Under the pieces are notes generated by a model, which had not been told where the DNA came from, made no database searches, and saw only the letters and a list, made by a program, of their open reading frames with translations. Both the position numbers and the translations under genes were made by a program. Positions 1 through 64,000 of a stretch of 64,000 nucleotides of DNA are shown here, in pieces. The stretch lies in NCBI GenBank assembly GCA_038496445.1, contig JALMLS010000488.1:186001-250000 (forward strand), in the 5' to 3' direction. This DNA comes from Trichosphaerium sp. ATCC 40318. Lineage: Eukaryota > Protista > Tubulinea. How positions within the stretch are numbered: the stretch's first letter is position 1; each line of letters starts with the position of its first letter.

Positions 1-3000
1 AGTTGCTTGTTTCCGCACATCAGAACTAACATCAGTCAAGTTGGAACAATTTTTTTACAATCATTGTATTTGGCATGTCGTTACTCCAACAATTTTTGCG
101 CACACAACAAAACGCAGTGTTTCGTTTGTTTTTTTTTTTTCAAACTCGTTTTAACTGTAAACGCAGATAAATGAATCCTACTGGCGCTCCAACGGTACCA
201 CAACCAAATACAGCACATGTAGAAGTGCCTGAGTTGTCCGTTGGTTCTCAACGGTCTTCTGTGGTGATGCATGGTTTGCCGCAACTACCCCACGAAGGTA
301 TTGCTCGGAGTAACACCTTTGAGACCAACAGAGAAGGTACGTACACTGTTTTTCTTCGTCCCGCGTTTGACCTGACAATGTACTACAGTGTCTATCCCAC
401 CTCCGCCTGTTACACAAGATATGACCGTTACGCCTGCAACAGAGCAACGAATGCAAATATCTCACCTGGAACAGGATATAATTAACCAAGGCACCGTGGC
501 GCCTTCAATGCCATTTTCTACCAATGTACGAGCAAATTCGTTCAAAACTGTCAAGTTCGTAACAAGTGGTTTAGGCTCCTATCCCAGACATGAATCAGCA
601 AGCAGCACTAGTAGCACCAACTGGTACAAACATTACGCGTCGCACGTTAAATCTTACACGCGTCTAGTACACCCAAACGCTGGTGCTTTCCCTATTCCTC
701 AACAGTGTTCATTTATTGATAGCACACCTACAATACGGGCACTTTATCACACAACCGACATTAAAAAAGTTGTACGTTGATTTAATGAGCTGCTATGTTC
801 GTCACTCACTTCTCAAAAGGAAGGCGCATTTGCGGAAGCTGTTAAATGTCAGGAAGCCATAGGCATTTGTAAAAGCCTTTTATCACAACAACGATCTGCA
901 TTGGTGCGAGGAAACGAACAAGCCGCCCAAACTCAGACCGTTCAAGTAATAGACAAGGTAAGAGCATAGACATGTTTTTTATTTATTATCACTAACACGA
1001 ACAAACGAACAGGTATTAGCACATTTAGAGGATGCTACACCAAGAAGGATTGAGGACTATGCTGGTTGGCATAATATCTTGGGCATTGAGTTGGTGAGAA
1101 CCTTTTTTTTTTGGTTTTTTTTTTACATTTTTTTTTTTCGCTCTGCTGTGGCGACTTACCTCCTTTTTAGCTATTACCTCGTATAGTAGACTCTGGAGAA
1201 GAATTTGAACTGGCCAAGTGCATGACTGATAAATTAAAGAAAACAAAAATACACCGTGAAATCTTGCATGCTGTTGATAATGCTCTTGCTATTAATGAAA
1301 AGATAAATCTGCTCGATTTTGCTGCTTGGTTACCTGAGTATGCAGCTCGTATTATACCATCTCAAGATGCTAACGCACCTCTATACATGGTAAGTAATTC
1401 GCGACTTGTTCTACAGCACTGGATTTTGTCTAATAGTTTTTGTTTAGTTTGTTGATGATCCAGAGGTACTTGAAAAGTACCAAACTACAGGTGTTGCTGG
1501 TGTTGCTGGTATGCCTGCTCCAGAGACAAATGCTCCAGTACTCGATAATGATATGGGCATGACTGCTCCAGTTATTCCTGGAGAACAGCGTGGTAGTAGT
1601 AGTGGTTGTACGTAACACGAAAGACTCAACAAACATACAAATTATTTCGAAAAAAAACTTTTTTGAAGAGATTGATTGTTTTGACTACAAAATGGTTGAC
1701 TTGTGCTTATTTTTCCCTTTTGTTACAGCAATGGGGCAATACGCACAGCCCGGAAAGAAACGACAGATTGGAAGTATGCCTATGAACGGTCAAGGACCAA
1801 TGAAGCGTATCAAAACAGAGCAAAAGATTCCTTACTCTGTACATCTTCCACGTGCGTTGTAAATCTTATTTTCCTGTTTTCCTTGATTTTTCTCATACTT
1901 TTAAATAGCACTTGTCACAGAAGATTATAATCCAGCTGTTCTATCACCAGCAGTACGCACATTATAAGTGTATGAGCATTTATTAATTAACTATGTAGCC
2001 TTTGATGCCAGGAGCAATGCAAATGCATCCACCTCATTTACAACAACATCATATGACTATGAACTCTCAAATGGGAATGGGGTCAGGCAAAAAGCCAAAA
2101 AGAACTAAAAAAAATGGTGGGAAGAGAAAGGTACGAAAGGTATTTTTTTTGCTTGATGCTTTGTCTGTTTTTTTCTCGTTTTTATACTTATATCACTTTA
2201 GCGTTTCCCTGCCGATACCAAAAAGGAGTGGGGATTCGATGCAGATGATATTTTGGGTGCATTAGTTAGAGAACATGGTTTAGACCCAAACAACCCAGGA
2301 AAAACCGAAAAACGTGGTTACCATTGGGCTAGGTAATTAATTTGTTGGATGGCTCATTTCTAACAGATGTTTACTTTTTTAGAATCGCAAAGGAAATCGC
2401 AAACGAGTATTTTATTTCACTTGGTAAGTTCTTTCTTCGTGAGAAGAAAAATGTTCATGACTTCTTTTTACTGGCTTCTTGTTTTGACTGATTGTAGGCG
2501 ATCCTGGTCCTAAACTCAAGGCTGTACTTAGACGTAAGTATCCACATGTTATTGGTCACAAAGTCAAGGTACGTGATGCGGATGTTAACTTGATGTTTTC
2601 TTTTTTTTTTTTTTCGTTTCAAATTCTGGTGCTTATTTTTTTTTGTTTAGGTACCATCAAATCCAAAACAAGAATGGGGATTTGATGCCTCTGATGTTAA
2701 GCGTTTGATTGAGGAGTTATACCTAAAAGAAAATATGCCTATTGGCACTCCATGCAAGAATATTTCGCTCTCAAAAATTGGAGAGATCTTAGGTCACAAG
2801 ACTGTAAATATGGTACGTCCTACTGCGAATATAATCAAATCAAAACCTTTGTTGTAGATACAGTTTTTTTTCTGGCTGGTTCTCGGCTAGCCTAGAAATT
2901 CTATTTTTTTTTTGTTTGACTTCCTTTGTTGACACTTTTTTGTTCTAGTCACGTAACTCCAAGTACAAACCTTTCGCTCAACGTAAAGATCGTGGCCAAT

Positions 3001-3074
3001 TAGTAGCCGCTCTATTGCGTAATACCTACCCTGAGATGGCAAATTTATTTAGACGTGAGAAGAACCGTCGTTAG
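1..3074 (+). CDS. Multi-exon protein of unknown function (5' end possibly outside the window); Q/H/M-rich linker, basic NLS and two C-terminal EWGFDA..L..YP repeats
   Basis: Exons joined through GT-AG introns (e.g. 773-830, 2131-2200). The C-terminus contains RFPADTKKEWGFDADD...LRRKYP and VPSNPKQEWGFDASD...LRNTYP. Stop TAG at 3072-3074. Confidence 0.6.
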
Positions 3075-3644
3075 ATGATGATATTTCTTTTTTTTTTTGC
3101 TTTGTTTTAAAGAGCCGTAACCCACTTTTATTTACGTATTTTGTACGAACCAAAATGTACAGAGAGGATATTTTGTTGGTCCTTCACAAAATAAAAAAAA
3201 CAAACTTTTACCTCGTTAACATCTGCTCCCTTGTTTACTATTTTGTGTAACAATTATGAGGTTATGTATAGCGATTAATAGAAAGCTAGTTTGATTATCT
3301 AAGGTGTTTTCGTTGAGCTCGATAGCGAACGTTAATCAAAATTATAGTCTCAATAAAACTGCTTTATTTGCGCCAAGTCGCGCTTGTTAAACCGACGGAG
3401 CTAGTGGTGGGATATATACTACTGATGCAGTATTACCAACGTGATGATGCCATCAAAAATGCACAACTACAGAACTTTGTTTTTATATTTTTTTTAAAAC
3501 ACGTGTTCGTACTGCGAAACGTCGTTGCTTCTTTCATTTTTTTTTGCATCAAAAAATCTTAGGTTAAGTTAGGTTTTTCTGGTGGTCACTTACAGCCGGA
3601 GAGTGAAAAGAAATCCACAGTTGGGAAGTACCACCTGTCCCCTA

Positions 3645-5360
3645 ATGTCGTTAAATACGCAAAAATTGTTCTCTGATACAGCGGAGCAGCTACGCGCAAA
3701 ATATGAAGCGTTAATAGATCATGGAGGTGAGCTACAAACTCATTTATCTCGTTTTAGGTTTTTTATGTTTTTTCGTTAAAACTGGTCTCACATACAATAC
3801 AGCAAAGCACCCAGAAGAGTTTGAAAAAAATTTAAGGTCATTGCGTGAATTGATATATAATGAAGGTCTCCCGCCTGAAACAAAGGTATTTTCACTATTT
3901 TATAAACGGAGAAATGTTGTAGCACGTTTTGATGACCAAAGAAAAAAAAAACAGTTCGAACAAACAACTTTGGTGTCAAGAAAAAAAAAATCTCGTATCA
4001 ATCTAGATACCATGGTCAATTCTATTTTGGTTGTTTTTACCAGTTAATTGACTATTTGTCTCTATTACAGGAGGAACTAGACAACAGGGATAAATGTACA
4101 TTACGTGGTAGGGTATGGAAGATACTGCTTGGAGTAAAGTCTATAGATGCTTCATATTACATCAAACTAGTTGAGCAGGTAGGTTAAGTGAAAAGTATAC
4201 TCGAACTTTCTTTTTCTAGCTGTAACCATCGTATTTTTTTCAATTGTTTGAAAATGACTGGAAGAGGTTTTTTTTCTAAACGTCACCTACGTAGGGGCCT
4301 TCTCCAGTTTTTAATAAGATTCAAGTGGATGCATCAAGGACATTCAGAAGTGATCTGCAGTTTAGCTCAAGAGTTAGTTGTGCAAGTATTAATAGAGTTT
4401 TAAACGCTTTTGTTCATGATGTTGGTACTATACTCTTTCACTTCTTTCTTTTTCTAAAAGCAGATTTCTTTTTATGGCGTTTTTGTTTGAACCGTTTTAT
4501 TGTTATAAAAATAGAAATAACCACTCACCTTTCTTTTAGGAGTTAACTCCACGTTATCGTATGTACAAGGCTTAAACTGTGTAATGGCACCATTTTTATA
4601 CGTTATGCCAGAAGTAGACGCTTTTTATTCGTATGTCTAAACATCTGTTGTAAAAAACTAACCGTTAATCTGTTTTTAGATTTTCGTTACTTATGAAAAA
4701 GTATTGCCCTTTGTACGTTTCTTGAAAAGAAGATATCCACAAAAACACCTGAAAATGAAGTAAATCTAATAACGTATATATTTAGGTATGCAACTAAGCA
4801 AATAACAGGCGCATACAATGGTTTACGTGCACGTGCTAAACACGTGAAAAAAACTTTCTAATGTTTTTTGGAATAGGTTTTTAAACAGATTTTTAAAACG
4901 GTTGATCCTGATCTTTATAATCATCTTCTGGATCATAATATTATTGCCGACATATATGCACTACAGCGTATCCTTATAATATATAAATTTATGTTCTTTT
5001 ATCACTTGAACAAGAAAACCTTAACTGCTCTAAGCAATACTCAGTTTAGGTAGTAGTATTCCTCCTTTTAGAGAATTACTACGTCTCTGGGATTTTTACT
5101 TTGCTTTTGGTATCCATTTGAATATCATAGTAACAATAGCACAAGTCATGTTACAAAGAGATGCATTAATAGCAGCTGATAGGTACTATATACTTCTTAA
5201 AACATGTCTAATTTTTTTTAGACCCGGCTATTTCTTGAGGTATGATCGGTGGCCGCCTTTGGATGCTGATGTTGTAATTCAATTGAGCATGTCTCTTTTA
5301 CGACTAGTACCTGATAGCTTATTTGAACAGTTGGTACAGCATACACACAAGAAAGTTTGA
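3645..5360 (+). CDS. BUB2: BUB2/Cdc16-like TBC-domain GTPase-activating protein
   Basis: Spliced translation gives LRGRVWKILL, DASRTF, YVQGLN, IYALQPILSLGSSIPPFRELLRLWDFYFAFGIHLNI and LLRLVPDSLFEQLVQH, matching the Bub2/Cdc16 TBC pattern. Confidence 0.85.
4968..5034 (+). other. U12-type (minor spliceosome) GT-AG intron in the BUB2-like gene
   Basis: Donor GTATCCTT and branch site CCTTAAC at 5019-5025, 9 nt before the intron end. Removal restores the frame (YALQ-P-ILSL). Confidence 0.88.
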
Positions 5361-5571
5361 TATGAGTAAAAGCAAAAGAAGAATGTAGATTTGTTATTTT
5401 TATTGTAGATAGTAAACGACACGTAGCAAAATAAAAAAAATCAAAAAAACTCAATTTTCAGTGAGATTCGTGTTGCAACTACCAATGGCAGGGTGCCTTA
5501 CATTGGTATATATTTTGATATGAGTGTTAACAAGTAATAGAGTAGGGTATGTCAAAGTTATCATGTTCAGC

Positions 5572-6984
5572 TTACTTTTTAGTTTTTTGCTTCTTTGCAT
5601 CTTGCTTCATCTGCTTTTTAACGGAAATGGAAGCTCTGCGTTTACTCCCTCTTCGTTCTACATCATTTGTTTCTCCTTTGTGAGCAATTAGTAGTTCGTA
5701 AATAATAGTTTTAAGTCGGGTACCATCATCTTCGATTACTACTGGACTTATGCTCTTCGCATCAAAGCCTCCATTGAATAGAACTTTTATCTTGATTGTA
5801 CCCTTTCCATCACGCTCGTACACCAATTCTCCATCGATGAAAGGTGCCAATGGTTTATCAAAAACCCAGATGCACGAGTTTAGAGGAAATCCCCAAGCAT
5901 GGGTTTCTCGTGTGAACCCAATGCTATTCGCATTGTAATTCTCTGCAAACTGGTTCTGGAGAGACTTCATGTCATCAGAATCTTCTGATGCTTGAAATCC
6001 AGAAGCATGTACATGACGGCCACTAAATCTGAAGGTTACATCGTTCTTGTAGCTATTTAGGATTCTAAAAATAGCCTCAGCGACTACATTGTTATTTGGG
6101 AAGCTTATAGAGAAATCACAATGTCCTCTGTGGTCCAAGCTACATTGAGATTGTAAATCGTTTGATTTGAAGACATCAATAATTTTCTTGAGAATAGTAT
6201 TCCCAGTTTTATCCAAGTTCCGTTTTTTGCTTTTTGGCGACACTTGGATAGTCTCCACTACTTTTCTTTCTGTTTTTCGAGATTGCCATTTTGCAAAAAC
6301 GGCAGCAACAGGAGCTGGCTCCTTCGTTGCTTCTTCGTCCGCTACGGCGTCTTTTGGTTCCTCACCCTGAAACGAATTAAAATGAGTATTTTAGGAAATA
6401 ATCAAAGTAAAATACCACAGGTTGGTCAGCAGCATCTTCAGGCACATTATTTTGGTCGCTGCTAACTACAAGTCATTGGTAAAAAAAAAAGAAAAAAAGT
6501 TGGGTACCTTCATCAACCTGTACCACACCAACCGCTTCATTGGTGTTACGGGGAACTAGTGGAGCGAGAGGCATCTTGTCTGCCATGGCGCGAAGAGTAG
6601 TAACAATCGATACCTTTGACGCCTTGGATGGTACGCCGTATTTACAGCATAGAGGCACCAGAGTTGAATGTAGCAAATTCTTGAGACGCAGAGAGCGTAA
6701 TCTCGCTAACGCAGCGCCATCTGAAAAGTGATAAAAGTTAGAAATAAACAAGTATGATTGTCATAAATCTTCGTACATTGCTCAGCAGCCATAATAGACA
6801 CTGTTACCAGCTTACCACACGATTTTTTTGGGCACACAGTAACGATATTTGTCTCTTTTGAACCAGCTACATCGTATTGTGCTGCGAACAGGTTATGACA
6901 TCCTTCGCAACAAAACACATCAGTTCGTTTGGGGAAAGTTGTCTTTCCTGCCTCCGGTTTTACGTTTTTATTGACTATAGACAT
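5572..6984 (-). CDS. Unknown protein: N-terminal Zn-ribbon (CxxC...CxxxxC), SAP-like helix motif and uncharacterised C-terminal domain
   Basis: About 4 exons joined by GT-AG introns (e.g. 6776-6721). Contains CCEGC...CPKKSC and LRSLRLKNLLHSTLVPLCCKYGVPSKASKVSIVTTL (SAP-like), with a basic C-terminal tail. Confidence 0.5.
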
Positions 6985-7127
6985 TGTGCTTCGCGCTACA
7001 GACGTTTTTGAATAATATAAAGCGGGACTTAATATGATCTGAATAGCGAACGACGGTCGTTCCTGTCGTCTCGTTCGTGTAATATATTATATTCTCGCAC
7101 AAATAAAATAGGAACATAAATTCTGAG

Positions 7128-7147
7128 ACGGTGCCATATGGCACCGT
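7128..7147. repeat. Perfect 20-bp palindrome ACGGTGCCATATGGCACCGT
   Basis: Read directly. It is followed by ATAAGGG-TTAT, and a second palindrome GAACGAC-G-GTCGTTC lies at 7048-7062. Confidence 0.9.
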
Positions 7148-7562
7148 ATAAGGGTTATATTTGTGGATTTTCGTTTTTGTCCACAGAACCTACCAAAATA
7201 GATGTAGATCATTCTTGGAGTGTTTTAAGCTCTTTTCGTATGCGGATTTCCACACATTCCGCACAATTGAGTTGGATTAAGATGGAAGAACTAAGGTAGT
7301 GCTGGTTTTGCTTCAAATGGTTGAAGAGTCAAATCACGTGCCGCAACAGAACGTTTAAATTTACTTTTGCGTTTCGACGGCTTTGTGATGGATGTACTTA
7401 AGATAAGGCAAGTACACTTACAACAGTTTGTCATACAACTACACTTTATGCAATTTCTATTATTACTGTTACTTGAAAGTCGAAAGGTGCCTTATTGTCG
7501 TGGCTTAACGCAATTTTCAAATAAAGCAGCCCTTCTAGCACAAAAATACAGCAAACACAACA

Positions 7563-8348
7563 ATGAAGTTATACGGCGCTCTAGTATTCTGGAAAACAGA
7601 CCCTAAACCAATTCTACTCTCATCGGCATACGATGTATCAGATTATGGCTTTTTACAACGTGGTAGCGTGAAAGAGGTTGTACGGTTCGCAGGTACTAGT
7701 TAGGAGTTATAGCGAAATACTAACTGTTACGTAAGGTAGAGAAGTAACAAAGAGAACTAATCCTGGCTGCCGACGCGCTATTAAATACGAGGAATACATG
7801 TGCTTTGTATACGTTGACAATTCAGGGCTTGGCGTTGCAATAATGGCAAACGATGAATATAAACCTCACAGGCTATGTTTTCAAATGATTCAGCTCGTTA
7901 TAGAAGGCTTTAAGAAGTCTAGGTACACAATTTAGTCGTCACAACAAAAAACCCGGTTCTTACGCGTTTTTTAGTGAATACAATCGTATGCAAAGCCGTT
8001 TAGGTAGTTTAAAAGGCGATCAAGAAGCCAACTTTAAAAAGTTCTCAAAAGAGCTCGCAAGCATCTTATCTAGCTATCAAGACCCAGCTCAAGTAGATCA
8101 AATTGCCAGAGTACGAAAAAAACCGACACATGTCGCGTAAGGGCTAATTTCTTTTATAGATTCATAAAAAGATTGAAGACACAAAAGAAGTATTGACAGA
8201 GAGTATTGACAAACTTTTGGAACGTGGTGAAAATCTAGAGGATCTATTACAAGGAACAGAGGATTTATCGTTCCAAACCAAGGTTTTTGCATCAGATGCA
8301 GCTGACATGAACAGTTGTGCTAGAAGATGGGGATGTGCGATCTTATAA
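7563..8348 (+). CDS. YKT6: YKT6-like longin R-SNARE with CAAX end
   Basis: MKLYGALVF...DVSDYGFLQRGSVKE (longin), YQDPAQVDQI, IDKLLERGENLEDL...LSFQTKVF (SNARE motif), C-terminal GCAIL*. Confidence 0.88.
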
Positions 8349-8734
8349 TTGTTTGGCAGCTCATCGCAGCTCCATCCAAAAAAAAAATTATAAAGAGAGC
8401 ACGTGGGATAACAATGATGTCATCAATATCGACCCTCGCCCACTTTTGTACACTCTTTATCTTTTAGTGTAAATAAATTATTTTGAAAATTAGCCAAGCG
8501 TCAACTTGACAATACGTCAAGCAATTCTAGCGGTATTAAAACAAACAAGTGCGTTGCTCCTTGATATAAGAGTAACGAAAGAAAAGGATATGTATTCCAT
8601 AGAAACTAGTTTCTTTGACGTAGATCATCAGTGACTTGTCAGCACTAAGATAGCTACTTGTGATGAAATGCACGTGATGTTTTATTTTTCTTCCTTTTTT
8701 TTTTCTTTTTTCGTTCTCTTTTTTCTTCCAACTC

Positions 8735-10104
8735 TTATTTCATCTCTTCTGGTGATGGCAAACATTTATAAAAGCAATAAGCATCTGTTTTTTTGGTGTG
8801 CTTGGGATCAAGGTAGTTGTTTAAATAAAATTCCACTTTGTGAGCATTGTCAGGAATGCAAAAAGCGTCTTGCATTGAACGAACTTGTTTTTCGTTAAAG
8901 GCTTCACCTTTCAGAGAAACACTTTTTAATTGCCTTCTTCTTCTGTTAAATATAGTCTCAAGAACACTTCTTGCTGGACTACAACCAGATGCTGACACTG
9001 CCAAATGTTGTAACTTTGGAAAACACTTTTCATTTTGAAGTGCTTTTAACATGTACACAGGTCTACACGCGAACCGTACATTCAAGAAAGCAAATACCCT
9101 TATATTAGATTTCGTGCATCGTTCAATGGCTTCTTCAACCACTCGTGATATATAGCGTGGCGCGAAATCATCAGTCTCTGATGTGATATTATTTCTAAAA
9201 TAAAACATGTCAAATAAAGGTATTAACAAAAAAGGAAAGAAAAAGGCTTATAAGTTGTACCTGCGAGTGAATCTAACAATGAAAGTTTGAAGTGACTTGC
9301 AGTCCGGTACAGCCACCATGAGTTTCTCCCAACAATGTTTTTTAAAGCCAACTTCGCTAAGAATCAATTCAACCAAATTATTTTGTGCCATTCTGATTGT
9401 CATTGCTCTAATCAATGCAATATCGCATAACCACCTGGATTTTGGTACACGAATAGCATATGATAGGGGTTCTAGAGCTTTAATAATATGAAATATGATC
9501 TCCATCGGTAGTAATCCAAATAATCCATCTTCTTTATAGTGAGATAGAAAAATAAGCCTCAAAATCTTCCATTCGATATTTTCTTTGACTATCCTCCAGT
9601 TTCTTTCATACTCCTCTAGATAAGAGCTTACATGTCTAGTTATATGTATACGGTGTAGAGGTATAGACACGTCATATCTAAGGTTGACATTAACGAGAAG
9701 AAGTAGAATAACAAAAAAATTGAACTTTCTTGAAAACGTGACAATTTCGCTCAAATGAAAAATAATTTTGCGATCAAAACAGTCTAATAATAAGAAAAAG
9801 ATAACCCAAATTACGCTTACACTGTGCTATCGAAATCTACCTTATATTGCTTTATCGCGAACTTCAGAACTGTACGTCGTATATTTGTAATGTATTTGGC
9901 TCGCTCTTCAGCCCCACAACTCGGTACAATGTGGTGGGTAATTTTACCTTTCATGCATATAGATAAAACCATTTTACCTTTGCGTGATTTTGAGTTACGA
10001 AAAATGTAGCAAGGTTTCACTTCGCTGTTTTCTAGAAGAAGGACGGCATCAGCTGGCGTTAAATATGGTAAATAGTCGGAGTGAACACTCTTGAAGTCAT
10101 CCAT
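8735..10104 (-). CDS. SH2-domain protein with F-box-like motif and degenerate LRR-like C-terminus
   Basis: Exon 1 YLTPADAVLLLENSEVKPCYIFRNSKSRKGKMVLSICMKGKITHHIV fits SH2 with the betaB5 Arg. Middle exon FGLLPMEIIFHIIKAL is F-box-like. C-terminal CKSLQTF, CFPKLQHLAV and QLKSVSL are LRR-like. A GTAAGC donor at ~9821 links the exons. Confidence 0.65.
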
Positions 10105-10324
10105 ACTGTTTTCGTTGTATAAAAGCGTAATTGATGGCTAAGGTACGTTGTTTAAGTTGCCCGGATTAGGAACCAGTTTGTGTACCACTTGTTCACCCAA
10201 GATGCAAAACTCTTATCCCGCGGTAGCGTGCGTTTAAACAAACTCACTAGTAAGTATTAACAAACTATTAATAATACTGTAAAAAACATCTTTGGAACAA
10301 ACAAAATCATGATTAAGTTTTTTT

Positions 10325-11955
10325 TTATTTTTTGACCAAAAAACTGAAGTGTGTCCTTCCGAAGTTTTGGTCTTGCTGTACAATATTGTTAGTTGTTTCT
10401 GAATCTAAAAATACGTATTATAATAATAGTCAGTGTTGGAAGAGAAAATTATAATGTCTCTGTGTCACAAGTGACCAAAAAATAAAACACGTGATTTTGT
10501 CATTCAAAATCATCAGTCCGAAATTATTTTTTTTTGTGTTCCAACCAAAAGTTCTCAACAATCCCACTTTGATCCTTGTTTCTTCCTCTTAGCTCTTGAT
10601 TGCTCATCATCATTATCATTCCCTTTATCTTTTGATTTATCTTCCAATCCGCCCTTACCATTTTCACCATCAATTGCATCTGTACTCCCTTTTTCAAATT
10701 CAATCTGCCTCTTTCTTTTTCTATTGCCTCTTTTTTCAGCTTTTAGTTTATCAGAGTGAGCTTCTAACAAAAAACTAATCGTCAGTGATACAGCAAGAAT
10801 AACAGTAGAATATAAAAAACCAAACAAAAACGATAATCTGAGCACCTGGCACTCAGTTACATCGTCATATTTTCGGCACAAAAGTCAAAAAAAACTTAAA
10901 AAAATATCCCGAAAAACCTAACGCTTAAACTCCTCTATAATCGTACCTATTTTATCATAAAAGTCGTGTTCTTGTGCACTTATATCAAATACGTCCTTAT
11001 CATAGCAAGTACCGATCTCTTTTATATTACAAAGGACAATAAATTCCTTCAAAATATTAGGATTATTAAACTTCTTATTCTTTCTCAATTCTCTATTAAT
11101 ATTTGATCCAGTCTTTGTCAAAGCATCCCATTTTTTTACTATGGCCTAGTAAGAATTATCAGTAAATTACCTCAACAAATAAAAAAAATAAAATATCATC
11201 TTCTAAGCGTGTTCATTCAAAAGCAAGCCAAAAACACCCGGCGCCAAAAAAGTTTTTGTAATTTTTTTTTTTTGGAATAACAAGAACTGACAGACGGTTG
11301 CACATCGGTAGCATGTTGTGTTGTATTTTAAGCGCTGTTTTCGACGTTTATGATGAAGATAACAAATAAAAGTTTTGTAATTCAAAAAAAGGATTTTTGG
11401 ACTTACCACTAAATCTTCGGCTGGCTCTCCTTCTACTGGCTCACACCATGTACTATAATCAAAATCATCCTCATCACTACTATCTACTTCATCTTTCTCT
11501 TTCTAAAGGTGTCGTGTTAACCGAGAAAATGCAAATTCTTGAGTTTGTTGAAACGTTTCATAAAAAAGCTGTTTATAAAAAAAGCAAAGCTGCTTATATT
11601 GCATAACACGCACATTATTGGACATTTGTACATCATCTGGCTGCTTTTCTGTTGAATCTACAATACTATCATCTAATAATTGATTTAACGCCAATTTATA
11701 TCATTTAGACGCTTGTTAGCGACATACCAGGGGTTTCTTTATTTACTTTTTTCTCTCGTACAGATTCTTCATCATCGCTACCTGCAGCATATCCTACAAG
11801 CCCTTTTACGCAATATTAGCAAATTTTAGCGGTAAATAACAAAACTGAGATAATTTCGCACCGGAGAGTGTATTAGTATTATCATCGGACTGATCTAGCG
11901 CATTCTTGGCGCCCTCATCATCAGAATAGGCGTAAGATACTAAACCATTCATCAT
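10325..11955 (-). CDS. SAP30BP: SAP30-binding protein / HCNGP family
   Basis: N-terminal GLVSYAYSDDE, core ELRKNKKFNNPNILKEFIVLCNIKEIGTCYDKDVFD, C-terminal KRKKQGSKWD. Confidence 0.85.
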
Positions 11956-12330
11956 ACTTTAGTTTGGAAATGGCAAGGAGACTGCCTTATAGCAGCAACA
12001 ATCTAACGATAAATTGAGTGATCTAGAGACATGACTTAACACTTTGCGCGTTGCAGATTAAGATGCAAAAAATCGGCTATTCTTGCTGAACATTTACATT
12101 ACACAACAAAAGACTGCGCCAGTTTATTGTGTGCGTGTGTAAAAAAATGTAAGTGGAAAATCGATTGCTCTATTCTATGTGGCAATTCAAACACGTGACT
12201 TTATTTATTAACATTTGCAGTCAGTACTCACATAGTTATATTCCAAGCAACCAATCATAAGGTGAGTAAGTGTTTATCTAGTTTGACTCTATGACATTAT
12301 AAGTTTGTGTTCTGAAAGAGTTTGGCCGTC

Positions 12331-13173
12331 TTACCCCTTTCTCCATGATTCTTTTCTGGAGTCCCAAGCTTTTTCAATTTTTGTTCTATCCAGCGTAGGC
12401 ACCAGATTTCTTCTCACTTCGCCAATTATTTGAAGTCTTTTAACAGTGGCTTCAATGATTGGAAAATCAAAGGCTGTCAATACACTTAGATCACCGTATT
12501 TTGATTCAGGGTTTCGCATAAGACATTGAAGTATAGTTCCATCGCAAAAATAGTGGAACAAAGCAGTACCGATTGCTGCATTTAGGTTAAAATACATATT
12601 TTTTTGGATACAATTTTCACATACGTGTGAGTGGCCGTTCAGGACCTCCAAGAGAACATTTACGCAATGCTTCATAATGAGCAAGCTCGTAAAGAAGAGA
12701 ACCATATCCTTTTCGTTGAAATGGTGGTACAATGACAAGGATGGACATCCAGCAACCGTTGGTACTTTGAAGCTCCTATAACAGTTCATTGTTAGTACTA
12801 CAGTATAAGTTGCTTCCTTGTTTCGTACTCTCGAATAGTATCCCACAAAATGCCCATCTTTATATGCAAGTGTGTACTCAAACAAAAGTACATTGACTGC
12901 AATCATCTTGTAATGGACGAACAGTTTGGCAAAAGGAACAAGGCGGTCGCAGAAAGCTGTATCATCTGAGCCAGTCAACCTTAATAGAACAAGACCTCTA
13001 TTGTTATAAATCTCCTTGACCTTCTTAGGGCGGCAATCGACAATATGAGGATGTACACCCTCTCTAAAACATAGTTCGCATATTTCAAGTTCGTGCAAGT
13101 TTTCGTCGTATGAGCTTTGGAACATGGTTTCAAAAGTATTTCCTCCAAAGTGTACAACTTTTTGAGAAGTCAT
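12331..13173 (-). CDS. Intronless ~280-aa protein of unknown function
   Basis: Long uninterrupted ORF from ATG 13173 (MTSQKVVHF...). Candidate 5'-UTR introns lie upstream (GTATGAG...ATACAG). No family recognised. Confidence 0.6.
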   Translation of the reverse strand: MTSQKVVHFGGNTFETMFQSSYDENLHELEICELCFREGVHPHIVDCRPKKVKEIYNNRGLVLLRLTGSDDTAFCDRLVPFAKLFVHYKMIAVNVLLFEYTLAYKDGHFVGYYSRVRNKEATYTVVLTMNCYRSFKVPTVAGCPSLSLYHHFNEKDMVLFFTSLLIMKHCVNVLLEVLNGHSHVCENCIQKNMYFNLNAAIGTALFHYFCDGTILQCLMRNPESKYGDLSVLTAFDFPIIEATVKRLQIIGEVRRNLVPTLDRTKIEKAWDSRKESWRKG

Positions 13174-13551
13174 TTTTAAACCGAAGAAGAATGAATAAAA
13201 CAAGAAAGTCCAAACCTGTATAAACTGGATTAGTGGTTTTGACTCATACATAAACAGCATTTCTAGCTTTATGGAGAAACACATTTAAAACTACCTGACA
13301 CAGTACTTTGTGCTACACAAAATCGAATCTGCAATTTGCTGATGAAGAAAGGCTTTTGTGTTTAGTATGGACCGTTTTAGGTGCAAAGGGTTTATTTTAA
13401 CCTCACCTGCCTAATAATAACTCTTTCAAACTGAGGAGAAGGTGCCAGATGTATTAACTGTTATAATTTATGTCAATTAATCTTTGACCTTGGTTTGACC
13501 TTTGTCTCCAAACGAGCGCGAACTATGAACATACCTGGTACATGATTTGCA

Positions 13552-14140
13552 ATGGATGAGCGGAGTGATACGCCCACTGTAACGTCTGTGCTAGTAGCGT
13601 TGAAGGGCTATGCTGTTGAACTGGAATTACGACAAAATGTCACTGTTAGGGTACGTACGTTAATAAAACCATAAATTAAATAGCTCAGGGCGTGTTGGAT
13701 GTGGTGACAGATGAACAAAGGTAATCTTGCCCTAAAGTAGTCATAACATCTCTGTATAGCTTCTTTTTGCGTAATGCAACTTACACAAGCCATCGTGTGC
13801 GTAATTAAATCAACTAATTAACCAATAACTCCAAAAAGCTACACAAGACATTTCGCTACGAAGAACTATACGTCAGTGGTAGAAACGTCAAAACAATTTT
13901 GTTCCCTACACTGGATGGCGAAAAACTACTCTACAACGTTGGAACCTACGTACGACGCTTAAATGACATACGTATGTGCCATTCTGACAAACTGAGACTA
14001 GATTCACCACATGGACACGCTTGTTAAACGTAACATACTAAAGACGTCATCTCTGAATTCTATTATCGTACGTTAAAAGCGTGCTGAACGTAACTGATTC
14101 TTCACAGAGAAAAAAAGAGGACAAAAAGGAATCTACTTGA
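13552..14140 (+). CDS. LSM10: Sm-fold protein, most similar to LSm10 (U7 snRNP); absent from the ORF track
   Basis: Spliced: MDERSDTPTVTSVLVALKGYAVELELRQNVTVR|GVLDVVTDEQS|FFLRNATY...EELYVSGRNVKTILFP (Sm1 and Sm2 motifs). The 3' exon structure is approximate. Confidence 0.65.
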
Positions 14141-14509
14141 AATGAGAACTCATCAAGGCGTCTAGTGGATTAAAAGGTTGTTGTTAAATAAGGAGATCAT
14201 GGAGTATTATTTTACGGTTCTCAAAGACGTTTCGAACCATATGGTTTTGTGCACCCGAGCATTCCTTGTCAGTTAATGTAAATTATAGCTTATACACCTG
14301 TGAAGTTCTTCAGTATGTTTGTATCGATCACAAACAAGCTGCAAAAAAAAGACAGCACTATTTCCAAATTTCACGTGAAACTTAAGTAAACAACCCTTAA
14401 TCATAGCTGTATTACCGATTATATTAAACAGTTACCTTTGTTTGTAGTCACAACAACGGCTACTTTGTTACGCGCGAAAAATACAGAAAAGATTGCGGAG
14501 GTAGCTTAC

Positions 14510-17269
14510 ATGAGCTCTGCAAAGCGCAAGTCGCAAGCAAAACAGTCAAAACACAAACAGAAACGTCATAAATACAAATATTCTACTAGTCCTCGACGAA
14601 ACTACAAGATACGCGATGAGGTAGTAAAGGAGATACTTGAGGTAGGTTTCTGTTTTTATGTCAAACTCCTCGCGTCAGATCGCAGTAACTCTTTTGTAGA
14701 GCGAAAAAACTTATATTGGAAACCTCCAAAAGCTTGTAGACGTACGTAGCACCAAATTTATCAAACAAATTTCCTAAATGCAACTCTTCGACATGCGTAA
14801 GAGTACCTGTTAGCGTCAACGCCGTGTTTTATAACTATAGAGCTTTAAACTGACGTCCGTTACAGGAGTATGTCATCCCTACTAAATCAGAACCAAAAAA
14901 CGAATGGACAACAGTGTTTGCAAGTGTAGAGGGACTACTAGGGTTAAACAAAAGACTTTTGGTTTCCTTAAAAAAGAAAATGCAGCACTGGCACAGTGCA
15001 AAGACAACCATGGGTGATGTATTCATAGAGATTGTGCGTTTAGACGGGTTTTTAACGAAACTTTGCTGAACTTGTAGACTAAACGACTAAGAAAACGCTT
15101 TTTTTGTACTTTTCACTCCGTTTTAGGTTATAAACCTACCAGTTAACCTTGAAAATTTTTCTATTGCGGAGTATTTTAATTACACCCATTTTTCTTTTTT
15201 AACGACGTTATAATTGACAAAAAGAGGTATATTTAGAGCCCGTATTTTAAATTGTACAGTGTTTTCTGCACACAGTATACAACCGTTCAGGATATGATGT
15301 ATAATAAGGAGAGTAGTGCAAGGCTTAAGTCTTTTTTTCGCGTACGTTTATAACTGCTGTTTTTTTACACGTGCAATTGCATTTAGGAAAGTTTTTTCTC
15401 TTTTTTTTTTTGTTGAAACAACCTTTGGTTTACTCCTTTCAAATGGCGTTTTTTTACCCGGTGTGCTTATGGTATTTTAGCGTTGTCAGTTAGGGCCTGA
15501 CTCACAGCAATTACAAAGTCTAATGATACAACCAGTACAGCGTGTAAGAGTTTTTTTTATTTTTATGTACACTTTTGGATTTTGTGTGTAGTTTGATGTT
15601 TGACCCCTCTTAGGTACCGCGGTATGTACTGTTATTAGAAAAATTATGGAAGCATACACCCAGAGAACATCCAGACAATATATTACTAGGGGATGCCCTA
15701 GATCAATGTAAGAAAGTAGCTGTACATATAAATGCGGTAATAGAAGGATCGCATCAGCTAGAAGTTGTACTAAGGCTAAAGAAAAGATTTGATTCATCTG
15801 TAGATGTACGTCAAACTGAACTTGTTTTTCTATGCAATAGTATCACTTATTGTTCTATCATTTAGATGTTAGGCGAGCTTATTCGTCCTCAAACAAAGCT
15901 GTTACACGAGGGACCTCTAAAAATTCGGGGATACAAATTAGAAGAAGGTTCGTTTCTGTGTTACACAACCTCACTGGTCTTTTTTACCTTTGAGTTGATC
16001 TGTAGTCTTACTTTGTTACAATAGATGAGATTGGTAAAGTCACTCTTGAAGGGTTCTTACTTACGCATACGTTTATTGTTGCGTCTCAAGAACTTAGTAC
16101 TGGTGTTCTTTCAGTTGAACAATTTTATGATCTTGAATCTCTTTGGGTTATGCCTAGCGAACATGGTACTGTTTTTATTATTATTTATTTTACTCCTATT
16201 GGCCTAGTATGTTTGGTGTACTTAATATCTATTGTTTAGGTGATAAATATTTCAATCTTGTTAGTCCACGTGGGAGTATGGTAGTTAATGCTAAAAATAA
16301 AAGAAATTCTGATATGTGGCAAGATAAATTATGTGATGCCATTGATTTTTTGACCAGTACACAGACTAGAGTACAACGTACGATGCCCTGAACTTCTCTT
16401 TAAATTGCTATTTTGATTATTAACTGGTGTATAAAGGGATACGTGGAGATATAACTCTACAATCTCATAAAGGACAACCTTGGTGTGAGTTAACGAGGCC
16501 TACTTATTGTGAGCGTGTTAGCGTCAAAGATTATAAGGAAGAAGCTTTGACGTTTACGTATATTGAATTAAAGAGACATATTGCACAGTATAAGCAACTA
16601 AGCTTAAAGGTAACAGTGCAAACAACTTTTTTTTTCCTTTTTTTTTTTTTTTTTTTTGGCGTTTCTTCTAACCTCTTTTTGTAGAAACAGGTGTCGCCAC
16701 GATCTATGATGTACTCTGTAAGAAGAGTCGCAAGAAGCTCTTTGAATCTTCCAACACAACCCAAACAACCTAGAAAACGAGCAGCTTCTATTTCTTTGAA
16801 CATTATACCTGCTCAAGAACATCAACAAAAAAAGTACAAAAGAATAGTTTCGGCTAGAGGAAAACCAACGAAACGTGAAGAAAAACAGCTTCGGTCTTCA
16901 TTAAAAGTACCTCAGCAGACGTGGTTTGATACTAGTACAATAGAGCATCTTGAAGAGCATGTACAAGATTTACATCACCGCATAGAGGCTCTATATAGTA
17001 AGTCCTCGTGACCAAACCAAAAACTCCAAAGCACATGCATACGTCTCACCCCAACAAGTTGTTTGATAGACAAAAAATAAGGAGAATGAAGATTATTGTT
17101 AGTAGTGCATCTAGCCACCATGGTATTCGCTCAAAGTTAGCATCATCGACAACGACAAGCTTTATATCAGCGCCAGCTTGGCTCTATGTCATCTTGTTCC
17201 TCTACAAAGAAGAGGAGTAGGTGTAATTCTTCGACGACTGTGAAACGTGATAGAGGGCGTTTATCTTAG
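14510..17269 (+). CDS. DH-PH Rho guanine-nucleotide exchange factor with basic C-terminal tail
   Basis: RDEVVKEILE|SEKTYIGNL, MGDVF and LQSLMIQPVQR|VPRYVLLLEKLWKHTPREHPD (DH); KLLHEGPLKI...MWQDKLCDAI (PH). Confidence 0.85.
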
Positions 17270-17728
17270 ATAAAGCTGCAGGGGAATTTTCTTTATGAAG
17301 AAGGCAAAGTATATGTGTTAATTGTAGAGTTTGTCTGTTGCTATACTAAATGCAACTTGTATGTACTGTACAAAAGTTTGTAAATAATTATTGTTAAAAA
17401 TGATTTCTTACGTAGTTGGTTACTGATTGTTGTAACATCAAGGGATTTGTTTGTGGGTTAACATAGTGTTTCTGTTTAAATCTAGAATGAAAGTAATTTC
17501 GAGTGTACCAGGAGGAACAGATGAATCACGTGGTAATGAGATTGTTATTTGTTGGTAAAAACATCAAACAGTTGCTGTATGTACACTGAAAAGCTATCAT
17601 GAATTAACTAAATATTACAGAACTTGAAAACGTCAGGAACGTTGTAGATTTGTTGTTAGCACTCAAGGTTTTATTTCTACATAGATTGTGTCTTCTATTT
17701 AAGAATCACTGGGTGTGACACTTCCTTC

Positions 17729-20700
17729 CTAGTCAGCTTTCGCAGGAATGGCCTCATTATCAGTTTCTTTTCCTTCTGTTTCATCTTTTGGTGTAGTGTC
17801 TTGGTCCGAAGAGTCTGAAACAACATCAGAATCACTTGATGTGATACTTTCTTCATTGTCGGTATCTGTCCCAGGAATAGCATCATAGGCAGTTGCTTCA
17901 TCATCTTTTGGTTTAACGTCTACAAAGTTCTCTTGGTCCGAGGATTGTGAAACATCATCAATAGTGCCTGAACTAGCGCTTTCCGTCGTATCACTATCAG
18001 CATCTTTACCAGGAATCGTACCATAGGCAGTTTCTTTCATATCTTGTTCTTTGATACTGTCTGTTAATTAATAAGGTTAACTACTGTCACGTGCCTTTAT
18101 CGCTTTTAAGTACTTCACTTGGGTGGTTGTGTGCTGAGTCTTTCATTGCCTGTGATAAGTCATGAGGTACAGCGGTGTATACTGTATCTTTGTTTTCATT
18201 TTGTGGTGAACTTGTTTCTTTCATTTCCACAACTTCTGATGCTTCAATACCAGTAACACTTGTTTTAGAAGTAATGTCACTCGGATTAATACTTGTTTTA
18301 GGTTTCTTTGATTTTCGCCAAGAGACTAGTATGCCAATAACCAGTATAATCAGCAGAATAACCAAAATAAACAAAAACAAGGATACGTAGAACCATGCAG
18401 AAAGACCTACAAGCCAAAGATTAATAAACAGGTTAACTAATCATATAATTTAAGCACCTCGTTCATCAGAGTTCATATCTTTATTGTCTGAAGACAGCAT
18501 TGGAGCATCAGAGGTTTGATTGACTTGTAAGGTAAGTAATAAGAACGTGGATATGTATTCAGAGTACCAGTTGGAATAGTTGTTGTAGTTGGTGGAATAG
18601 TTGTTGGTGGCGGAACAGTTGTTGGTGGTGGAATAGGAGCAGTACTTTGAAAACAAGATGCTAAAGGTTCATAGATACATTCAGGAGCTAGTTGCGCCAC
18701 ATTTCCATAAGTTACATCAGTGTAAAACCAACTTTGGTTGCTTGGTATTTCTGTACAATCAGGTTTTTGTTCTTCACAAATCTACGTAATACAATCAATA
18801 AATAAGATGAAAAGAACCTTTAAAAACGGCATCTTCAGTTAACATAGTTTAGTTAGTTGAATTTTCGTACAGTATTCAGAGACACTTCCTGGCACCCTGG
18901 AGCAAGGCCAGGGGTCCGATCAGTAAGAGAGCTATTGCAAAACTGTATCCGATCTGGAAGATACATGTCACATTCAAAAAACATTGAACCTGGAACACGA
19001 TTATGTTTCACACATCCCAAATCACAATCACAGAAGTTTGTTGTACAAATATCATCATCTTGCTGACAATCATCTTGTGTACAGTTACATATATTGTTTA
19101 CAGATTTGCAGAGTGCTGCATTTGGTCTACATTCGTCATCTACACTCTTTAGCACATAGTGGGCTGTAGCAATAACGTACCAAAGATTGGACCTAGTGGC
19201 AATGATGCAGGATCACATTCTTCTGTTTCTCTATTTGGACCTAATGAATTTGTTAGTGATCCATAGTCATGGTTTGTGGGCTTACATATTTGGGTAAATT
19301 CACCTTCAGATGATCGACAAATTGGATGTTTTGAATGCATGCATCCAATGCTTGATGATACGAATTTGTCTTCAGTGCAAATGTTGTAATCATTACATTC
19401 AAAAGGTTCTGGGCACACACATTCTAAATCACAAGTACACACTCCTTTGCATTGAGGACCACAAGGTGTTGTTAGGTGTTCTAAACAATATCATCATTAA
19501 ACAACAAAGGGTATTGAGTCATTACCTGGACATAGAAGAGGCCTTGTTATCTCATTTGTGTTTGTACTGTTGCCTGGAATTGGTGTATATTGATCGTATC
19601 CGCTAATGACAGGATCATGTCCAAAGAACATCTCGATGATTGAAACGTTCTGGCAAATACATGAGTATAAAACAATAATTACTGTGTGCTTTCGAATTTT
19701 ACCATTGCCATTAGTTCATCTAATATAGTTTGTAGGTCACTCGCATCACCAATACAGTCATTGCTATCTCCATGTGTATTTACAATGATTGTTTTTTTAT
19801 TTCGATTGGGTCTACCAAGCAATTCAAAGTGTTGTTTTGTGCCTTGGAGACCTAAAGCATTGCGTCAAGGTAATGATAACTCTATAAACGCTAAGCACCT
19901 GTTGCAAGCGATTGACAACCAGCAAAAGTATTCAAAGTACGGATTGAAGATAGTTCGTCAATAAACTTTGTTTTGTTTCTTGAGCTGAGAGGTATCACAG
20001 GATGACCTTGATTGCGATACAACACAACACCTGATCGGAATCCAAACTCTCCAAACTTCAACGGTTGTACTGTGTCATGAATGAAATCAAAGTATTCATC
20101 CCAGTTGTACATTGTACAACATTCATCAATTGATTCTCGTTCATACAATCCAAAAGTACCATTTCCATTATCCTCACAAATAGAAGATCCTAAAACACAC
20201 CTCAGATTGATGACATAGTAATAATTGACTGACCTGTTCTTGAGCATTCAGAAGTATCATTATTGAAGATATTTCCAACGCTTGATGATGCATCAACCAC
20301 TAAACAAACAAGTAAGAGAAGAATCATTTTCGCACAACAAACAACAAGTAGTACAGAAAATTAAATCAACATTATCAACACAAAGAGATGTCTCACTACA
20401 TGGTGAAGGAAATTCGATTGGCTCGATAAATTGTCTACGCAATGGTGTAAGGCTTTCGGGAGGTAATTCCAAAATAGTCCCATCATAATACAATACTCTA
20501 AAGAAGAATAAGTGGAACCAAACTCTTAAAAAAAAAACGGTGGTACCGAGCAAGTCTGTTGTCTTCTTGTGCATAGTATACTTTGTGAATATCAAACAAT
20601 GTTCCTGCTGCGCCCTTAATAGCCTCTCGCTCTTCTATATTTCTAAATAATAGACAAGTCAAAAAGGAGAACTGCAACACAAACTTCCAAATGACATACG

Positions 20701-21617
20701 TAAGTACTATGAACGAGTTTCCAAGAGCATCTGTTTGTTTTATTTCTTCTGCAGTAACTAATTGACCAGTCCTATTAAACATAGATCCCAGGCTTGGTAT
20801 AGTAGTTGAAAATGTGCGCGTGTGACACATAGTATCACCACAGTTGTGTTGTTGGATAATAAAAGGCTACACATAAAGTAAAAAAACCCATATCCGTGAA
20901 CTATTGCTGGTGCAAATTTTTCTGACATTTCGTTTAAAACAGGACATTTTTTGGATAAGAGCATAAAATATCCAGTTTTCTAGGCGCCTATAATCTCTTA
21001 AACCCTTTTGTTGCGCTAAGAAACTGTAAGTTTTTGGCTGTTTACAGGACTTTGCCTAAGAAAACTCATAATTTTATGCTCTTATCCAACTTTTTTTTTT
21101 GAAGATAGATTTGCTTTTATACTTATAGTAGTTATCTGTGGGCGTAAGGTATTCATTAAAGACCTTAGACTAAATAAAAATATCCCTGTTTTAAACGAAA
21201 GTCTACATGCAGTATGTGAGGAAGTTGTGTTGCAGATGCAAGCAAGCCTTCTGGTTTTTTTTGAGAGGAAAGTTAGAATTATTAAGTTTATAAACGCACA
21301 TTATCAAGGCTCCAACGCTCAAAGATTGACGGTGAGTTTTCTGAATTGTCAGCAAAGAATATTTCAAAGCTCTGGACAAAGCTCTCGGTGTCTGTTATGT
21401 TAATTGTTGTCTTGAACTGGAAAATACCTACTCGAACGCGCTAAGGGGTGTAAGAGAGAAATCCACGCCAACTTTTTTTGATTCTTACTGTGTTATTGGT
21501 TCCTGATAGCAATGGCGCTACCACAGGTATACTAATAGACTCGCTGAGCAAGCTTGTATCTACTAATACGTATGTAGATAATAATACCAGAAGAACAATA
21601 CGCCCAACATCCCACAT
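17729..21617 (-). CDS. Receptor paralog A: signal peptide, variable N-domain, vWA, Cys-rich repeats, PT stalk, TM, Tyr-motif tail
   Basis: Signal MWDVGRIVLLVLL; spliced DLIFLVDASSSVG (MIDAS DxSxS); CNDYNICTEDK; TM FLFILVILLIILVIGILV; tail TVYTAV, TAYGTI, TAYDAI. Confidence 0.8.
20924..21203. mobile_element. ~280-bp foldback/MITE-like insertion in intron 2 of receptor A
   Basis: Outer inverted repeat TTTCGTTTAAAACAGG / CCTGTTTTAAACGAAA and perfect inner 19-bp inverted repeat TTGGATAAGAGCATAAAAT (20951-20969 / 21071-21089). Absent from the matching intron of paralogs B-D. Confidence 0.7.
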
Positions 21618-21831
21618 GGCTTGATGTTCGTTTTTTTTAATTTCAGCGAAGTACACGTGATTACTACAAAAATAAAACACAAACAGTTCGTTTTTGTGAG
21701 GTTAAGGAGGCTACATCTTTGGAATATTCAACAAAGACAGCCAGCCTTCTGAGATTAGCTTAACTTTCACGTGAGCTTACAAAAAAAGCAGAAGTTCAAC
21801 CAGTTCAACCACCGAACCAAGACATCACATA

Positions 21832-22829
21832 ATGACGCTTTATCTCGTTGTTTTCGCCGTTGTTGTGTTTTCTTTAGTAGACGCAATGCCCATTGCCACA
21901 GAGACACCTGAGTACGTAAAATTTGTTAGTCGAAGTAGTTCTGTCACATCTGACAGCGGTTCTCGCTTATCTAGACTCCCAGTAGCGTTTACCGCTAGTT
22001 TGATACAATATTACGCTCCAAATACATCTCACGTTGGTCCTTACCCTAAAACAAATGTCCCTCCGCCACCATACGTCGCTAGCAGGTTGACAACATATTA
22101 TGACTGGAGTAAAAAGTACGTTAAACAGAATCACTTTAAACGGTCGGCATTCGCTTACTTATTGATCTAGACGAATGATTGAGGACTATCTAGACTACTG
22201 CGTACCTATATGGGTCGCTGGATACAAGTGGAAGTGTAAATTCTTGAACGTTGATGGTAAGGACAATTTTCAGAAAAACCAGTTGTCACGTGATTTATAA
22301 ATTTTTTTTGTTAGGCCTAACGTATTTGATTACTTCTGATGATCGCCCAAGTTGGGTGGAAGGACCTTGTTGTGTGGTATGAAAAAGATTTCTTTCAGTG
22401 TATTAAACCCATAACTCTATCGTGACAATGTTATTAGTTCAGGGATCCATGGAATCCACCAGCTCCAGACTTTGTAAAGGTGAGTGCCTTATTTCGTTTG
22501 TTTTTCTGTGATTCTCATGAACTTTGTTTTAGGCTTTAAAGTATGGTGGTACTACTGATGTTGATGAACGTACTGTAGACTATTATGTGCTTGAAGGTGG
22601 TTTCTTTTATGGATACTACCGCGATACAGGAATGCCTGCTTTCTTCGATTTTTCTGGCATTGATGGACCTCCTATTCTTGAAGGTTATGCTACACAAAAC
22701 TACGCTTCTATTGATCCTACCCTTCCACCCGAGGAGGTTTGGACAATACCAGAATCGTGTAAACAATTAGCACCAAATTGTACAACAGGACCAAGTTTTC
22801 TCAACAAAAGAGGAATGTTTGGCCTGTAG
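21832..22829 (+). CDS. Secreted protein, probably ependymin-related (LolA-like fold)
   Basis: Signal peptide; LPVAFTAS; TYYDWS; GPCC; PPAPDFV; C-terminal PEEVWTIPESC is typical of the ependymin-related 'F.iP..C' ending. Confidence 0.55.
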
Positions 22830-22928
22830 TTCTTTGGAAGTTCAATAAATACATCAACCCATATTAGGACTTTTTCTGAATTACGTATTGTGAAGGATAG
22901 ATTCATTGGTTAATTTATTTCTTGTATC

Positions 22929-25900
22929 TTAAGAGTCTGAAACAAAATCAGGATCACTTGATGTGATACTTTCTTCATTGTCGGCGTTCGCAGTAATAGC
23001 ATCATATGTAGTTGCTTCATCATCTTTTGGTTTAATGTCTACAAAGTCCTCTTGGTCCGAAGAGTCTGAAACATCATCAGAATTGCTTGATGTGCTGGTA
23101 CTTTCTTCAATATTGCCACGGCTTCCAGGAACAGGATCGTATGTAGTTTTGTTTACTTCTTGATTTTCACTGCTTCCTATTTGATCAAAACAAATCAGCA
23201 AATATATAGAAGACATTTTTAGGCGCTTGTGAAAAGTGACTTGCCTGCAACACTATTTAGTTTTCCACTTGATTGAGTTTTCATTGCTTGGACTAAATCA
23301 TGAGGTACAGCAGAGTAGATATCACCCTCGGTTTTTTCATTGTTTATTGATGGACCATGCATTTCTACGCCTTCTGATATTCCTGGGACAACACCTGTAT
23401 CGCCTATTTTAGAAGTGCTCATTCCAACATTATCTGTTGGCCTACTTTTTTCTTTTTTTTTGTTCTTGTGTATGACGATGATCAAGCCAATAACCAATAT
23501 TATCAGTAAAACAACCAAAAGAATCAAGGCCAAAGATACAGGGAACCATGCAGAATGACCTTGTAAATCATGAGATAAACAAGTTTTTAGTTCTAAAAGG
23601 ATTTGTTTTTAACATACCTTCTTCATCCTCACCTTGATTATCAATGACTCCAAAAGACAATGTTGGGCCATCAGTAGTTTGATTAACTATTCGCAATACT
23701 TAGTAGACATTACTTATTTGTAATGATGTTTTAGGAGTACCATTCGCTGTAGGTTCAGAGGTAGGTGGGTTTGTTGAATGTTCTGTAGTTGGCGGATGAG
23801 TGGTAGGAGAGGTTGTTGTAGGTGGAACGGTAGGCGTTGGAATAGTTGTTGGCGGTGGAATAGGAGCAATATTCTGAAAGCAAGACGCTAAAGGTTCATA
23901 GACACACTCAGGAGCTAGTTGTATCACACCTCCATAAGTTACATCAGTGTAAAACCAACTTGGGTTACTTGGTATTTCTGTACAATCAGGTTTTTGTTCT
24001 TCACAAATCTACGTAATACAATCAATAAATAAGAATGAAACAGACTTGCAATCACTTTGTTTGGTTCACTTTTAAATTTTTGTGTTTTTTCTTCGTACTG
24101 TTTTCATAGACACTTCCTGACACCCTGGAGCAAGGCCAGGGGTGCGATCAGTAAGAGAGCTATTGCAAAACTGTATCCGATCTGGAAGATACATGTCACA
24201 TTCAAAAAACATTGAACCTGGAACACGATCATGTTCCATACATCCTTGTTCGCAATCGCAGATAGTTGTTGTACAAATATCATCACTTTGCTGACAATCA
24301 TCTTGTGTACAGTTACATGTACGGTTTATAGCTTTACAATAGTCGCTGCCTTGTGGATACAAACACCCTGTTCTGGTAGCAGTTCCATCTAATATAGTAA
24401 GTACGGTTGTATTGTGTTATTCAACTTACCAAATGTAGCCGGAGATCCAAGACTACTGGATGTGGGTTCACATTCTTCTTTCTCTCTATTTGGACCTATA
24501 TATGAATTTGTTAATGATCCTTAGCTTTATGACTTGTGGGCTTACATATTTGGGTAAATTTATCTGTCGCTGATCGACAAATTGGATGTTCCAAAGATAC
24601 ACATCCAATACTTGGTCCAGCAAATTTGTCTTCAGTACAATAGTTATAGTCATCACAAGTTCCCAAAGTAGGACTTATGCATTCTAAATCGCAAGTACAC
24701 TCTCCTTTGCATTGAGGACCACAAGGTGTTGTCAGGTGTTCTAAACAATATCATCATTAAACAACAAAGGGTATTGAGTCTGTACCTGGACACAGAAGAG
24801 GCCTTGTTATCTCACTTGTGTTTGTACTATTCCCTGGAATCGAAGTGTACAAGTTTTGAACGTATGTGATGACGGGTTCTTGACCAAAGTACATCTCAAT
24901 GATTGAAACGTTCTGCAAACAAATAGTTCAGTAGACAAAATTAAAGACTTAGAGAGTACAATTACTGTACCATGTCCATTAGTTCATCCAATATAGTTTG
25001 TAGGTCAGTCGCATCACCAATACAGTCATTGGTATCTCCATGTGTATTTACAATGATTGTTTTTTTATTTCGATTGGGTCTACCAAGCAATTCAAAGTGT
25101 TCTTTTGTGACTTGGAGACCTAAAGCATTGCTAGTATAAGGAAGTGATCCTCTACAAAGATGTTACCTGTTGCAAGCGATTGGCAACCAGCAAAAGTATT
25201 CAAGGCTTTGATTGAAGATAGTTCGTCAATAAACTTTGTTTTGTTTCTTGAGCTGAGAGGTATCACAGGATGACCTTGATTGCGATACAACACAACACCT
25301 GATCGGAATCCAAACTCTCCAAACTTTAACGGTTGTACTGTGTCTTGAATGAAATCAAAGTATTCATCCCAGTTGTACATTGTACAACATTCATCAATTG
25401 ATTCTCGTTCATACAATCCAAAAGTACCATTTCCATTATCCTCACAAATAGAAGATCCTAAAACACACCTCAGATTGATGACATAGTAATAATCGACTGA
25501 CCTGTTCTTGAGCATTCAGAAGTATCATTATTGAAGATATTTTCAACGCTTGATGATGCATCAACCACTAAACAAACAAGTAAGAGAAGAATTATTTTCG
25601 CACAACAAACAACAAGTCGTACAGAAAATTAAATCAACATTATCAACACAAAGAGATGTCTCACTGCACGGTAAAGGATATTCTTCAGGCTCACCAAGTT
25701 GTCTCCTAAATGGCGGAAATGTATGGGACATATCAATAATAGTTCCATCGTAATACAATAAGCTTAAGGGAGTAAATACGACAAGCCTGAATATAAAAAA
25801 AGAAAGATATGTTAGGCATACCGAGCAAGTCTGTTGTCTTCTTGTGCATAATATATATACCTTTTGAACATCAAACAGTGTCCCTTCTGTACCATTTATT

Positions 25901-26542
25901 CTTGGTCGTATTTCTACATTTCTTAAAAAGATCTGTAAGAGTTATAGTTGTAACTTAAAACCTAACATACGAGGTTACAAAATCAAGCTTGTCAAAAAAT
26001 GCCCGCTGAAAAATATCCACTGTCTCAACCACGTTTCCAGTTGGAGAAAATATATCTTGTTCCATCTCTGGTATGTTTGTAGATAGTATACGCACATGGC
26101 AAGAATCTAGACATTGACGTTGTTGTATTATAAACGGCTATGCAAAGTATAAAGGTAATAAACTGATTCATTGTCACGTGATTTCATAAAAATCACGTGT
26201 TCCAACTTTTTTAGGTGTTTTCCACAAACGCACATTATCAAGGCTCCAACGCTCATAGATTGATGGATAGGATCCTCCACGTGAAAAGTATATTTGGATA
26301 CCTTCTATGGCACTTGTATTATTATTACGTGATACAGTATATTGGAAATCCCCCATCCGTACATGCTTTAGAAAGAAGTCAACTACTTTTCAAACAGGAT
26401 CTGCTTCATATCATACCGCGTTATTGGCTCCTGAGCGTATGGTAGCAACGAAAGGTCCACCAACCGTTGTTTGTTCTGTTGTTCCAAATACGCTCAGGAA
26501 TAATAGCAATACAATAAAAGCGATATAGCAAACGTGCCACAT
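22929..26542 (-). CDS. Receptor paralog B (same architecture as A)
   Basis: Signal MWHVCYIAFIVLLLFLSVFG; vWA exon near-identical to A, C and D; tail DIYSAV, TTYDPV, TTYDAI. Confidence 0.8.
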
Positions 26543-27122
26543 GCGTCGTACGTAAGAGATTTCTTGTAACATGTGTTTAAACGTAAGTGCACAAACAATT
26601 TATAGTCCTACATGTTAAGGCAGAATTAAAACGTGTAGACTTGTATGGTATTTCTATATCACTTGTTTAACAGTTACAGGGTGGAAATAAGGCTGTTGAT
26701 CAAACCGGCGAAACTCTTGTGAATCATTCACATGGTCATGGAACAAAACACACAAGTCGGATAATTATGCGACGAGGATGGTATTATTAAAAAAGGAGTA
26801 ATTTGGTACAACCTTGAGAAACTACAAAAGATTAGCACAAGAAAGTAAACTCAAATACTAGACGATACATTCGAACCAAAAAAAGTAAACATTGTGGCAG
26901 CTGGAAACAATCTTCTATCTATCTAGTACTTATAAATGGTATGAACTGGATTTGAAATGATCCGTCTTGCTCACAATTCAATACTAGTATCTAAGCAGCC
27001 AGACCTTCCTAGGTATGTTTTAGCTGGCATCACTCTAAAGACTGTTTTTTCTTGTGATTGTTTTTTAGTCATTTTTTACTTCTATTTCTACATAGTACAT
27101 AGTTTCAGTAGTGTTTGATTGT

Positions 27123-30100
27123 TTAAGAGTCTGAAATAACATCAGAATCACTTGATGTGATACTTTCTTCATTGTCAGCTTTCGCAGGAATAGCATCGTA
27201 TGTAGTTGCTTCTTCTTCATCTTTTTTAATGTCCACATAGTTCTCTTGATCTGAAGCAACATCGGCATTGCTTGATTGAGTTTTCATTGCTTGGACTAAA
27301 TCATGAGGTACAGCAGAGTAGATATCGCTGTCTTTTTGTTCATTATTTATTGACGGACCATGCATTTCTATGCCTTCTGATATTCCTGCAATAACACCTG
27401 TATTGCCTATTTTAGAAGTGATCCTTCCAGCATTGTCTGGTCCCTCACTTTTTTTGTTCTTGTAAATGACGATGATCAAGCCAATAACCAATATTATCAA
27501 TACAATAACCAGGATAATCAATACCAAAGATACAGAGAACCATGCAGACTGACCTTGTAAATCATGAGATAAACAAGTTTTTAGTTCTAAAAGGATTTGT
27601 TTTTAACATACCTTCTTCATCCTCGCCTTGATTATCAATGACTCCAGAAAACGAAGTTGGAGCATCAGTGCTTTGATTAACTGTTCGCAATTAGTAGAAG
27701 CGAGTAATGAAGGTTTAGGAGTACCATTCGTTGTAGGTTCAGAGGTAGGTGGGTTTGTTGGAGGTTCTGTAGTTGGAGAATCAGTGGTTGGAGGAACTGT
27801 AGTTGGTGGAATGGTAGTCGGAGGATCTGTAGTTGGAGAATCAGTGGTAGGTGGAACAGTAGTTGGTGGAATGGTAGTCGGAGGATCTGTAGTTGGAGAG
27901 GTTGTTGTAGGTGGTGTTGTGGTTGGCGGATTAGTTGTTGGTGGAATGGTTGTTGGAGGATCAGTGGTAGGAGGGGTTGTTGTAGGTGGTGTTGTAGTTG
28001 GCGGAATAGTAGTTGGTGGCGGTGGAATAGTACTTTGAAAACAAGATGCTAAAGGTTCATAGATACATTCAGGAGCTGGTTGTGTCACACCTCCATAAGT
28101 TACATTAGTGTAAAACCAACTTGGGTCACTTGGTATTTCTGTACAATCAGGTTTTTGTTCTTCACAAATCTAAACAATTCAGTCACTTTGGTTCACAGTT
28201 CTCTTTTAATTTTTTTGAGTTTTCTTCGTACGGTTTTAATAGACACTTCCTGACATCCTGGAGCCATATCTAGCTGAGTATTCATAAGAGAACTATTGCA
28301 AAACTGTATCCGATCTGGAAGAAACATGTCACATTCAAAGAATATTGAACCTGGAACACGATCTTGTTTCACACATCCCAAATCACAATCACAGAAGTTT
28401 GTTGTACAAATATCATCACTTTGCTGACAATCATCTTGTGTACAGTTACATGTTCGATTTACAGCTTTACAATAGTCGCTGCCTTGTGGATACAAACACC
28501 CTGTTCTGGTAGCAGTTCCATCTAATATAGTAAGTACGGTTGTACTGTTTTATTCAACTTACCAAAGGTAGCCGGAGATCCAAGACTACTGGATGTGGGT
28601 TCACATTCTTCTTTCTCTCTATTTGGACCTAATGAATTTGTTAGTGATCCTTAGTTTCATGATTTGTGGGCTTACATATTTGGGTAAATTCGTCTGTTGC
28701 TGATCGACAAATTGGATGTTCCAAAGATACACATCCAATACTTGGTCCAGCAAATTTGTCTTCAGTACAATAGTTATAGTCATCACAAGTTCCCAAAGCA
28801 GGACTTATGCATTCTAAATCGCAAGTACATTCTCCTTTGCATTGAGGACCACAAGGTGTTGTCAAATGTTCTAAACAATATCATCATTAAACAACAAAGT
28901 GTATTGAGTCAGTACCTGGACATAGAAGAGGCCTTGTTATCTCATTTGTGTTTGTGCTATTACCTGGAATTGGTGTATATTTATCGTATCCGCTGATGAC
29001 AGGTTCATGTCCAAAGAACATCTCGATGATTGAAACGTTCTGGCAAATACATGAGTATAAACAATAATTACTGTGTGCTTTCGAATTTTACCATTGCCAT
29101 TAGTTCATCTAATATAGTTTGTAGGTCAGTCGCATCACCAATACAGTCATTGCTATCTCCATGTGTATTTACAATGATTGTTTTTTTATTTCGATTGGGT
29201 CTACCAAGCAATTCAAAGTGTTCTTTTGTGACTTGGAGACCTAAAACATTGCGTCAAGGTAAATTATAACTCTATAAACGCTAAATTACCTGTTGTGAGT
29301 GATTGACAACCAGCAAAAGTATTCAAAGTACGGATTGAAGATAGTTCGTCAATAAACTTTGTTTTGTTTCTTGAGCTGAGAGGTATCACAGGATGACCTT
29401 GATTGCGATACAACACAACACCTGATCGAAATCCAAACTCTCCAAACTTTAGCGGTTGTACTGTGTCATGAATGAAATCAAAGTATTCATCCCAGTTGTA
29501 CATTGTACAACATTCATCAATTGATTCTCGTTCATACAATCCAAAAGTACCATTTCCATTATCCTCACAAATAGAAGATCCTAAAACACACCTGAGATTG
29601 ATGACATAGTAATAATTGACTGACCTGTTATAGAACATTCAGAAGTATCATTATTGAATATATTTCCAACGCTTGATGATGCATCAACCACTAAACAAAC
29701 AAGTAAGAGAAGAATTATTTTCGCACAACAAACAACAAGTCGTACAGAAAATTAAATCAATATTATCAACACAAAGAGATGTCTCACTACATGGTGAAGG
29801 ATATTCTTCAGGCTCGTCAAATTGTCTTCTAATTGGAAATATATCTGGCATATCAATAATAGTCCCATCGTAATACAATACGCTGAAGGGATGTGTCACA
29901 TGAAATTGTAGACCAAAAAAGGTAGTTTTAGCTTACCGAGCAAGTCTGTTGTTTAAATCATAGTATAGATTTTTAACATCAAACAGTGTCCCTTCTGTAC
30001 CATTTATTCTTGGTCGTATTTCTACATTTCTTAAAAAGATCTGTAAGAGTTATAGTTGTAACTTAAAACCTAACATACGAGGTTATATACATGGTATCGA

Positions 30101-30673
30101 TAAACAGCCGCTGAAAAATATCCACTGTCTCAACCACGTTTCCAGTTGGAGAAAATATATCTTGTTCCATCTCTGGTATGTTTTTAGATAGTGTACGCAC
30201 ATGACAAGAATCTAGACATTGACGTTGTTGTATTATAAACGGCTATACAAAGTTAAACACCCAATGGTAATAAAAAAAACTGATTCTTTTGAGATGTTGA
30301 AATCACGTGGCAACGTTACAGAACAAGTGTTTTTTGTTATTATGCATAAACGCACATTATCAAGGCTCCAACGCTCATAGATTGATGGTAAAAAGTCTCT
30401 ATTGTCTTTAAAGTATATTTGGATACCTTCTATCGCACTTGTATTATCATTACGTGTTACAGTATATTGGAAATTCCCTATCCGAACATGCTGAAGAACA
30501 AAAGAAGTTAATTACACTTTTTCAAAATGATTTGCTTCATATTGTACAGCGTTATTTGCTCCTGAGCGTATGAGAGAAAGGAAAGGTCCACTGGTCGTTG
30601 ATTGTTCTGTTGTTCCAAATGCGCTCAGGAATAATAGCAATACAATAAAGGCGATATAGCAAACGTGCCACAT
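27123..30673 (-). CDS. Receptor paralog C (long PT stalk, shortened tail)
   Basis: Same exon series; about 20 PTT-type pentamers; tail DIYSAV, ENYVDI, TTYDAI. Confidence 0.8.
27745..28025 (-). repeat. Pro/Thr mucin-like coding repeat (15-bp units, 60-bp higher-order unit)
   Basis: PTTIP/PTTDP/PTTVP/PTTDS units; a 60-bp unit is repeated at ~27767-27900. Confidence 0.9.
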
Positions 30674-31097
30674 TCGTCGTACGTAAAGATTTCTTTAGCA
30701 CGTGTATGAACGCAAGTGCACAAACAATTTTTAGTCCTACATGTTAAGGCACAATTTACAACGTGAGTAGACTTGCGTGGTGCTTGTATCTCACTTCTTA
30801 CCAGTTCTACGCTGGAACAATTACTACAAACCGGCGGATCTATTGTGAATTGAACCATGGTGCTCATGGAACAAAACACAAGTCGGATAATTACGCTACA
30901 AGAATGGTCTTAACAAATACAAAGCAATTCAGTACAACCTGGAGAAACAACGAAAGACTAGCACAAGTAAGTAAAATCAAATTAACTAGACATTCGAACA
31001 AAAAAAGTAAACACGTTATGTGGCTTTAATAGCTCATTAACAAAGAAGGTTCTATCTAATATATTACATTTATTTAATAACAAAAAATCTGAGTGCT

Positions 31098-31712
31098 TCA
31101 TTTAGAATACAAAGTAGTTGACTTTGACCAAAGCGAACTGAATTGAGTGTAAAATTGTTCTGCAACGGTAGCATTGTTAAAAACCATTATGCTCTCCATA
31201 TTTATGCGTGCAGAAGAACCTGTGTAGTTGTATGATCCTGTGATGACTTGTTTGCCGTCAACCAAGAGTGTATTACTGCGCATTTGTCCTTTTCCTGACC
31301 ATAGTTTGACTTTTGCTCCTCGAAATTGTAGAACTTTGACACAGTACTGCATTTCTCTTCTCTTTGTAGTGTAATACTTATCGCTATCGAGTACCAGCAA
31401 CACCTTTAATTTAGGTGTGCACTTCATAACGCGAGCGATAGCATAAGCAATCTCGTAATCTGTAAAAGTGTTCATTGTCAATTGAATAGTTCTCTTTGCT
31501 GATTTGATAAGACGAAGAATTTGTTTCCTTGGGTGAGAGTCGGATACTTTTCCTGAAGGGTTTGTGAAGAATACTTTAGGAGGAGTGATGCTGTTTTCTA
31601 GTGGCTTGTTGGATTCTGTAGATAGTTCGTTGATTGAAGGTAGCAGCTGTCCTTTTGAGTTTGTGCTTAGAAGTGGTGTTTGTAAGTATTGCTTTCTTGG
31701 TGTTCTTGGCAT
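31098..31712 (-). CDS. PLD-like (Zucchini/PLD6/Nuc-type) single-domain protein with degenerate HKD motif
   Basis: VFF...ILRLIKSAKRTIQLTMNTFTDYEIAYAI...VLLVLD...MRSNTLLVDGKQVITGSYNYTGSSARINMESIMV. Intronless; the start could extend to 31796. Confidence 0.85.
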   Translation of the reverse strand: MPRTPRKQYLQTPLLSTNSKGQLLPSINELSTESNKPLENSITPPKVFFTNPSGKVSDSHPRKQILRLIKSAKRTIQLTMNTFTDYEIAYAIARVMKCTPKLKVLLVLDSDKYYTTKRREMQYCVKVLQFRGAKVKLWSGKGQMRSNTLLVDGKQVITGSYNYTGSSARINMESIMVFNNATVAEQFYTQFSSLWSKSTTLYSK

Positions 31713-32297
31713 TATGTTGTTGGAGGGTGTTTTGTAGAGAGAGAGAGGTGTTGTTAAAGTGTTGTGAAACTTGTTGTATTGAATGTAGTCGATCACTTTC
31801 TCTCTCCGTTAAAATGTCGTTTCAATAAAACTTTCCTTTTTTGGTCATATTTCTTGTTTCAAATGCTTGTACGCCTAGCTAAAATGTTCAGAACTCATTG
31901 AAGGAGTTTTAAAGAGAAACGAGTGTACCATTTATAGTAAAGGTTTTCTTGTAATTCGACTTCGCAGTGAGTGACATTTTCCTTCTGTAACATCTCTAAA
32001 AGCTTGTTGCAAGTATCAGTAACGTATGGGCATGCTATGTTAGTGATTTTACAGAAAGAAAGTCATGAAAATAAAAAAAGATTTTCTGCAACAAGTCTAG
32101 CTGAAAATCTATAATTGTAACGTCGTGCACCTGACAAATCTGTTATAACCTCGTTACTTAGCTAGTATACACGGCTATGACGTTGCAGGCATAGTCACAA
32201 GAACCATAACGTACAGGGTTGGTAGAAAGAAAATAGTGTTAAAATCAGTGTAAATTGACTTTCTAGGACAAAACTAGCTTTCACAGTATCCATAACA

Positions 32298-33741
32298 ATG
32301 GAGCAACTACCGATTGAGATGTGGTATGCTATATTAACGGAAATGCCGTACGCGCATTAGAGTTTTACGTGTTGAAACTGAAACAGCTTCCTTTTGGCAG
32401 AATTATAGCTGCTTTCGCGTGTAGAGTAGTATGTAAGGCTATGAGGCAAATAGTGGCCCCTTTTGAGTTTGTAAAGGCAAGGTGTTGTTTACCTGTTAAA
32501 TGCTCATGCCTGCCGCGTAGACTGCGACCATTGTATGTAAGAACGTTGATTTATTCGCTCGGTGTACGTTTTTTAACAAAACGTCGTTGTTTTAATTTAA
32601 ACGCCCCCCAAAGCTTTTAGAACGTTTCATATGAACGAATGCATCGATTGTTTTGTTGTTAAAACCAACGTACTGTCACTTTTACTCGTAAGCGTCAATA
32701 ATACGTTTAGCTATTTTTGGTGAGCTCGTGGTACATAACAGTCGTTCCAATTGACAAAGGAAGGTTGCAGTTCAGAAGAAAAAAAAACGTGCGGAAAACG
32801 TGTCAGAATTTTTTTGACAAAACGGTGCTTGCCTCTTCGTTTTGCTACCAGTGCTGCGAATTCTGAGTTTGAATAACGCTTGCAAGACCTTTATTTTGAC
32901 TTACTTGTATTACTAGTCAGTTTATCACACGCGGTGAAATGTGCAGTAAATCAAAAGAAAAATAATGTTGCTGTACTTGCATCAGGGATTTTTGAGAAGC
33001 AATGTTGGGGATATGATTTGGAACGTAAAGGACCACTAACAAAAATGTTTGAGTGTAATACAGGCACCAAAGATAAGTATGATATATCTCTAAAAAGTGA
33101 TGGGACAGTTGTATTGGCAGGAGGGAATGTTTTAGTGACAATAGCACCTTGCGGAAAACAAAGGTAAGAAAAAAATAGGAAAAACAATTTCAATCTCACT
33201 TTGTCGTCTCAGGCAGACTACTCTACTGCGTGTGGCTGGTAAAGAATCTACTTGCGATGGTTTATGTGATCCATTAGAAGACATAACAGATGAAGATTTT
33301 GATATAATACCAGAATGGGCATTTATAGCTTACAAAGACTTAAACCAAGCAACAGTTTTACAGATAAACGCAATTTCAGTGACAACAACTGATGATATTT
33401 TCTTTATTGATGGAGATAATACGATACGTGTTATATCATGTGGTGTTATAAAAACAGTTTATAAGATTGATGATGTTATTGTATCTATATGCCATGATAT
33501 CAAGGGATACCTCTACTATAGTACAATCAGTGAAGTTTTCAGAATATTTTTTGACAAGAACGATTATATTTACGGAAGATGTTACGCTTTGAAAATCAAG
33601 TTGTATATGCCTATACCTTCTCTTATTAAGAAAATACGGTATGCCAATGGTAAGATTTATGTGCTAGCACCTAAGATACAACGAGTTCGATACAAAGGTT
33701 GTTTTGGTGACTCTGGGTTGTGGGTTCTTAAGATTAAATAA
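32298..33741 (+). CDS. F-box-like plus NHL/beta-propeller-like protein
   Basis: Exon 1 MEQLPIEMWYAILTEMP is F-box-like. Last exon VAGKESTCDG...AISVTTTDDIFFIDGDNTIRVISCGVIKTV is NHL-like. Middle exons are uncertain. Confidence 0.5.
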
Positions 33742-33939
33742 ACATATCCAAAACCTCAACTTAGTAACTCTTTTGCTCGCTGCTGCTCGGTTAATAGATT
33801 GTGTACTTTATTCATGTTGTTTCGTAGAGCAGTAAGCATGTGCCATGCCTTGTATTTGAACTCTTTTTTCTTCATAACAAATTGTTGTGCACTTACTATC
33901 GCACACGTGTTTTTACGAGAAATCTCCCATAAGAGAAGC

Positions 33940-36900
33940 ATGTGGAGCGTTTGTATCACTCTAATTGTTTTATTATTACCTATTTCATTTGTAAAGACTC
34001 AAACTGTATTCTCCAGTGGCGGCCAGTTAGCTACTATACGCTCAGGAGCGAATAATACAGTACGACACTAAACACCTTTTTAGAAACGGTTATATTTGAA
34101 CAAACTTTAAATTTCTCTAGCTTATTCGAACAGGGCTTTTCTTATACATTGAGACACGCGATGATAATACAAATGCGTTAACTAATGTCGATATATACTT
34201 TCAAAATGATAACGCCGCCTCAGCCTCAATCTATGAGTATTGGAGCGTTGATAATGTGCGTTTATACAAATTTGTGGACAATATCTCCAACTTTCTTTTG
34301 TCGGCGTAATCACGTGATTTTCACGAAAACAGAGATGCCAATACAATCAACGACGGAGTTGCGAAATACCCTTGTTGTTGACGTGTTGGCTGTGAAGTCG
34401 TGGTTTTTAATTAAAGTTAAACAACTGTTCTTTTTTACTCCTTTATAGCCTTTTATTGTCCAACAACATAACTGTGACGGTTCTTGCCACAGGCGTACGT
34501 TACAAACGATGGTACCCCGATTGGGAAACGATCTTTTTCAAGATACTGACTCACCAGAGCAAGATATAATTATACAGAAGCTCGATACTGGTACTTCCTT
34601 TCCGGTCAACACGTATGTTGGTTATGAGTCTTGCAAATCTTTTAACTGTGCTATTACTTACAGTTTTTTTAAGAAGCGTAGAAATACGACCAAGAATAAA
34701 TGGTACAGAAGGGACACTGTTTGATGTTAAAAATCTATACTATGATGTACAAAACAGACTTGCTCGGTATGCAACAATGCTACATGTTTGATAAAGTAGT
34801 TTTTAATACTTTCCTTAAGCGTACTGTATTATGATGGTACTATAATTGATATACCAAGGCAATTCCCTGGAACGAACATAGCACCTCCGGCTCCATGTAA
34901 TGAGACATCTCTTTGTGTTGATAATGTTGATTTAATTTTCTGTACGACTTGTTGTTTGTTGTGCGAAAATGATTCTTCTCTTACTTGTTTGCTTAGTGGT
35001 TGATGCATCATCAAGCGTTGGAAATATATTCAATAATGATACTTCTGAATGTTCAAGAACAGGTCAGCCGATTATTATTACTATGTCATCAATCTGAGGT
35101 GTGTTTTAGGATCTTCTATTTGTGAGGATAATGGAAATGGTACTTTTGGATTGTATGAACGAGAATCAATTGATGAATGTTGTACAATGTACAACTGGGA
35201 TGAATACTTTGATTTCATTCATGACACAGTACAACCATTAAAGTTTGGAGAGTTTGGATTTCGATCAGGTGTTGTGTTGTATCGCAATCAAGGTCATCCT
35301 GTGATACCTCTCAGCTCAAGAAACAAAACAAAGTTTATTGATGAACTATCTTCAATCCGTACTTTGAATACTTTTGCTGGTTGTCAATCACTCACAACAG
35401 GTAATTTAGCGTTTATAGAGTTATAATTTACCTTGATGCAATGCTTTAGGTCTCCGAGGCACAAAAGAACACTTTGAATTGCTTGGTAGACCCAATCGAA
35501 ATAAAAAAACAATCATTGTAAATACACATGGAGATACCAATGACTGTATTGGTGACACGAGTGACCTACAAACCATATTAGATGAACTAATGGCAATGGT
35601 ACAGTAATTGTTTGTACTCTCTAAGTCTTTAATTTTGTCCACTGAACTATTTGTTTGCAGAACGTTTCAATCATTGAGATGTACTTTGGTCAAGAACCCG
35701 CCATCTCATACGCTCAAAACTTGTATACTTCGATTCCAGGGAATAGTACAAACACAAGCGAGATAACAAGGCCTCTTATATGTCCAGGTACTGACTCAAT
35801 ACCCTTTGTTGTTTAATGATGATATTGTTTAGAACATTTGACAACACCTTGTGGTCCTCAATGCAAAGGAGAATGTACTTGCGATTTAGAATGCGTATTT
35901 CCAGAAAATATAGAACCTTGTGATGACTATAACTATTGTACTGAAGACAAATTCGCTGGACCAAGTATTGGATGTGTATCTTTGGAACATCCAATTTGTC
36001 GATCACCGACAGGTGAATTTTCCCAAATATGTACGTCCACAAAGACAAAGACAAACATAAACCAAAAAAGAAGTGTTGTATTTTCTCAAACTACTTTTTT
36101 GCACGTGAAGGTATCAGACCTGATAAATCTAGAAGCTAAGGATCACTAAACAAATTCGTTAGGTCCAAATAGAGAGAAAGAAGAATGCGATACCGCGTTC
36201 CCAGATTCTGAGATTCCAGCTATAGTGGGTAACTGTGATAAAAAAATGTATACAAACTAATTTGTTTTTAGAAGAAACTCCGTTTGGCGAACGTGGGTGT
36301 TCATACCTACCAAACCAAGATTATTGTAAAGCTATAGACCGTACATGTAACTGTACACAAAATGATTGTGATCTAAGTGATGATATTTGTAAGATAAATC
36401 TCTGTGATTGCGAAAAAGGATGTATGAAACATGATCGGGAACCAGGGACAATATTTTTTGGATGTGACATGTATCTTCCAGATCGGATACAGTTTTGTGA
36501 CAGCTCTCTTATGAGTTCTCCGGCAGAAAATTCTCCTGGATGTCGGGAAGTGTCTATTAAAACCGTACGAACAAAACTCAAAAAAATTAAAAGAGAACTG
36601 TGAACCAAAGTGACTGAATTGTTTAGATTTGTGAAGAACAAAAACCTGATTGTACAGAAATACCAAGTGACCCAAGTTGGTTTTACACTGATGTAACTTA
36701 TGGAGGTGTGACACAACCAGCTCCTGAATGTATCTATGAACCTTTAGCATCTTGTTTTCAAAGTACTGCTCCTATTCCACCGCCAACAACTATTCCGCCA
36801 CCTACAACAACCTCTCCTACCACTGATCCTCCAACTACAGAACCTTCAACAAACCCACCTACCTCTGAACCTACAATGACTGGTACTCCTAAAACATCAC

Positions 36901-37731
36901 TATGCTTCTATTACTTATTTTACAAGTGAATCAAACTACTGATGGCCCAACATCGTCTTTTGGAGTCATTGACAATCAAGGTGATGATGAAGGTACATGT
37001 ATAACGTAATGCTTTATCTCATGACTTACAAGGTCGGTCTCCATGGTTCTCTGTAGCCTTGGTTTTGATTATCTTGGTTGTTTTATTGATAATATTGGTT
37101 ATTGGGTTGATCATCGTCATTTACAAGAACAAAAAAAAAGAAAAAAGTAAGGGGTCAATAACTTCTAAAATAGGCGATACAGGTGCTATTACAGGAATAT
37201 CAGAAGGCATAGAAATGCGTGGACCATCAATAAATAATGAACAAAATGAGAGTGACATCTACTCTGCTGTACCTCATGATTTAGTCCAAGCAATGAAAAC
37301 TCAATCAAGTGGAAAACTGAATAGTGTTGTAGGCAAGTCACGTTTTCACAAGCGCCTAAAAAAATATCTTCATTATATTTGCTGATTGTTTTGACAAAAC
37401 AGGAAGCAGTGAAAATCAAGAAGTAAACGAAACTACATACGATCCTGTTCCTGGAAGCCGTGGCAATATTGAAGAAAGTACCAGCACATCAAGCAATTCT
37501 GATGATGTTTCAGACTCTTCGGACCAAGAGAACTATGTAAACACTAAACCAAAAGAAGAACAAGCAACTACGTATGATGCCGTTCCTGCGAAAGCTGACA
37601 ATGGAGAAAGTATCACATCAAGTGACCTTGAAATAGGAGACACAACTACGTACAATGCCATTCCTGCAAAAGATACCGACAATGAAGAAAGTATCACATC
37701 AAGTGATTCTGATGTTATTTCAGACTCTTAA
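33940..37731 (+). CDS. Receptor paralog D (inverted relative to A-C)
   Basis: Signal MWSVCITLIVLLL; VDASSSVG; CDDYNYCTEDK; TM at ~37050-37120; tail DIYSAV, TTYDPV, ENYVNT, TTYDAV, TTYNAI; stop TAA at 37729-37731. Confidence 0.82.
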
Positions 37732-38130
37732 ACAATCAAACACTACTGAAACTATGTACTATGTAGAAATAGAGAAATAAAAACAAACAAAACATGTGGT
37801 GCGACCTAACAACTACCTTGAAGCTCTGGCTAACTAGAGCCCAGTATCGTAATGTGAGTAAGACGAATACTGTCCTCCAATAATGTAGATTAGCAAGAAA
37901 GTAACTCGTTTGCATTTGTTATCTCTCATACTTTTTTCACAGGTGCCTACCTGTAATTCTCCCTCACCCTTTTTTGCTGTGAATAGGACTTATAACTACG
38001 AAAAATTGAGTGTGGCATAGTTTAAGGTTTGTTTCGAGAAATAACATTTCTTTGATTGAAATAAAGGTTTTATTTACAAGATCGCAGTTGCTTTTGAACA
38101 TTGTCAATCACTACGAAATTTGGAGTGATA

Positions 38131-38610
38131 TTAAAATCCAACAGCAGAATTATGAATCCCCATAGACGTTAGATATTTCTTATATTGATCCCAAGCAACT
38201 TCTGGAAGGAACTTTTTGTTTAAGTAAGGGCCTTCAATCAACACAGTTGACGTAGCAAGCTCAAAGATCTGCATTGGACATTTCTTCAATTCGTATTGAC
38301 CATCAGCGTCTAATTCAAATGAAACCAAGTACTGGAATAAGAAGAGTGATATAAGACGTCCAGCATGCTCTTCTGGGTCATCGAATCTAATAAACACGCT
38401 TAGAATACGACCAAAAACAGAAACATACAAAAAAATAACGTACTTTTGCCATTCTTGTGTTGCAAAGATTTCACTCTGTTTCATTGGTCCTTTGTATTCA
38501 CTCTCGTATCCTGCTTGGATTGATACACTTATATGGTTTGTAGTACTTGCATTACTCTTATCTTGTGCGGTTACATTGTTGCTGTTTCGCGAGAAGGTTT
38601 GTGTGGACAT
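38131..38610 (-). CDS. Small protein of unknown function (probably one short intron)
   Basis: ORF of 159 codons containing a GTACGT...ATTAG intron-like stretch at ~38442-38388; divergent from the endonuclease gene. Confidence 0.45.
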   Translation of the reverse strand: MSTQTFSRNSNNVTAQDKSNASTTNHISVSIQAGYESEYKGPMKQSEIFATQEWQKYVIFLYVSVFGRILSVFIRFDDPEEHAGRLISLFLFQYLVSFELDADGQYELKKCPMQIFELATSTVLIEGPYLNKKFLPEVAWDQYKKYLTSMGIHNSAVGF

Positions 38611-38980
38611 GTTGCGTTAGTTGTTGAGTTATTTGATATTGATCTAACCAAAAATCAATCATCGGTTAAGATGAGTTTCACTGAAGATAGTTTTTCAATC
38701 TAGATCTGCAAAGCGTGTTTAAGGGGGCAGGTCCTCTAATTTTATTTTCTGATTGTATACCATTGGCAGCGTACTTTTCACAGTCACGTGTTTTAGAAAA
38801 TTACCATTCTGTTAACAGTAATTTAAACGTAAACAGCCATAGATCCTAATCAGTGAACACTAGTTGGCCTAATTACTGTTATGATAATGTCTCAACAGTA
38901 GGCCCTCTAATTTATGTTAAGCGCACTCAAAACTGTTCATAAATCAACAACAACTACAGAACTAACAACAAACGCTTACT

Positions 38981-40599
38981 ATGGAACCTATGGAACCCAA
39001 AGAACTGAAAGAGCCAAAGAGTATTTTACACACTCTTCCGAACATTAAGCAAATGCCTAACATTTATTACTACGCTGATGGTACACACACAACGCTCAGA
39101 AAAGTCATGAAGGAAAGAAAACTTGTGTTCAAGAGACCGAACTACCCAGAAGCAGAGTACCACCGTGTTTTAGCCAATGATTTGCGCATTGTGCCTTTGG
39201 ACATTGCCAAGTTGAAGTTGGGGTTATTGATGAAAAACTCCAAAAGAACAGGTACCTTTTTTCTTTTGATCATGTGGTTTTTTTTTTCAGAATAGGCCCT
39301 CTATTTTTTTACTTGTGTTGACTTTATTAATAGACAATGGATGCTTGGTGCTCACTGCCAATGCCAAACTAGATAAGAAAGGATATCCCAGAGCTTGTAT
39401 CAGGGCTGAAACTAAATAAGGCTTTTTTTGCAAAAGCCTTTTTTTTGCCACCAAATACAGCCTTATTTTTCACCAAATTGCCTTGTTTTTGCCAAAAAAA
39501 ATGAGCAAATATGAGGCATTGCCTTGTAATTTTGGGCTTTGCAGCCTCATATTTGGGCCAAATAGCAAGCAACTGGTTCACTAATTAGCCTTAAAATAGC
39601 CTGCATTGTTGGTCCAATAATGCTTCATTTTTAGTGCAACAATAAGGCTTTTTTGCCCTCAATTTTTGGGCATAACCCAGGCACCATATACTCATAAAAC
39701 AAGGCTTTATATAGGCATACAATAGTGATTCATTTATTAAAGTACAGTACACAAAACACAAAAAACTTCAATGTCCTCCATGTGGAAAAAAACCTTTACT
39801 AGAAAAAAAAATTAACAAATTATTGGTTTAATTTTGTACAAAAATGGTTTAAAGTAATATACATGTTGTAGGGCATGGGTGCTGCGGTAATGGCGGCTTT
39901 ATATTACAATCCATATAAAGTATGGTGACGCTGTCTATATAAAATGTCAGTAGTAAATGGAAAAAAATGTTTAGGAAGTGTTGGTGTGGTGGAGACTTAC
40001 CTTAAACCAATGTATCCTTAATGTACAATGTGTACACAACCAATGCCTAATTAGTGCCTGTAAATTTAAGGCTGGCAATGCATAAAAAAACTAGGGCAGG
40101 CATTGCCTAAAAAAAACAAGGCATTGCAACAATTAAGGCATTGCCCAACAAAGCCTTATTTCAATGCCTGATTTTTGCCTTTGTTGCCATTGCCTTTGCA
40201 AAATCAGGTATTGCCATTTTTGCATGCCTGATTTTTGCCATCAATGCCTGATTTTAAAAAAATGCCTTCATATTTAAGGCAAAGCCTTGTTTAGTTTCAG
40301 CCCTGATTGGAGGTGTGTACTTTAAACTCCACCACTTGGCTAGATATTGTCATTCAGGTATTACCATTTATACTGAAGTACCTGGTGTTGATGGAGATGA
40401 TAAATATGTAGTTTGGACAGGCTACAACCGTTGTAAAATAGATGGAAGCCATTTATGTCATAACAAGGAGTGCTTTGATGCTGCTCATGTGGTATTTGAA
40501 CCATCTGTTGTTAACCAAAGAAGAAATACCTGTGTTGCACAAGGCTATTGCTCTGGCCATGTGTACAATGGAATTGTAGCACCAGATTGCATTCTTTAA
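38981..40599 (+). pseudogene. His-Cys box / His-Me finger endonuclease gene interrupted by a TIR element
   Basis: Removing intron 39252-39333 and the element plus one AT copy gives ...DNGCLVLTANAKLDKKGYPRACIGGVYFKLHHLA...DGSHLCHNKECFDAAHVVFEPSVVNQRRNTC, the I-PpoI-like SHLCHN..C...H...E...N..R..C motif. Confidence 0.85.
39401..40305. mobile_element. 905-bp non-autonomous DNA transposon (MITE) with 25-bp TIRs and 2-bp AT target-site duplication
   Basis: Left end CAGGGCTGAAACTAAATAAGGCTTT; right end AAAGCCTTGTTTAGTTTCAGCCCTG (1 mismatch). AT on both sides, many GCCT/AGGC subterminal motifs, no ORF. Confidence 0.92.
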
Positions 40600-40661
40600 A
40601 TGCCAAAACATTGTTTTTCAGTTTAAAGGTAGAAAAAAAAATGTAACTGTAGCAACTTTCT

Positions 40662-40689
40662 CCTACCAACCCCTACCAACCCCTACCAC
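40662..40689. repeat. Short tandem repeat (CCCTACCAAC) x ~3
   Basis: cctaccaac ccctaccaac ccctaccac read directly. Confidence 0.8.
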
Positions 40690-40985
40690 TGACTAAGTGG
40701 TTTAAATGTTGTACAAAAGCGTGTTAGTGGAATATGAACAATAACGATGGATGAGAAACGTAGTATTTCTACTTTACTATTTACAATGCATATAAAGTAT
40801 GTGTGAGGTATAAAAAACATGGTGCACAGTACTTTTAAGAACAGTAAGGGTTTTTTTTTTAAAACAGGCTTTAAATCTTTGCATGTACATTGAAACACCT
40901 CTAAAACACGTTCTAAGATACTCTGAGGTCTACCTTTTGTGGATTTTTGTTACAACTGTACACACTGACTTTTTTTTCCTTTAAA

Positions 40986-41136
40986 TGTCGCAGAACCTAC
41001 GACTACCTCTTTCCTAGAACACGTTCACATGAAGTTACCTAATCTGTAAACGTGTAGTCAAACCTAATAAACAGATTTCTCATCACTCATTTCCGTTTAC
41101 AACTGCTCTATAGGGTCCTAACCTCCCTATACGACA
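40986..41136 (+). repeat. 5' LTR
   Basis: 151 bp, TG...CA ends, internal AATAAA; identical by eye to 47815-47965. Confidence 0.97.
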
Positions 41137-41139
41137 TAT

Positions 41140-41152
41140 TGGCGACACGATC
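41140..41152 (+). promoter_or_regulatory. tRNA primer-binding site
   Basis: TGGCGACACGATC lies 3 nt after the 5' LTR and is complementary to a tRNA 3' end (...GCCA). The tRNA species was not identified. Confidence 0.8.
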
Positions 41153-41550
41153 TTTTTGAACCAAGCTAAGGTAAGTAATCTCACCTAACTGTTACGACAG
41201 CATATTGTAAATCTTTGAACTTTCAAAGTAAATAAACAACCTAACTGCTACGGCAGCATTTCTTAACCGCACGCGGCCTTTTTACCTGGATTAACCAGGA
41301 ATCGAGTAATCTTTACTCACCCTAACTGCTACGGCAGCATTTTAAACCGTGAAGCGCAGTGCTTCACAATAAATAAACTATTAACCGCATAAAGCGGCCT
41401 TTAAACCATTTTGTGGTTTTCTTTTTCCTTATTGGAATTCGAGTAATAATTACTCAAACTTTTCTCTTTACCGCTCAGCGGCATCTATACTAAGCGTACT
41501 TGTTCCTACGCTATAATCCTCTTTCCATAAAATCTACTTTTCACGGAAAA

Positions 41551-44500
41551 ATGAGTGAAACTAAAGTAACGTCTGAGGCAGATGGTTCTACAGGTCCATC
41601 TACGTCTGTTCCCATTGTTGATGACAACTCTGGGGATATTCCACTAAATCCTGAAATTCCTCCTGAATCAGCTGCTAACAACAGCACTGACCTTCCTCCT
41701 GACTATGCAGACGCTGTTCATGCATCAGAACAAATTGCAAAAGATGCTTTAGAAATTGCGCAACAGCGTGAGGACGAAGTAATATATTTAAATGAGTCCC
41801 TTGAGACATTTAAAACAGATTTAGCGGCTGTTCGTGCTGAGAACGAACTTCTGCAAAAAATGATGTTAAAACTAGGTTCCCGTCTTGGAACTAAAGACGC
41901 TTCAAAACCGTGTGAAACAGAGCGTCTTGATATAAAATCAACCAAGATTAAGAAGGAATCAAACATTATTCCTCAATATCACTCATCGTCAGATTCTGAT
42001 GATGATTTTGAACCTAAAAAGGAAGAAACACGCCTTCCTAGCTCTAAGGTAATGCATATGTTCACAGAGCTAACCACAACCGATCGCAAAGATTTAGATA
42101 TCTGGTACAAGTTTTGCAAATACATAGCAACCTCATACCACATTAATGAACCAACACTAGCGATGATAATGCGCATTAAAGTGCGCTCTAAACAACTCAA
42201 AGCTGTGTTAAATCATATAGAGTTCAATGCAACTCCTACTCAGTTGTATGAAACTCTCAAACATGAAATAGTTACGCCCTTAGACGAGGCACTTGCATTG
42301 GGTCATTTTCGCGCCTGTAAACAACATCAGGGCGAAAAGCTTCAGGTCTACATTAGACGCTTAAAAGACATCGCCCAGTATGCTAATAAAAGTGACCTCG
42401 ATATGATGGAACAATTCACATTGGGTGTAGCTAGTAACATTCGTGCTAAAGTACATAAGTACTACTACAAACAGTTGATATTATTCAACGCATCTAAAGA
42501 AAAAGACATAGATGCATTTTGTAAGACTGTTTTCGATAAAGCTCACAGTTGTGAAGTTCTGTATACACTGAATGCATCTTTTCAACAAAATCAACCATTA
42601 ATTCCAAGAACAAATGTTCACGGAAAAAACCAAAATTCGGGCTTAACGCCCACTCCTTCCAACCAACAACCAAGTAAACACAACTCCTCAAATGTTTCGA
42701 AAAAAGACGTAAGTAATCTTTTTAAAAAACTAGATGAATTACAAAAACGTCTTGACAGTTTTTCTAGAAATCGTCCAAGAACTAGTCACGTACATAGGGA
42801 TAGCAATGGCGAGTGGCGATGCAACTGGTGCAAAGAAAAAGCACATGGCAAGGGAGTACAATGTCCACAATATTTGAAGGACCATTCTCCGCCTAACAGA
42901 GGCACAAGTACGCCTACCTCTGCAAACTCTACTAGTACAAATGCAGCTCATATTGAACTAGAACGTTCAATCAGTGATTCAACAACTAGCCACAACAAAC
43001 GCCAGAAAACTACTACTACTTGTGAAAAAGAAGTCACTGAACTATTACAGTTTCAAGGCACTTCTAAGCCTAGCATCGATGCTACCAGCATTCCTCTGAC
43101 TAACATTAAAGTAAATGGAGTAGCTTTCCAAGCTATGCTCGACTCTGGAGCAGCGGTATCATTCATGTCAGAAAAGGCATTTAACAAAATTAACAAGGAT
43201 ATTGCATCTACAACTCGCAATGCCCTAAAAGGTATAATCAACGATAAACGGCCATACCTCGCCATTAAACAAGGTACCTCTATTTCTATTACATCCGATC
43301 TTATGACATCTACTGATGCACACACTTTAGGCACTGTCACAGCCTTGTGCAAGATTGTTGATAAAGAGGTTACCTCTGTCTTTCACGTGCTTCGTGCATC
43401 CAAGTATAGCATAGTACTTGGAGCTGACTTTCTCCGCAAGGCAGCCCTCATAGCTGACTTCGAAGGAAAAATGATCTACGATAGACAATGGTTTATTTCT
43501 CAAAAAACCAAGATACTGCCTAAAAAGCAGCAAACAACAACATCAGCTAAAGATTCGTCTAACACTGCATCAGATGTAACCACACCTGATACCAGTGAAA
43601 ACTCTCCTACAGGTAAACGAACACCTGATGCTAGTGACAGCTCTTCTGAACAAACAACAGAAGATGCTCTATTTAACGAGGATCTCGACCTCGGTGAAGA
43701 TAATGATCCAAATTTGCCAAACGCAAATCTCAAGTTAGTTGTCAAGAAAGCGGACAGCAAATCTGCACCAAAGTTGGACAGCCAAATCAAAGACGTTGTC
43801 AACAAAGCAGACATTAGATATGTACCCACTCACTCAGCCAAGTTAAAATGGCATACAAAGGATCCTCGCAAAATAGCTTTAAAAGCTAAGGAGTCCTATG
43901 AGTGTGCTCATGGTGAAACTATTGAGATGGACTTCAACTCCACCAGAATCCCTCACGGTGCTACCATTACAGTATCACCAGCTGTGGAATCTCTTGGCTT
44001 ATGGCCACGAGTCCAGATACATGGAAATGGCAAACAACTCTACTTCGGTGCCATTGACTTCTTCATTAGACACACTGATGAAGACAACAAAGAAAAGCCG
44101 CTCACCATTGTAAAAGGGCAAACGGTAGCTTATGTATTCATTAACAGTTTTAATAAAAATGATTCCGTTTATTCTAGTCTTATTCCTGATATTAACACAT
44201 CAGACAACTCTACAGAGTTTTTAAAACGTTCACGTATACAAAAACCTGCCTTACCTGTTCCTGTTCTTTCGTCTGAAGTATGCTTAAACAGAGAACCAAT
44301 AAAAGTAACGACGACGTTAGATGAATTTAAAGATGATCCTATTTTAGGTACAATACGTGTTAACACGTGTATTCTAAATGAAGACCAACGTAAATACTTA
44401 GTTACACTACTTTCCAACAAAGGACGTAAAGTGTATACACCTCCAGATAAGTTTGGAAACGCCAAGTACGAACCTATTCGTATGAAAATAAAACAAGACA

Positions 44501-47500
44501 CTAAACCATCACGAGTTAAACATAGACGTTTTCCAAAAAGTATGCAGAAAAACATACAAGACAAAGTGGATGAACTTGTACGCCTTGGTGTTGTGAGCCA
44601 AGTAGATAGCAGTGACTGGGCTTGTTCTGGTTTTGTTATTCCAAAGAAAAATGGCACCCATCGCTTTGTATTAAATCCACAAAATATAAATAAAGCTACT
44701 GAGTTTTATCCTTATCCAATGCCTTGGATGGATGAAATTTTACATGACTTTGCGAAATATGAAATTAAATCATTGAACGACTGTCCTAAAGGTTTTTTCC
44801 AGTTCAAAATACATAAAGACAGCCGTAAATACACAGCTTTTGTTACTAGCAAGGGTGTGTATGTATTCAATGTACTCTCTATGGGGTTTATGAACTCACC
44901 AGCTGAGTTTCAAGAAGCTATGAATAAAATCTTTGAACCTCATATTAACACTGCTCCTTATATGGACGACTTATTAACTGCCTCACACAGTGTTGACGAA
45001 CATCTGCAACACTTAGAGCAGTTCTATGACACTTGTATCAAGCACAACATTCGTATGGCAGCACACAAAGCTGTGTTGTTTGCTACAGAGACAGAACACT
45101 TAGGCCACTCATTAGTTGGCAAAACACTCAGTGTAAGCACCAAACAAGTGGACAAAATATCCATGGTATCAATACCAACTAGCAAAAAAGACATAAAGTC
45201 GATGGTCCAACTTGCTGGTTATTATAGAAAGTTTATTAAGGACTTTGCCAAAATTATGACTCCCATCTCCTGCATGTTAAAAAAAAAGACAAACCGTTTA
45301 TATGGGAAGACGCTCAGAAAAGAGCTTGGCAAACAATTGTTAAGAAATTACAATCCTATCCGGTACTAGTTAGCCCGGATTATTCAAAACCATTTGTACT
45401 ACATACAGACGCTTGTGATAATGCTATAGGCGCTGTGCTAGAACAAGAGCACAATGGAGAACTTCGTGTTGTTGAATACTTCTCCAAACGGTTTTCAGAG
45501 CCTCAATCTAAAGGATGGCCTATCTGGAAGAAGGAATGCTGGGCTATTGTAGCAGCTGTTCAAAAATTCAGCCATTACCTTTTAGCTACTGACTTCACAG
45601 TAGTTACCGACCATAAAGCGCTCTTACACTTAAAAAATTTTAGTGATCCCCCGCCAATTCTTATGCGGTGGATGATTATACTCGACAAGTATAATTTTGA
45701 TGTACAATACAGACGTGGCAGTAAACACGGAAACGCTGATGCAATCTCTAGATTAAGATATGACACAGAGGAAGACTCTCCTGATGTGGATGCATTACTA
45801 GATCCTTCAGACGAAATCAAACCAAGCTTAAACTTTCGCATTTTAGATGCTGAAGGACAAGTAGTATCAGCTAACAGTACATCTATCTTACCAGAAAATA
45901 ATACATTTATTGAAGAATTACAGTTGCGTAAAACTAACCTACGCAAGCTTCAACTGGAAGATAATACTCTGGGACCGATAATATTGGAACTATCGGACCC
46001 AATACAAAAGCAACCACGAAGAACACGCAATCAAGATTTTGTGTTAGACTCTGATGGCATCCTAAGAAGTTATTATGCGCCACCAGGGGTTGCAAAAGAT
46101 GAAGGTACCTTCAGAATTGTGGTACCAACTCTATTAATAAACAACGTTCTTCATCATTTTCATGACTCTGTTTCTGGAGCTCATTTAGGTGTAAATAAAA
46201 TGTTTTACAGAATCAGAGCTCGTTTCTTTTGGAACGGCATGTTAAAAAGCATACAAGCATACGTTGATAAATGTACCAACTGTCAGAAGTATAAATTCCG
46301 TTCCAAAACAACACGTGACGGTCACATGATACCAATTGTATCAAATAAGCCATGGGACATAGTAGCGATTGATGTTGCTGGCCCTTTTCCTACATCGTAT
46401 GAAGGCAACGTTTATGTTTTAGGCATCACTGACCTATATTCCAAATGGATGGTTTTCGAGCCTATGAAAACAGTAACAGCTGATAAAATTGCTGATGTTT
46501 TGTCTAAACGCATATTTAATGTATTTGGCATATGCCAGGCCCTACTCAGTGATAATGGCTCAAACTTTAAAGGTAAAGTTATGGAAGCCGTTTGTAACAC
46601 ACTAAGCATTGACAACCGCTTCATAGCGCCATACAACCCCCAATGTAATGGTCAGGTTGAACGCTCTTTTGGCACTCTAGTACCACTCTTACGAGCACTT
46701 GTTACAGACTCTCCCAGAGAATGGGACGAATACTTACATTTTGTGCAATTTGCACTGAACACTTCAGTAAACCGAACCACTGGAGTGACACCTTATCAAG
46801 TTCTATTCGGCAGAAATGCTATTTTGCCAGTAGACAATATTTACCTTAATAACATGCCCACTGACCATGTGGACGCTGCTCATTACGCAGCTAATCTAGC
46901 ATTAAAAATTGCTAAATCTAAAGTGTTTGTTGACGAGCATTCTAAAGCTCTGAAAGCCAAATATAAACAACACAAAGATAAAAAAGTCACAAAAGTGAAA
47001 CAATTCGAAATAGGACAGCAAGTCTTACTTTGGAAAGAACTTTTAGGTGATGGCCCTAAAAAGCTTAAGCAACAAAGGCTTGGTCCTTACCAAATAGTTG
47101 CAAAGTTAGGCCCTAAAACTTACAGAGTCAGTCATCTAGAGACTGGAGAAATTGAAACGGCTGATATGAAACGCCTTATCGATTATAAACAGACTTTGTC
47201 TTCAACTGAAGATACAATTGATGTTGCTGAACATCTACTAGCTGGTTTACCAACAGCGCCTCGCTTCCTTCAAGATGAAGAAGCCTATGATAGGCAACAA
47301 ACGTCTGACGACTCACCAGACTTAACATTAGCACAAAGTGCAGATGTAATTAACTTGGATGTAACCAATCCAGAGCTGTTATCAGCTCCTGTCATTGATA
47401 TTACTGATAATGATGTATTACCAGTTTATGACACTTATATTAATACGGTGGTTGAATCACCAAACTCAACTATGGAGATACCGGCCGTACAACAACAAAA

Positions 47501-47783
47501 CCCTTCCAATACCCACCCTATGTATGTGGTAAAGGAGATCTTAGAAGAAACATCTGACGTCCTCCACAATCAACCAGAGATGTCTTCGAAAAAGCTAAAC
47601 CGCATGAAGAAACAACTCAAACTTACATTCTCGACAAGTGCCGGTTTTATTACAAACTCCAGGCGTGCATCCCTTTACAGAAATGCAGTTCAACATACAG
47701 AATCACAAGATGAACTCATTCAGCTCTTGGACACGTGGATTCACACTTTTGACGACGAATTTTCCTACGATCTGGCGAAGTGA
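41551..47783 (+). CDS. Gag-Pol polyprotein (gag with CCHC knuckle, aspartic protease, dUTPase-like insert, RT, RNase H, integrase), split by a 1-nt shift in an A9 run at ~45279-45287
   Basis: CNWCKEKAHGKGVQC; MLDSGA; GFFQ...YMDD; LHTDAC...IGAVLEQ; GAHLG..C..C; IDVAGP, SDNG, VER; GPY. One extra A joins the two ORFs as LKKKDKPFIWED. Confidence 0.92.
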
Positions 47784-47804
47784 GGACACTTCTCTTTGTA
47801 ATAC

Positions 47805-47813
47805 GAGGGGGAT
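47805..47813 (+). promoter_or_regulatory. Polypurine tract
   Basis: GAGGGGGA lies immediately before the 3' LTR. Confidence 0.85.
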
Positions 47814-47814
47814 A

Positions 47815-47965
47815 TGTCGCAGAACCTACGACTACCTCTTTCCTAGAACACGTTCACATGAAGTTACCTAATCTGTAAACGTGTAGTCAAACCTAATAAA
47901 CAGATTTCTCATCACTCATTTCCGTTTACAACTGCTCTATAGGGTCCTAACCTCCCTATACGACA
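47815..47965 (+). repeat. 3' LTR
   Basis: Identical to the 5' LTR. Confidence 0.97.
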
Positions 47966-48423
47966 TAAATGCGAATAAGCCGTTACAAAAGCGCTATCGA
48001 GGCTATAAAAATATGTTGTTTTTACAATTTCGCTTTTTTTGGCAAGTTATGTGATTTTTCGGTTTGTTTTACACTAAACTCACTTTTATGCATCCAAAAG
48101 TGTATTATGCACTTGTAAAAATACACCTTGAGAAGATTAATTCGTTTTAAGTACAAGGGTCTGTTTTGCAAACTATAATCCCGTGTAGCGCTTGTTTGAT
48201 ACAGGGAAAACTACTGCTCAAGCACTAGAACGTATAATATAGTTTAAAGCGCAGTTGAAAACTGTGTGACTTAACATAAAACTTTCCAAATATAATTTCT
48301 GGGGACTAGGTATTTGATTCAAAGATAAACAACAATGATAGAAGTACGAATAGAGCGAAAGTCAACGCCAGACAACAATAACTGAACGGTTGCTGTATCG
48401 CATTACAAGAAGTTTTATTGGTC

Positions 48424-49939
48424 ATGGAAGAAGCTGGCGCTAACGCAGCTTCTTTTCAGAAGCTTTTAGCCGCACTGAACGCAAAAAAATGTACTACCTT
48501 AGATGTGGACAAGGAAATACCGCAATATATATCCTGTATGCGTGACAGCAACGATGCTCAGCGCAAATTATTTCTAACTGCACTTGTACGCCCAAAATCG
48601 TAAAAAACAACTTTTTGTTCTTAAAGTAGTAATAACTTCGTTTATTCACCTTCCTCGTATCAATAACTCCAGTTAACTTACATTTACTAGCACACAAGTG
48701 GAATTAAGCACGTTTACACACGCCCTGGAGCGTTAGGTAGTTCCTTTAGATCGAGAGACGAAGAAGGCAGGCCAAGAAATGTCAATCTAACAGTAACTTA
48801 TCTTCATCTCACTCCTACACTTACTTAACTTACTTTTGGTATAGCCTATAGTTGACCGTATTGTTAGAGTTCTAATGGACGACTTGAGAACTTTCGTAGT
48901 CAGACTTGGAGAGCCTGGAGATAAATACAACTTATCGAACTTGTTCAATTGTACTTTCTTTTTTTTCTGTTTTGCCACTTTTTTACTCACCCTCTTAGTA
49001 TTCAGTTCCAGGCGCCCACCAAATCTTGAGACGCTAGAGTTTGGTAGCCATGAGTTATTAAAAGAGAGCTACACAAGAAGTCTGGCTGTAGGATTCTACC
49101 CTAAGCTGCAAACTCTTACTATAAAAGGCTTGGGAAATGCTGGTATTGAACATTTGGCAAATATGCTCGTTGAACGGAAGTGTTGGTCACTTAAGTTTCT
49201 TAATATAACGTTCAGTGTTTTAAATGCTAAGGAAAAGCACTTTGTTAAGTTTTTCAATGCTGTGAGAGAATCCACAAGTCTAAAAAAAGTGAGTATTATC
49301 TTTGCATTGAAAGCTTTTAGGCCAAATGAAAACAGTAAGTATAATCTACTCACTTTACATCTTTATCATACTTATTCAGCTTTAGTTGCTAGTGCTTTGG
49401 AACAAGCTTCCTCAAGAGTAAACATACAGATTTCTAACCCAGGCGAAGAGCCCTTAATACTGGAAGAAGAGCAAGTCATCATCGGTGAAGAACAAGGCAT
49501 ACTCGGTGAAGAACACGGCATACTTGGTGAAGAACACGGCATTATTGATGAAAACCCGGGCACGAAAGCCGAAGAACAAGTGTGGCAGCACGTGCCAAAA
49601 CCAAAGAAAAAACAAACGAAGAAGAAACAAAGAAAGAAAAAACGCCGAAAAGAGGAGACAAACAACAAGCAACAAAAGAAAGTTGCCAAAAAAAGAAATT
49701 ACAAAACAACCTCAGAGACTTCTAAATCACGTGTTAAAAAAACACAAAAGAAGGCAGATCAGGCTAAAACAAAAAATGGTGTATTTCCTTCGCCGTACTT
49801 AGATGAATCAGATTCATCTGGGTCCTCTCAACGAGATATTGATAAAATGCAAGACAGAATAGTTTTCCTTGAAAACCAAGTTGCTACGCTTACAAAACAG
49901 ATGAAGCACGTGCTATCCATACTTCCCCAGCACAAATAA
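48424..49939 (+). CDS. Multi-exon protein with RNI-like LRRs, 7-aa repeats, Lys-rich region and C-terminal coiled coil
   Basis: PPNLETLEF, YPKLQTLTIKGLGNAGIEHLANML, SLKFLNI, SLKKVSI; coiled coil DRIVFLENQVATLTKQM. Both ends are approximate. Confidence 0.55.
49465..49552 (+). repeat. 21-bp coding tandem repeat (EEQ/HGILG x4)
   Basis: GAAGAACA(A/C)GGCAT units read directly. Confidence 0.85.
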
Positions 49940-50318
49940 ACTATTAGTTTTTTTATGTTCCCTTTCTGTTAGATCCCTATTGTCCACTGGCTCCTACCTA
50001 CAACAACAACAGTAGTACAGATTAGATTGGAGTAGATCCTTTCTCTTGACCGCTTAGTTATGAATCCTAAGACCCCTTTATAAGTCTATGAAAGTTATAA
50101 CCTTGCAATAATTGTCGTGAGCAGAACATACATCAGTGGTTTTTTTGTAATGATTAAGTAGTTTGTTTATGTACGTATTATTTTTGAGTATCTTTATATA
50201 TTATTGAGTTAAATGCAGAGTATACAAGAATTAACAAGCGCCAAATGTTTGTACATAAGAAAAAATGAAAGTGGAAGTGAAACCCGGATCAAAAAAAAAA
50301 GTTGCAAAAGAAGAGGAA

Positions 50319-51356
50319 TCAAGGTTCTATTTTTTTCTGCTCTTTAGGTGTATTTGTCTCCCAACCGTTTCTGAGAATATTATTAATATTACTTCCAATA
50401 CCAAAAGTAGGACCAATCCTACCAATACGTGCGCCTGTTGTTCTTATATAATTACTTCTTATCAACCTTAACCTTTCTGAAACTTTTGCGTTTGGTCTGT
50501 TGTACCAATCAAGACCAAGCAAGTGGAGTGGTGATGAGACAAACTGAGCAAGCGTAGGAAGCGCAAAAGTAGCTAGTTGTAAACTTATCATAGAAGATGT
50601 TGCAATGACAAGCATTGAAGGAAGAGAGAATGAAGTAGCACATGTTATCATATCTCTTAAAGCGAAAATACCATATGTCCTTGTCGGAAGTGTACGTGGT
50701 ACACCTGTGTGGAACCACATTGAAAACATTCTATCTTGTATGACTGATCCAGGTATATTAACAGCGACCTTGTGTAAAACAATCAGTATGAGATACAAAC
50801 AGTAGAAAACTTTACAAAAAAAAAAAAAAAAACACTGTCGTTTTGGCATGTCAGTCAGTTGACTGGTACTTAAAACGACATAGAAGGGTATGAAAATGTG
50901 TATTAATACATAGAGGGTACTGTCACCGTTTTTTAAGTGCAACAGTGAAAAATAAAGAACAAAAGAAGACAAAAACTTTTCAGGAAAGTTGTTTTGGGGT
51001 TTTTTATGAAATTTATGATGTACCGTAGAAATAAATCTGGCTGTCTGTGGTGTAGTAACACTAGGGAAATACTCTGCAAATGTTGCTGCCGCATTTGCGG
51101 CCCAAAAAGTTAAAGTATAGATCCCGAAAACTAACATAAATTCTGGGCGAGAAAAGTACACTCTTGGCTTTTTAAGCATAAGTGTCCAACCTTCTACAAG
51201 ACCCGATTTGATACTTAAACGACGCCCATTAACAGCCTCTACTACCGATTTATCTATTGTAGTAACAATTGGACTAACAAACATCGCTGTAGCTGTGCCA
51301 GCCATGAAATCGATGACAGATTTGTACAGAGGCGTCTTTGTACTGTTTTCGCTCAT
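50319..51356 (-). CDS. Mitochondrial-carrier-like membrane protein (2 exons)
   Basis: DFMAGTATAMFVSPIVTTIDKSVVE, GIFALRDMITCATSFSLP, QFVSSPLHLLGLDWYNRPN and RIGPTFGIGSNIN. Intron at ~51022-50770. Confidence 0.7.
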   Translation of the reverse strand: MSENSTKTPLYKSVIDFMAGTATAMFVSPIVTTIDKSVVEAVNGRRLSIKSGLVEGWTLMLKKPRVYFSRPEFMLVFGIYTLTFWAANAAATFAEYFPSVTTPQTARFISTVHHKFHKKPQNNFPEKFLSSFVLYFSLLHLKNGDSTLYVLIHIFIPFYVVLSTSQLTDMPKRQCFFFFFCKVFYCLYLILIVLHKVAVNIPGSVIQDRMFSMWFHTGVPRTLPTRTYGIFALRDMITCATSFSLPSMLVIATSSMISLQLATFALPTLAQFVSSPLHLLGLDWYNRPNAKVSERLRLIRSNYIRTTGARIGRIGPTFGIGSNINNILRNGWETNTPKEQKKIEP

Positions 51357-52451
51357 TTCTTCTTTGTTTAAAGCTAGTTTATGCGATATAAGGTAGATAT
51401 AGGTATATTTGAGCGTCGATATCACTTATACGACGTACAGTTACCAATAAATGGAGATTAGAAAAAACGTTGACCAAAAATATGAAAAATGGGCTACAAT
51501 CACGTGCCGTAAAGAATTGTTGAAAAAACACGCAATTTTATGTAGGTGTAGTCTTTGTGATAGTTCGTCGGAGATGGCATTGATGATTTTCCCAACGAAA
51601 GACCGAAGGTTACTTACTTTTACTTATGCGTCATTGGTTTTTATACAGTTTAATCAAACTTTTGAAAGAACGGTGACACGCAATTTGAACTTTCCAAACA
51701 TGTAAAAAAAAGGTCAAAAGTAACATATGCTTTTCAGAGTGGCTACAATAGTGTGTGAGGTTGTTGTATTTAATCAAATTAAAAAAATGTGATACAAAAA
51801 AAAACTGGTGACTCCTTTCAATCACGTGGTACAAAACGATAGCTAACGACGCCTGAAATGGTAAAGCAATGATAGAAACATACAAGTGCGTTGTTTAGTG
51901 TATTTGAACACTCCAAGTATTGCTGTTTTAAGTTAATTTTGAAATAATGTAGCGCTTTATGATTTCACATTTGTATCTTTAGGGTCAGACTATGTTTAAA
52001 AAAGATAGCATCTATAAGATTACCAAGGTAGTGAGGGGTTTAAAAAAGATATTGGCAGCAGTGCACATTATCCATAAGTTGCTGCACCGTTTTCGTAGTG
52101 AAACTTTTTGCGTTTTTTGATTACTGAACACACGAGGTTCTACCTGGTTACCAAAAACGGGCATGTTGCTATATTTTGACTAAAACATAAGCTCCAGCTG
52201 ATATTGCTATCCTTATTCCGAGACTTCACGCAACTATAGTATTAGGAAACTTCACTAAAAAAAAGTCAATGCGGTGGAATGTCACAGTCTCTGTTCGTTC
52301 ACTTTGTATTTATGAACTTTATAAAGGACAAGTACACACCTAATTTTGGTCATTTCATACAAATCGTTGGCGTTGATGTGTTCTTTTCCAAATTTGGAAT
52401 CGCCAAAATTTTGATAGCCAAATACCTTCGTCACTTTCTTATTAGTTAACA

Positions 52452-53232
52452 ATGATGAAAGTATTTCTCTTTCTTTGCGTTGTCGTTGCTGTCGCTGCAC
52501 TAGATGTCCCATTCTTCGTCAAGTTTGAAGAATGCAAAAACAAGATGATCAACTCAACTGACTTCGAGGTACGTACCACTAGCCACTACAAGTAAGGCGA
52601 ATGCTAATAGTAACGGATATAGACTTTTTGCAAAGCCACACCTCAAAAGACTACTACAAAGTTTGGTACGCCTTTTTTATTGATATGTGACGTTCTAATA
52701 GTACGTTTTAGGTACCGTTGATGGTGTTGAAATGGAAGTCGTCTCTGCCGGCTTAGGAACTGTTGGTACGGCTAAGCAAAGCCTTAAAACCTCGGTGCAA
52801 CGACTGGTATTCTTACAATTCTTATTTAGCTCACCTTCAACTAAACACTGAATTTACGCCTCCATTGACCGTAAAATACTTGCCAACATCCACACGTACT
52901 GTTTTCTAGCGGTTTTCTCATCACCTAATTAAAATACAATAGTTTCTTTTGGTACACACAGACATAAGCCACATACACTACAATTGAAGGCCGTAGACGG
53001 TACAACTGTCTCCATTTCAAAGGATAAGACTCATTTCTCTGTACGTCAAAGAAAAGTTCGGCAATAGCTCTTTTTGCTAATTGTATCTTTGTAGGGTCTT
53101 TTGGAGATTCATGGTGGTACTGGTAACTTTGCTAAAGCAACTGGCTTCGTAACAGTTACTTCTACTTGCCATCCTTCTGGAAAACACTGCACTGATTACT
53201 TGACTGGTATTATTGTACTTGCTGATAACTAA
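52452..53232 (+). CDS. Secreted dirigent/allene-oxide-cyclase-fold-like protein
   Basis: Signal MMKVFLFLCVVAVAA; last exon GLLEIHGGTGNFAKATGFVTV (GGTG.F motif); about 6 exons. Confidence 0.6.
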
Positions 53233-53494
53233 ACGGTTGTCATAATAAAGCAGCATAGTGCTTCTCTAATTCCATTTTTGATTTGTTCATTGCCCAGACA
53301 TCCCCTTTGCTACTCATGAAACCTGATGGCTCAGCAACAAATTACCTCACATAATTAATCAAAGTCGAGAAAAAAAATGTCGAACAAATACAGTCATTTA
53401 CCTCGGTTACAAACCTCCTATTAAATTTGAGTTTGGTACGTACCAACACAATCGACATGTTCATTCTGACGGGCTATTATTACGCTAGCTTAAT

Positions 53495-54969
53495 GATGCA
53501 GCGTTCTCACTTACATAAAGTGTTTTAGTTGTAACTCGCTAAATACGCTGTCACTTGAGGCCTGTATGCTCATTTCAGACTTAGACGGTACTATTGTACA
53601 CTTTCCAGACCCAGCTACACGTACAAAAGCAGGGTTAGCTTCTAAAAGCCTTAAAACCGTGATACAAGCACGTTGTACATCGTTTTGACTAGTGTAATAT
53701 TAGTACAGGCAGAACGACACTTGGAATCTATTTTAGATAACGACGGTAGCGCGTCAAAGTGCTTGGTACTACCAGATTCGACCCTAGGTTTATATTTGTT
53801 TCATCGAGAATAAAATGATTAACAGAGCATAGGACATGGTCTGGTATCGCTAAAGACGCTTGATTTAATGGCAGACATTCGGAAAAAAGGAATAAAACTC
53901 ACATTAATCACAGGAGGCCGTAAATCAACTTTGATCAAGAGGTAACGCCCCGCTCTTGCGTCTTGTATTCATTTTAATAACACTTGAGCATTTTAGATTA
54001 CCTTTCTTGCCAGTAGCAGGTTCGTTTGTTATTTTCTGATTTCGCTTCTTTGTTTTTTAATGTTTGTAGACATTCTCTGCTGTGAAACAGGTGGTAGGAT
54101 ATACCACCGTATTGCAGAGGTTCCTGGTGATGCTACAGACTTTGAAAAGTACTATAAAGAAGATTTGGAATGGAGTAAAAAATTTGAGCATTTGACAGGT
54201 GATTTGAATGCCAAAGCGGAACCAAAAGATAGAGTTGGAGAGCTCTGGGACATCTTCAGATCACTTTCTAGCAACGGTATAATAGGAATAATTAAGGACT
54301 GTTTTTTTTTAACCCACGTGACTAGGATTATATGTAGATACAAGAAGTTATTGGGCTTGTATCAGAGTTGACTTGGCAAAAACTAAAAATGATAAAACAA
54401 AAGAACAAAATGAAAAAATAATCTATGACATACTTGATAAGTACCCTAATTTATCATCTGCACAGAATTTAGGTAAATATGATATTTTCCCTTCTGTAAC
54501 GGGTAAGGGTAATGCAGTAAAATATATACTCGAGAAGTATGGTATTAAAAAAGAAAACGCATTTGCAATGTTTGACGATGATAATGACTTACCAATGACT
54601 CAACACGTGCGTAACTGAATTTCAAAATTATTATACCTATCAGTAAATGAGCATCATGCATCTATAAAAAGTACAATCACAGCCTAAACTAACAATATCA
54701 CTAAGTGTTTCAGGTTTTTTTTTCATTTCGAAAAAGTGACATTGTTGGCATGTGTTTGTACTTCTTTACTGACCAGTGCCGTTCTTTTTTTGGTACTATG
54801 TATACTTATTCTAGGTATTAGGTATCACAATGTTTTGTAGTAGGTATGTATAGCGAAAGTGTAAAAGAGGCAGTTAGAAATAACAGTGATTGGTATGTTG
54901 CAAAAAAAAAAGAATGCTTTGCTGCTGAAGAAGTATTACAAAAAGTGATTGACACTATTTCTGATAAAT
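53495..54969 (+). CDS. HAD-superfamily hydrolase, subfamily IIB (Cof-like)
   Basis: ISDLDGT (motif I), LITGGR, CETGG, DIFPSVTGKGNAV, AMFDDDNDLPM (motif IV). The start is approximate. Confidence 0.85.
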
Positions 54970-55108
54970 AAAAACGTGAATTACCAGTTAAAATATGCGA
55001 ATAGTATAGTACCAATTTTGCATTTATTTGAAGACCATTGATGAAACAAAAAGAGTTGAAGACGTTTCGTCAAACAGTTATTTTGAAAAAAAAAATAAAA
55101 AAACCAAA

Positions 55109-56297
55109 TCAAAATGGCATCCACTCCCCTTCATTCCCTTTACTATCTTTATCATCACTAGCACTCCTAAAAAAATATACGTATTAGATGCATAGTAATA
55201 GACAAAGGGGGTTTTCGTTAACGGGGTTAAGTAACTTACTGAAAACTTGTCCAATCTGCTGCGTCAACATCAGCAGAGTTTACTGTTGTATCGAAATTTT
55301 CAAAAGGATTAATTAAAGTCTTTGCTGCTGGATTACTTGTAGCAGGTGGACCTCCTGATCGCGCTGATGTCACGTGAGGAATAGAAGGCGGTGGTGAAAT
55401 TTTAGGTGGGCTATTAGTAGATGATGGTGGAGGTGCTATCATCCCAGGTTTTAATAAAGGTTGAGGTTCATCATTTTTTTTAATCGCTTTTTTCTTAGAT
55501 GTTTTGATACCCTTTAAAAAAAGACATGTCAGCAAAATACTATACCCAATCTATGATACAAACCACCCATTTAGAGCCTAGAAAAAGGGAGAAGGCTTTT
55601 TGAAAGAATTTTTTTTGTCTGGAGAACAGAAAACGTGCCTTGAAATTAATGTGAATTTTTTCGCCTTCTGGAATTTGTAAGTTTAGGTCTCCAAGGTTTT
55701 CAAATGTCTTTCTTGCTTCTTCTTTGTTTACAAGGTATTTTCTGTGATCATCTAGCGTAGCTTTAAAGTCGTATGCCTGAAATTAATAACGTCAGTTAGT
55801 TGTAGTGGTTCTTTCGCGTGCCGTTGGTTTTAGTGAGAATCCTAAGCCTATGAACGCGCGTCGGCCACTTGCTAGATGGCGTTAGTTGGGTTTTATTTGA
55901 AAACGTAGATTTTAGCTAAGCGTTACCTGGGTCTTCTATTGTGAGTACGAAGAAGCGGCTGGAATCAATCGCAGCTTCAACCGAGTGTTCATTTACTTTA
56001 CATTCCGCAAAGAGTTTGTCTACGCATCAGTGAGCGTAGGGAATACATACGAGTGGAGTTTTTACCGCTTTTTGCTTCAAGCAGCCGAATATAGGCTACG
56101 TCTTCTCTTTCTACGATCCTACACCTCCCAGTCCATAGGAAGGCTGCTATATTCCAGTCCGCGGCCTTATGACCGAGTGCTGATTTACGTGGTGGTATAT
56201 TATAAACAAAACACTCGTCTAAATCCGTTAGAGGATATGTAGCATTTAAATGGAACAAACCTAATTCGCAAAGCTGCCTTTCGATAACATCTTCCAT
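55109..56297 (-). CDS. NECAP: NECAP (adaptin ear-binding coat-associated protein)
   Basis: ECFVYNIPPRKSALGHKAADW...WTGR, DSSRFFVLTIED, AFIGLGF...AYDF; C-terminal WxxF motifs (DWTSF, EWMPF). Confidence 0.92.
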
Positions 56298-56494
56298 ACT
56301 TTACAGTATTTAGCTACTCTTTCGCGTTATTACAGTGTTACTAGTTAAATTATTGCTTACTCTTTCAGTTTTGTATTCTAGTGAAATGATTGACTTTTTT
56401 TTTTCACGTTTTACAGAACAAAACGTCGCGACCTGTTTATGAAAATCTTGGAAATTTTTTTTTATGTAACAACTTTTTTGTTTACAAAATACTG

Positions 56495-58818
56495 TCATAT
56501 CCATTTATAGTCTTTGATTATCATGACCATACCCCAAAAAGCAACGACAAGCTATAATAAAAAAGGTTAAAAGTCATTTGAAAATGGAATAGTTTGCTGT
56601 TTAGGTAATAGTTGACTTGTACTTACGGCAATGACAGATCCACTTGCCCATGATGCGCTTCTCAAAGGTTGCATTTCAATATAAAATCCTATGGTATGTA
56701 CTACCCTTGTAATTGAATATGATATGATGAGAACCTACAAAGAGAGTAGAATGTTAGAAACTTATTTCATATTTTTTTTATGTGCTTACGCATAACGCAA
56801 TAGAATCTTTATCACCCCAAAAAGCTAGAACAGATGCAAATAAAAATATAATAAAGCTTTCAATATCATTGCGTTCAATATTACGAACTTTCTGAATTGC
56901 AGGTGTTTCTTCCATACTGTGAATAAAAATTGGTTAGTTATAATCCAAGAAAAAAAGAAGAAAAAAAAAAGAGTTTGTTGTAATGCTTCTTACACATCTA
57001 GTGCTCCTTTCGCGTATCCGTTGATGCGCATGAGTACATCATTTACAACAATGAACTTTAAAATTAAGAAAAACCAGCACCAAGCATATGTAGCTGCTAC
57101 AACACTTGCACTAGAAGCCAGAATAGCTCCCCAAAAAACAAACGAAAGCTACAATTTTTTTTAGTTATGACAAGTAAAAAACAATGAAGCTCTGCGTACC
57201 TCAACAGCTTCGCTTGCCCATGATACAAATACAGCGTACTGATGAAATTTTATACCAAGTAGTGTATATACAATACGGAAAGTAGTGAACAAGGCAATGT
57301 AAATAGCTGCAGCCCAGCTTGTTTTGTTTCCATCTAGATCACTTAGTATTATTCACAACAAAAAGGAGAGATCAAGTGACACTCTGTTGTTCTTCGTACT
57401 TATACTCCATATTGTGCAACCGATAAAGAAAGGTAACATTGAAGCTTAAGGGTTAAGGTAAGTAGTCTTCTTGATTAACAACTTTAATATGGTACCTATA
57501 TGATTACGGTGAAGCAGTTGCCATCTTTCAAGACGCTCCTCAGCTTCTTTCTCAAATAATCCCTAATAGAAACACTAAGCGACTATTTTTGATGGCGGCA
57601 GTACCTCTTCATTTGTTGGCTGTGGTGTTGATGCATCCAAAGGAACTTGTTCCTCATCATCCTCTGGAGGTAGAACAACCTTTGGTGGACCTTTAAGAAC
57701 CTTTTTGCCATCTTCGGGAGCTGCCTATTGCAGAACTTAGTATTAGGCTCGAAGCACAAGTTTGTTGTTAAGTACAGGTTTTGAGGCGCGTCCACGAGAG
57801 ATGCCAGTAGCGACTGAAGTAGCTATGAGAACACCAATCAAGACTACTGTTGCTATTGCCCATGACTCTCTAAAAGTACGGAACTCATCATTTTTAATCA
57901 GAAAAGCTTCTACTAATCCCCATACTGCCAAGACTAGCTAACAATAAAACGTCAAATGCGCAAGCAACAAAAAAAAAAGGACTACTAATGTTGTTTTTAT
58001 AAAACCACCATACCGTTGCAAGCACGCTCACAGCCCAGGAGATAGACCTATACGGCTGCTTAGCAAATGCATAGCAAGCCGTATATATGGTTCTAGCTAC
58101 AGTATAAAGCACGAAGAGCACAACCTAGAGTTCACTTAATAACCGAAAAACCATAAATAAAAATCAGTAATTTCACGCACTCCAGCGTCTCTGTCACGTT
58201 CTTGGCGTTGTTTGGCGCTTAACAAGAAAATAAAGGAAGCCATAAAGAAGGGCAAATAGCTCTCAACATCATTTCGTGCTATATTAGAAGCACGTTGCGC
58301 AGTAGTCATTTTTGTTTTCCCAGCAATTAGAGCTTGAGTCTAAATTGATAGGTGAGCACGTGGACAAAAATCAAGAAGAAAACTAGAGTTTAGCAGCGCA
58401 AGAAAATGTGACAATGAGTTTGTAAGATTATTGTGGTTACAGCCTCGTTGGCTGTTAAGCGAAAATCGCGAAAATATGAGACACAAGAGAAGACAGTGTT
58501 GAGTTGTTCTACGCGTGTTTAAAATCGCGTGTCAAAAAAAAGTGGCAGGAAAATTTTTTTTTGCTCAGTTTCAGCAATACAACAAACTACTGTGCTTTTG
58601 AGCTGTTTGGAATGTATTGTGGTGATTATTAGCGATGTTGGGCGTACTTGGGCGTTTGCATCTCCAGACTCTGTATCACCATCACTTGTCGCTTGTTGAT
58701 GGTATTGCGCATGTTTTACCTTTGAAATAACTTCCAGAATCAAAACAGCTATCATGTTAATCAATAGTACGATAACGCACATGGCGAATATCTCCACACC
58801 ATCAGAGAGTATTTCCAT
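56495..58818 (-). CDS. Protein with three tandem MAPEG (MGST1/mPGES-like) domains
   Basis: Three motif sets: RASNIARNDVES..PF / ARTIYT / QPYRSISW; RWQLLHRNHIASMLPF / FRIVYT; KVRNIERNDIES / TRVVHT / QPLRSASW. Domain junctions are continuous within exons. Confidence 0.8.
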
Positions 58819-59613
58819 GTCTGTAGAGTATGTAGCAATGATACAAACAGACTTAAACTAAAAAAAAAGTTAAGTAAACTCTTCAAATAGTCCGCGGTAA
58901 AACTAATTAACCAAGTGGCCATGTCACTAATTACATTAGCACAAAACACAACATACATCCGGTAGAGACCTTAAAACGTGGGACGAGATGCAGAGGTTTC
59001 GTAGCAGATGTCCAAATCGCAGGTAAAATCCTATGGATACTGGTCATTTGCACGAAATTTACGGAAGTAAAAATCCACCTACTGTGTACAGTGAGCGTAT
59101 ACAACCTTCGCTTGGTTACGAAGTCATATCTACCGATCTCATCAAGTGTTTATTGGAATATATGTGAACAATCTCACTGGGACCAGGAACTATGGAAACT
59201 GTGAACAAACAGATGTTACGTTTTTGGATCGATAGTGTATCCGCCACAAAATGTTAAAGGCTGCATTTCCTGTTCAAATTCTAAGGCCTGAAGAACAAGG
59301 TCTTTCTTCCGAAACATTCCTTTTTTGGTTCACTCAAGGTCATTAACTTTGTTGACCTACATAAAGCCTACAAAGAAACATTAATTGTCTGCGGCTGAAC
59401 TCTGGTCGTATTTGCGTGTCTGTACAATGAATATAACTTTCGTGGCTAAATGTACTACAAGTATACTTGTACAGTGTTTGCTCTTACGTAATTATAGTGC
59501 TACTGTGCTTTATAGTACTTCTAACAATATGTGGCCGTTATGCCACTCTCATCTTGGGCATCGGTTATCTCCTTACTCAAAAACCGCTTAAATTGCGTTA
59601 TTTTCCGAATAGA

Positions 59614-61139
59614 ATGATTTTGGTTGTTTTGTTTATTGTAGCGACGTTTATGCTGTCTACATCGATCACATCTTCTCCACAGCGCACCCTTACGCGTGTA
59701 CGTAGAAGAATTACCTTAAGTAGTTTTTAAAGATGACATTTGCTGCAGAAACACAAACCACGTACTCCAAACACGCTCAGTGTTGTTGTGGCGTATCAGG
59801 GACATGATAAAAATTCTGATACCATTTCACGCTTTCAGTTGTTTATAAATATGCTCGCTTACCATTCAAATGAGCGTGGAGCAACGTATGATGAAGTTAA
59901 TATCCTTTTTGAAATTATTTACCTTGCGTTTAGTGTAGAATTAATTGTAGTGGACTGGACGCCACGAACAGAATCTAAGACTCTAGTAGAATCACTGACG
60001 CTTCCTAAATCTTTGCGGAGCGCGAATTTCATTACTGTTCCAGCGTCAGTCTACACTAAGGCTGTTGACAATAAGAACTTGAGAGAATACGTAGCAAAGA
60101 ACATTGGTGCTAGACGCGCAACTGTACGATAGAAAACAAACTTTTTGGTTGTTTTCCGACAAACTGTTAAAATAAGTGATAGGGTGACTGGATTTTATTC
60201 ACTAATCCAAGCAATGTATGGTCAGCAGTTACTTGGGATCAATTGGCAAATCTTAAGAGGTAAGGTTACAGTAGGATTATGTTATTCTCGCTTTTTGTTG
60301 ATCTTTTTTGTTGAACTTTTTTTTCTCTTCTTTGTATAACATGCTCTTTAGCTTGAAAAAGGATGAAGTTTATCTGATGCGTCCTACTGAAGTTATTACA
60401 GATTCAACCCTCTTTACAAAAGATGTTTCTGGCGTAGAAACATTTTTGAGTAAGAATGTTGATAATCCAAAAATGGCAAGATTGCAACGCTCAGAGTTTT
60501 TTTCAAAAACTTGGTTGTCCTTCAAGTTTCTCGTTTACCGAGCAGTCTTTGATTATTATTTTACTGCACACCTACCATATTATCGGCCAAGCAGTGATTT
60601 TATGCTTGTACATCACAACGTATGACGCTTTTTAGTTTTTTATTTTGAGATTGCTTTTTTAACATTTGTACTTTGCAGGCGTTTTTTGAGCTCCGTGGTT
60701 TCGATGAAGAGTTACATGGGCCTTATACACAATGGAATACTGTATTTATATGCAAGGCAATGGCTTTTGGACTAAAGCAGGTGTGTCAAATACCTAACAA
60801 CTTTATATTTTCGCTATGTTCTGTAAACTGTTATGTGATTGGTAATGGTTTCTAGGTTATATGGAATACTCCTAATAGAATGTATCACATTGATGGAGAA
60901 CCACTCACAAAGCAGTCACCAGATTGTACGCCAATTAGATAGATAGAAACATCAGATCTGTCAATGCCTTACATCATTTTCTTTTAATATTTGTTGTAGC
61001 CTCTGTTAGAAATCGTTTGTGTAGTAAAATGCTGGGCAACCGTGATCCGTTTATTAAAAAAACTGAGAGCGAGTGGGGTTTACCATACAGTTCCTTTACA
61101 AACGTAAAATTTGAAAACGGTGTAAAAGTACCTGCATAA
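59614..61139 (+). CDS. Type-II membrane GT-A fold (GT2-like) glycosyltransferase
   Basis: N-terminal TM; LSVVVAY; VELIVVDW; EYVAKNIGARRAT|GDWILFTN; SDFMLVH; RGFDE. The start is approximate. Confidence 0.7.
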
Positions 61140-61349
61140 TGAGATTGCTAACATTGAAAAAAAATATGAAAAAAAAAAACCTGTAAATAAAAATCCGTCA
61201 CGAACTCCTCGTTTTTGTGTATGCAAACATTCTTTGTTATGTAGCTTTCGGACATCTATTATCAGAATGCGCTCACTTAATTATCGCGCGTTTAAGCAGT
61301 AATCGGTTTTTGTTTTAAACAGTTTTTAGAATATCACAAAGGCTGTACA

Positions 61350-64000
61350 ATGACCCATTTAGCTTTACAAGTTAAAGGGAGAGGGATAGTGATCCCTGTG
61401 CAATCTGTGAGTCCGAGAGGAACAGTTAGTTAATTGTGTGGCTGACAATTGCATTAGGTTACTTCAAACGTTGTTATCAATGGGTTTTTGGCGGAAACAA
61501 CGCTAGATATGGTGTTTTTTAACGACCATAATGAAGATTTTGAAGGAGAGCTTGTGGTACCCTTAAACGAAGGTAAACACGGTTTTGTGGTGTTTATGAA
61601 ATAAACTTTTTAACTTTCGTAGGTGCCACTGTTTGTGGTTACGCATGCGATGTAAAAGGCGTTATGGTAGAAGGGGTACGTGAACCGCTTTTAGGCGCAT
61701 TCAACAAAAATAAGACCAAGAACTCTAACACAGCACTAGGTTGTTGTAGAAAAGGAAAAATCGCGTGTGGCGTTCGAAACAGAACGTAGAGAAAAAAAAT
61801 CTGCACCATCAATTATAGAACAAGTCGTTGGCAACGTTTATCGCACTCGCGTGTATCCTATACCCAAAAAAGTGCGTCAATAGCTTTTCTTGACAAGCAA
61901 TAATCCTTGAAACTTAATAACTCTCTAGGGTACTAGAAGACTCATTATAAAGTACTTTGAGAACGTCAAGGTTACCAAAGGTACACAAACCGTTAAAACG
62001 ATTGAAAACTTTTTTTTTTCATATTGTTTCTGACTTCCTGTTTTAGCCCCTACAAGTATCAATAAAGGCGCTGGATTATGTGGAACTTATTCTTCTGAGA
62101 TAAAGTTTGAACAAAAGAAGGCTATTGCTAGCTATCGCGCTACAGTATCCGTACGTAACATAGATTTTTTTAATTTCTTATTAAACATTGATCCTAATAA
62201 AAGTCTTACATAGGTGTTTGCTTCTCAAGATGAGCACTTGAATCATAAAATTAGCAACGCAAAGGGAGTATATAGTGGTATGACACTTCGGAATGATAAG
62301 GTACAATAGTATGATAGGGTGTCGTAAAGTCTTATTCTGTTTACTAGAAAGAAACAGGAAAGTTTGAAGCTGAAGTCACAAACGTTTCACCTAAAGTCCA
62401 TGGATTCACGGTTGCCATTTTTTCAAAAGCTATGGTTGTAGCGTCTAAATTTAAGAAAGACAGATTATGGCACTTTGGTATTGCTGATATAATTCCTGTT
62501 GTCTCACAGTACGCGTATATTTTCTCAGAACTTGTTTTACTTTTTTTTTTTGTGGTCAAAGTTTATTTCTTACACACGTGCTAGAAAAAATTCTTTGCCT
62601 GCAAGATGTAACATTGGTTTACTGTGGGATGCATCTTTTAGCCAAGATAATTCTACGAACATTACGAAATATACAAATGTAATCAGAACTATTTTTTCAA
62701 ATAGTTCTTTTCGTAGTTGCACAGTAGATGTTTATCTATTCCGAAATGAAATGGATACAACTGTTAGAACTTTCCAAGTATCTTCAGGATCATCTTCAAT
62801 CATAACATACCTAAGAGACGTGTTCTATGATGGAGGTATGTTAAAACTCGATCATCAATTGTCAAGCTAACATTTTATGGATTTTTTAATTTTTTTTATT
62901 GTTTTAACTGAACTGTTTTGTAGGTACCGATTTTGGCGCATTATCTGCTTTGCGTAGTAGAAAGGAAATGGGATCTCAGGGAACTGGTGATTATTCTTTT
63001 TACCTAATGTTTACGAACGGCATAAATTCTTTATCTAAAGAACCCTTAAAACGTGTTCAATGTCCTCTTCACATTATAAGTTGTGAGCCAAAAGCTGACT
63101 TTGATAATCTCAAAAAATGGGCAAAGCAAAGTGGCGGTTCATACACAAACTTACAAGTATGTCATTCTGTTCAAATAACAAGGTCATCTTTGTTTATTTC
63201 TTTTTAGAAGGAGAATCAATCTGCAATACCTGGAAAGCTTACAGCAGTGCCTCAGACTTCTTTTATGTATGCAGAGTACAATGAAAAGCATATTGATCCT
63301 AAAGAACTATGCCCAAAGTACGCAAACTATATTTTTTTTTTGAGTTTCGCAAGTGTGCTTCTTAACGGTTTTGTTAGTGTTGTAACTAAACTTGATAATT
63401 CTGGTGTGTTTATACTTGCAGGTAGAACTAAAACAACAACAGCTAAGAGCATAGATATTACACTAGGTACGGAAAAACGTGTTCCAAAACATAGTTACTA
63501 ACTCTGATTTTTTTGTAGTTTTTGGTACTGGTACAACAGTTACGTGCACTAGAAAGCATAAAGTAAATCTGACAGCGGAGCCAAATGCTACTTGTGATAA
63601 ACTTGTGGGAACGCTTTGGGCAAAGAAGAAGATAGATGCTCTTCAAGAGCTTGATGAAGCTGAACAAAAGGAGCACATTGAAACGTTTGCTTCTCTTGGT
63701 AGAGCATATGGAGTTATCTCAAAACATACATCGCTTATCGTGCTCGAAAACTTCGATCAGTATGTTAAGTATGACATTGAACCTCCAGAGGCGATGACAG
63801 GTACAACCATTCTCAAAAAACAAAACATCTTTTGCTTGTTGTTTTTTCTACAAATGTTTTTTTCTTTTATTAACTCTTGACTGTAGAGTGGCATGCAAGG
63901 TATATGGAAATTGCTAAGGAGAAAAAGAAGAAACAAAAAGGCATAGAGGAGCGTAAGATACAATATGTCCTTCAAATGTGGAACAGAAGGATAGGTACAC
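61350..64000 (+). CDS. VIT-domain plus vWA-like protein (runs off the window end)
   Basis: [14 protein letters not shown]...[19 protein letters not shown]...[11 protein letters not shown]...[12 protein letters not shown] (VIT); LLWDASFS; YDGGTDF; LWAKKKI; [14 protein letters not shown]. Confidence 0.85.

Follow-up and report, generated by a model that had tools for sequence, protein, structure and literature searches.

A four-gene array of candidate vWA surface receptors with conserved tyrosine motifs in their predicted tails

Four paralogous genes in the 64,000-nucleotide stretch of DNA analyzed here (the window) probably, on balance, form a lineage-specific tandem family of surface adhesion or ligand-binding receptors, with three genes intact and one frameshifted. 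By analogy with known proteins, the best reading is a receptor that would share its overall build with integrin-beta, Sib, or ANTXR proteins and carry tyrosine docking motifs in its tail. From the sequence we infer a surface location, a role in adhesion or particle binding, and adaptor docking; function is known for none of the homologs. Comparison of the copies shows that the array evolved by duplication and then repeated gene conversion, by which the vWA core was homogenized while the N-domain and tail were free to diverge.

The array spans positions 17729–37731, exactly from the c1 stop codon (17729) to the c4 stop codon (37731), and comprises three genes on the minus strand and one on the plus strand, each with 15–16 exons. 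Spliced models were predicted from sequence only, using paralog conservation, GT-AG boundaries, and frame rules. All 59 modeled introns have GT-AG boundaries, with lengths mostly of 40–65 nt; splice signals are weak at intron 15, the one leading into the distal tail. Because c1, c3, and c4 each keep a single open frame through 15–16 exons, beyond what chance would allow in three copies, the predicted genes of the array are confirmed as real, with one of the four broken. The four-paralog array described in the sequence-only reading is therefore borne out, though c2 is frameshifted. The modeled features are as follows.

c1 gene: 17729..21617, minus strand, 16 exons, 909 aa, intact ORF (predicted model)
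c1 landmarks: DASSS 20294..20280, CNDYNICTED 19397..19368, and TM 18395..18312, minus strand
c1 Tyr motifs: TVYTAV 18185..18168, TAYGTI 18031..18014, and TAYDAI 17893..17876, minus strand
c1 QENFV: 17935..17921, minus strand, Phe at the position that is Tyr in c3 and c4
c2 gene: 22929..26542, minus strand, 16 exons, frameshifted
c2 landmarks: DASSS 25562..25548, CDDYNYCTED 24657..24628, and TM 23548..23465, minus strand
c2 Tyr motifs: DIYSAV 23323..23306, TTYDPV 23147..23130, and TTYDAI 23012..22995, minus strand
c2 exon 4 insertion: about 25855..25864, minus strand, TA-rich, from the four-copy exon 4 nucleotide alignment
c3 gene: 27123..30673, minus strand, 15 exons, 926 aa, intact (predicted model)
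c3 landmarks: DASSS 29685..29671, CDDYNYCTED 28787..28758, and TM 27542..27459, minus strand
c3 stalk: 28034..27673, minus strand, with 15/30/60-nt tandem repeats at 27757-28019
c3 Tyr motifs: DIYSAV 27326..27309 and TTYDAI 27206..27189, minus strand
c4 gene: 33940..37731, plus strand, 16 exons, 921 aa, intact (predicted model)
c4 landmarks, N-terminal part: signal 33940..34002, DASSS 35002..35016, AGCQS 35376..35390, and NTHGD 35521..35535, plus strand
c4 landmarks, C-terminal part: CDDYNYCTED 35919..35948, Cys-rich region 35781..36761, stalk 36762..36934, and TM 37044..37127, plus strand
c4 Tyr motifs, start positions: DIYSAV 37254, TTYDPV 37432, TTYDAV 37567, and TTYNAI 37645, plus strand

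The most divergent copy is c1, whose tail stops 9 codons short of the stop position common to the others. Measured against c1, the exon 4 insertion of c2 adds 4 nt, and against c3 and c4 it adds 7 nt; upon translation with canonical splicing it shifts the frame and yields a premature stop at codon 184, and the c2 ORF is open (932 aa) only with intron 4 (25821-25763) retained. In c3, an in-frame deletion has fused exons 15 and 16 with the loss of one Tyr motif, and the PT stalk has expanded by ~60 aa. The sole plus-strand copy, c4, lies head to head with c3 and has one additional duplicated motif unit in its tail.

The predicted products are type I membrane glycoproteins of ~910–925 aa, arranged as signal peptide, N-domain (~190 aa, matching no known family), atypical vWA, 28-Cys region, PT stalk of varying length, TM helix, and acidic tail. 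This agrees with the order first proposed from the raw sequence (signal, N-domain, vWA, PT stalk, TM, acidic tail). Every copy has 39 ectodomain Cys, 12–13 NxS/T sequons, a hydrophobic signal sequence, and DASSS, and the single TM helix is followed by KNKKK, consistent with the positive-inside rule. Pfam scans and a motif search found no catalytic domain or kinase motif, as had also been claimed. The earlier suggestion of Dictyostelium-type Cys repeats fell away: membership in the CTDC family (Dicty_CTDC) rests on tandem CxDxNxCTxDxC-type Cys-rich repeats detectable by the family model, whereas each protein has a single C[DN]DYN.C with no Pfam match, and exon 10 of c1, c3, and c4 gave no Pfam match at E<=1. 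The same held for the N-domain and Cys-rich exons of c1, c3, and c4 at that threshold. Overall, HMM searches run domain by domain placed the vWA by sequence match and returned no match for the N-domain, Cys-rich region, or tail in Pfam, PDB, or 5.8 billion proteins.

By sequence similarity, the array proteins can be assigned to the vWA superfamily. The exon 7 peptide matched animal multi-vWA proteins with E=1.7e-12 and 1.3e-9, aligning to 7 repeated vWA units in each, and in a PDB profile search the closest vWA structures were collagen VI (E=0.0017) and the integrin alpha2 I-domain (E=0.011). The Pfam VWA match (PF00092; E=3.2e-4, 21.4 bits) fell just below the gathering score of 23.8 because the query was only a 96-aa fragment. 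The domain carries a 40-aa Cys insert. The DxSxS MIDAS attributed to it is present as DASSS in 4 of 4 copies, but the complete MIDAS is not: sequence alignment with canonical vWA repeats places AGCQS where a GxTNTG-type Thr loop would be and THGD where TDG would be, so that neither the Thr nor the Asp position is kept. We therefore rejected assignment to the complete-MIDAS metal-binding subclass, and the incomplete site makes integrin-like metal-dependent binding doubtful. The family is almost absent from databases, its only homolog being one 988-nt metagenome contig (L001) from a second organism, which at 45% identity shares the vWA exon limits, the Cys insert, and a CDDYNPCTE module. There too GCQ is invariant, and the TDG position reads QFAGE, the Asp being likewise absent.

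The tail of 110–175 aa is acidic (D+E about 20%, net charge -13 to -25), and its tyrosines follow a clear pattern. Of the 14 tail Tyr, 13 belong to Yxx(V/I) and 11 are followed by Pro at +4, the prevailing form being T-x-Y-x-x-(V/I)-P. TxYxx[VI] occurs 3, 2, 1, and 3 times in the c1–c4 tails (n=9) and 0 times in the ectodomains, despite 17–25 Tyr in each; against shuffled sequences its enrichment has P<5e-5 for c1 and c4, 3e-4 for c2, and 0.023 for c3. All nine ITSM-like instances quoted in the sequence-only reading were located where it had placed them. Two Tyr motifs are conserved in 4 of 4 copies, while the rest of the tail is near-neutral (dN/dS 0.4–1.2). The motif is thus statistically real and conserved, and it fits the ITSM consensus. 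The most conserved site, the membrane-proximal D-I-Y-S-A-V, has no Thr at -2 in three copies, and one Tyr position is Phe in c1 and c2. With 2–4 per tail, the Tyr motifs lie 55–170 residues from the membrane, and acidic Ser clusters of the ESITSSDSDV(I/V)SDS type form the tail ends, each tail having 5–12 S/T-x-x-D/E sites. Yxx[VI] together with these acidic Ser/Thr sites also matches the YxxPhi/acidic-cluster sorting-signal pattern. NPxY, NxxY, and other known adhesion-linker motifs are absent from all tails, as is Trp, and a tail profile search returned zero homologs.

Sequence divergence is distributed very unevenly along the genes. The vWA core has dS of 0.05–0.14, versus 0.9–1.9 in the N-domain, its introns are 87–98% identical between copies with silent sites equally homogenized, and the closest copy pair switches from segment to segment. 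The tracts concerned are the following.

Gene-conversion core: 34887..35540 (c4 coordinates), plus strand, mid exon 5 to exon 8 including introns 5-7
Homologous core tracts: c1 about 20410-19760, c2 about 25680-25030, and c3 about 29800-29150, minus strand

In 120-nt windows the core is >90% identical in 6 of 6 copy pairs, except at 35307-35420, where c2 differs. Because introns and silent sites are homogenized along with the coding sequence, gene conversion explains the near-invariance of the vWA. The pattern of a near-invariant vWA beside a divergent N-domain, on which a variable-receptor design had been proposed, therefore stands as a description of the sequence but provides no evidence of such a design. 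The N-domain is old and fast-evolving, with dN/dS of 0.27–0.82 among paralogs and never >1; between c1 and the others, where dS is saturated and conversion is absent, the ratio is 0.27–0.32. A significant excess of N-domain change was seen only in the young c2-c3 pair (N:S 48:16 in the N-domain vs 54:50 in the rest of the gene, Fisher p=0.003), and relaxed constraint would account for it as readily as diversifying selection. The genes themselves appear to be under selection, as dN/dS is <1 in every region.

Outside the array, a neighboring gene provides context for the tail motifs.

SH2 exon: 9820..10137, minus strand, Pfam PF00017, 21.8 bits vs gathering 21.0

In alignment with the Crk and SHP2 N-SH2 domains, this exon, ~8 kb from the array, retains the FLVR arginine. 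Because a classical SH2 domain is encoded so close by, phosphotyrosine reading is possible in the source organism, which is probably microbial and plausibly a protist, as first proposed; no tyrosine kinase or kinase motif was found within the window.

Taken together, these features suggest how such a receptor might work. Its ligand-binding head would consist of the fast-evolving N-domain and the atypical, disulfide-braced vWA, mounted on the rigid 28-Cys region and the mucin-like PT stalk, and one TM helix would link this ectodomain to a disordered, acidic, Ser/Thr-rich tail. There, the 2–4 copies of (T/D)-x-Y-x-x-(V/I)-P, the sole conserved tail elements, may act as docking sites for cytosolic adaptors. 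They could be read by phosphotyrosine-dependent SH2 docking or by phosphorylation-independent YxxPhi/AP-complex sorting, aided by the CK2-type acidic clusters; the two readings appear to carry roughly equal weight, and one motif could serve both.

Under the model proposed in the sequence-only reading, the array would serve polymorphic self/non-self or prey recognition, its N-domain variable under diversifying selection and its tails bearing true ITSM switches that are pTyr-modified and recruit SH2 proteins. We consider this unlikely. The nine TxYxx(V/I) matches do resemble SLAM-family ITSMs, and the conserved Thr at -2/-1, the Pro at +4, and the acidic upstream context exceed what YxxPhi needs. 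The classical SH2 gene nearby, the faster c2-c3 N-domain, and the clustering of the genes, which is like that of allorecognition loci, point the same way. However, N-domain dN/dS never exceeds 1, vWA invariance is accounted for by conversion rather than design, and only four copies exist, one of them broken. The Phe at one Tyr position in c1 and c2, the membrane-proximal Tyr that lacks a -2 Thr in three copies, and the lack of a tyrosine kinase in the window also argue against it, as does the fact that SAP and EAT-2, the readers of ITSMs, are vertebrate proteins.

The sorting reading, taken as the whole explanation, makes the proteins trafficking or cargo receptors that would cycle among Golgi, endosome, and surface with luminal ligands, using YxxPhi signals for AP complexes and CK2-regulated acidic Ser clusters, for which furin, sortilin, and the mannose-6-phosphate receptors provide sorting-signal models. 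Such a role would require no tyrosine kinase, its AP-complex sorting machinery is universal in eukaryotes, and it is consistent with V or I at +3 of every conserved tail Tyr and with the acidic Ser clusters and 5–12 S/T-x-x-D/E sites noted above. It nonetheless has a low probability in our estimate: the motifs are repeated and lie far from the membrane, they are conserved out to -2/-1 and +4, beyond the needs of mu-subunit binding, and the pairing of mucin stalk and vWA head is characteristic of surface adhesins, not sorting receptors.

We regard as quite improbable the strongest claim, that a non-animal eukaryote uses kinase-less receptors with genuine ITSM-like TxYxx(V/I)P pTyr switches to recruit SH2 proteins, its N-domain discriminating kin, mates, or prey; if true, immunoreceptor-style signaling logic arose independently of animal Ig-family receptors.

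Very unlikely is a TRAP/MIC2-like motility adhesin, in which the acidic tail would couple to actomyosin for substrate-dependent gliding or invasion. TRAP proteins combine a vWA, a spacer, a TM helix, and an acidic tail with Tyr-based motifs, and the array shares this layout with its low-complexity spacer. Its tail, however, is three to four times the length of a TRAP tail and contains no Trp, whereas a sub-terminal Trp is a TRAP-family hallmark, Pfam scans detected no TSR domain (no TSP_1 match), and a classical SH2 gene would be unexpected for an apicomplexan; membership was rejected on the missing TSP_1 match and tail Trp. Least probable of all is a decaying, non-functional array conserved only through recent duplication and gene conversion: the c2 frameshift, the early c1 stop, the c3 tail deletion, and the capacity of conversion to make dead copies look intact are outweighed by three complete ORFs of >900 codons across 15–16 exons, dN/dS <1 even where dS is saturated and conversion absent (N-domain, c1 vs others), identical Cys counts in all copies, the in-frame nature of the c3 deletion, and a module kept at 45% identity in another organism.

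If expressed, the favored adhesion or ligand-binding receptors would be an undescribed surface-receptor family from a poorly sampled eukaryotic lineage, combining an integrin/collagen-type vWA head, a disulfide-rich insert, a degenerate metal site, and two modules without a known family. Their repeated tail motif, barely distinguishable from animal ITSMs, makes it feasible to ask whether Tyr motifs of the immunoreceptor kind work outside animals or are ancient YxxPhi sorting signals, and the array shows clearly that a receptor design of "constant domain plus variable domain" can be mimicked by gene conversion. As the biology is deduced, the array should be valued as a well-defined candidate rather than as a discovery.

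Several known systems resemble the array in part. Like Dictyostelium tgrB1/C1 and Hydractinia Alr, it consists of tandem type I paralogs with a rapidly evolving distal ectodomain, but those proteins have Ig/IPT-like folds and extreme allelic polymorphism, whereas the array is known from one haplotype and its paralog dN/dS is <1. ANTXR1/TEM8 and ANTXR2/CMG2 have a collagen-type vWA head, one TM, and a long, partly acidic tail in which Tyr controls endocytosis, and the array proteins share with them this type I layout with an acidic, Tyr-bearing tail. In ANTXRs the MIDAS is complete, the vWA is followed by an Ig-like domain, and the Anth_Ig and Ant_C modules are conserved, while the array adds the pre-vWA N-domain, the 40-aa Cys insert within the vWA, and the 28-Cys region; Pfam scans of all post-vWA exons and the distal tail exon contained no Anth_Ig or Ant_C, and ANTXR membership was rejected.

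Integrin beta presents the same order of N-domain, vWA-like ligand-binding domain, Cys-rich stalk, TM, and Tyr-motif tail, but the array vWA is nearer the collagen VI/integrin alpha I-domain type, its MIDAS is incomplete, and its PT stalk is mucin-like. Integrin beta was rejected because Pfam gave no signal for PSI, hybrid, I-EGF, or integrin-beta and the tails contain no NPxY. The Dictyostelium Sib proteins (SibA-E, "similar to integrin beta") combine a vWA, a Cys-containing region, a glycine-rich TM helix, and a Tyr-motif-dependent tail with two talin-binding NPxY motifs (PMC9197732). They and the array, whose source is probably also a microbial eukaryote, are both small paralogous type I families with a vWA, Cys region, TM, and Tyr-motif tail; the array differs in its TM with one Gly and in tails that carry TxYxx(V/I)P with no NPxY or NxxY. 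No similarity to Sib proteins surfaced in database searches. The two were compared by their described features, and Sib-family membership was rejected on the single TM Gly and missing NPxY despite the vWA.

The closest parallel for the tails is the SLAM/CD2 family (SLAM, 2B4). SLAM ectodomains are Ig, whereas no array exon gave an Ig-type Pfam match, and the SLAM readers (SAP, EAT-2, SHP2) and kinases are animal proteins; the array motif also differs in its conserved +4 Pro and in D-I-Y-S-A-V, which lacks the -2 Thr in three copies. Both are nevertheless kinase-less type I proteins with several TxYxx(V/I) spaced along the tail, and TVYTAV, TTYDAV, and TTYDAI of the array are very close to real ITSMs.

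Gene models for the four paralogous vWA receptor genes of the array (c1–c4) were built by tblastn of one copy's open segments against the other copies, together with a four-way genomic alignment. Introns were predicted from sequence by a frame-keeping GT..AG search with a splice-site matrix score, and agreement between copies was required. The predicted models are as follows:

21617..17729, minus strand: c1, 16 exons, 909 aa
26542..22929, minus strand: c2, 16 exons
30673..27123, minus strand: c3, 15 exons, 926 aa
33940..37731, plus strand: c4, 16 exons, 921 aa

The span proposed in the sequence-only reading matches these models exactly: it begins at the stop of c1 and ends at that of c4. The peptide motifs quoted there are all present, as three minus-strand sets and one plus-strand set. 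All 59 introns of the four models are GT-AG and most measure 40–65 nt; an assignment to Physarum-like amoebozoans was rejected on intron size, their median being 231 nt compared with 45–60 nt here. The window is eukaryotic, its GC content is ~36–37%, and its prokaryote-style ORFs are all short. A c4 intron 2 at 34306-34492 was rejected in favor of 34256-34448, with the peptide PFI(V/I)QQ..C..C conserved, and an earlier intron 10 donor and intron 14 acceptor were moved to 36031 and 37032 by cross-copy homology. Intron 15 has weak splice signals, with two donor/acceptor pairs equally good and differing by at most 5 residues. Intron 2 of c1 spans 433 nt versus 96–193 nt in the other copies and holds nested inverted repeats (window 20928-21200, arms of 25 and 31 nt), consistent with a MITE-like insertion. 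No fifth copy or fragment was found in the rest of the 64-kb window.

The four-copy array stands in that four paralogues could be modeled, but c2 is frameshifted. Its exon 4 carries a TA-rich 4-nt insertion at ~25855-25864, and canonical splicing leads to termination at codon 184. The frame is open only if intron 4 is kept, which would add a hydrophobic stretch to the ~190-aa N-terminal region that precedes the vWA domain (the N-domain). A rescue of c2 by alternative splicing was rejected, the sole choices being to keep intron 4 or to use a weak donor at the cost of 17 residues. So c2 is either a pseudogene of very recent origin, an error in the assembly or a special case.

The aligned proteins begin with a hydrophobic signal sequence (MW.V...LLL) and the N-domain, followed by a vWA domain that starts at VDLIFLVDASSSV, a post-vWA region of ~230 aa with 28 Cys, a Pro/Thr stalk of ~30 to 110 aa across copies, a juxtamembrane S(A/P)WF, a single TM helix, KNKKK and a tail of 112–175 aa. 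The long stalk of c3 derives from 15/30/60-nt tandem repeats at 27757-28019; antisense to it lies a 136-aa Gly/Val-rich ORF (window 27628-28038, plus strand), a tandem-repeat by-product and not a gene. Each ectodomain has exactly 39 Cys and 12–13 N-glycosylation sequons, and no tail in any copy contains Cys. The tails are ~20% D+E and ~25% S+T, with a net charge of -13 to -25. Database searches and folding were run on single exons. At E<=1, no Pfam family matched the N-domain, Cys-rich region or tail in exons of c1, c3 and c4, and an AlphaFold prediction of exon 12 with four paralogues was unusable (pLDDT 37). The Cys-rich region had been likened to Dictyostelium-type repeats; this did not hold, as C(D/N)DYNxCTED occurs once per protein and is not recognized by Pfam. 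The reported absence of a catalytic domain was borne out by Pfam on single exons and a motif scan, which found none in the genes and no kinase signature anywhere in the window.

With the largest vWA exon as query, HMMER was run exhaustively against 1.84 billion representatives and returned five proteins: one homologue ORF, two animal multi-vWA proteins and two spurious repeat proteins. The vWA assignment is secured by the two animal multi-vWA proteins (E=1.7e-12 and 1.3e-9), and in PDB the exon comes closest to the A-domains of collagen VI and to the integrin alpha2 I-domain. In an alignment with canonical vWA repeats, the domain retains the DxSxS part of the MIDAS metal site that had been read from the sequence, but its Thr loop is AGCQS and its TDG is THGD, and a ~40-residue insert with five Cys immediately follows the DxSxS loop. 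By this alignment, the array vWA is atypical. The homologue is a 107-aa ORF with 45% identity on a 988-nt contig, the sole homologue found:

1-988: contig Ga0451486_072303 of JGI metagenome 3300044452, GC 38.6%, an environmental sequence that holds exons 7, 8 and 10 belonging to a related gene

Its exon 7 has limits identical to the array exon, its exon 10 homologue contains CDDYNPCTE, and the insert cysteines and GCQ are retained. The vWA-plus-Cys module is therefore present in at least one other organism. No paper mentions the metagenome identifiers of this contig. A metagenome scan with the exon alignment gave no further relatives, a degenerate KFGEFGFR DNA pattern hit 120 metagenome loci of which 0 were related by tblastn, and none of 5.8 billion proteins matched a profile built from the TM and tail exons.

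The comparison material was one haplotype and one partial orthologue. Introns 5, 6 and 9 are 87–98% identical between copies, equal to their flanking exons, whereas exons and introns at the N-terminal end reach only 14–61% identity between c4 and c1, c2 or c3; dS is 0.05–0.14 in the vWA core versus 0.9–1.9 in N-domain exons 1–3. A ~650-bp tract (c4 34887-35540) exceeds 90% identity in all six pairs in most sliding windows. Outside it the closest pair alternates: c1=c3 and c2=c4 from exon 8 to exon 9, c2=c3 at exons 10–11 and throughout the N-terminus, c3=c4 at and near intron 12 (99%), and c2=c4 starting in the stalk and continuing into exon 16. As judged from these alignments, the array is shaped by patchwork gene conversion. 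Because introns and silent sites are equally homogenized and the pairs switch, the near-invariance of the vWA domain is a product of concerted evolution; the near-identity noted earlier is real but does not by itself argue for a stronger constraint on the protein. The dN/dS of the N-domain is 0.27–0.65 in old pairs and 0.82 in the young c2-c3 pair, where 48 replacement and 16 silent changes compare with 54 and 50 in the vWA and Cys-rich regions (Fisher p=0.003). The comparison of paralogues that had been proposed for this array thus finds the N-domain faster than the rest in c2-c3, but dN/dS nowhere exceeds 1, so its rate appears near-neutral and above that of the rest of the gene.

The surroundings of the array contain the following exons:

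5034-5357, plus strand: TBC RabGAP, weak match below the Pfam cut-off
10921-11145, minus strand: HCNGP-like protein
15614-15862, plus strand: RhoGEF
54322-54615, plus strand: HAD-type hydrolase
56001-56300, minus strand: NECAP (DUF1681)

With housekeeping and signaling exons on both flanks, this is a normal gene-dense eukaryotic region; Rfam found no RNA genes in the window. A 317-aa ORF (12331-13284, minus strand) has a partial, divergent match to the MOZ/SAS acetyltransferase domain, over its first half only (Pfam E=1.1e-8). Between c3 and c4 lies a single-exon PLD-like/SACK1 (FAM83-type) ORF (31098-31796, minus strand) with no homologue detectable in the protein collection. An apparently intact Ty3/gypsy retrotransposon (41500-47783, plus strand) consists of two long ORFs, of which one encodes gag-protease-RT (1289 aa) and the other RNaseH-integrase (782 aa). 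Among 5.8 billion proteins its pol finds no match above 35% identity; the matches fall in mixed taxa (mollusc, red alga, tick, nematodes), with the best ones in environmental contigs. This divergence suggests a poorly sampled host lineage, plausibly a free-living microbial eukaryote. Several open segments at 62348-63880 (plus strand), judged by eye, form a candidate separate vWA gene of VIT/ITIH/VWA5A type, with DASFS near 62.6 kb and a segment resembling a ten-residue motif near 63.7 kb; Pfam on two of them gave no match at E<=0.01.

The tails carry 14 tyrosines, 13 of them in Yxx[VI] and 11 with Pro at +4. The description of these tyrosines as mostly ITSM-pattern (the immunoreceptor motif) is upheld, with TxYxx[VI] at nine of them and at 0/88 ectodomain tyrosines, an enrichment over composition-preserving shuffles (P<5e-5 for c1 and c4, 3e-4 for c2 and 0.023 for c3). 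Two sites, (I/V)Y(S/T)AVPHDL and AT(T/A)YDA(I/V), are kept in all four copies; T(T/A)Y(D/G)x(V/I)PG is kept in three and falls inside an in-frame deletion in c3. An extra duplicated unit occurs in c4 (TTYNAIP), the corresponding unit of c1 being without Tyr, and QENYV is not a conserved Tyr site because c1 and c2 have Phe. Since the remaining tail is almost neutral (dN/dS 0.4–1.2), the motifs behave as short linear motifs under selection. None of the four tails contains NPxY, Trp or a dileucine signal, and all end in Ser-rich acidic clusters. Separately, an exon for a classical SH2 domain lies 8 kb from the array (9820-10137, minus strand; Pfam 21.8 bits versus a gathering score of 21.0), is alignable with Crk and SHP2 N-SH2 domains and retains the FLVR arginine. 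Downstream of it, open segments at 9251-9826 and 8738-9247 (minus strand) look F-box/LRR-like by eye, with no Pfam match; if joined, an SH2 domain with a C-terminal part of this kind would make an unusual architecture. SH2 proteins are known from amoebae, both from those that have true tyrosine kinases and from those that lack them (PMC4758236).

We lean toward the array encoding a lineage-specific receptor for adhesion or ligand binding, with tyrosine motifs in the tail that would dock cytosolic adaptors. Two readings of the tail motif seem about equally likely. In one it would be phosphorylated on tyrosine and dock SH2 domains, a reading based on flanks conserved at -2/-1 and +4, acidic upstream context, repetition and the SH2 gene nearby; in the other it would be a YxxPhi AP-complex sorting signal with an acidic cluster and would not require a kinase. 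The allorecognition model with ITSM tails, favored by the sequence-only reading, draws on resemblance and on a pattern explicable by gene conversion, and we consider it improbable. The preferred adhesion or ligand-binding receptor has known counterparts in build: from the N-domain and vWA through a Cys-rich rod, stalk and TM helix to the Tyr-motif tail, its parts are arranged as in adhesion receptors such as integrin beta, Dictyostelium Sib proteins (PMC9197732) and animal ANTXR proteins. All tested defining features of the integrin beta, Sib and ANTXR families are absent from the array proteins, which places the array family outside them although it is built alike, so its receptors may work like integrin beta, Sib and ANTXR while being a member of none.

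Follow-up and report, generated by a model that had tools for sequence, protein, structure and literature searches.

A spliced 3xMAPEG gene of Trichosphaerium encoding three diverged MAPEG units on one chain, a probable covalent pseudo-heterotrimer

The MAPEG enzymes work as trimers, with the glutathione sites located between neighbouring subunits. A locus of Trichosphaerium sp. ATCC 40318 raises the question of whether three such units can be carried by a single polypeptide and, if so, what has become of the three sites. The window analysed is a stretch of 64,000 nucleotides (contig JALMLS010000488.1, positions 186,001 to 250,000), and all positions below refer to it. A preliminary description had proposed that one spliced frame at positions 56495-58818 encodes three fused MAPEG domains. 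These limits are exact: the start codon is found at 58818-58816 and the TGA stop at 56497-56495, both on the minus strand, which carries all the features described here. The gene, named 3xMAPEG, is composed of 12 exons and 11 GT..AG introns, with a coding sequence of 1416 nt and a product of 471 amino acids. The whole coding region (56495..58818) was defined by a three-frame reading, by an exon model without internal stop and by contig joints. No earlier ATG is present upstream of 58818 in the minus-strand reading, where an in-frame stop was found instead.

Splicing was analysed with contigs from three public runs (X1, X2 and X3) that are at least 99% identical to the window. An RNA origin of these runs is presumed because the contigs carry intron-less joints at GT..AG sites. 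All 11 introns are present as joints in the spliced contigs, and 10 of these joints correspond exactly to the introns of the hand model. The eleventh moved the donor of intron 1, placed at 58719 in the first hand model and overruled by the X2 contig, to 58647. Intron 1 (58340..58647, 308 nt; joint 58339/58648, CT..AC ends on the plus strand) is the sole long intron of the gene, the other ten being comprised between 42 and 77 nt. The contigs tile the gene as follows: X2 covers exons 1 and 2, contig 6 of X3 (764 nt) covers exons 2 to 9, and contig 5 of X3 (440 nt) covers exons 9 to 12 and the 3' UTR, into which the contigs extend by about 40 nt. Rfam gave no match within the gene or in its surroundings. 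A NECAP/DUF1681 gene begins about 200 nt downstream, at 56297.

The first unit (57881..58818, introns included) comprises amino acids 1-166 and is a complete unit of four transmembrane helices (TM). Exon 1 (58648..58818, aa 1-57) contains the start codon, TM1 and the beginning of the TM1-TM2 loop; it is joined from 58648 to 58339 in the X2 contig, and the profile alignment runs from aa 6. Exon 2 (58181..58339, aa 58-110) encodes loop and TM2 with the motif ARNDVES (joint 58122/58179), and exon 3 (58014..58124, aa 111-147), also recovered by a six-frame genome search, encodes TM3 and the loop Q-P-x-R-S. Exon 4 (57776..57937, aa 148-201), open and with joints on either side, contains TM4 of unit 1 (LVLAVWG...), a linker of 11 residues and TM1 of unit 2. 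The second half of this exon aligns weakly with TM1 of the MAPEG profile (E 0.0096).

Unit 2 (57098..57880, aa 167-340) is also a complete unit of four helices, with a degenerate glutathione site. Its TM1-TM2 loop, long, acidic and proline-rich, is encoded by exon 5 (57605..57724, aa 202-241; joints 57723/57775 and 57561/57604) and opens with a PED motif that aligns with the conserved E-D of the MAPEG profile. Exon 6 (57496..57562, aa 242-264, ending in phase 1) encodes the helix preceding TM2 with HRNHI, as placed by the contig joints and the alignment of the units, and exon 7 (57400..57444, aa 264-279; joints 57444/57496 and 57333/57400 in X1 and X3) encodes TM2 (SMLPFFIGCTIWSI). TM3 and a degenerate loop, in which Q-Y-A-V-F replaces Q-P-x-R-S, are found in exon 8 (57200..57333, aa 279-323). 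Exon 9 (56994..57148, aa 324-375) contains TM4 of unit 2 (LSFVFWG...), a linker of about 3 residues, TM1 of unit 3 and the start of its loop; contig 6 of X3 enters it from exon 8 and contig 5 leaves it by the joint 56994 to 56916.

The third unit (56498..57097, aa 341-471) has four helices, a short TM1-TM2 loop without PED and intact core site residues. Exon 10 (56790..56916, aa 375-417) encodes loop and TM2 with ERNDIES, exon 11 (56627..56734, aa 418-453) encodes TM3 and the loop Q-P-L-R-S, both being bounded by contig joints, and exon 12 (56495..56551, aa 454-471 and the TGA; joint 56551/56627) encodes TM4 (LVVAFWG...). The three motifs ARNDVES, HRNHIAS and ERNDIES reported in the preliminary description are thus all present, the second one spanning the splice between exons 6 and 7.

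Exons 4 and 9 are decisive for the number of genes. Each of them encodes TM4 of one unit and TM1 of the following unit in a stop-free frame, and both are single copy in the 70-Mb genome. As both unit junctions lie within single exons, the locus does not consist of three separate genes, the products of which would be pieces of five and three helices. The preliminary description had considered that each domain ends with an exon starting with L-x4-WG after an intron at the equivalent position. Such exons do begin at 57937 (LVLAVWG), 57148 (LSFVFWG) and 56551 (LVVAFWG), each after a phase-0 GT..AG intron at the same alignment column; exons 4 and 9, however, do not merely end a domain and continue into the next TM1. 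A fused frame could still be an accident of assembly, with three tandem genes, or internal initiation sites (for example Met375, at the beginning of exon 10), giving rise to separate proteins. Exon 10 opens indeed with an ATG one base past its acceptor, the donor of exon 9 lies 2 nt ahead of an in-frame TAA that a retained intron 9 would expose, and the whole coding region is not spanned by any one contig. Against this, TM1 of units 2 and 3 is co-exonic with the preceding TM4, contig 5 of X3 joins exons 9 and 10 at the predicted sites while contig 6 covers exons 2 to 9, and retention of intron 9 is seen in no contig of X1 to X3. We consider separate proteins very improbable. The contig tiling and the junctions inside exons sustain the single spliced frame proposed at the outset.

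The assignment of the three units was obtained with a local domain profile built solely from 38 single-domain MAPEGs. Three matches were found, as the preliminary description had anticipated: unit 1 with 80.4 bits (profile 3-139, aligned aa 6-159), unit 2 with 49.0 bits (profile 8-131, aligned aa 173-328 including TM1 and PED) and unit 3 with 57.0 bits (profile 49-140, aligned aa 375-466, envelope aa 339-467). TM1 of unit 3 (aa 344-360) is predicted from hydropathy alone, since the profile does not align that helix. Hydropathy and profile alignment together give 12 hydrophobic helices (4+4+4), in agreement with the initial estimate of about 12. Scanned exon by exon, the Pfam model PF01124 recognized unit 1 in exon 2 (14.7 bits, profile 47-75) and exon 3 (30.2 bits for a cut-off of 23.4, profile 84-120), and unit 3 at matching profile positions in exon 10 (16.2 bits, profile 44-77) and exon 11 (21.6 bits, profile 85-119). 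The same scan gave no PF01124 match among the exons of unit 2. Exon 8 nevertheless aligned on the TM3 columns of single-domain MAPEGs with hhalign (E 5.3e-5, against a 14-sequence MAPEG alignment). Searches of solved structures by phmmer with exon 3, and with a profile of the three TM3 exons, recovered no MAPEG, these queries being too short. Local alignment between the units gave z values of 23 (units 1 and 3), 10.7 (units 1 and 2) and 8.2 (units 2 and 3), with motifs in register and with none of 500 shuffles matching the observed score; the identity among the three units is 19-30%. On these sequence grounds, each unit is a member of the MAPEG superfamily (PF01124).

By the same kind of comparison, the units of 3xMAPEG are members of the MGST1/mPGES-1 branch. 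They share with this branch the four helices per unit, the motif R-N-D-x-E-S/N in TM2, the motif R-x-x-H/Y-T in TM3 and the loop Q-P-x-R-S before TM4, as well as the PED motif after TM1 in unit 2, which is partial in unit 1. A single-unit paralogue of the same genome (L001) matches human mPGES-1 at 2.4e-10 and MGST1 at 3e-8, and among named single-domain relatives a Pythium protein, which UniRef annotates as MGST1, is the nearest. In contrast to the homotrimeric 4-TM glutathione transferases, peroxidases and isomerases of this branch, 3xMAPEG carries its three units on one polypeptide, one of them without the equivalents of E81 and R130, and units 1 and 3 differ from MGST1 by the lack of R73, R74 and H76. 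No multi-domain organisation is apparent at the other MAPEG loci of the genome, within their 3-kb loci.

The distribution of this architecture was explored by an exhaustive HMMER search of 1.84 billion representative proteins with a three-row TM3 profile of 36 positions, a search by which diverged fusions could be missed. Among its 13 matches, the only multi-domain MAPEGs are P0001 (445 aa; EP01012 P026518) and P0003 (451 aa; P042280), which correspond to two Trinity transcripts of the euglenid Entosiphon sulcatum in EukProt, without functional annotation. These proteins are 39% identical to each other and contain three PF01124 domains each (180 and 190 bits). The search in other protists suggested by the preliminary description had these two 3xMAPEG proteins as its outcome. 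Word-indexed searches based on shared five-residue words, with P0001 alone and with the aligned pair, gave no further fused MAPEG of 245-780 aa, and the nearest clusters of the ESM Atlas are all single-domain proteins of about 155-160 aa. No published description of fused MAPEGs was found in the literature searched, where one apparent match proved to be an unrelated citation. The single-chain 3xMAPEG architecture is very rare and is not unique. The Entosiphon proteins, known from the transcriptome alone, resemble the Trichosphaerium protein by the single chain of three units, the family branch and the short links from TM4 to TM1, for an identity of 11-34% between their domains and the Trichosphaerium units.

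In rat MGST1, the glutathione site is formed, on one hand, by residues A35, R38, L39, K42, R73, H76, L77 and L80 of one subunit and, on the other hand, by R74, L77, N78, E81, Q127, N129 and R130 of the neighbouring subunit (PMC5554250). Activity was undetectable in the mutants N78T and R130A and fell to about 8% of the wild-type level in E81Q (PMC5554250). The residues compared as those of a competent site were MGST1 N78, E81 and R130, together with mPGES-1 R110, H113 and Y117 (PMC5554250), and a residue table of the family-invariant columns was built over nine fused domains (three from Trichosphaerium and six from Entosiphon). Units 1 and 3, like all six Entosiphon domains, retain the equivalents of N, E, the Arg of TM3, Q and R130. 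They also contain D, Q-P and R-S, unit 1 having the complete set N, D, E, R, Y, Q-P and R-S; H113 is replaced by Tyr in unit 1 and Y117 by Phe in unit 3. By these residues, units 1 and 3 would both qualify as competent members of the MGST1/mPGES-1 branch.

Unit 2 has changed at six family-invariant positions (D to H, E81 to A, P to L, Y to G, P to Y and R130 to V), and just N78 and the Arg of TM3 remain among the site residues compared. It retains the four helices, PED, R-N, PFF, the R110 equivalent, T, Q, SW and FWG. Its residues place it as a member of the MAPEG fold that should not be classed as a competent catalytic unit, and its site is predicted to be dead because it lacks the equivalents of MGST1 E81 and R130. 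The site is assigned by analogy with MGST1, and a different ligand, or the involvement of other residues, is conceivable for unit 2. None of the six Entosiphon domains, which all keep the core N, E, R, Q and R, has such a degenerate site. The three non-equivalent sites of the preliminary description thus hold as regards their difference, one of the three being now predicted dead.

The six lost residues, and the very long branch of unit 2 in the domain tree, are those that a dying copy would show, and the fused gene could be decaying, with a whole protein devoid of any glutathione-dependent role. But the 471 codons are open and the 11 introns are correctly spliced, including four inside unit 2; moreover, unit 2 keeps its helices and several motifs, and the catalytic core is intact in units 1 and 3. 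The window and the runs differ at three positions, one per unit (N163, T295 and A453), and all three differences, a small sample, are synonymous third-position changes. We regard decay as improbable. With its open frame, its correct splicing and strain variants that are only synonymous, 3xMAPEG is one expressed gene and very probably not a decaying one.

How would the three units of this chain be assembled? Because the glutathione sites of MAPEG proteins lie between the subunits of trimers, the most likely reading is that units 1, 2 and 3 pack together within one chain. The linkers between TM4 and TM1 are very short (about 11 and about 3 residues), so TM4 adjoins the TM1 of the next unit, and the neighbours forced in this way are the same two elements that line one site in MGST1 (PMC5554250). 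By analogy with rat MGST1, each site would be built from TM1/TM2 residues of one unit and from the equivalents of N78, E81 and R130 of its neighbour. The ring order would follow the covalent links, from 1 to 2, from 2 to 3 and from 3 back to 1. If the ring order is the covalent order, a first candidate site would combine the catalytic face of unit 1 with TM1 of unit 2, a second candidate site would combine the catalytic face of unit 3 with TM1 of unit 1, and the dead site would be formed by the catalytic face of unit 2 and TM1 of unit 3. Unit 2 would then be a structural, non-catalytic subunit, possibly binding lipids like FLAP. A glutathione transferase or peroxidase activity of 3xMAPEG may be proposed by analogy with the family.

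The arrangement was modelled on Entosiphon P0003, whose three domains were submitted as individual chains and compared with controls. The model of this euglenid homologue reached an ipSAE of 0.74, compared with 0.30 for the best control. Of the solved complexes, 51 of 78 attain that mark, as do 2 of 108 mismatched pairs; the value may reflect the memory of solved MAPEG trimers by the model. The pLDDT of the partners is at least 86, and at least 94% of the contacts agree between runs. At the interface, TM2 of all three domains is found at the core, TM4 of domain 2 faces TM1 of domain 3 and TM4 of domain 3 faces TM1 of domain 1, an order in which one chain could close the ring. This model, of a homologue with 11-34% identity per domain, lends support, short of proof, to the proposed packing. 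The AlphaFold model of P0001, obtained from a two-sequence alignment, is weak (pLDDT 61.5, pTM 0.58).

As the domains of P0003 were modelled as separate chains, assembly within a chain and assembly between chains are indistinguishable in this model. The chain might then not close on itself, its units joining those of other chains in domain-swapped oligomers, such as three mixed trimers or a membrane lattice. MAPEG units trimerise regardless of their chain of origin. On the other side, linkers of about 3 and about 11 residues make the linked helices neighbours, the P0003 model has the C-terminus of one unit touching the N-terminus of the next in a closable ring order, and the presence of exactly three units, here and in the Entosiphon proteins, fits a closed trimer. 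We consider such swapped oligomers unlikely. The expressed 12-helix chain of three diverged MAPEG units probably forms a covalent pseudo-heterotrimer, in which two candidate active sites, different from each other, would coexist with a dead one.

The exon structure also bears on the origin of the gene. The final intron of every unit is found at the same alignment column and in phase 0, and the intron between TM2 and TM3 of units 1 and 3 shares a common column, also in phase 0; the paralogue L001 is intron-free from TM2 to TM4. The shared column and phase of the last intron fit the internal triplication initially proposed, and a tandem triplication of one unit that already contained introns is the probable source of the gene. 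In the domain tree, the first domains of the two Entosiphon proteins form a pair, as do the second domains, so that the Entosiphon triplication predates the split between the paralogues P0001 and P0003. The tree does not resolve the Trichosphaerium units, and unit 2 sits on a very long branch. Neither a single group of the three Trichosphaerium units (p 0.33) nor clades by position that include Entosiphon (p 0.29-0.51) are rejected by the AU tests, and tree and tests fit a shared as well as an independent origin of the fusion. A broader scenario may be formulated, in which the architecture would have appeared independently in Trichosphaerium and in euglenids, unit 2 would be a permanent non-catalytic subunit of FLAP type with a regulatory or lipid-presenting role, and the two remaining sites would differ in substrates or roles. 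Taken as a whole, this scenario is possible and rather doubtful.

In the homotrimers MGST1, MGST2 and mPGES-1, only one of the three sites is in use at a given time (PMC5554250, PMC7979937). Any mutation of a homotrimer affects all three sites, and this one-site asymmetry is therefore hard to dissect. A natural chain with three units that can be told apart allows each site to be altered alone, and here one of the sites is predicted to be already dead. The Entosiphon proteins, with all three sites, offer a ready comparison for the Trichosphaerium chain with its one degenerate unit. MAPEG is normally a small membrane detoxification enzyme of three separate identical subunits. With a middle unit that lacks its glutathione-binding residues, 3xMAPEG represents a rare natural test case for the sharing of work among three MAPEG sites, and it indicates that the domain architecture is less uniform than assumed in this well-studied family of drug targets.

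Two known systems can be compared with 3xMAPEG. FLAP (ALOX5AP) is a non-catalytic homotrimeric MAPEG of the LTC4S/MGST2 branch, without the glutathione-activating residues. Unit 2 appears analogous to FLAP, as the MAPEG fold is kept in both (in FLAP together with the trimer contacts) and the glutathione-activating residues are gone. It differs from FLAP in that it is covalently attached and belongs to the MGST1 branch, and its lipid binding is putative. Fused pseudo-oligomers derived from homo-oligomers are known on the other hand in SWEET, which derives from SemiSWEET, and in the mitochondrial carriers with three repeats. For MAPEG, no previous account of such a route was found in the literature searched. 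As in these transporters, the folds of which are different, an internal duplication turns a symmetric oligomer into a single chain in which the repeats are free to diverge, and MAPEG thereby joins the short list of membrane oligomers that evolved into pseudo-symmetric single chains.

The fused gene coding for three MAPEG domains in a single chain (window 56495-58818, minus strand; 12 exons, 471 aa) displays introns of unequal length: intron 1 (window 58340-58647, minus strand) comprises 308 nt versus 42 to 77 nt for the remaining ten. The search of intron 1 with Rfam detected no RNA gene. At the 5' end of the gene, the spliced contig from the public run X2 opens precisely at the initiator ATG, with its A as first base. 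An AG dinucleotide is localized two bases 5' of this ATG (TACTCTACAG AC ATG; window 58816-58822, minus strand). The mRNA may have a very short leader, or the X2 contig may begin at a graph break caused by a shared leader sequence. Between the window and the public runs, three single-base differences were observed, at positions 57284, 57890 and 56627. In plus-strand terms each change is A>G or G>A, and all three are synonymous, which suggests that the runs derive from a single species but from strains that differ slightly.

For the neighbour located 3' of the fused gene, the first exon (window 56001-56297, minus strand) matches the Pfam family DUF1681 (53.7 bits), which corresponds to NECAP, an adaptin-ear-binding coat protein. 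Only about 200 nt separate the MAPEG stop codon from the ATG of this neighbour, so that the two genes are closely spaced, head to tail.

The six-frame search of the 70-Mb genome revealed a single-unit MGST1/mPGES-1-like paralogue (locus L001:1486-1737, equivalent to G000:C56:72213-72458, minus strand; Pfam MAPEG, 62.6 bits). One exon of this paralogue contains TM2 to TM4, the NDLEN motif is conserved and human mPGES-1 is matched at 2.4e-10. It is probably the conventional homotrimeric MAPEG enzyme of Trichosphaerium sp. ATCC 40318. Additional weak six-frame matches (L002 and L004-L008, 17 to 38 bits), found on contigs C110, C6 (two places), C94, C246 and C297, do not resemble the units of the fused gene and probably belong to other MAPEG branches.

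Single-chain proteins with three MAPEG units are also represented by two Entosiphon sulcatum transcripts from EukProt. In P0001 (EP01012 P026518, 445 aa), the first unit has no TM1 and the N-terminus is localized just ahead of the loop resembling PED, the conserved motif between TM1 and TM2. This transcript may be 5'-truncated, though it is labelled as a complete ORF; the first unit of its paralogue P0003 (451 aa) includes a complete TM1.
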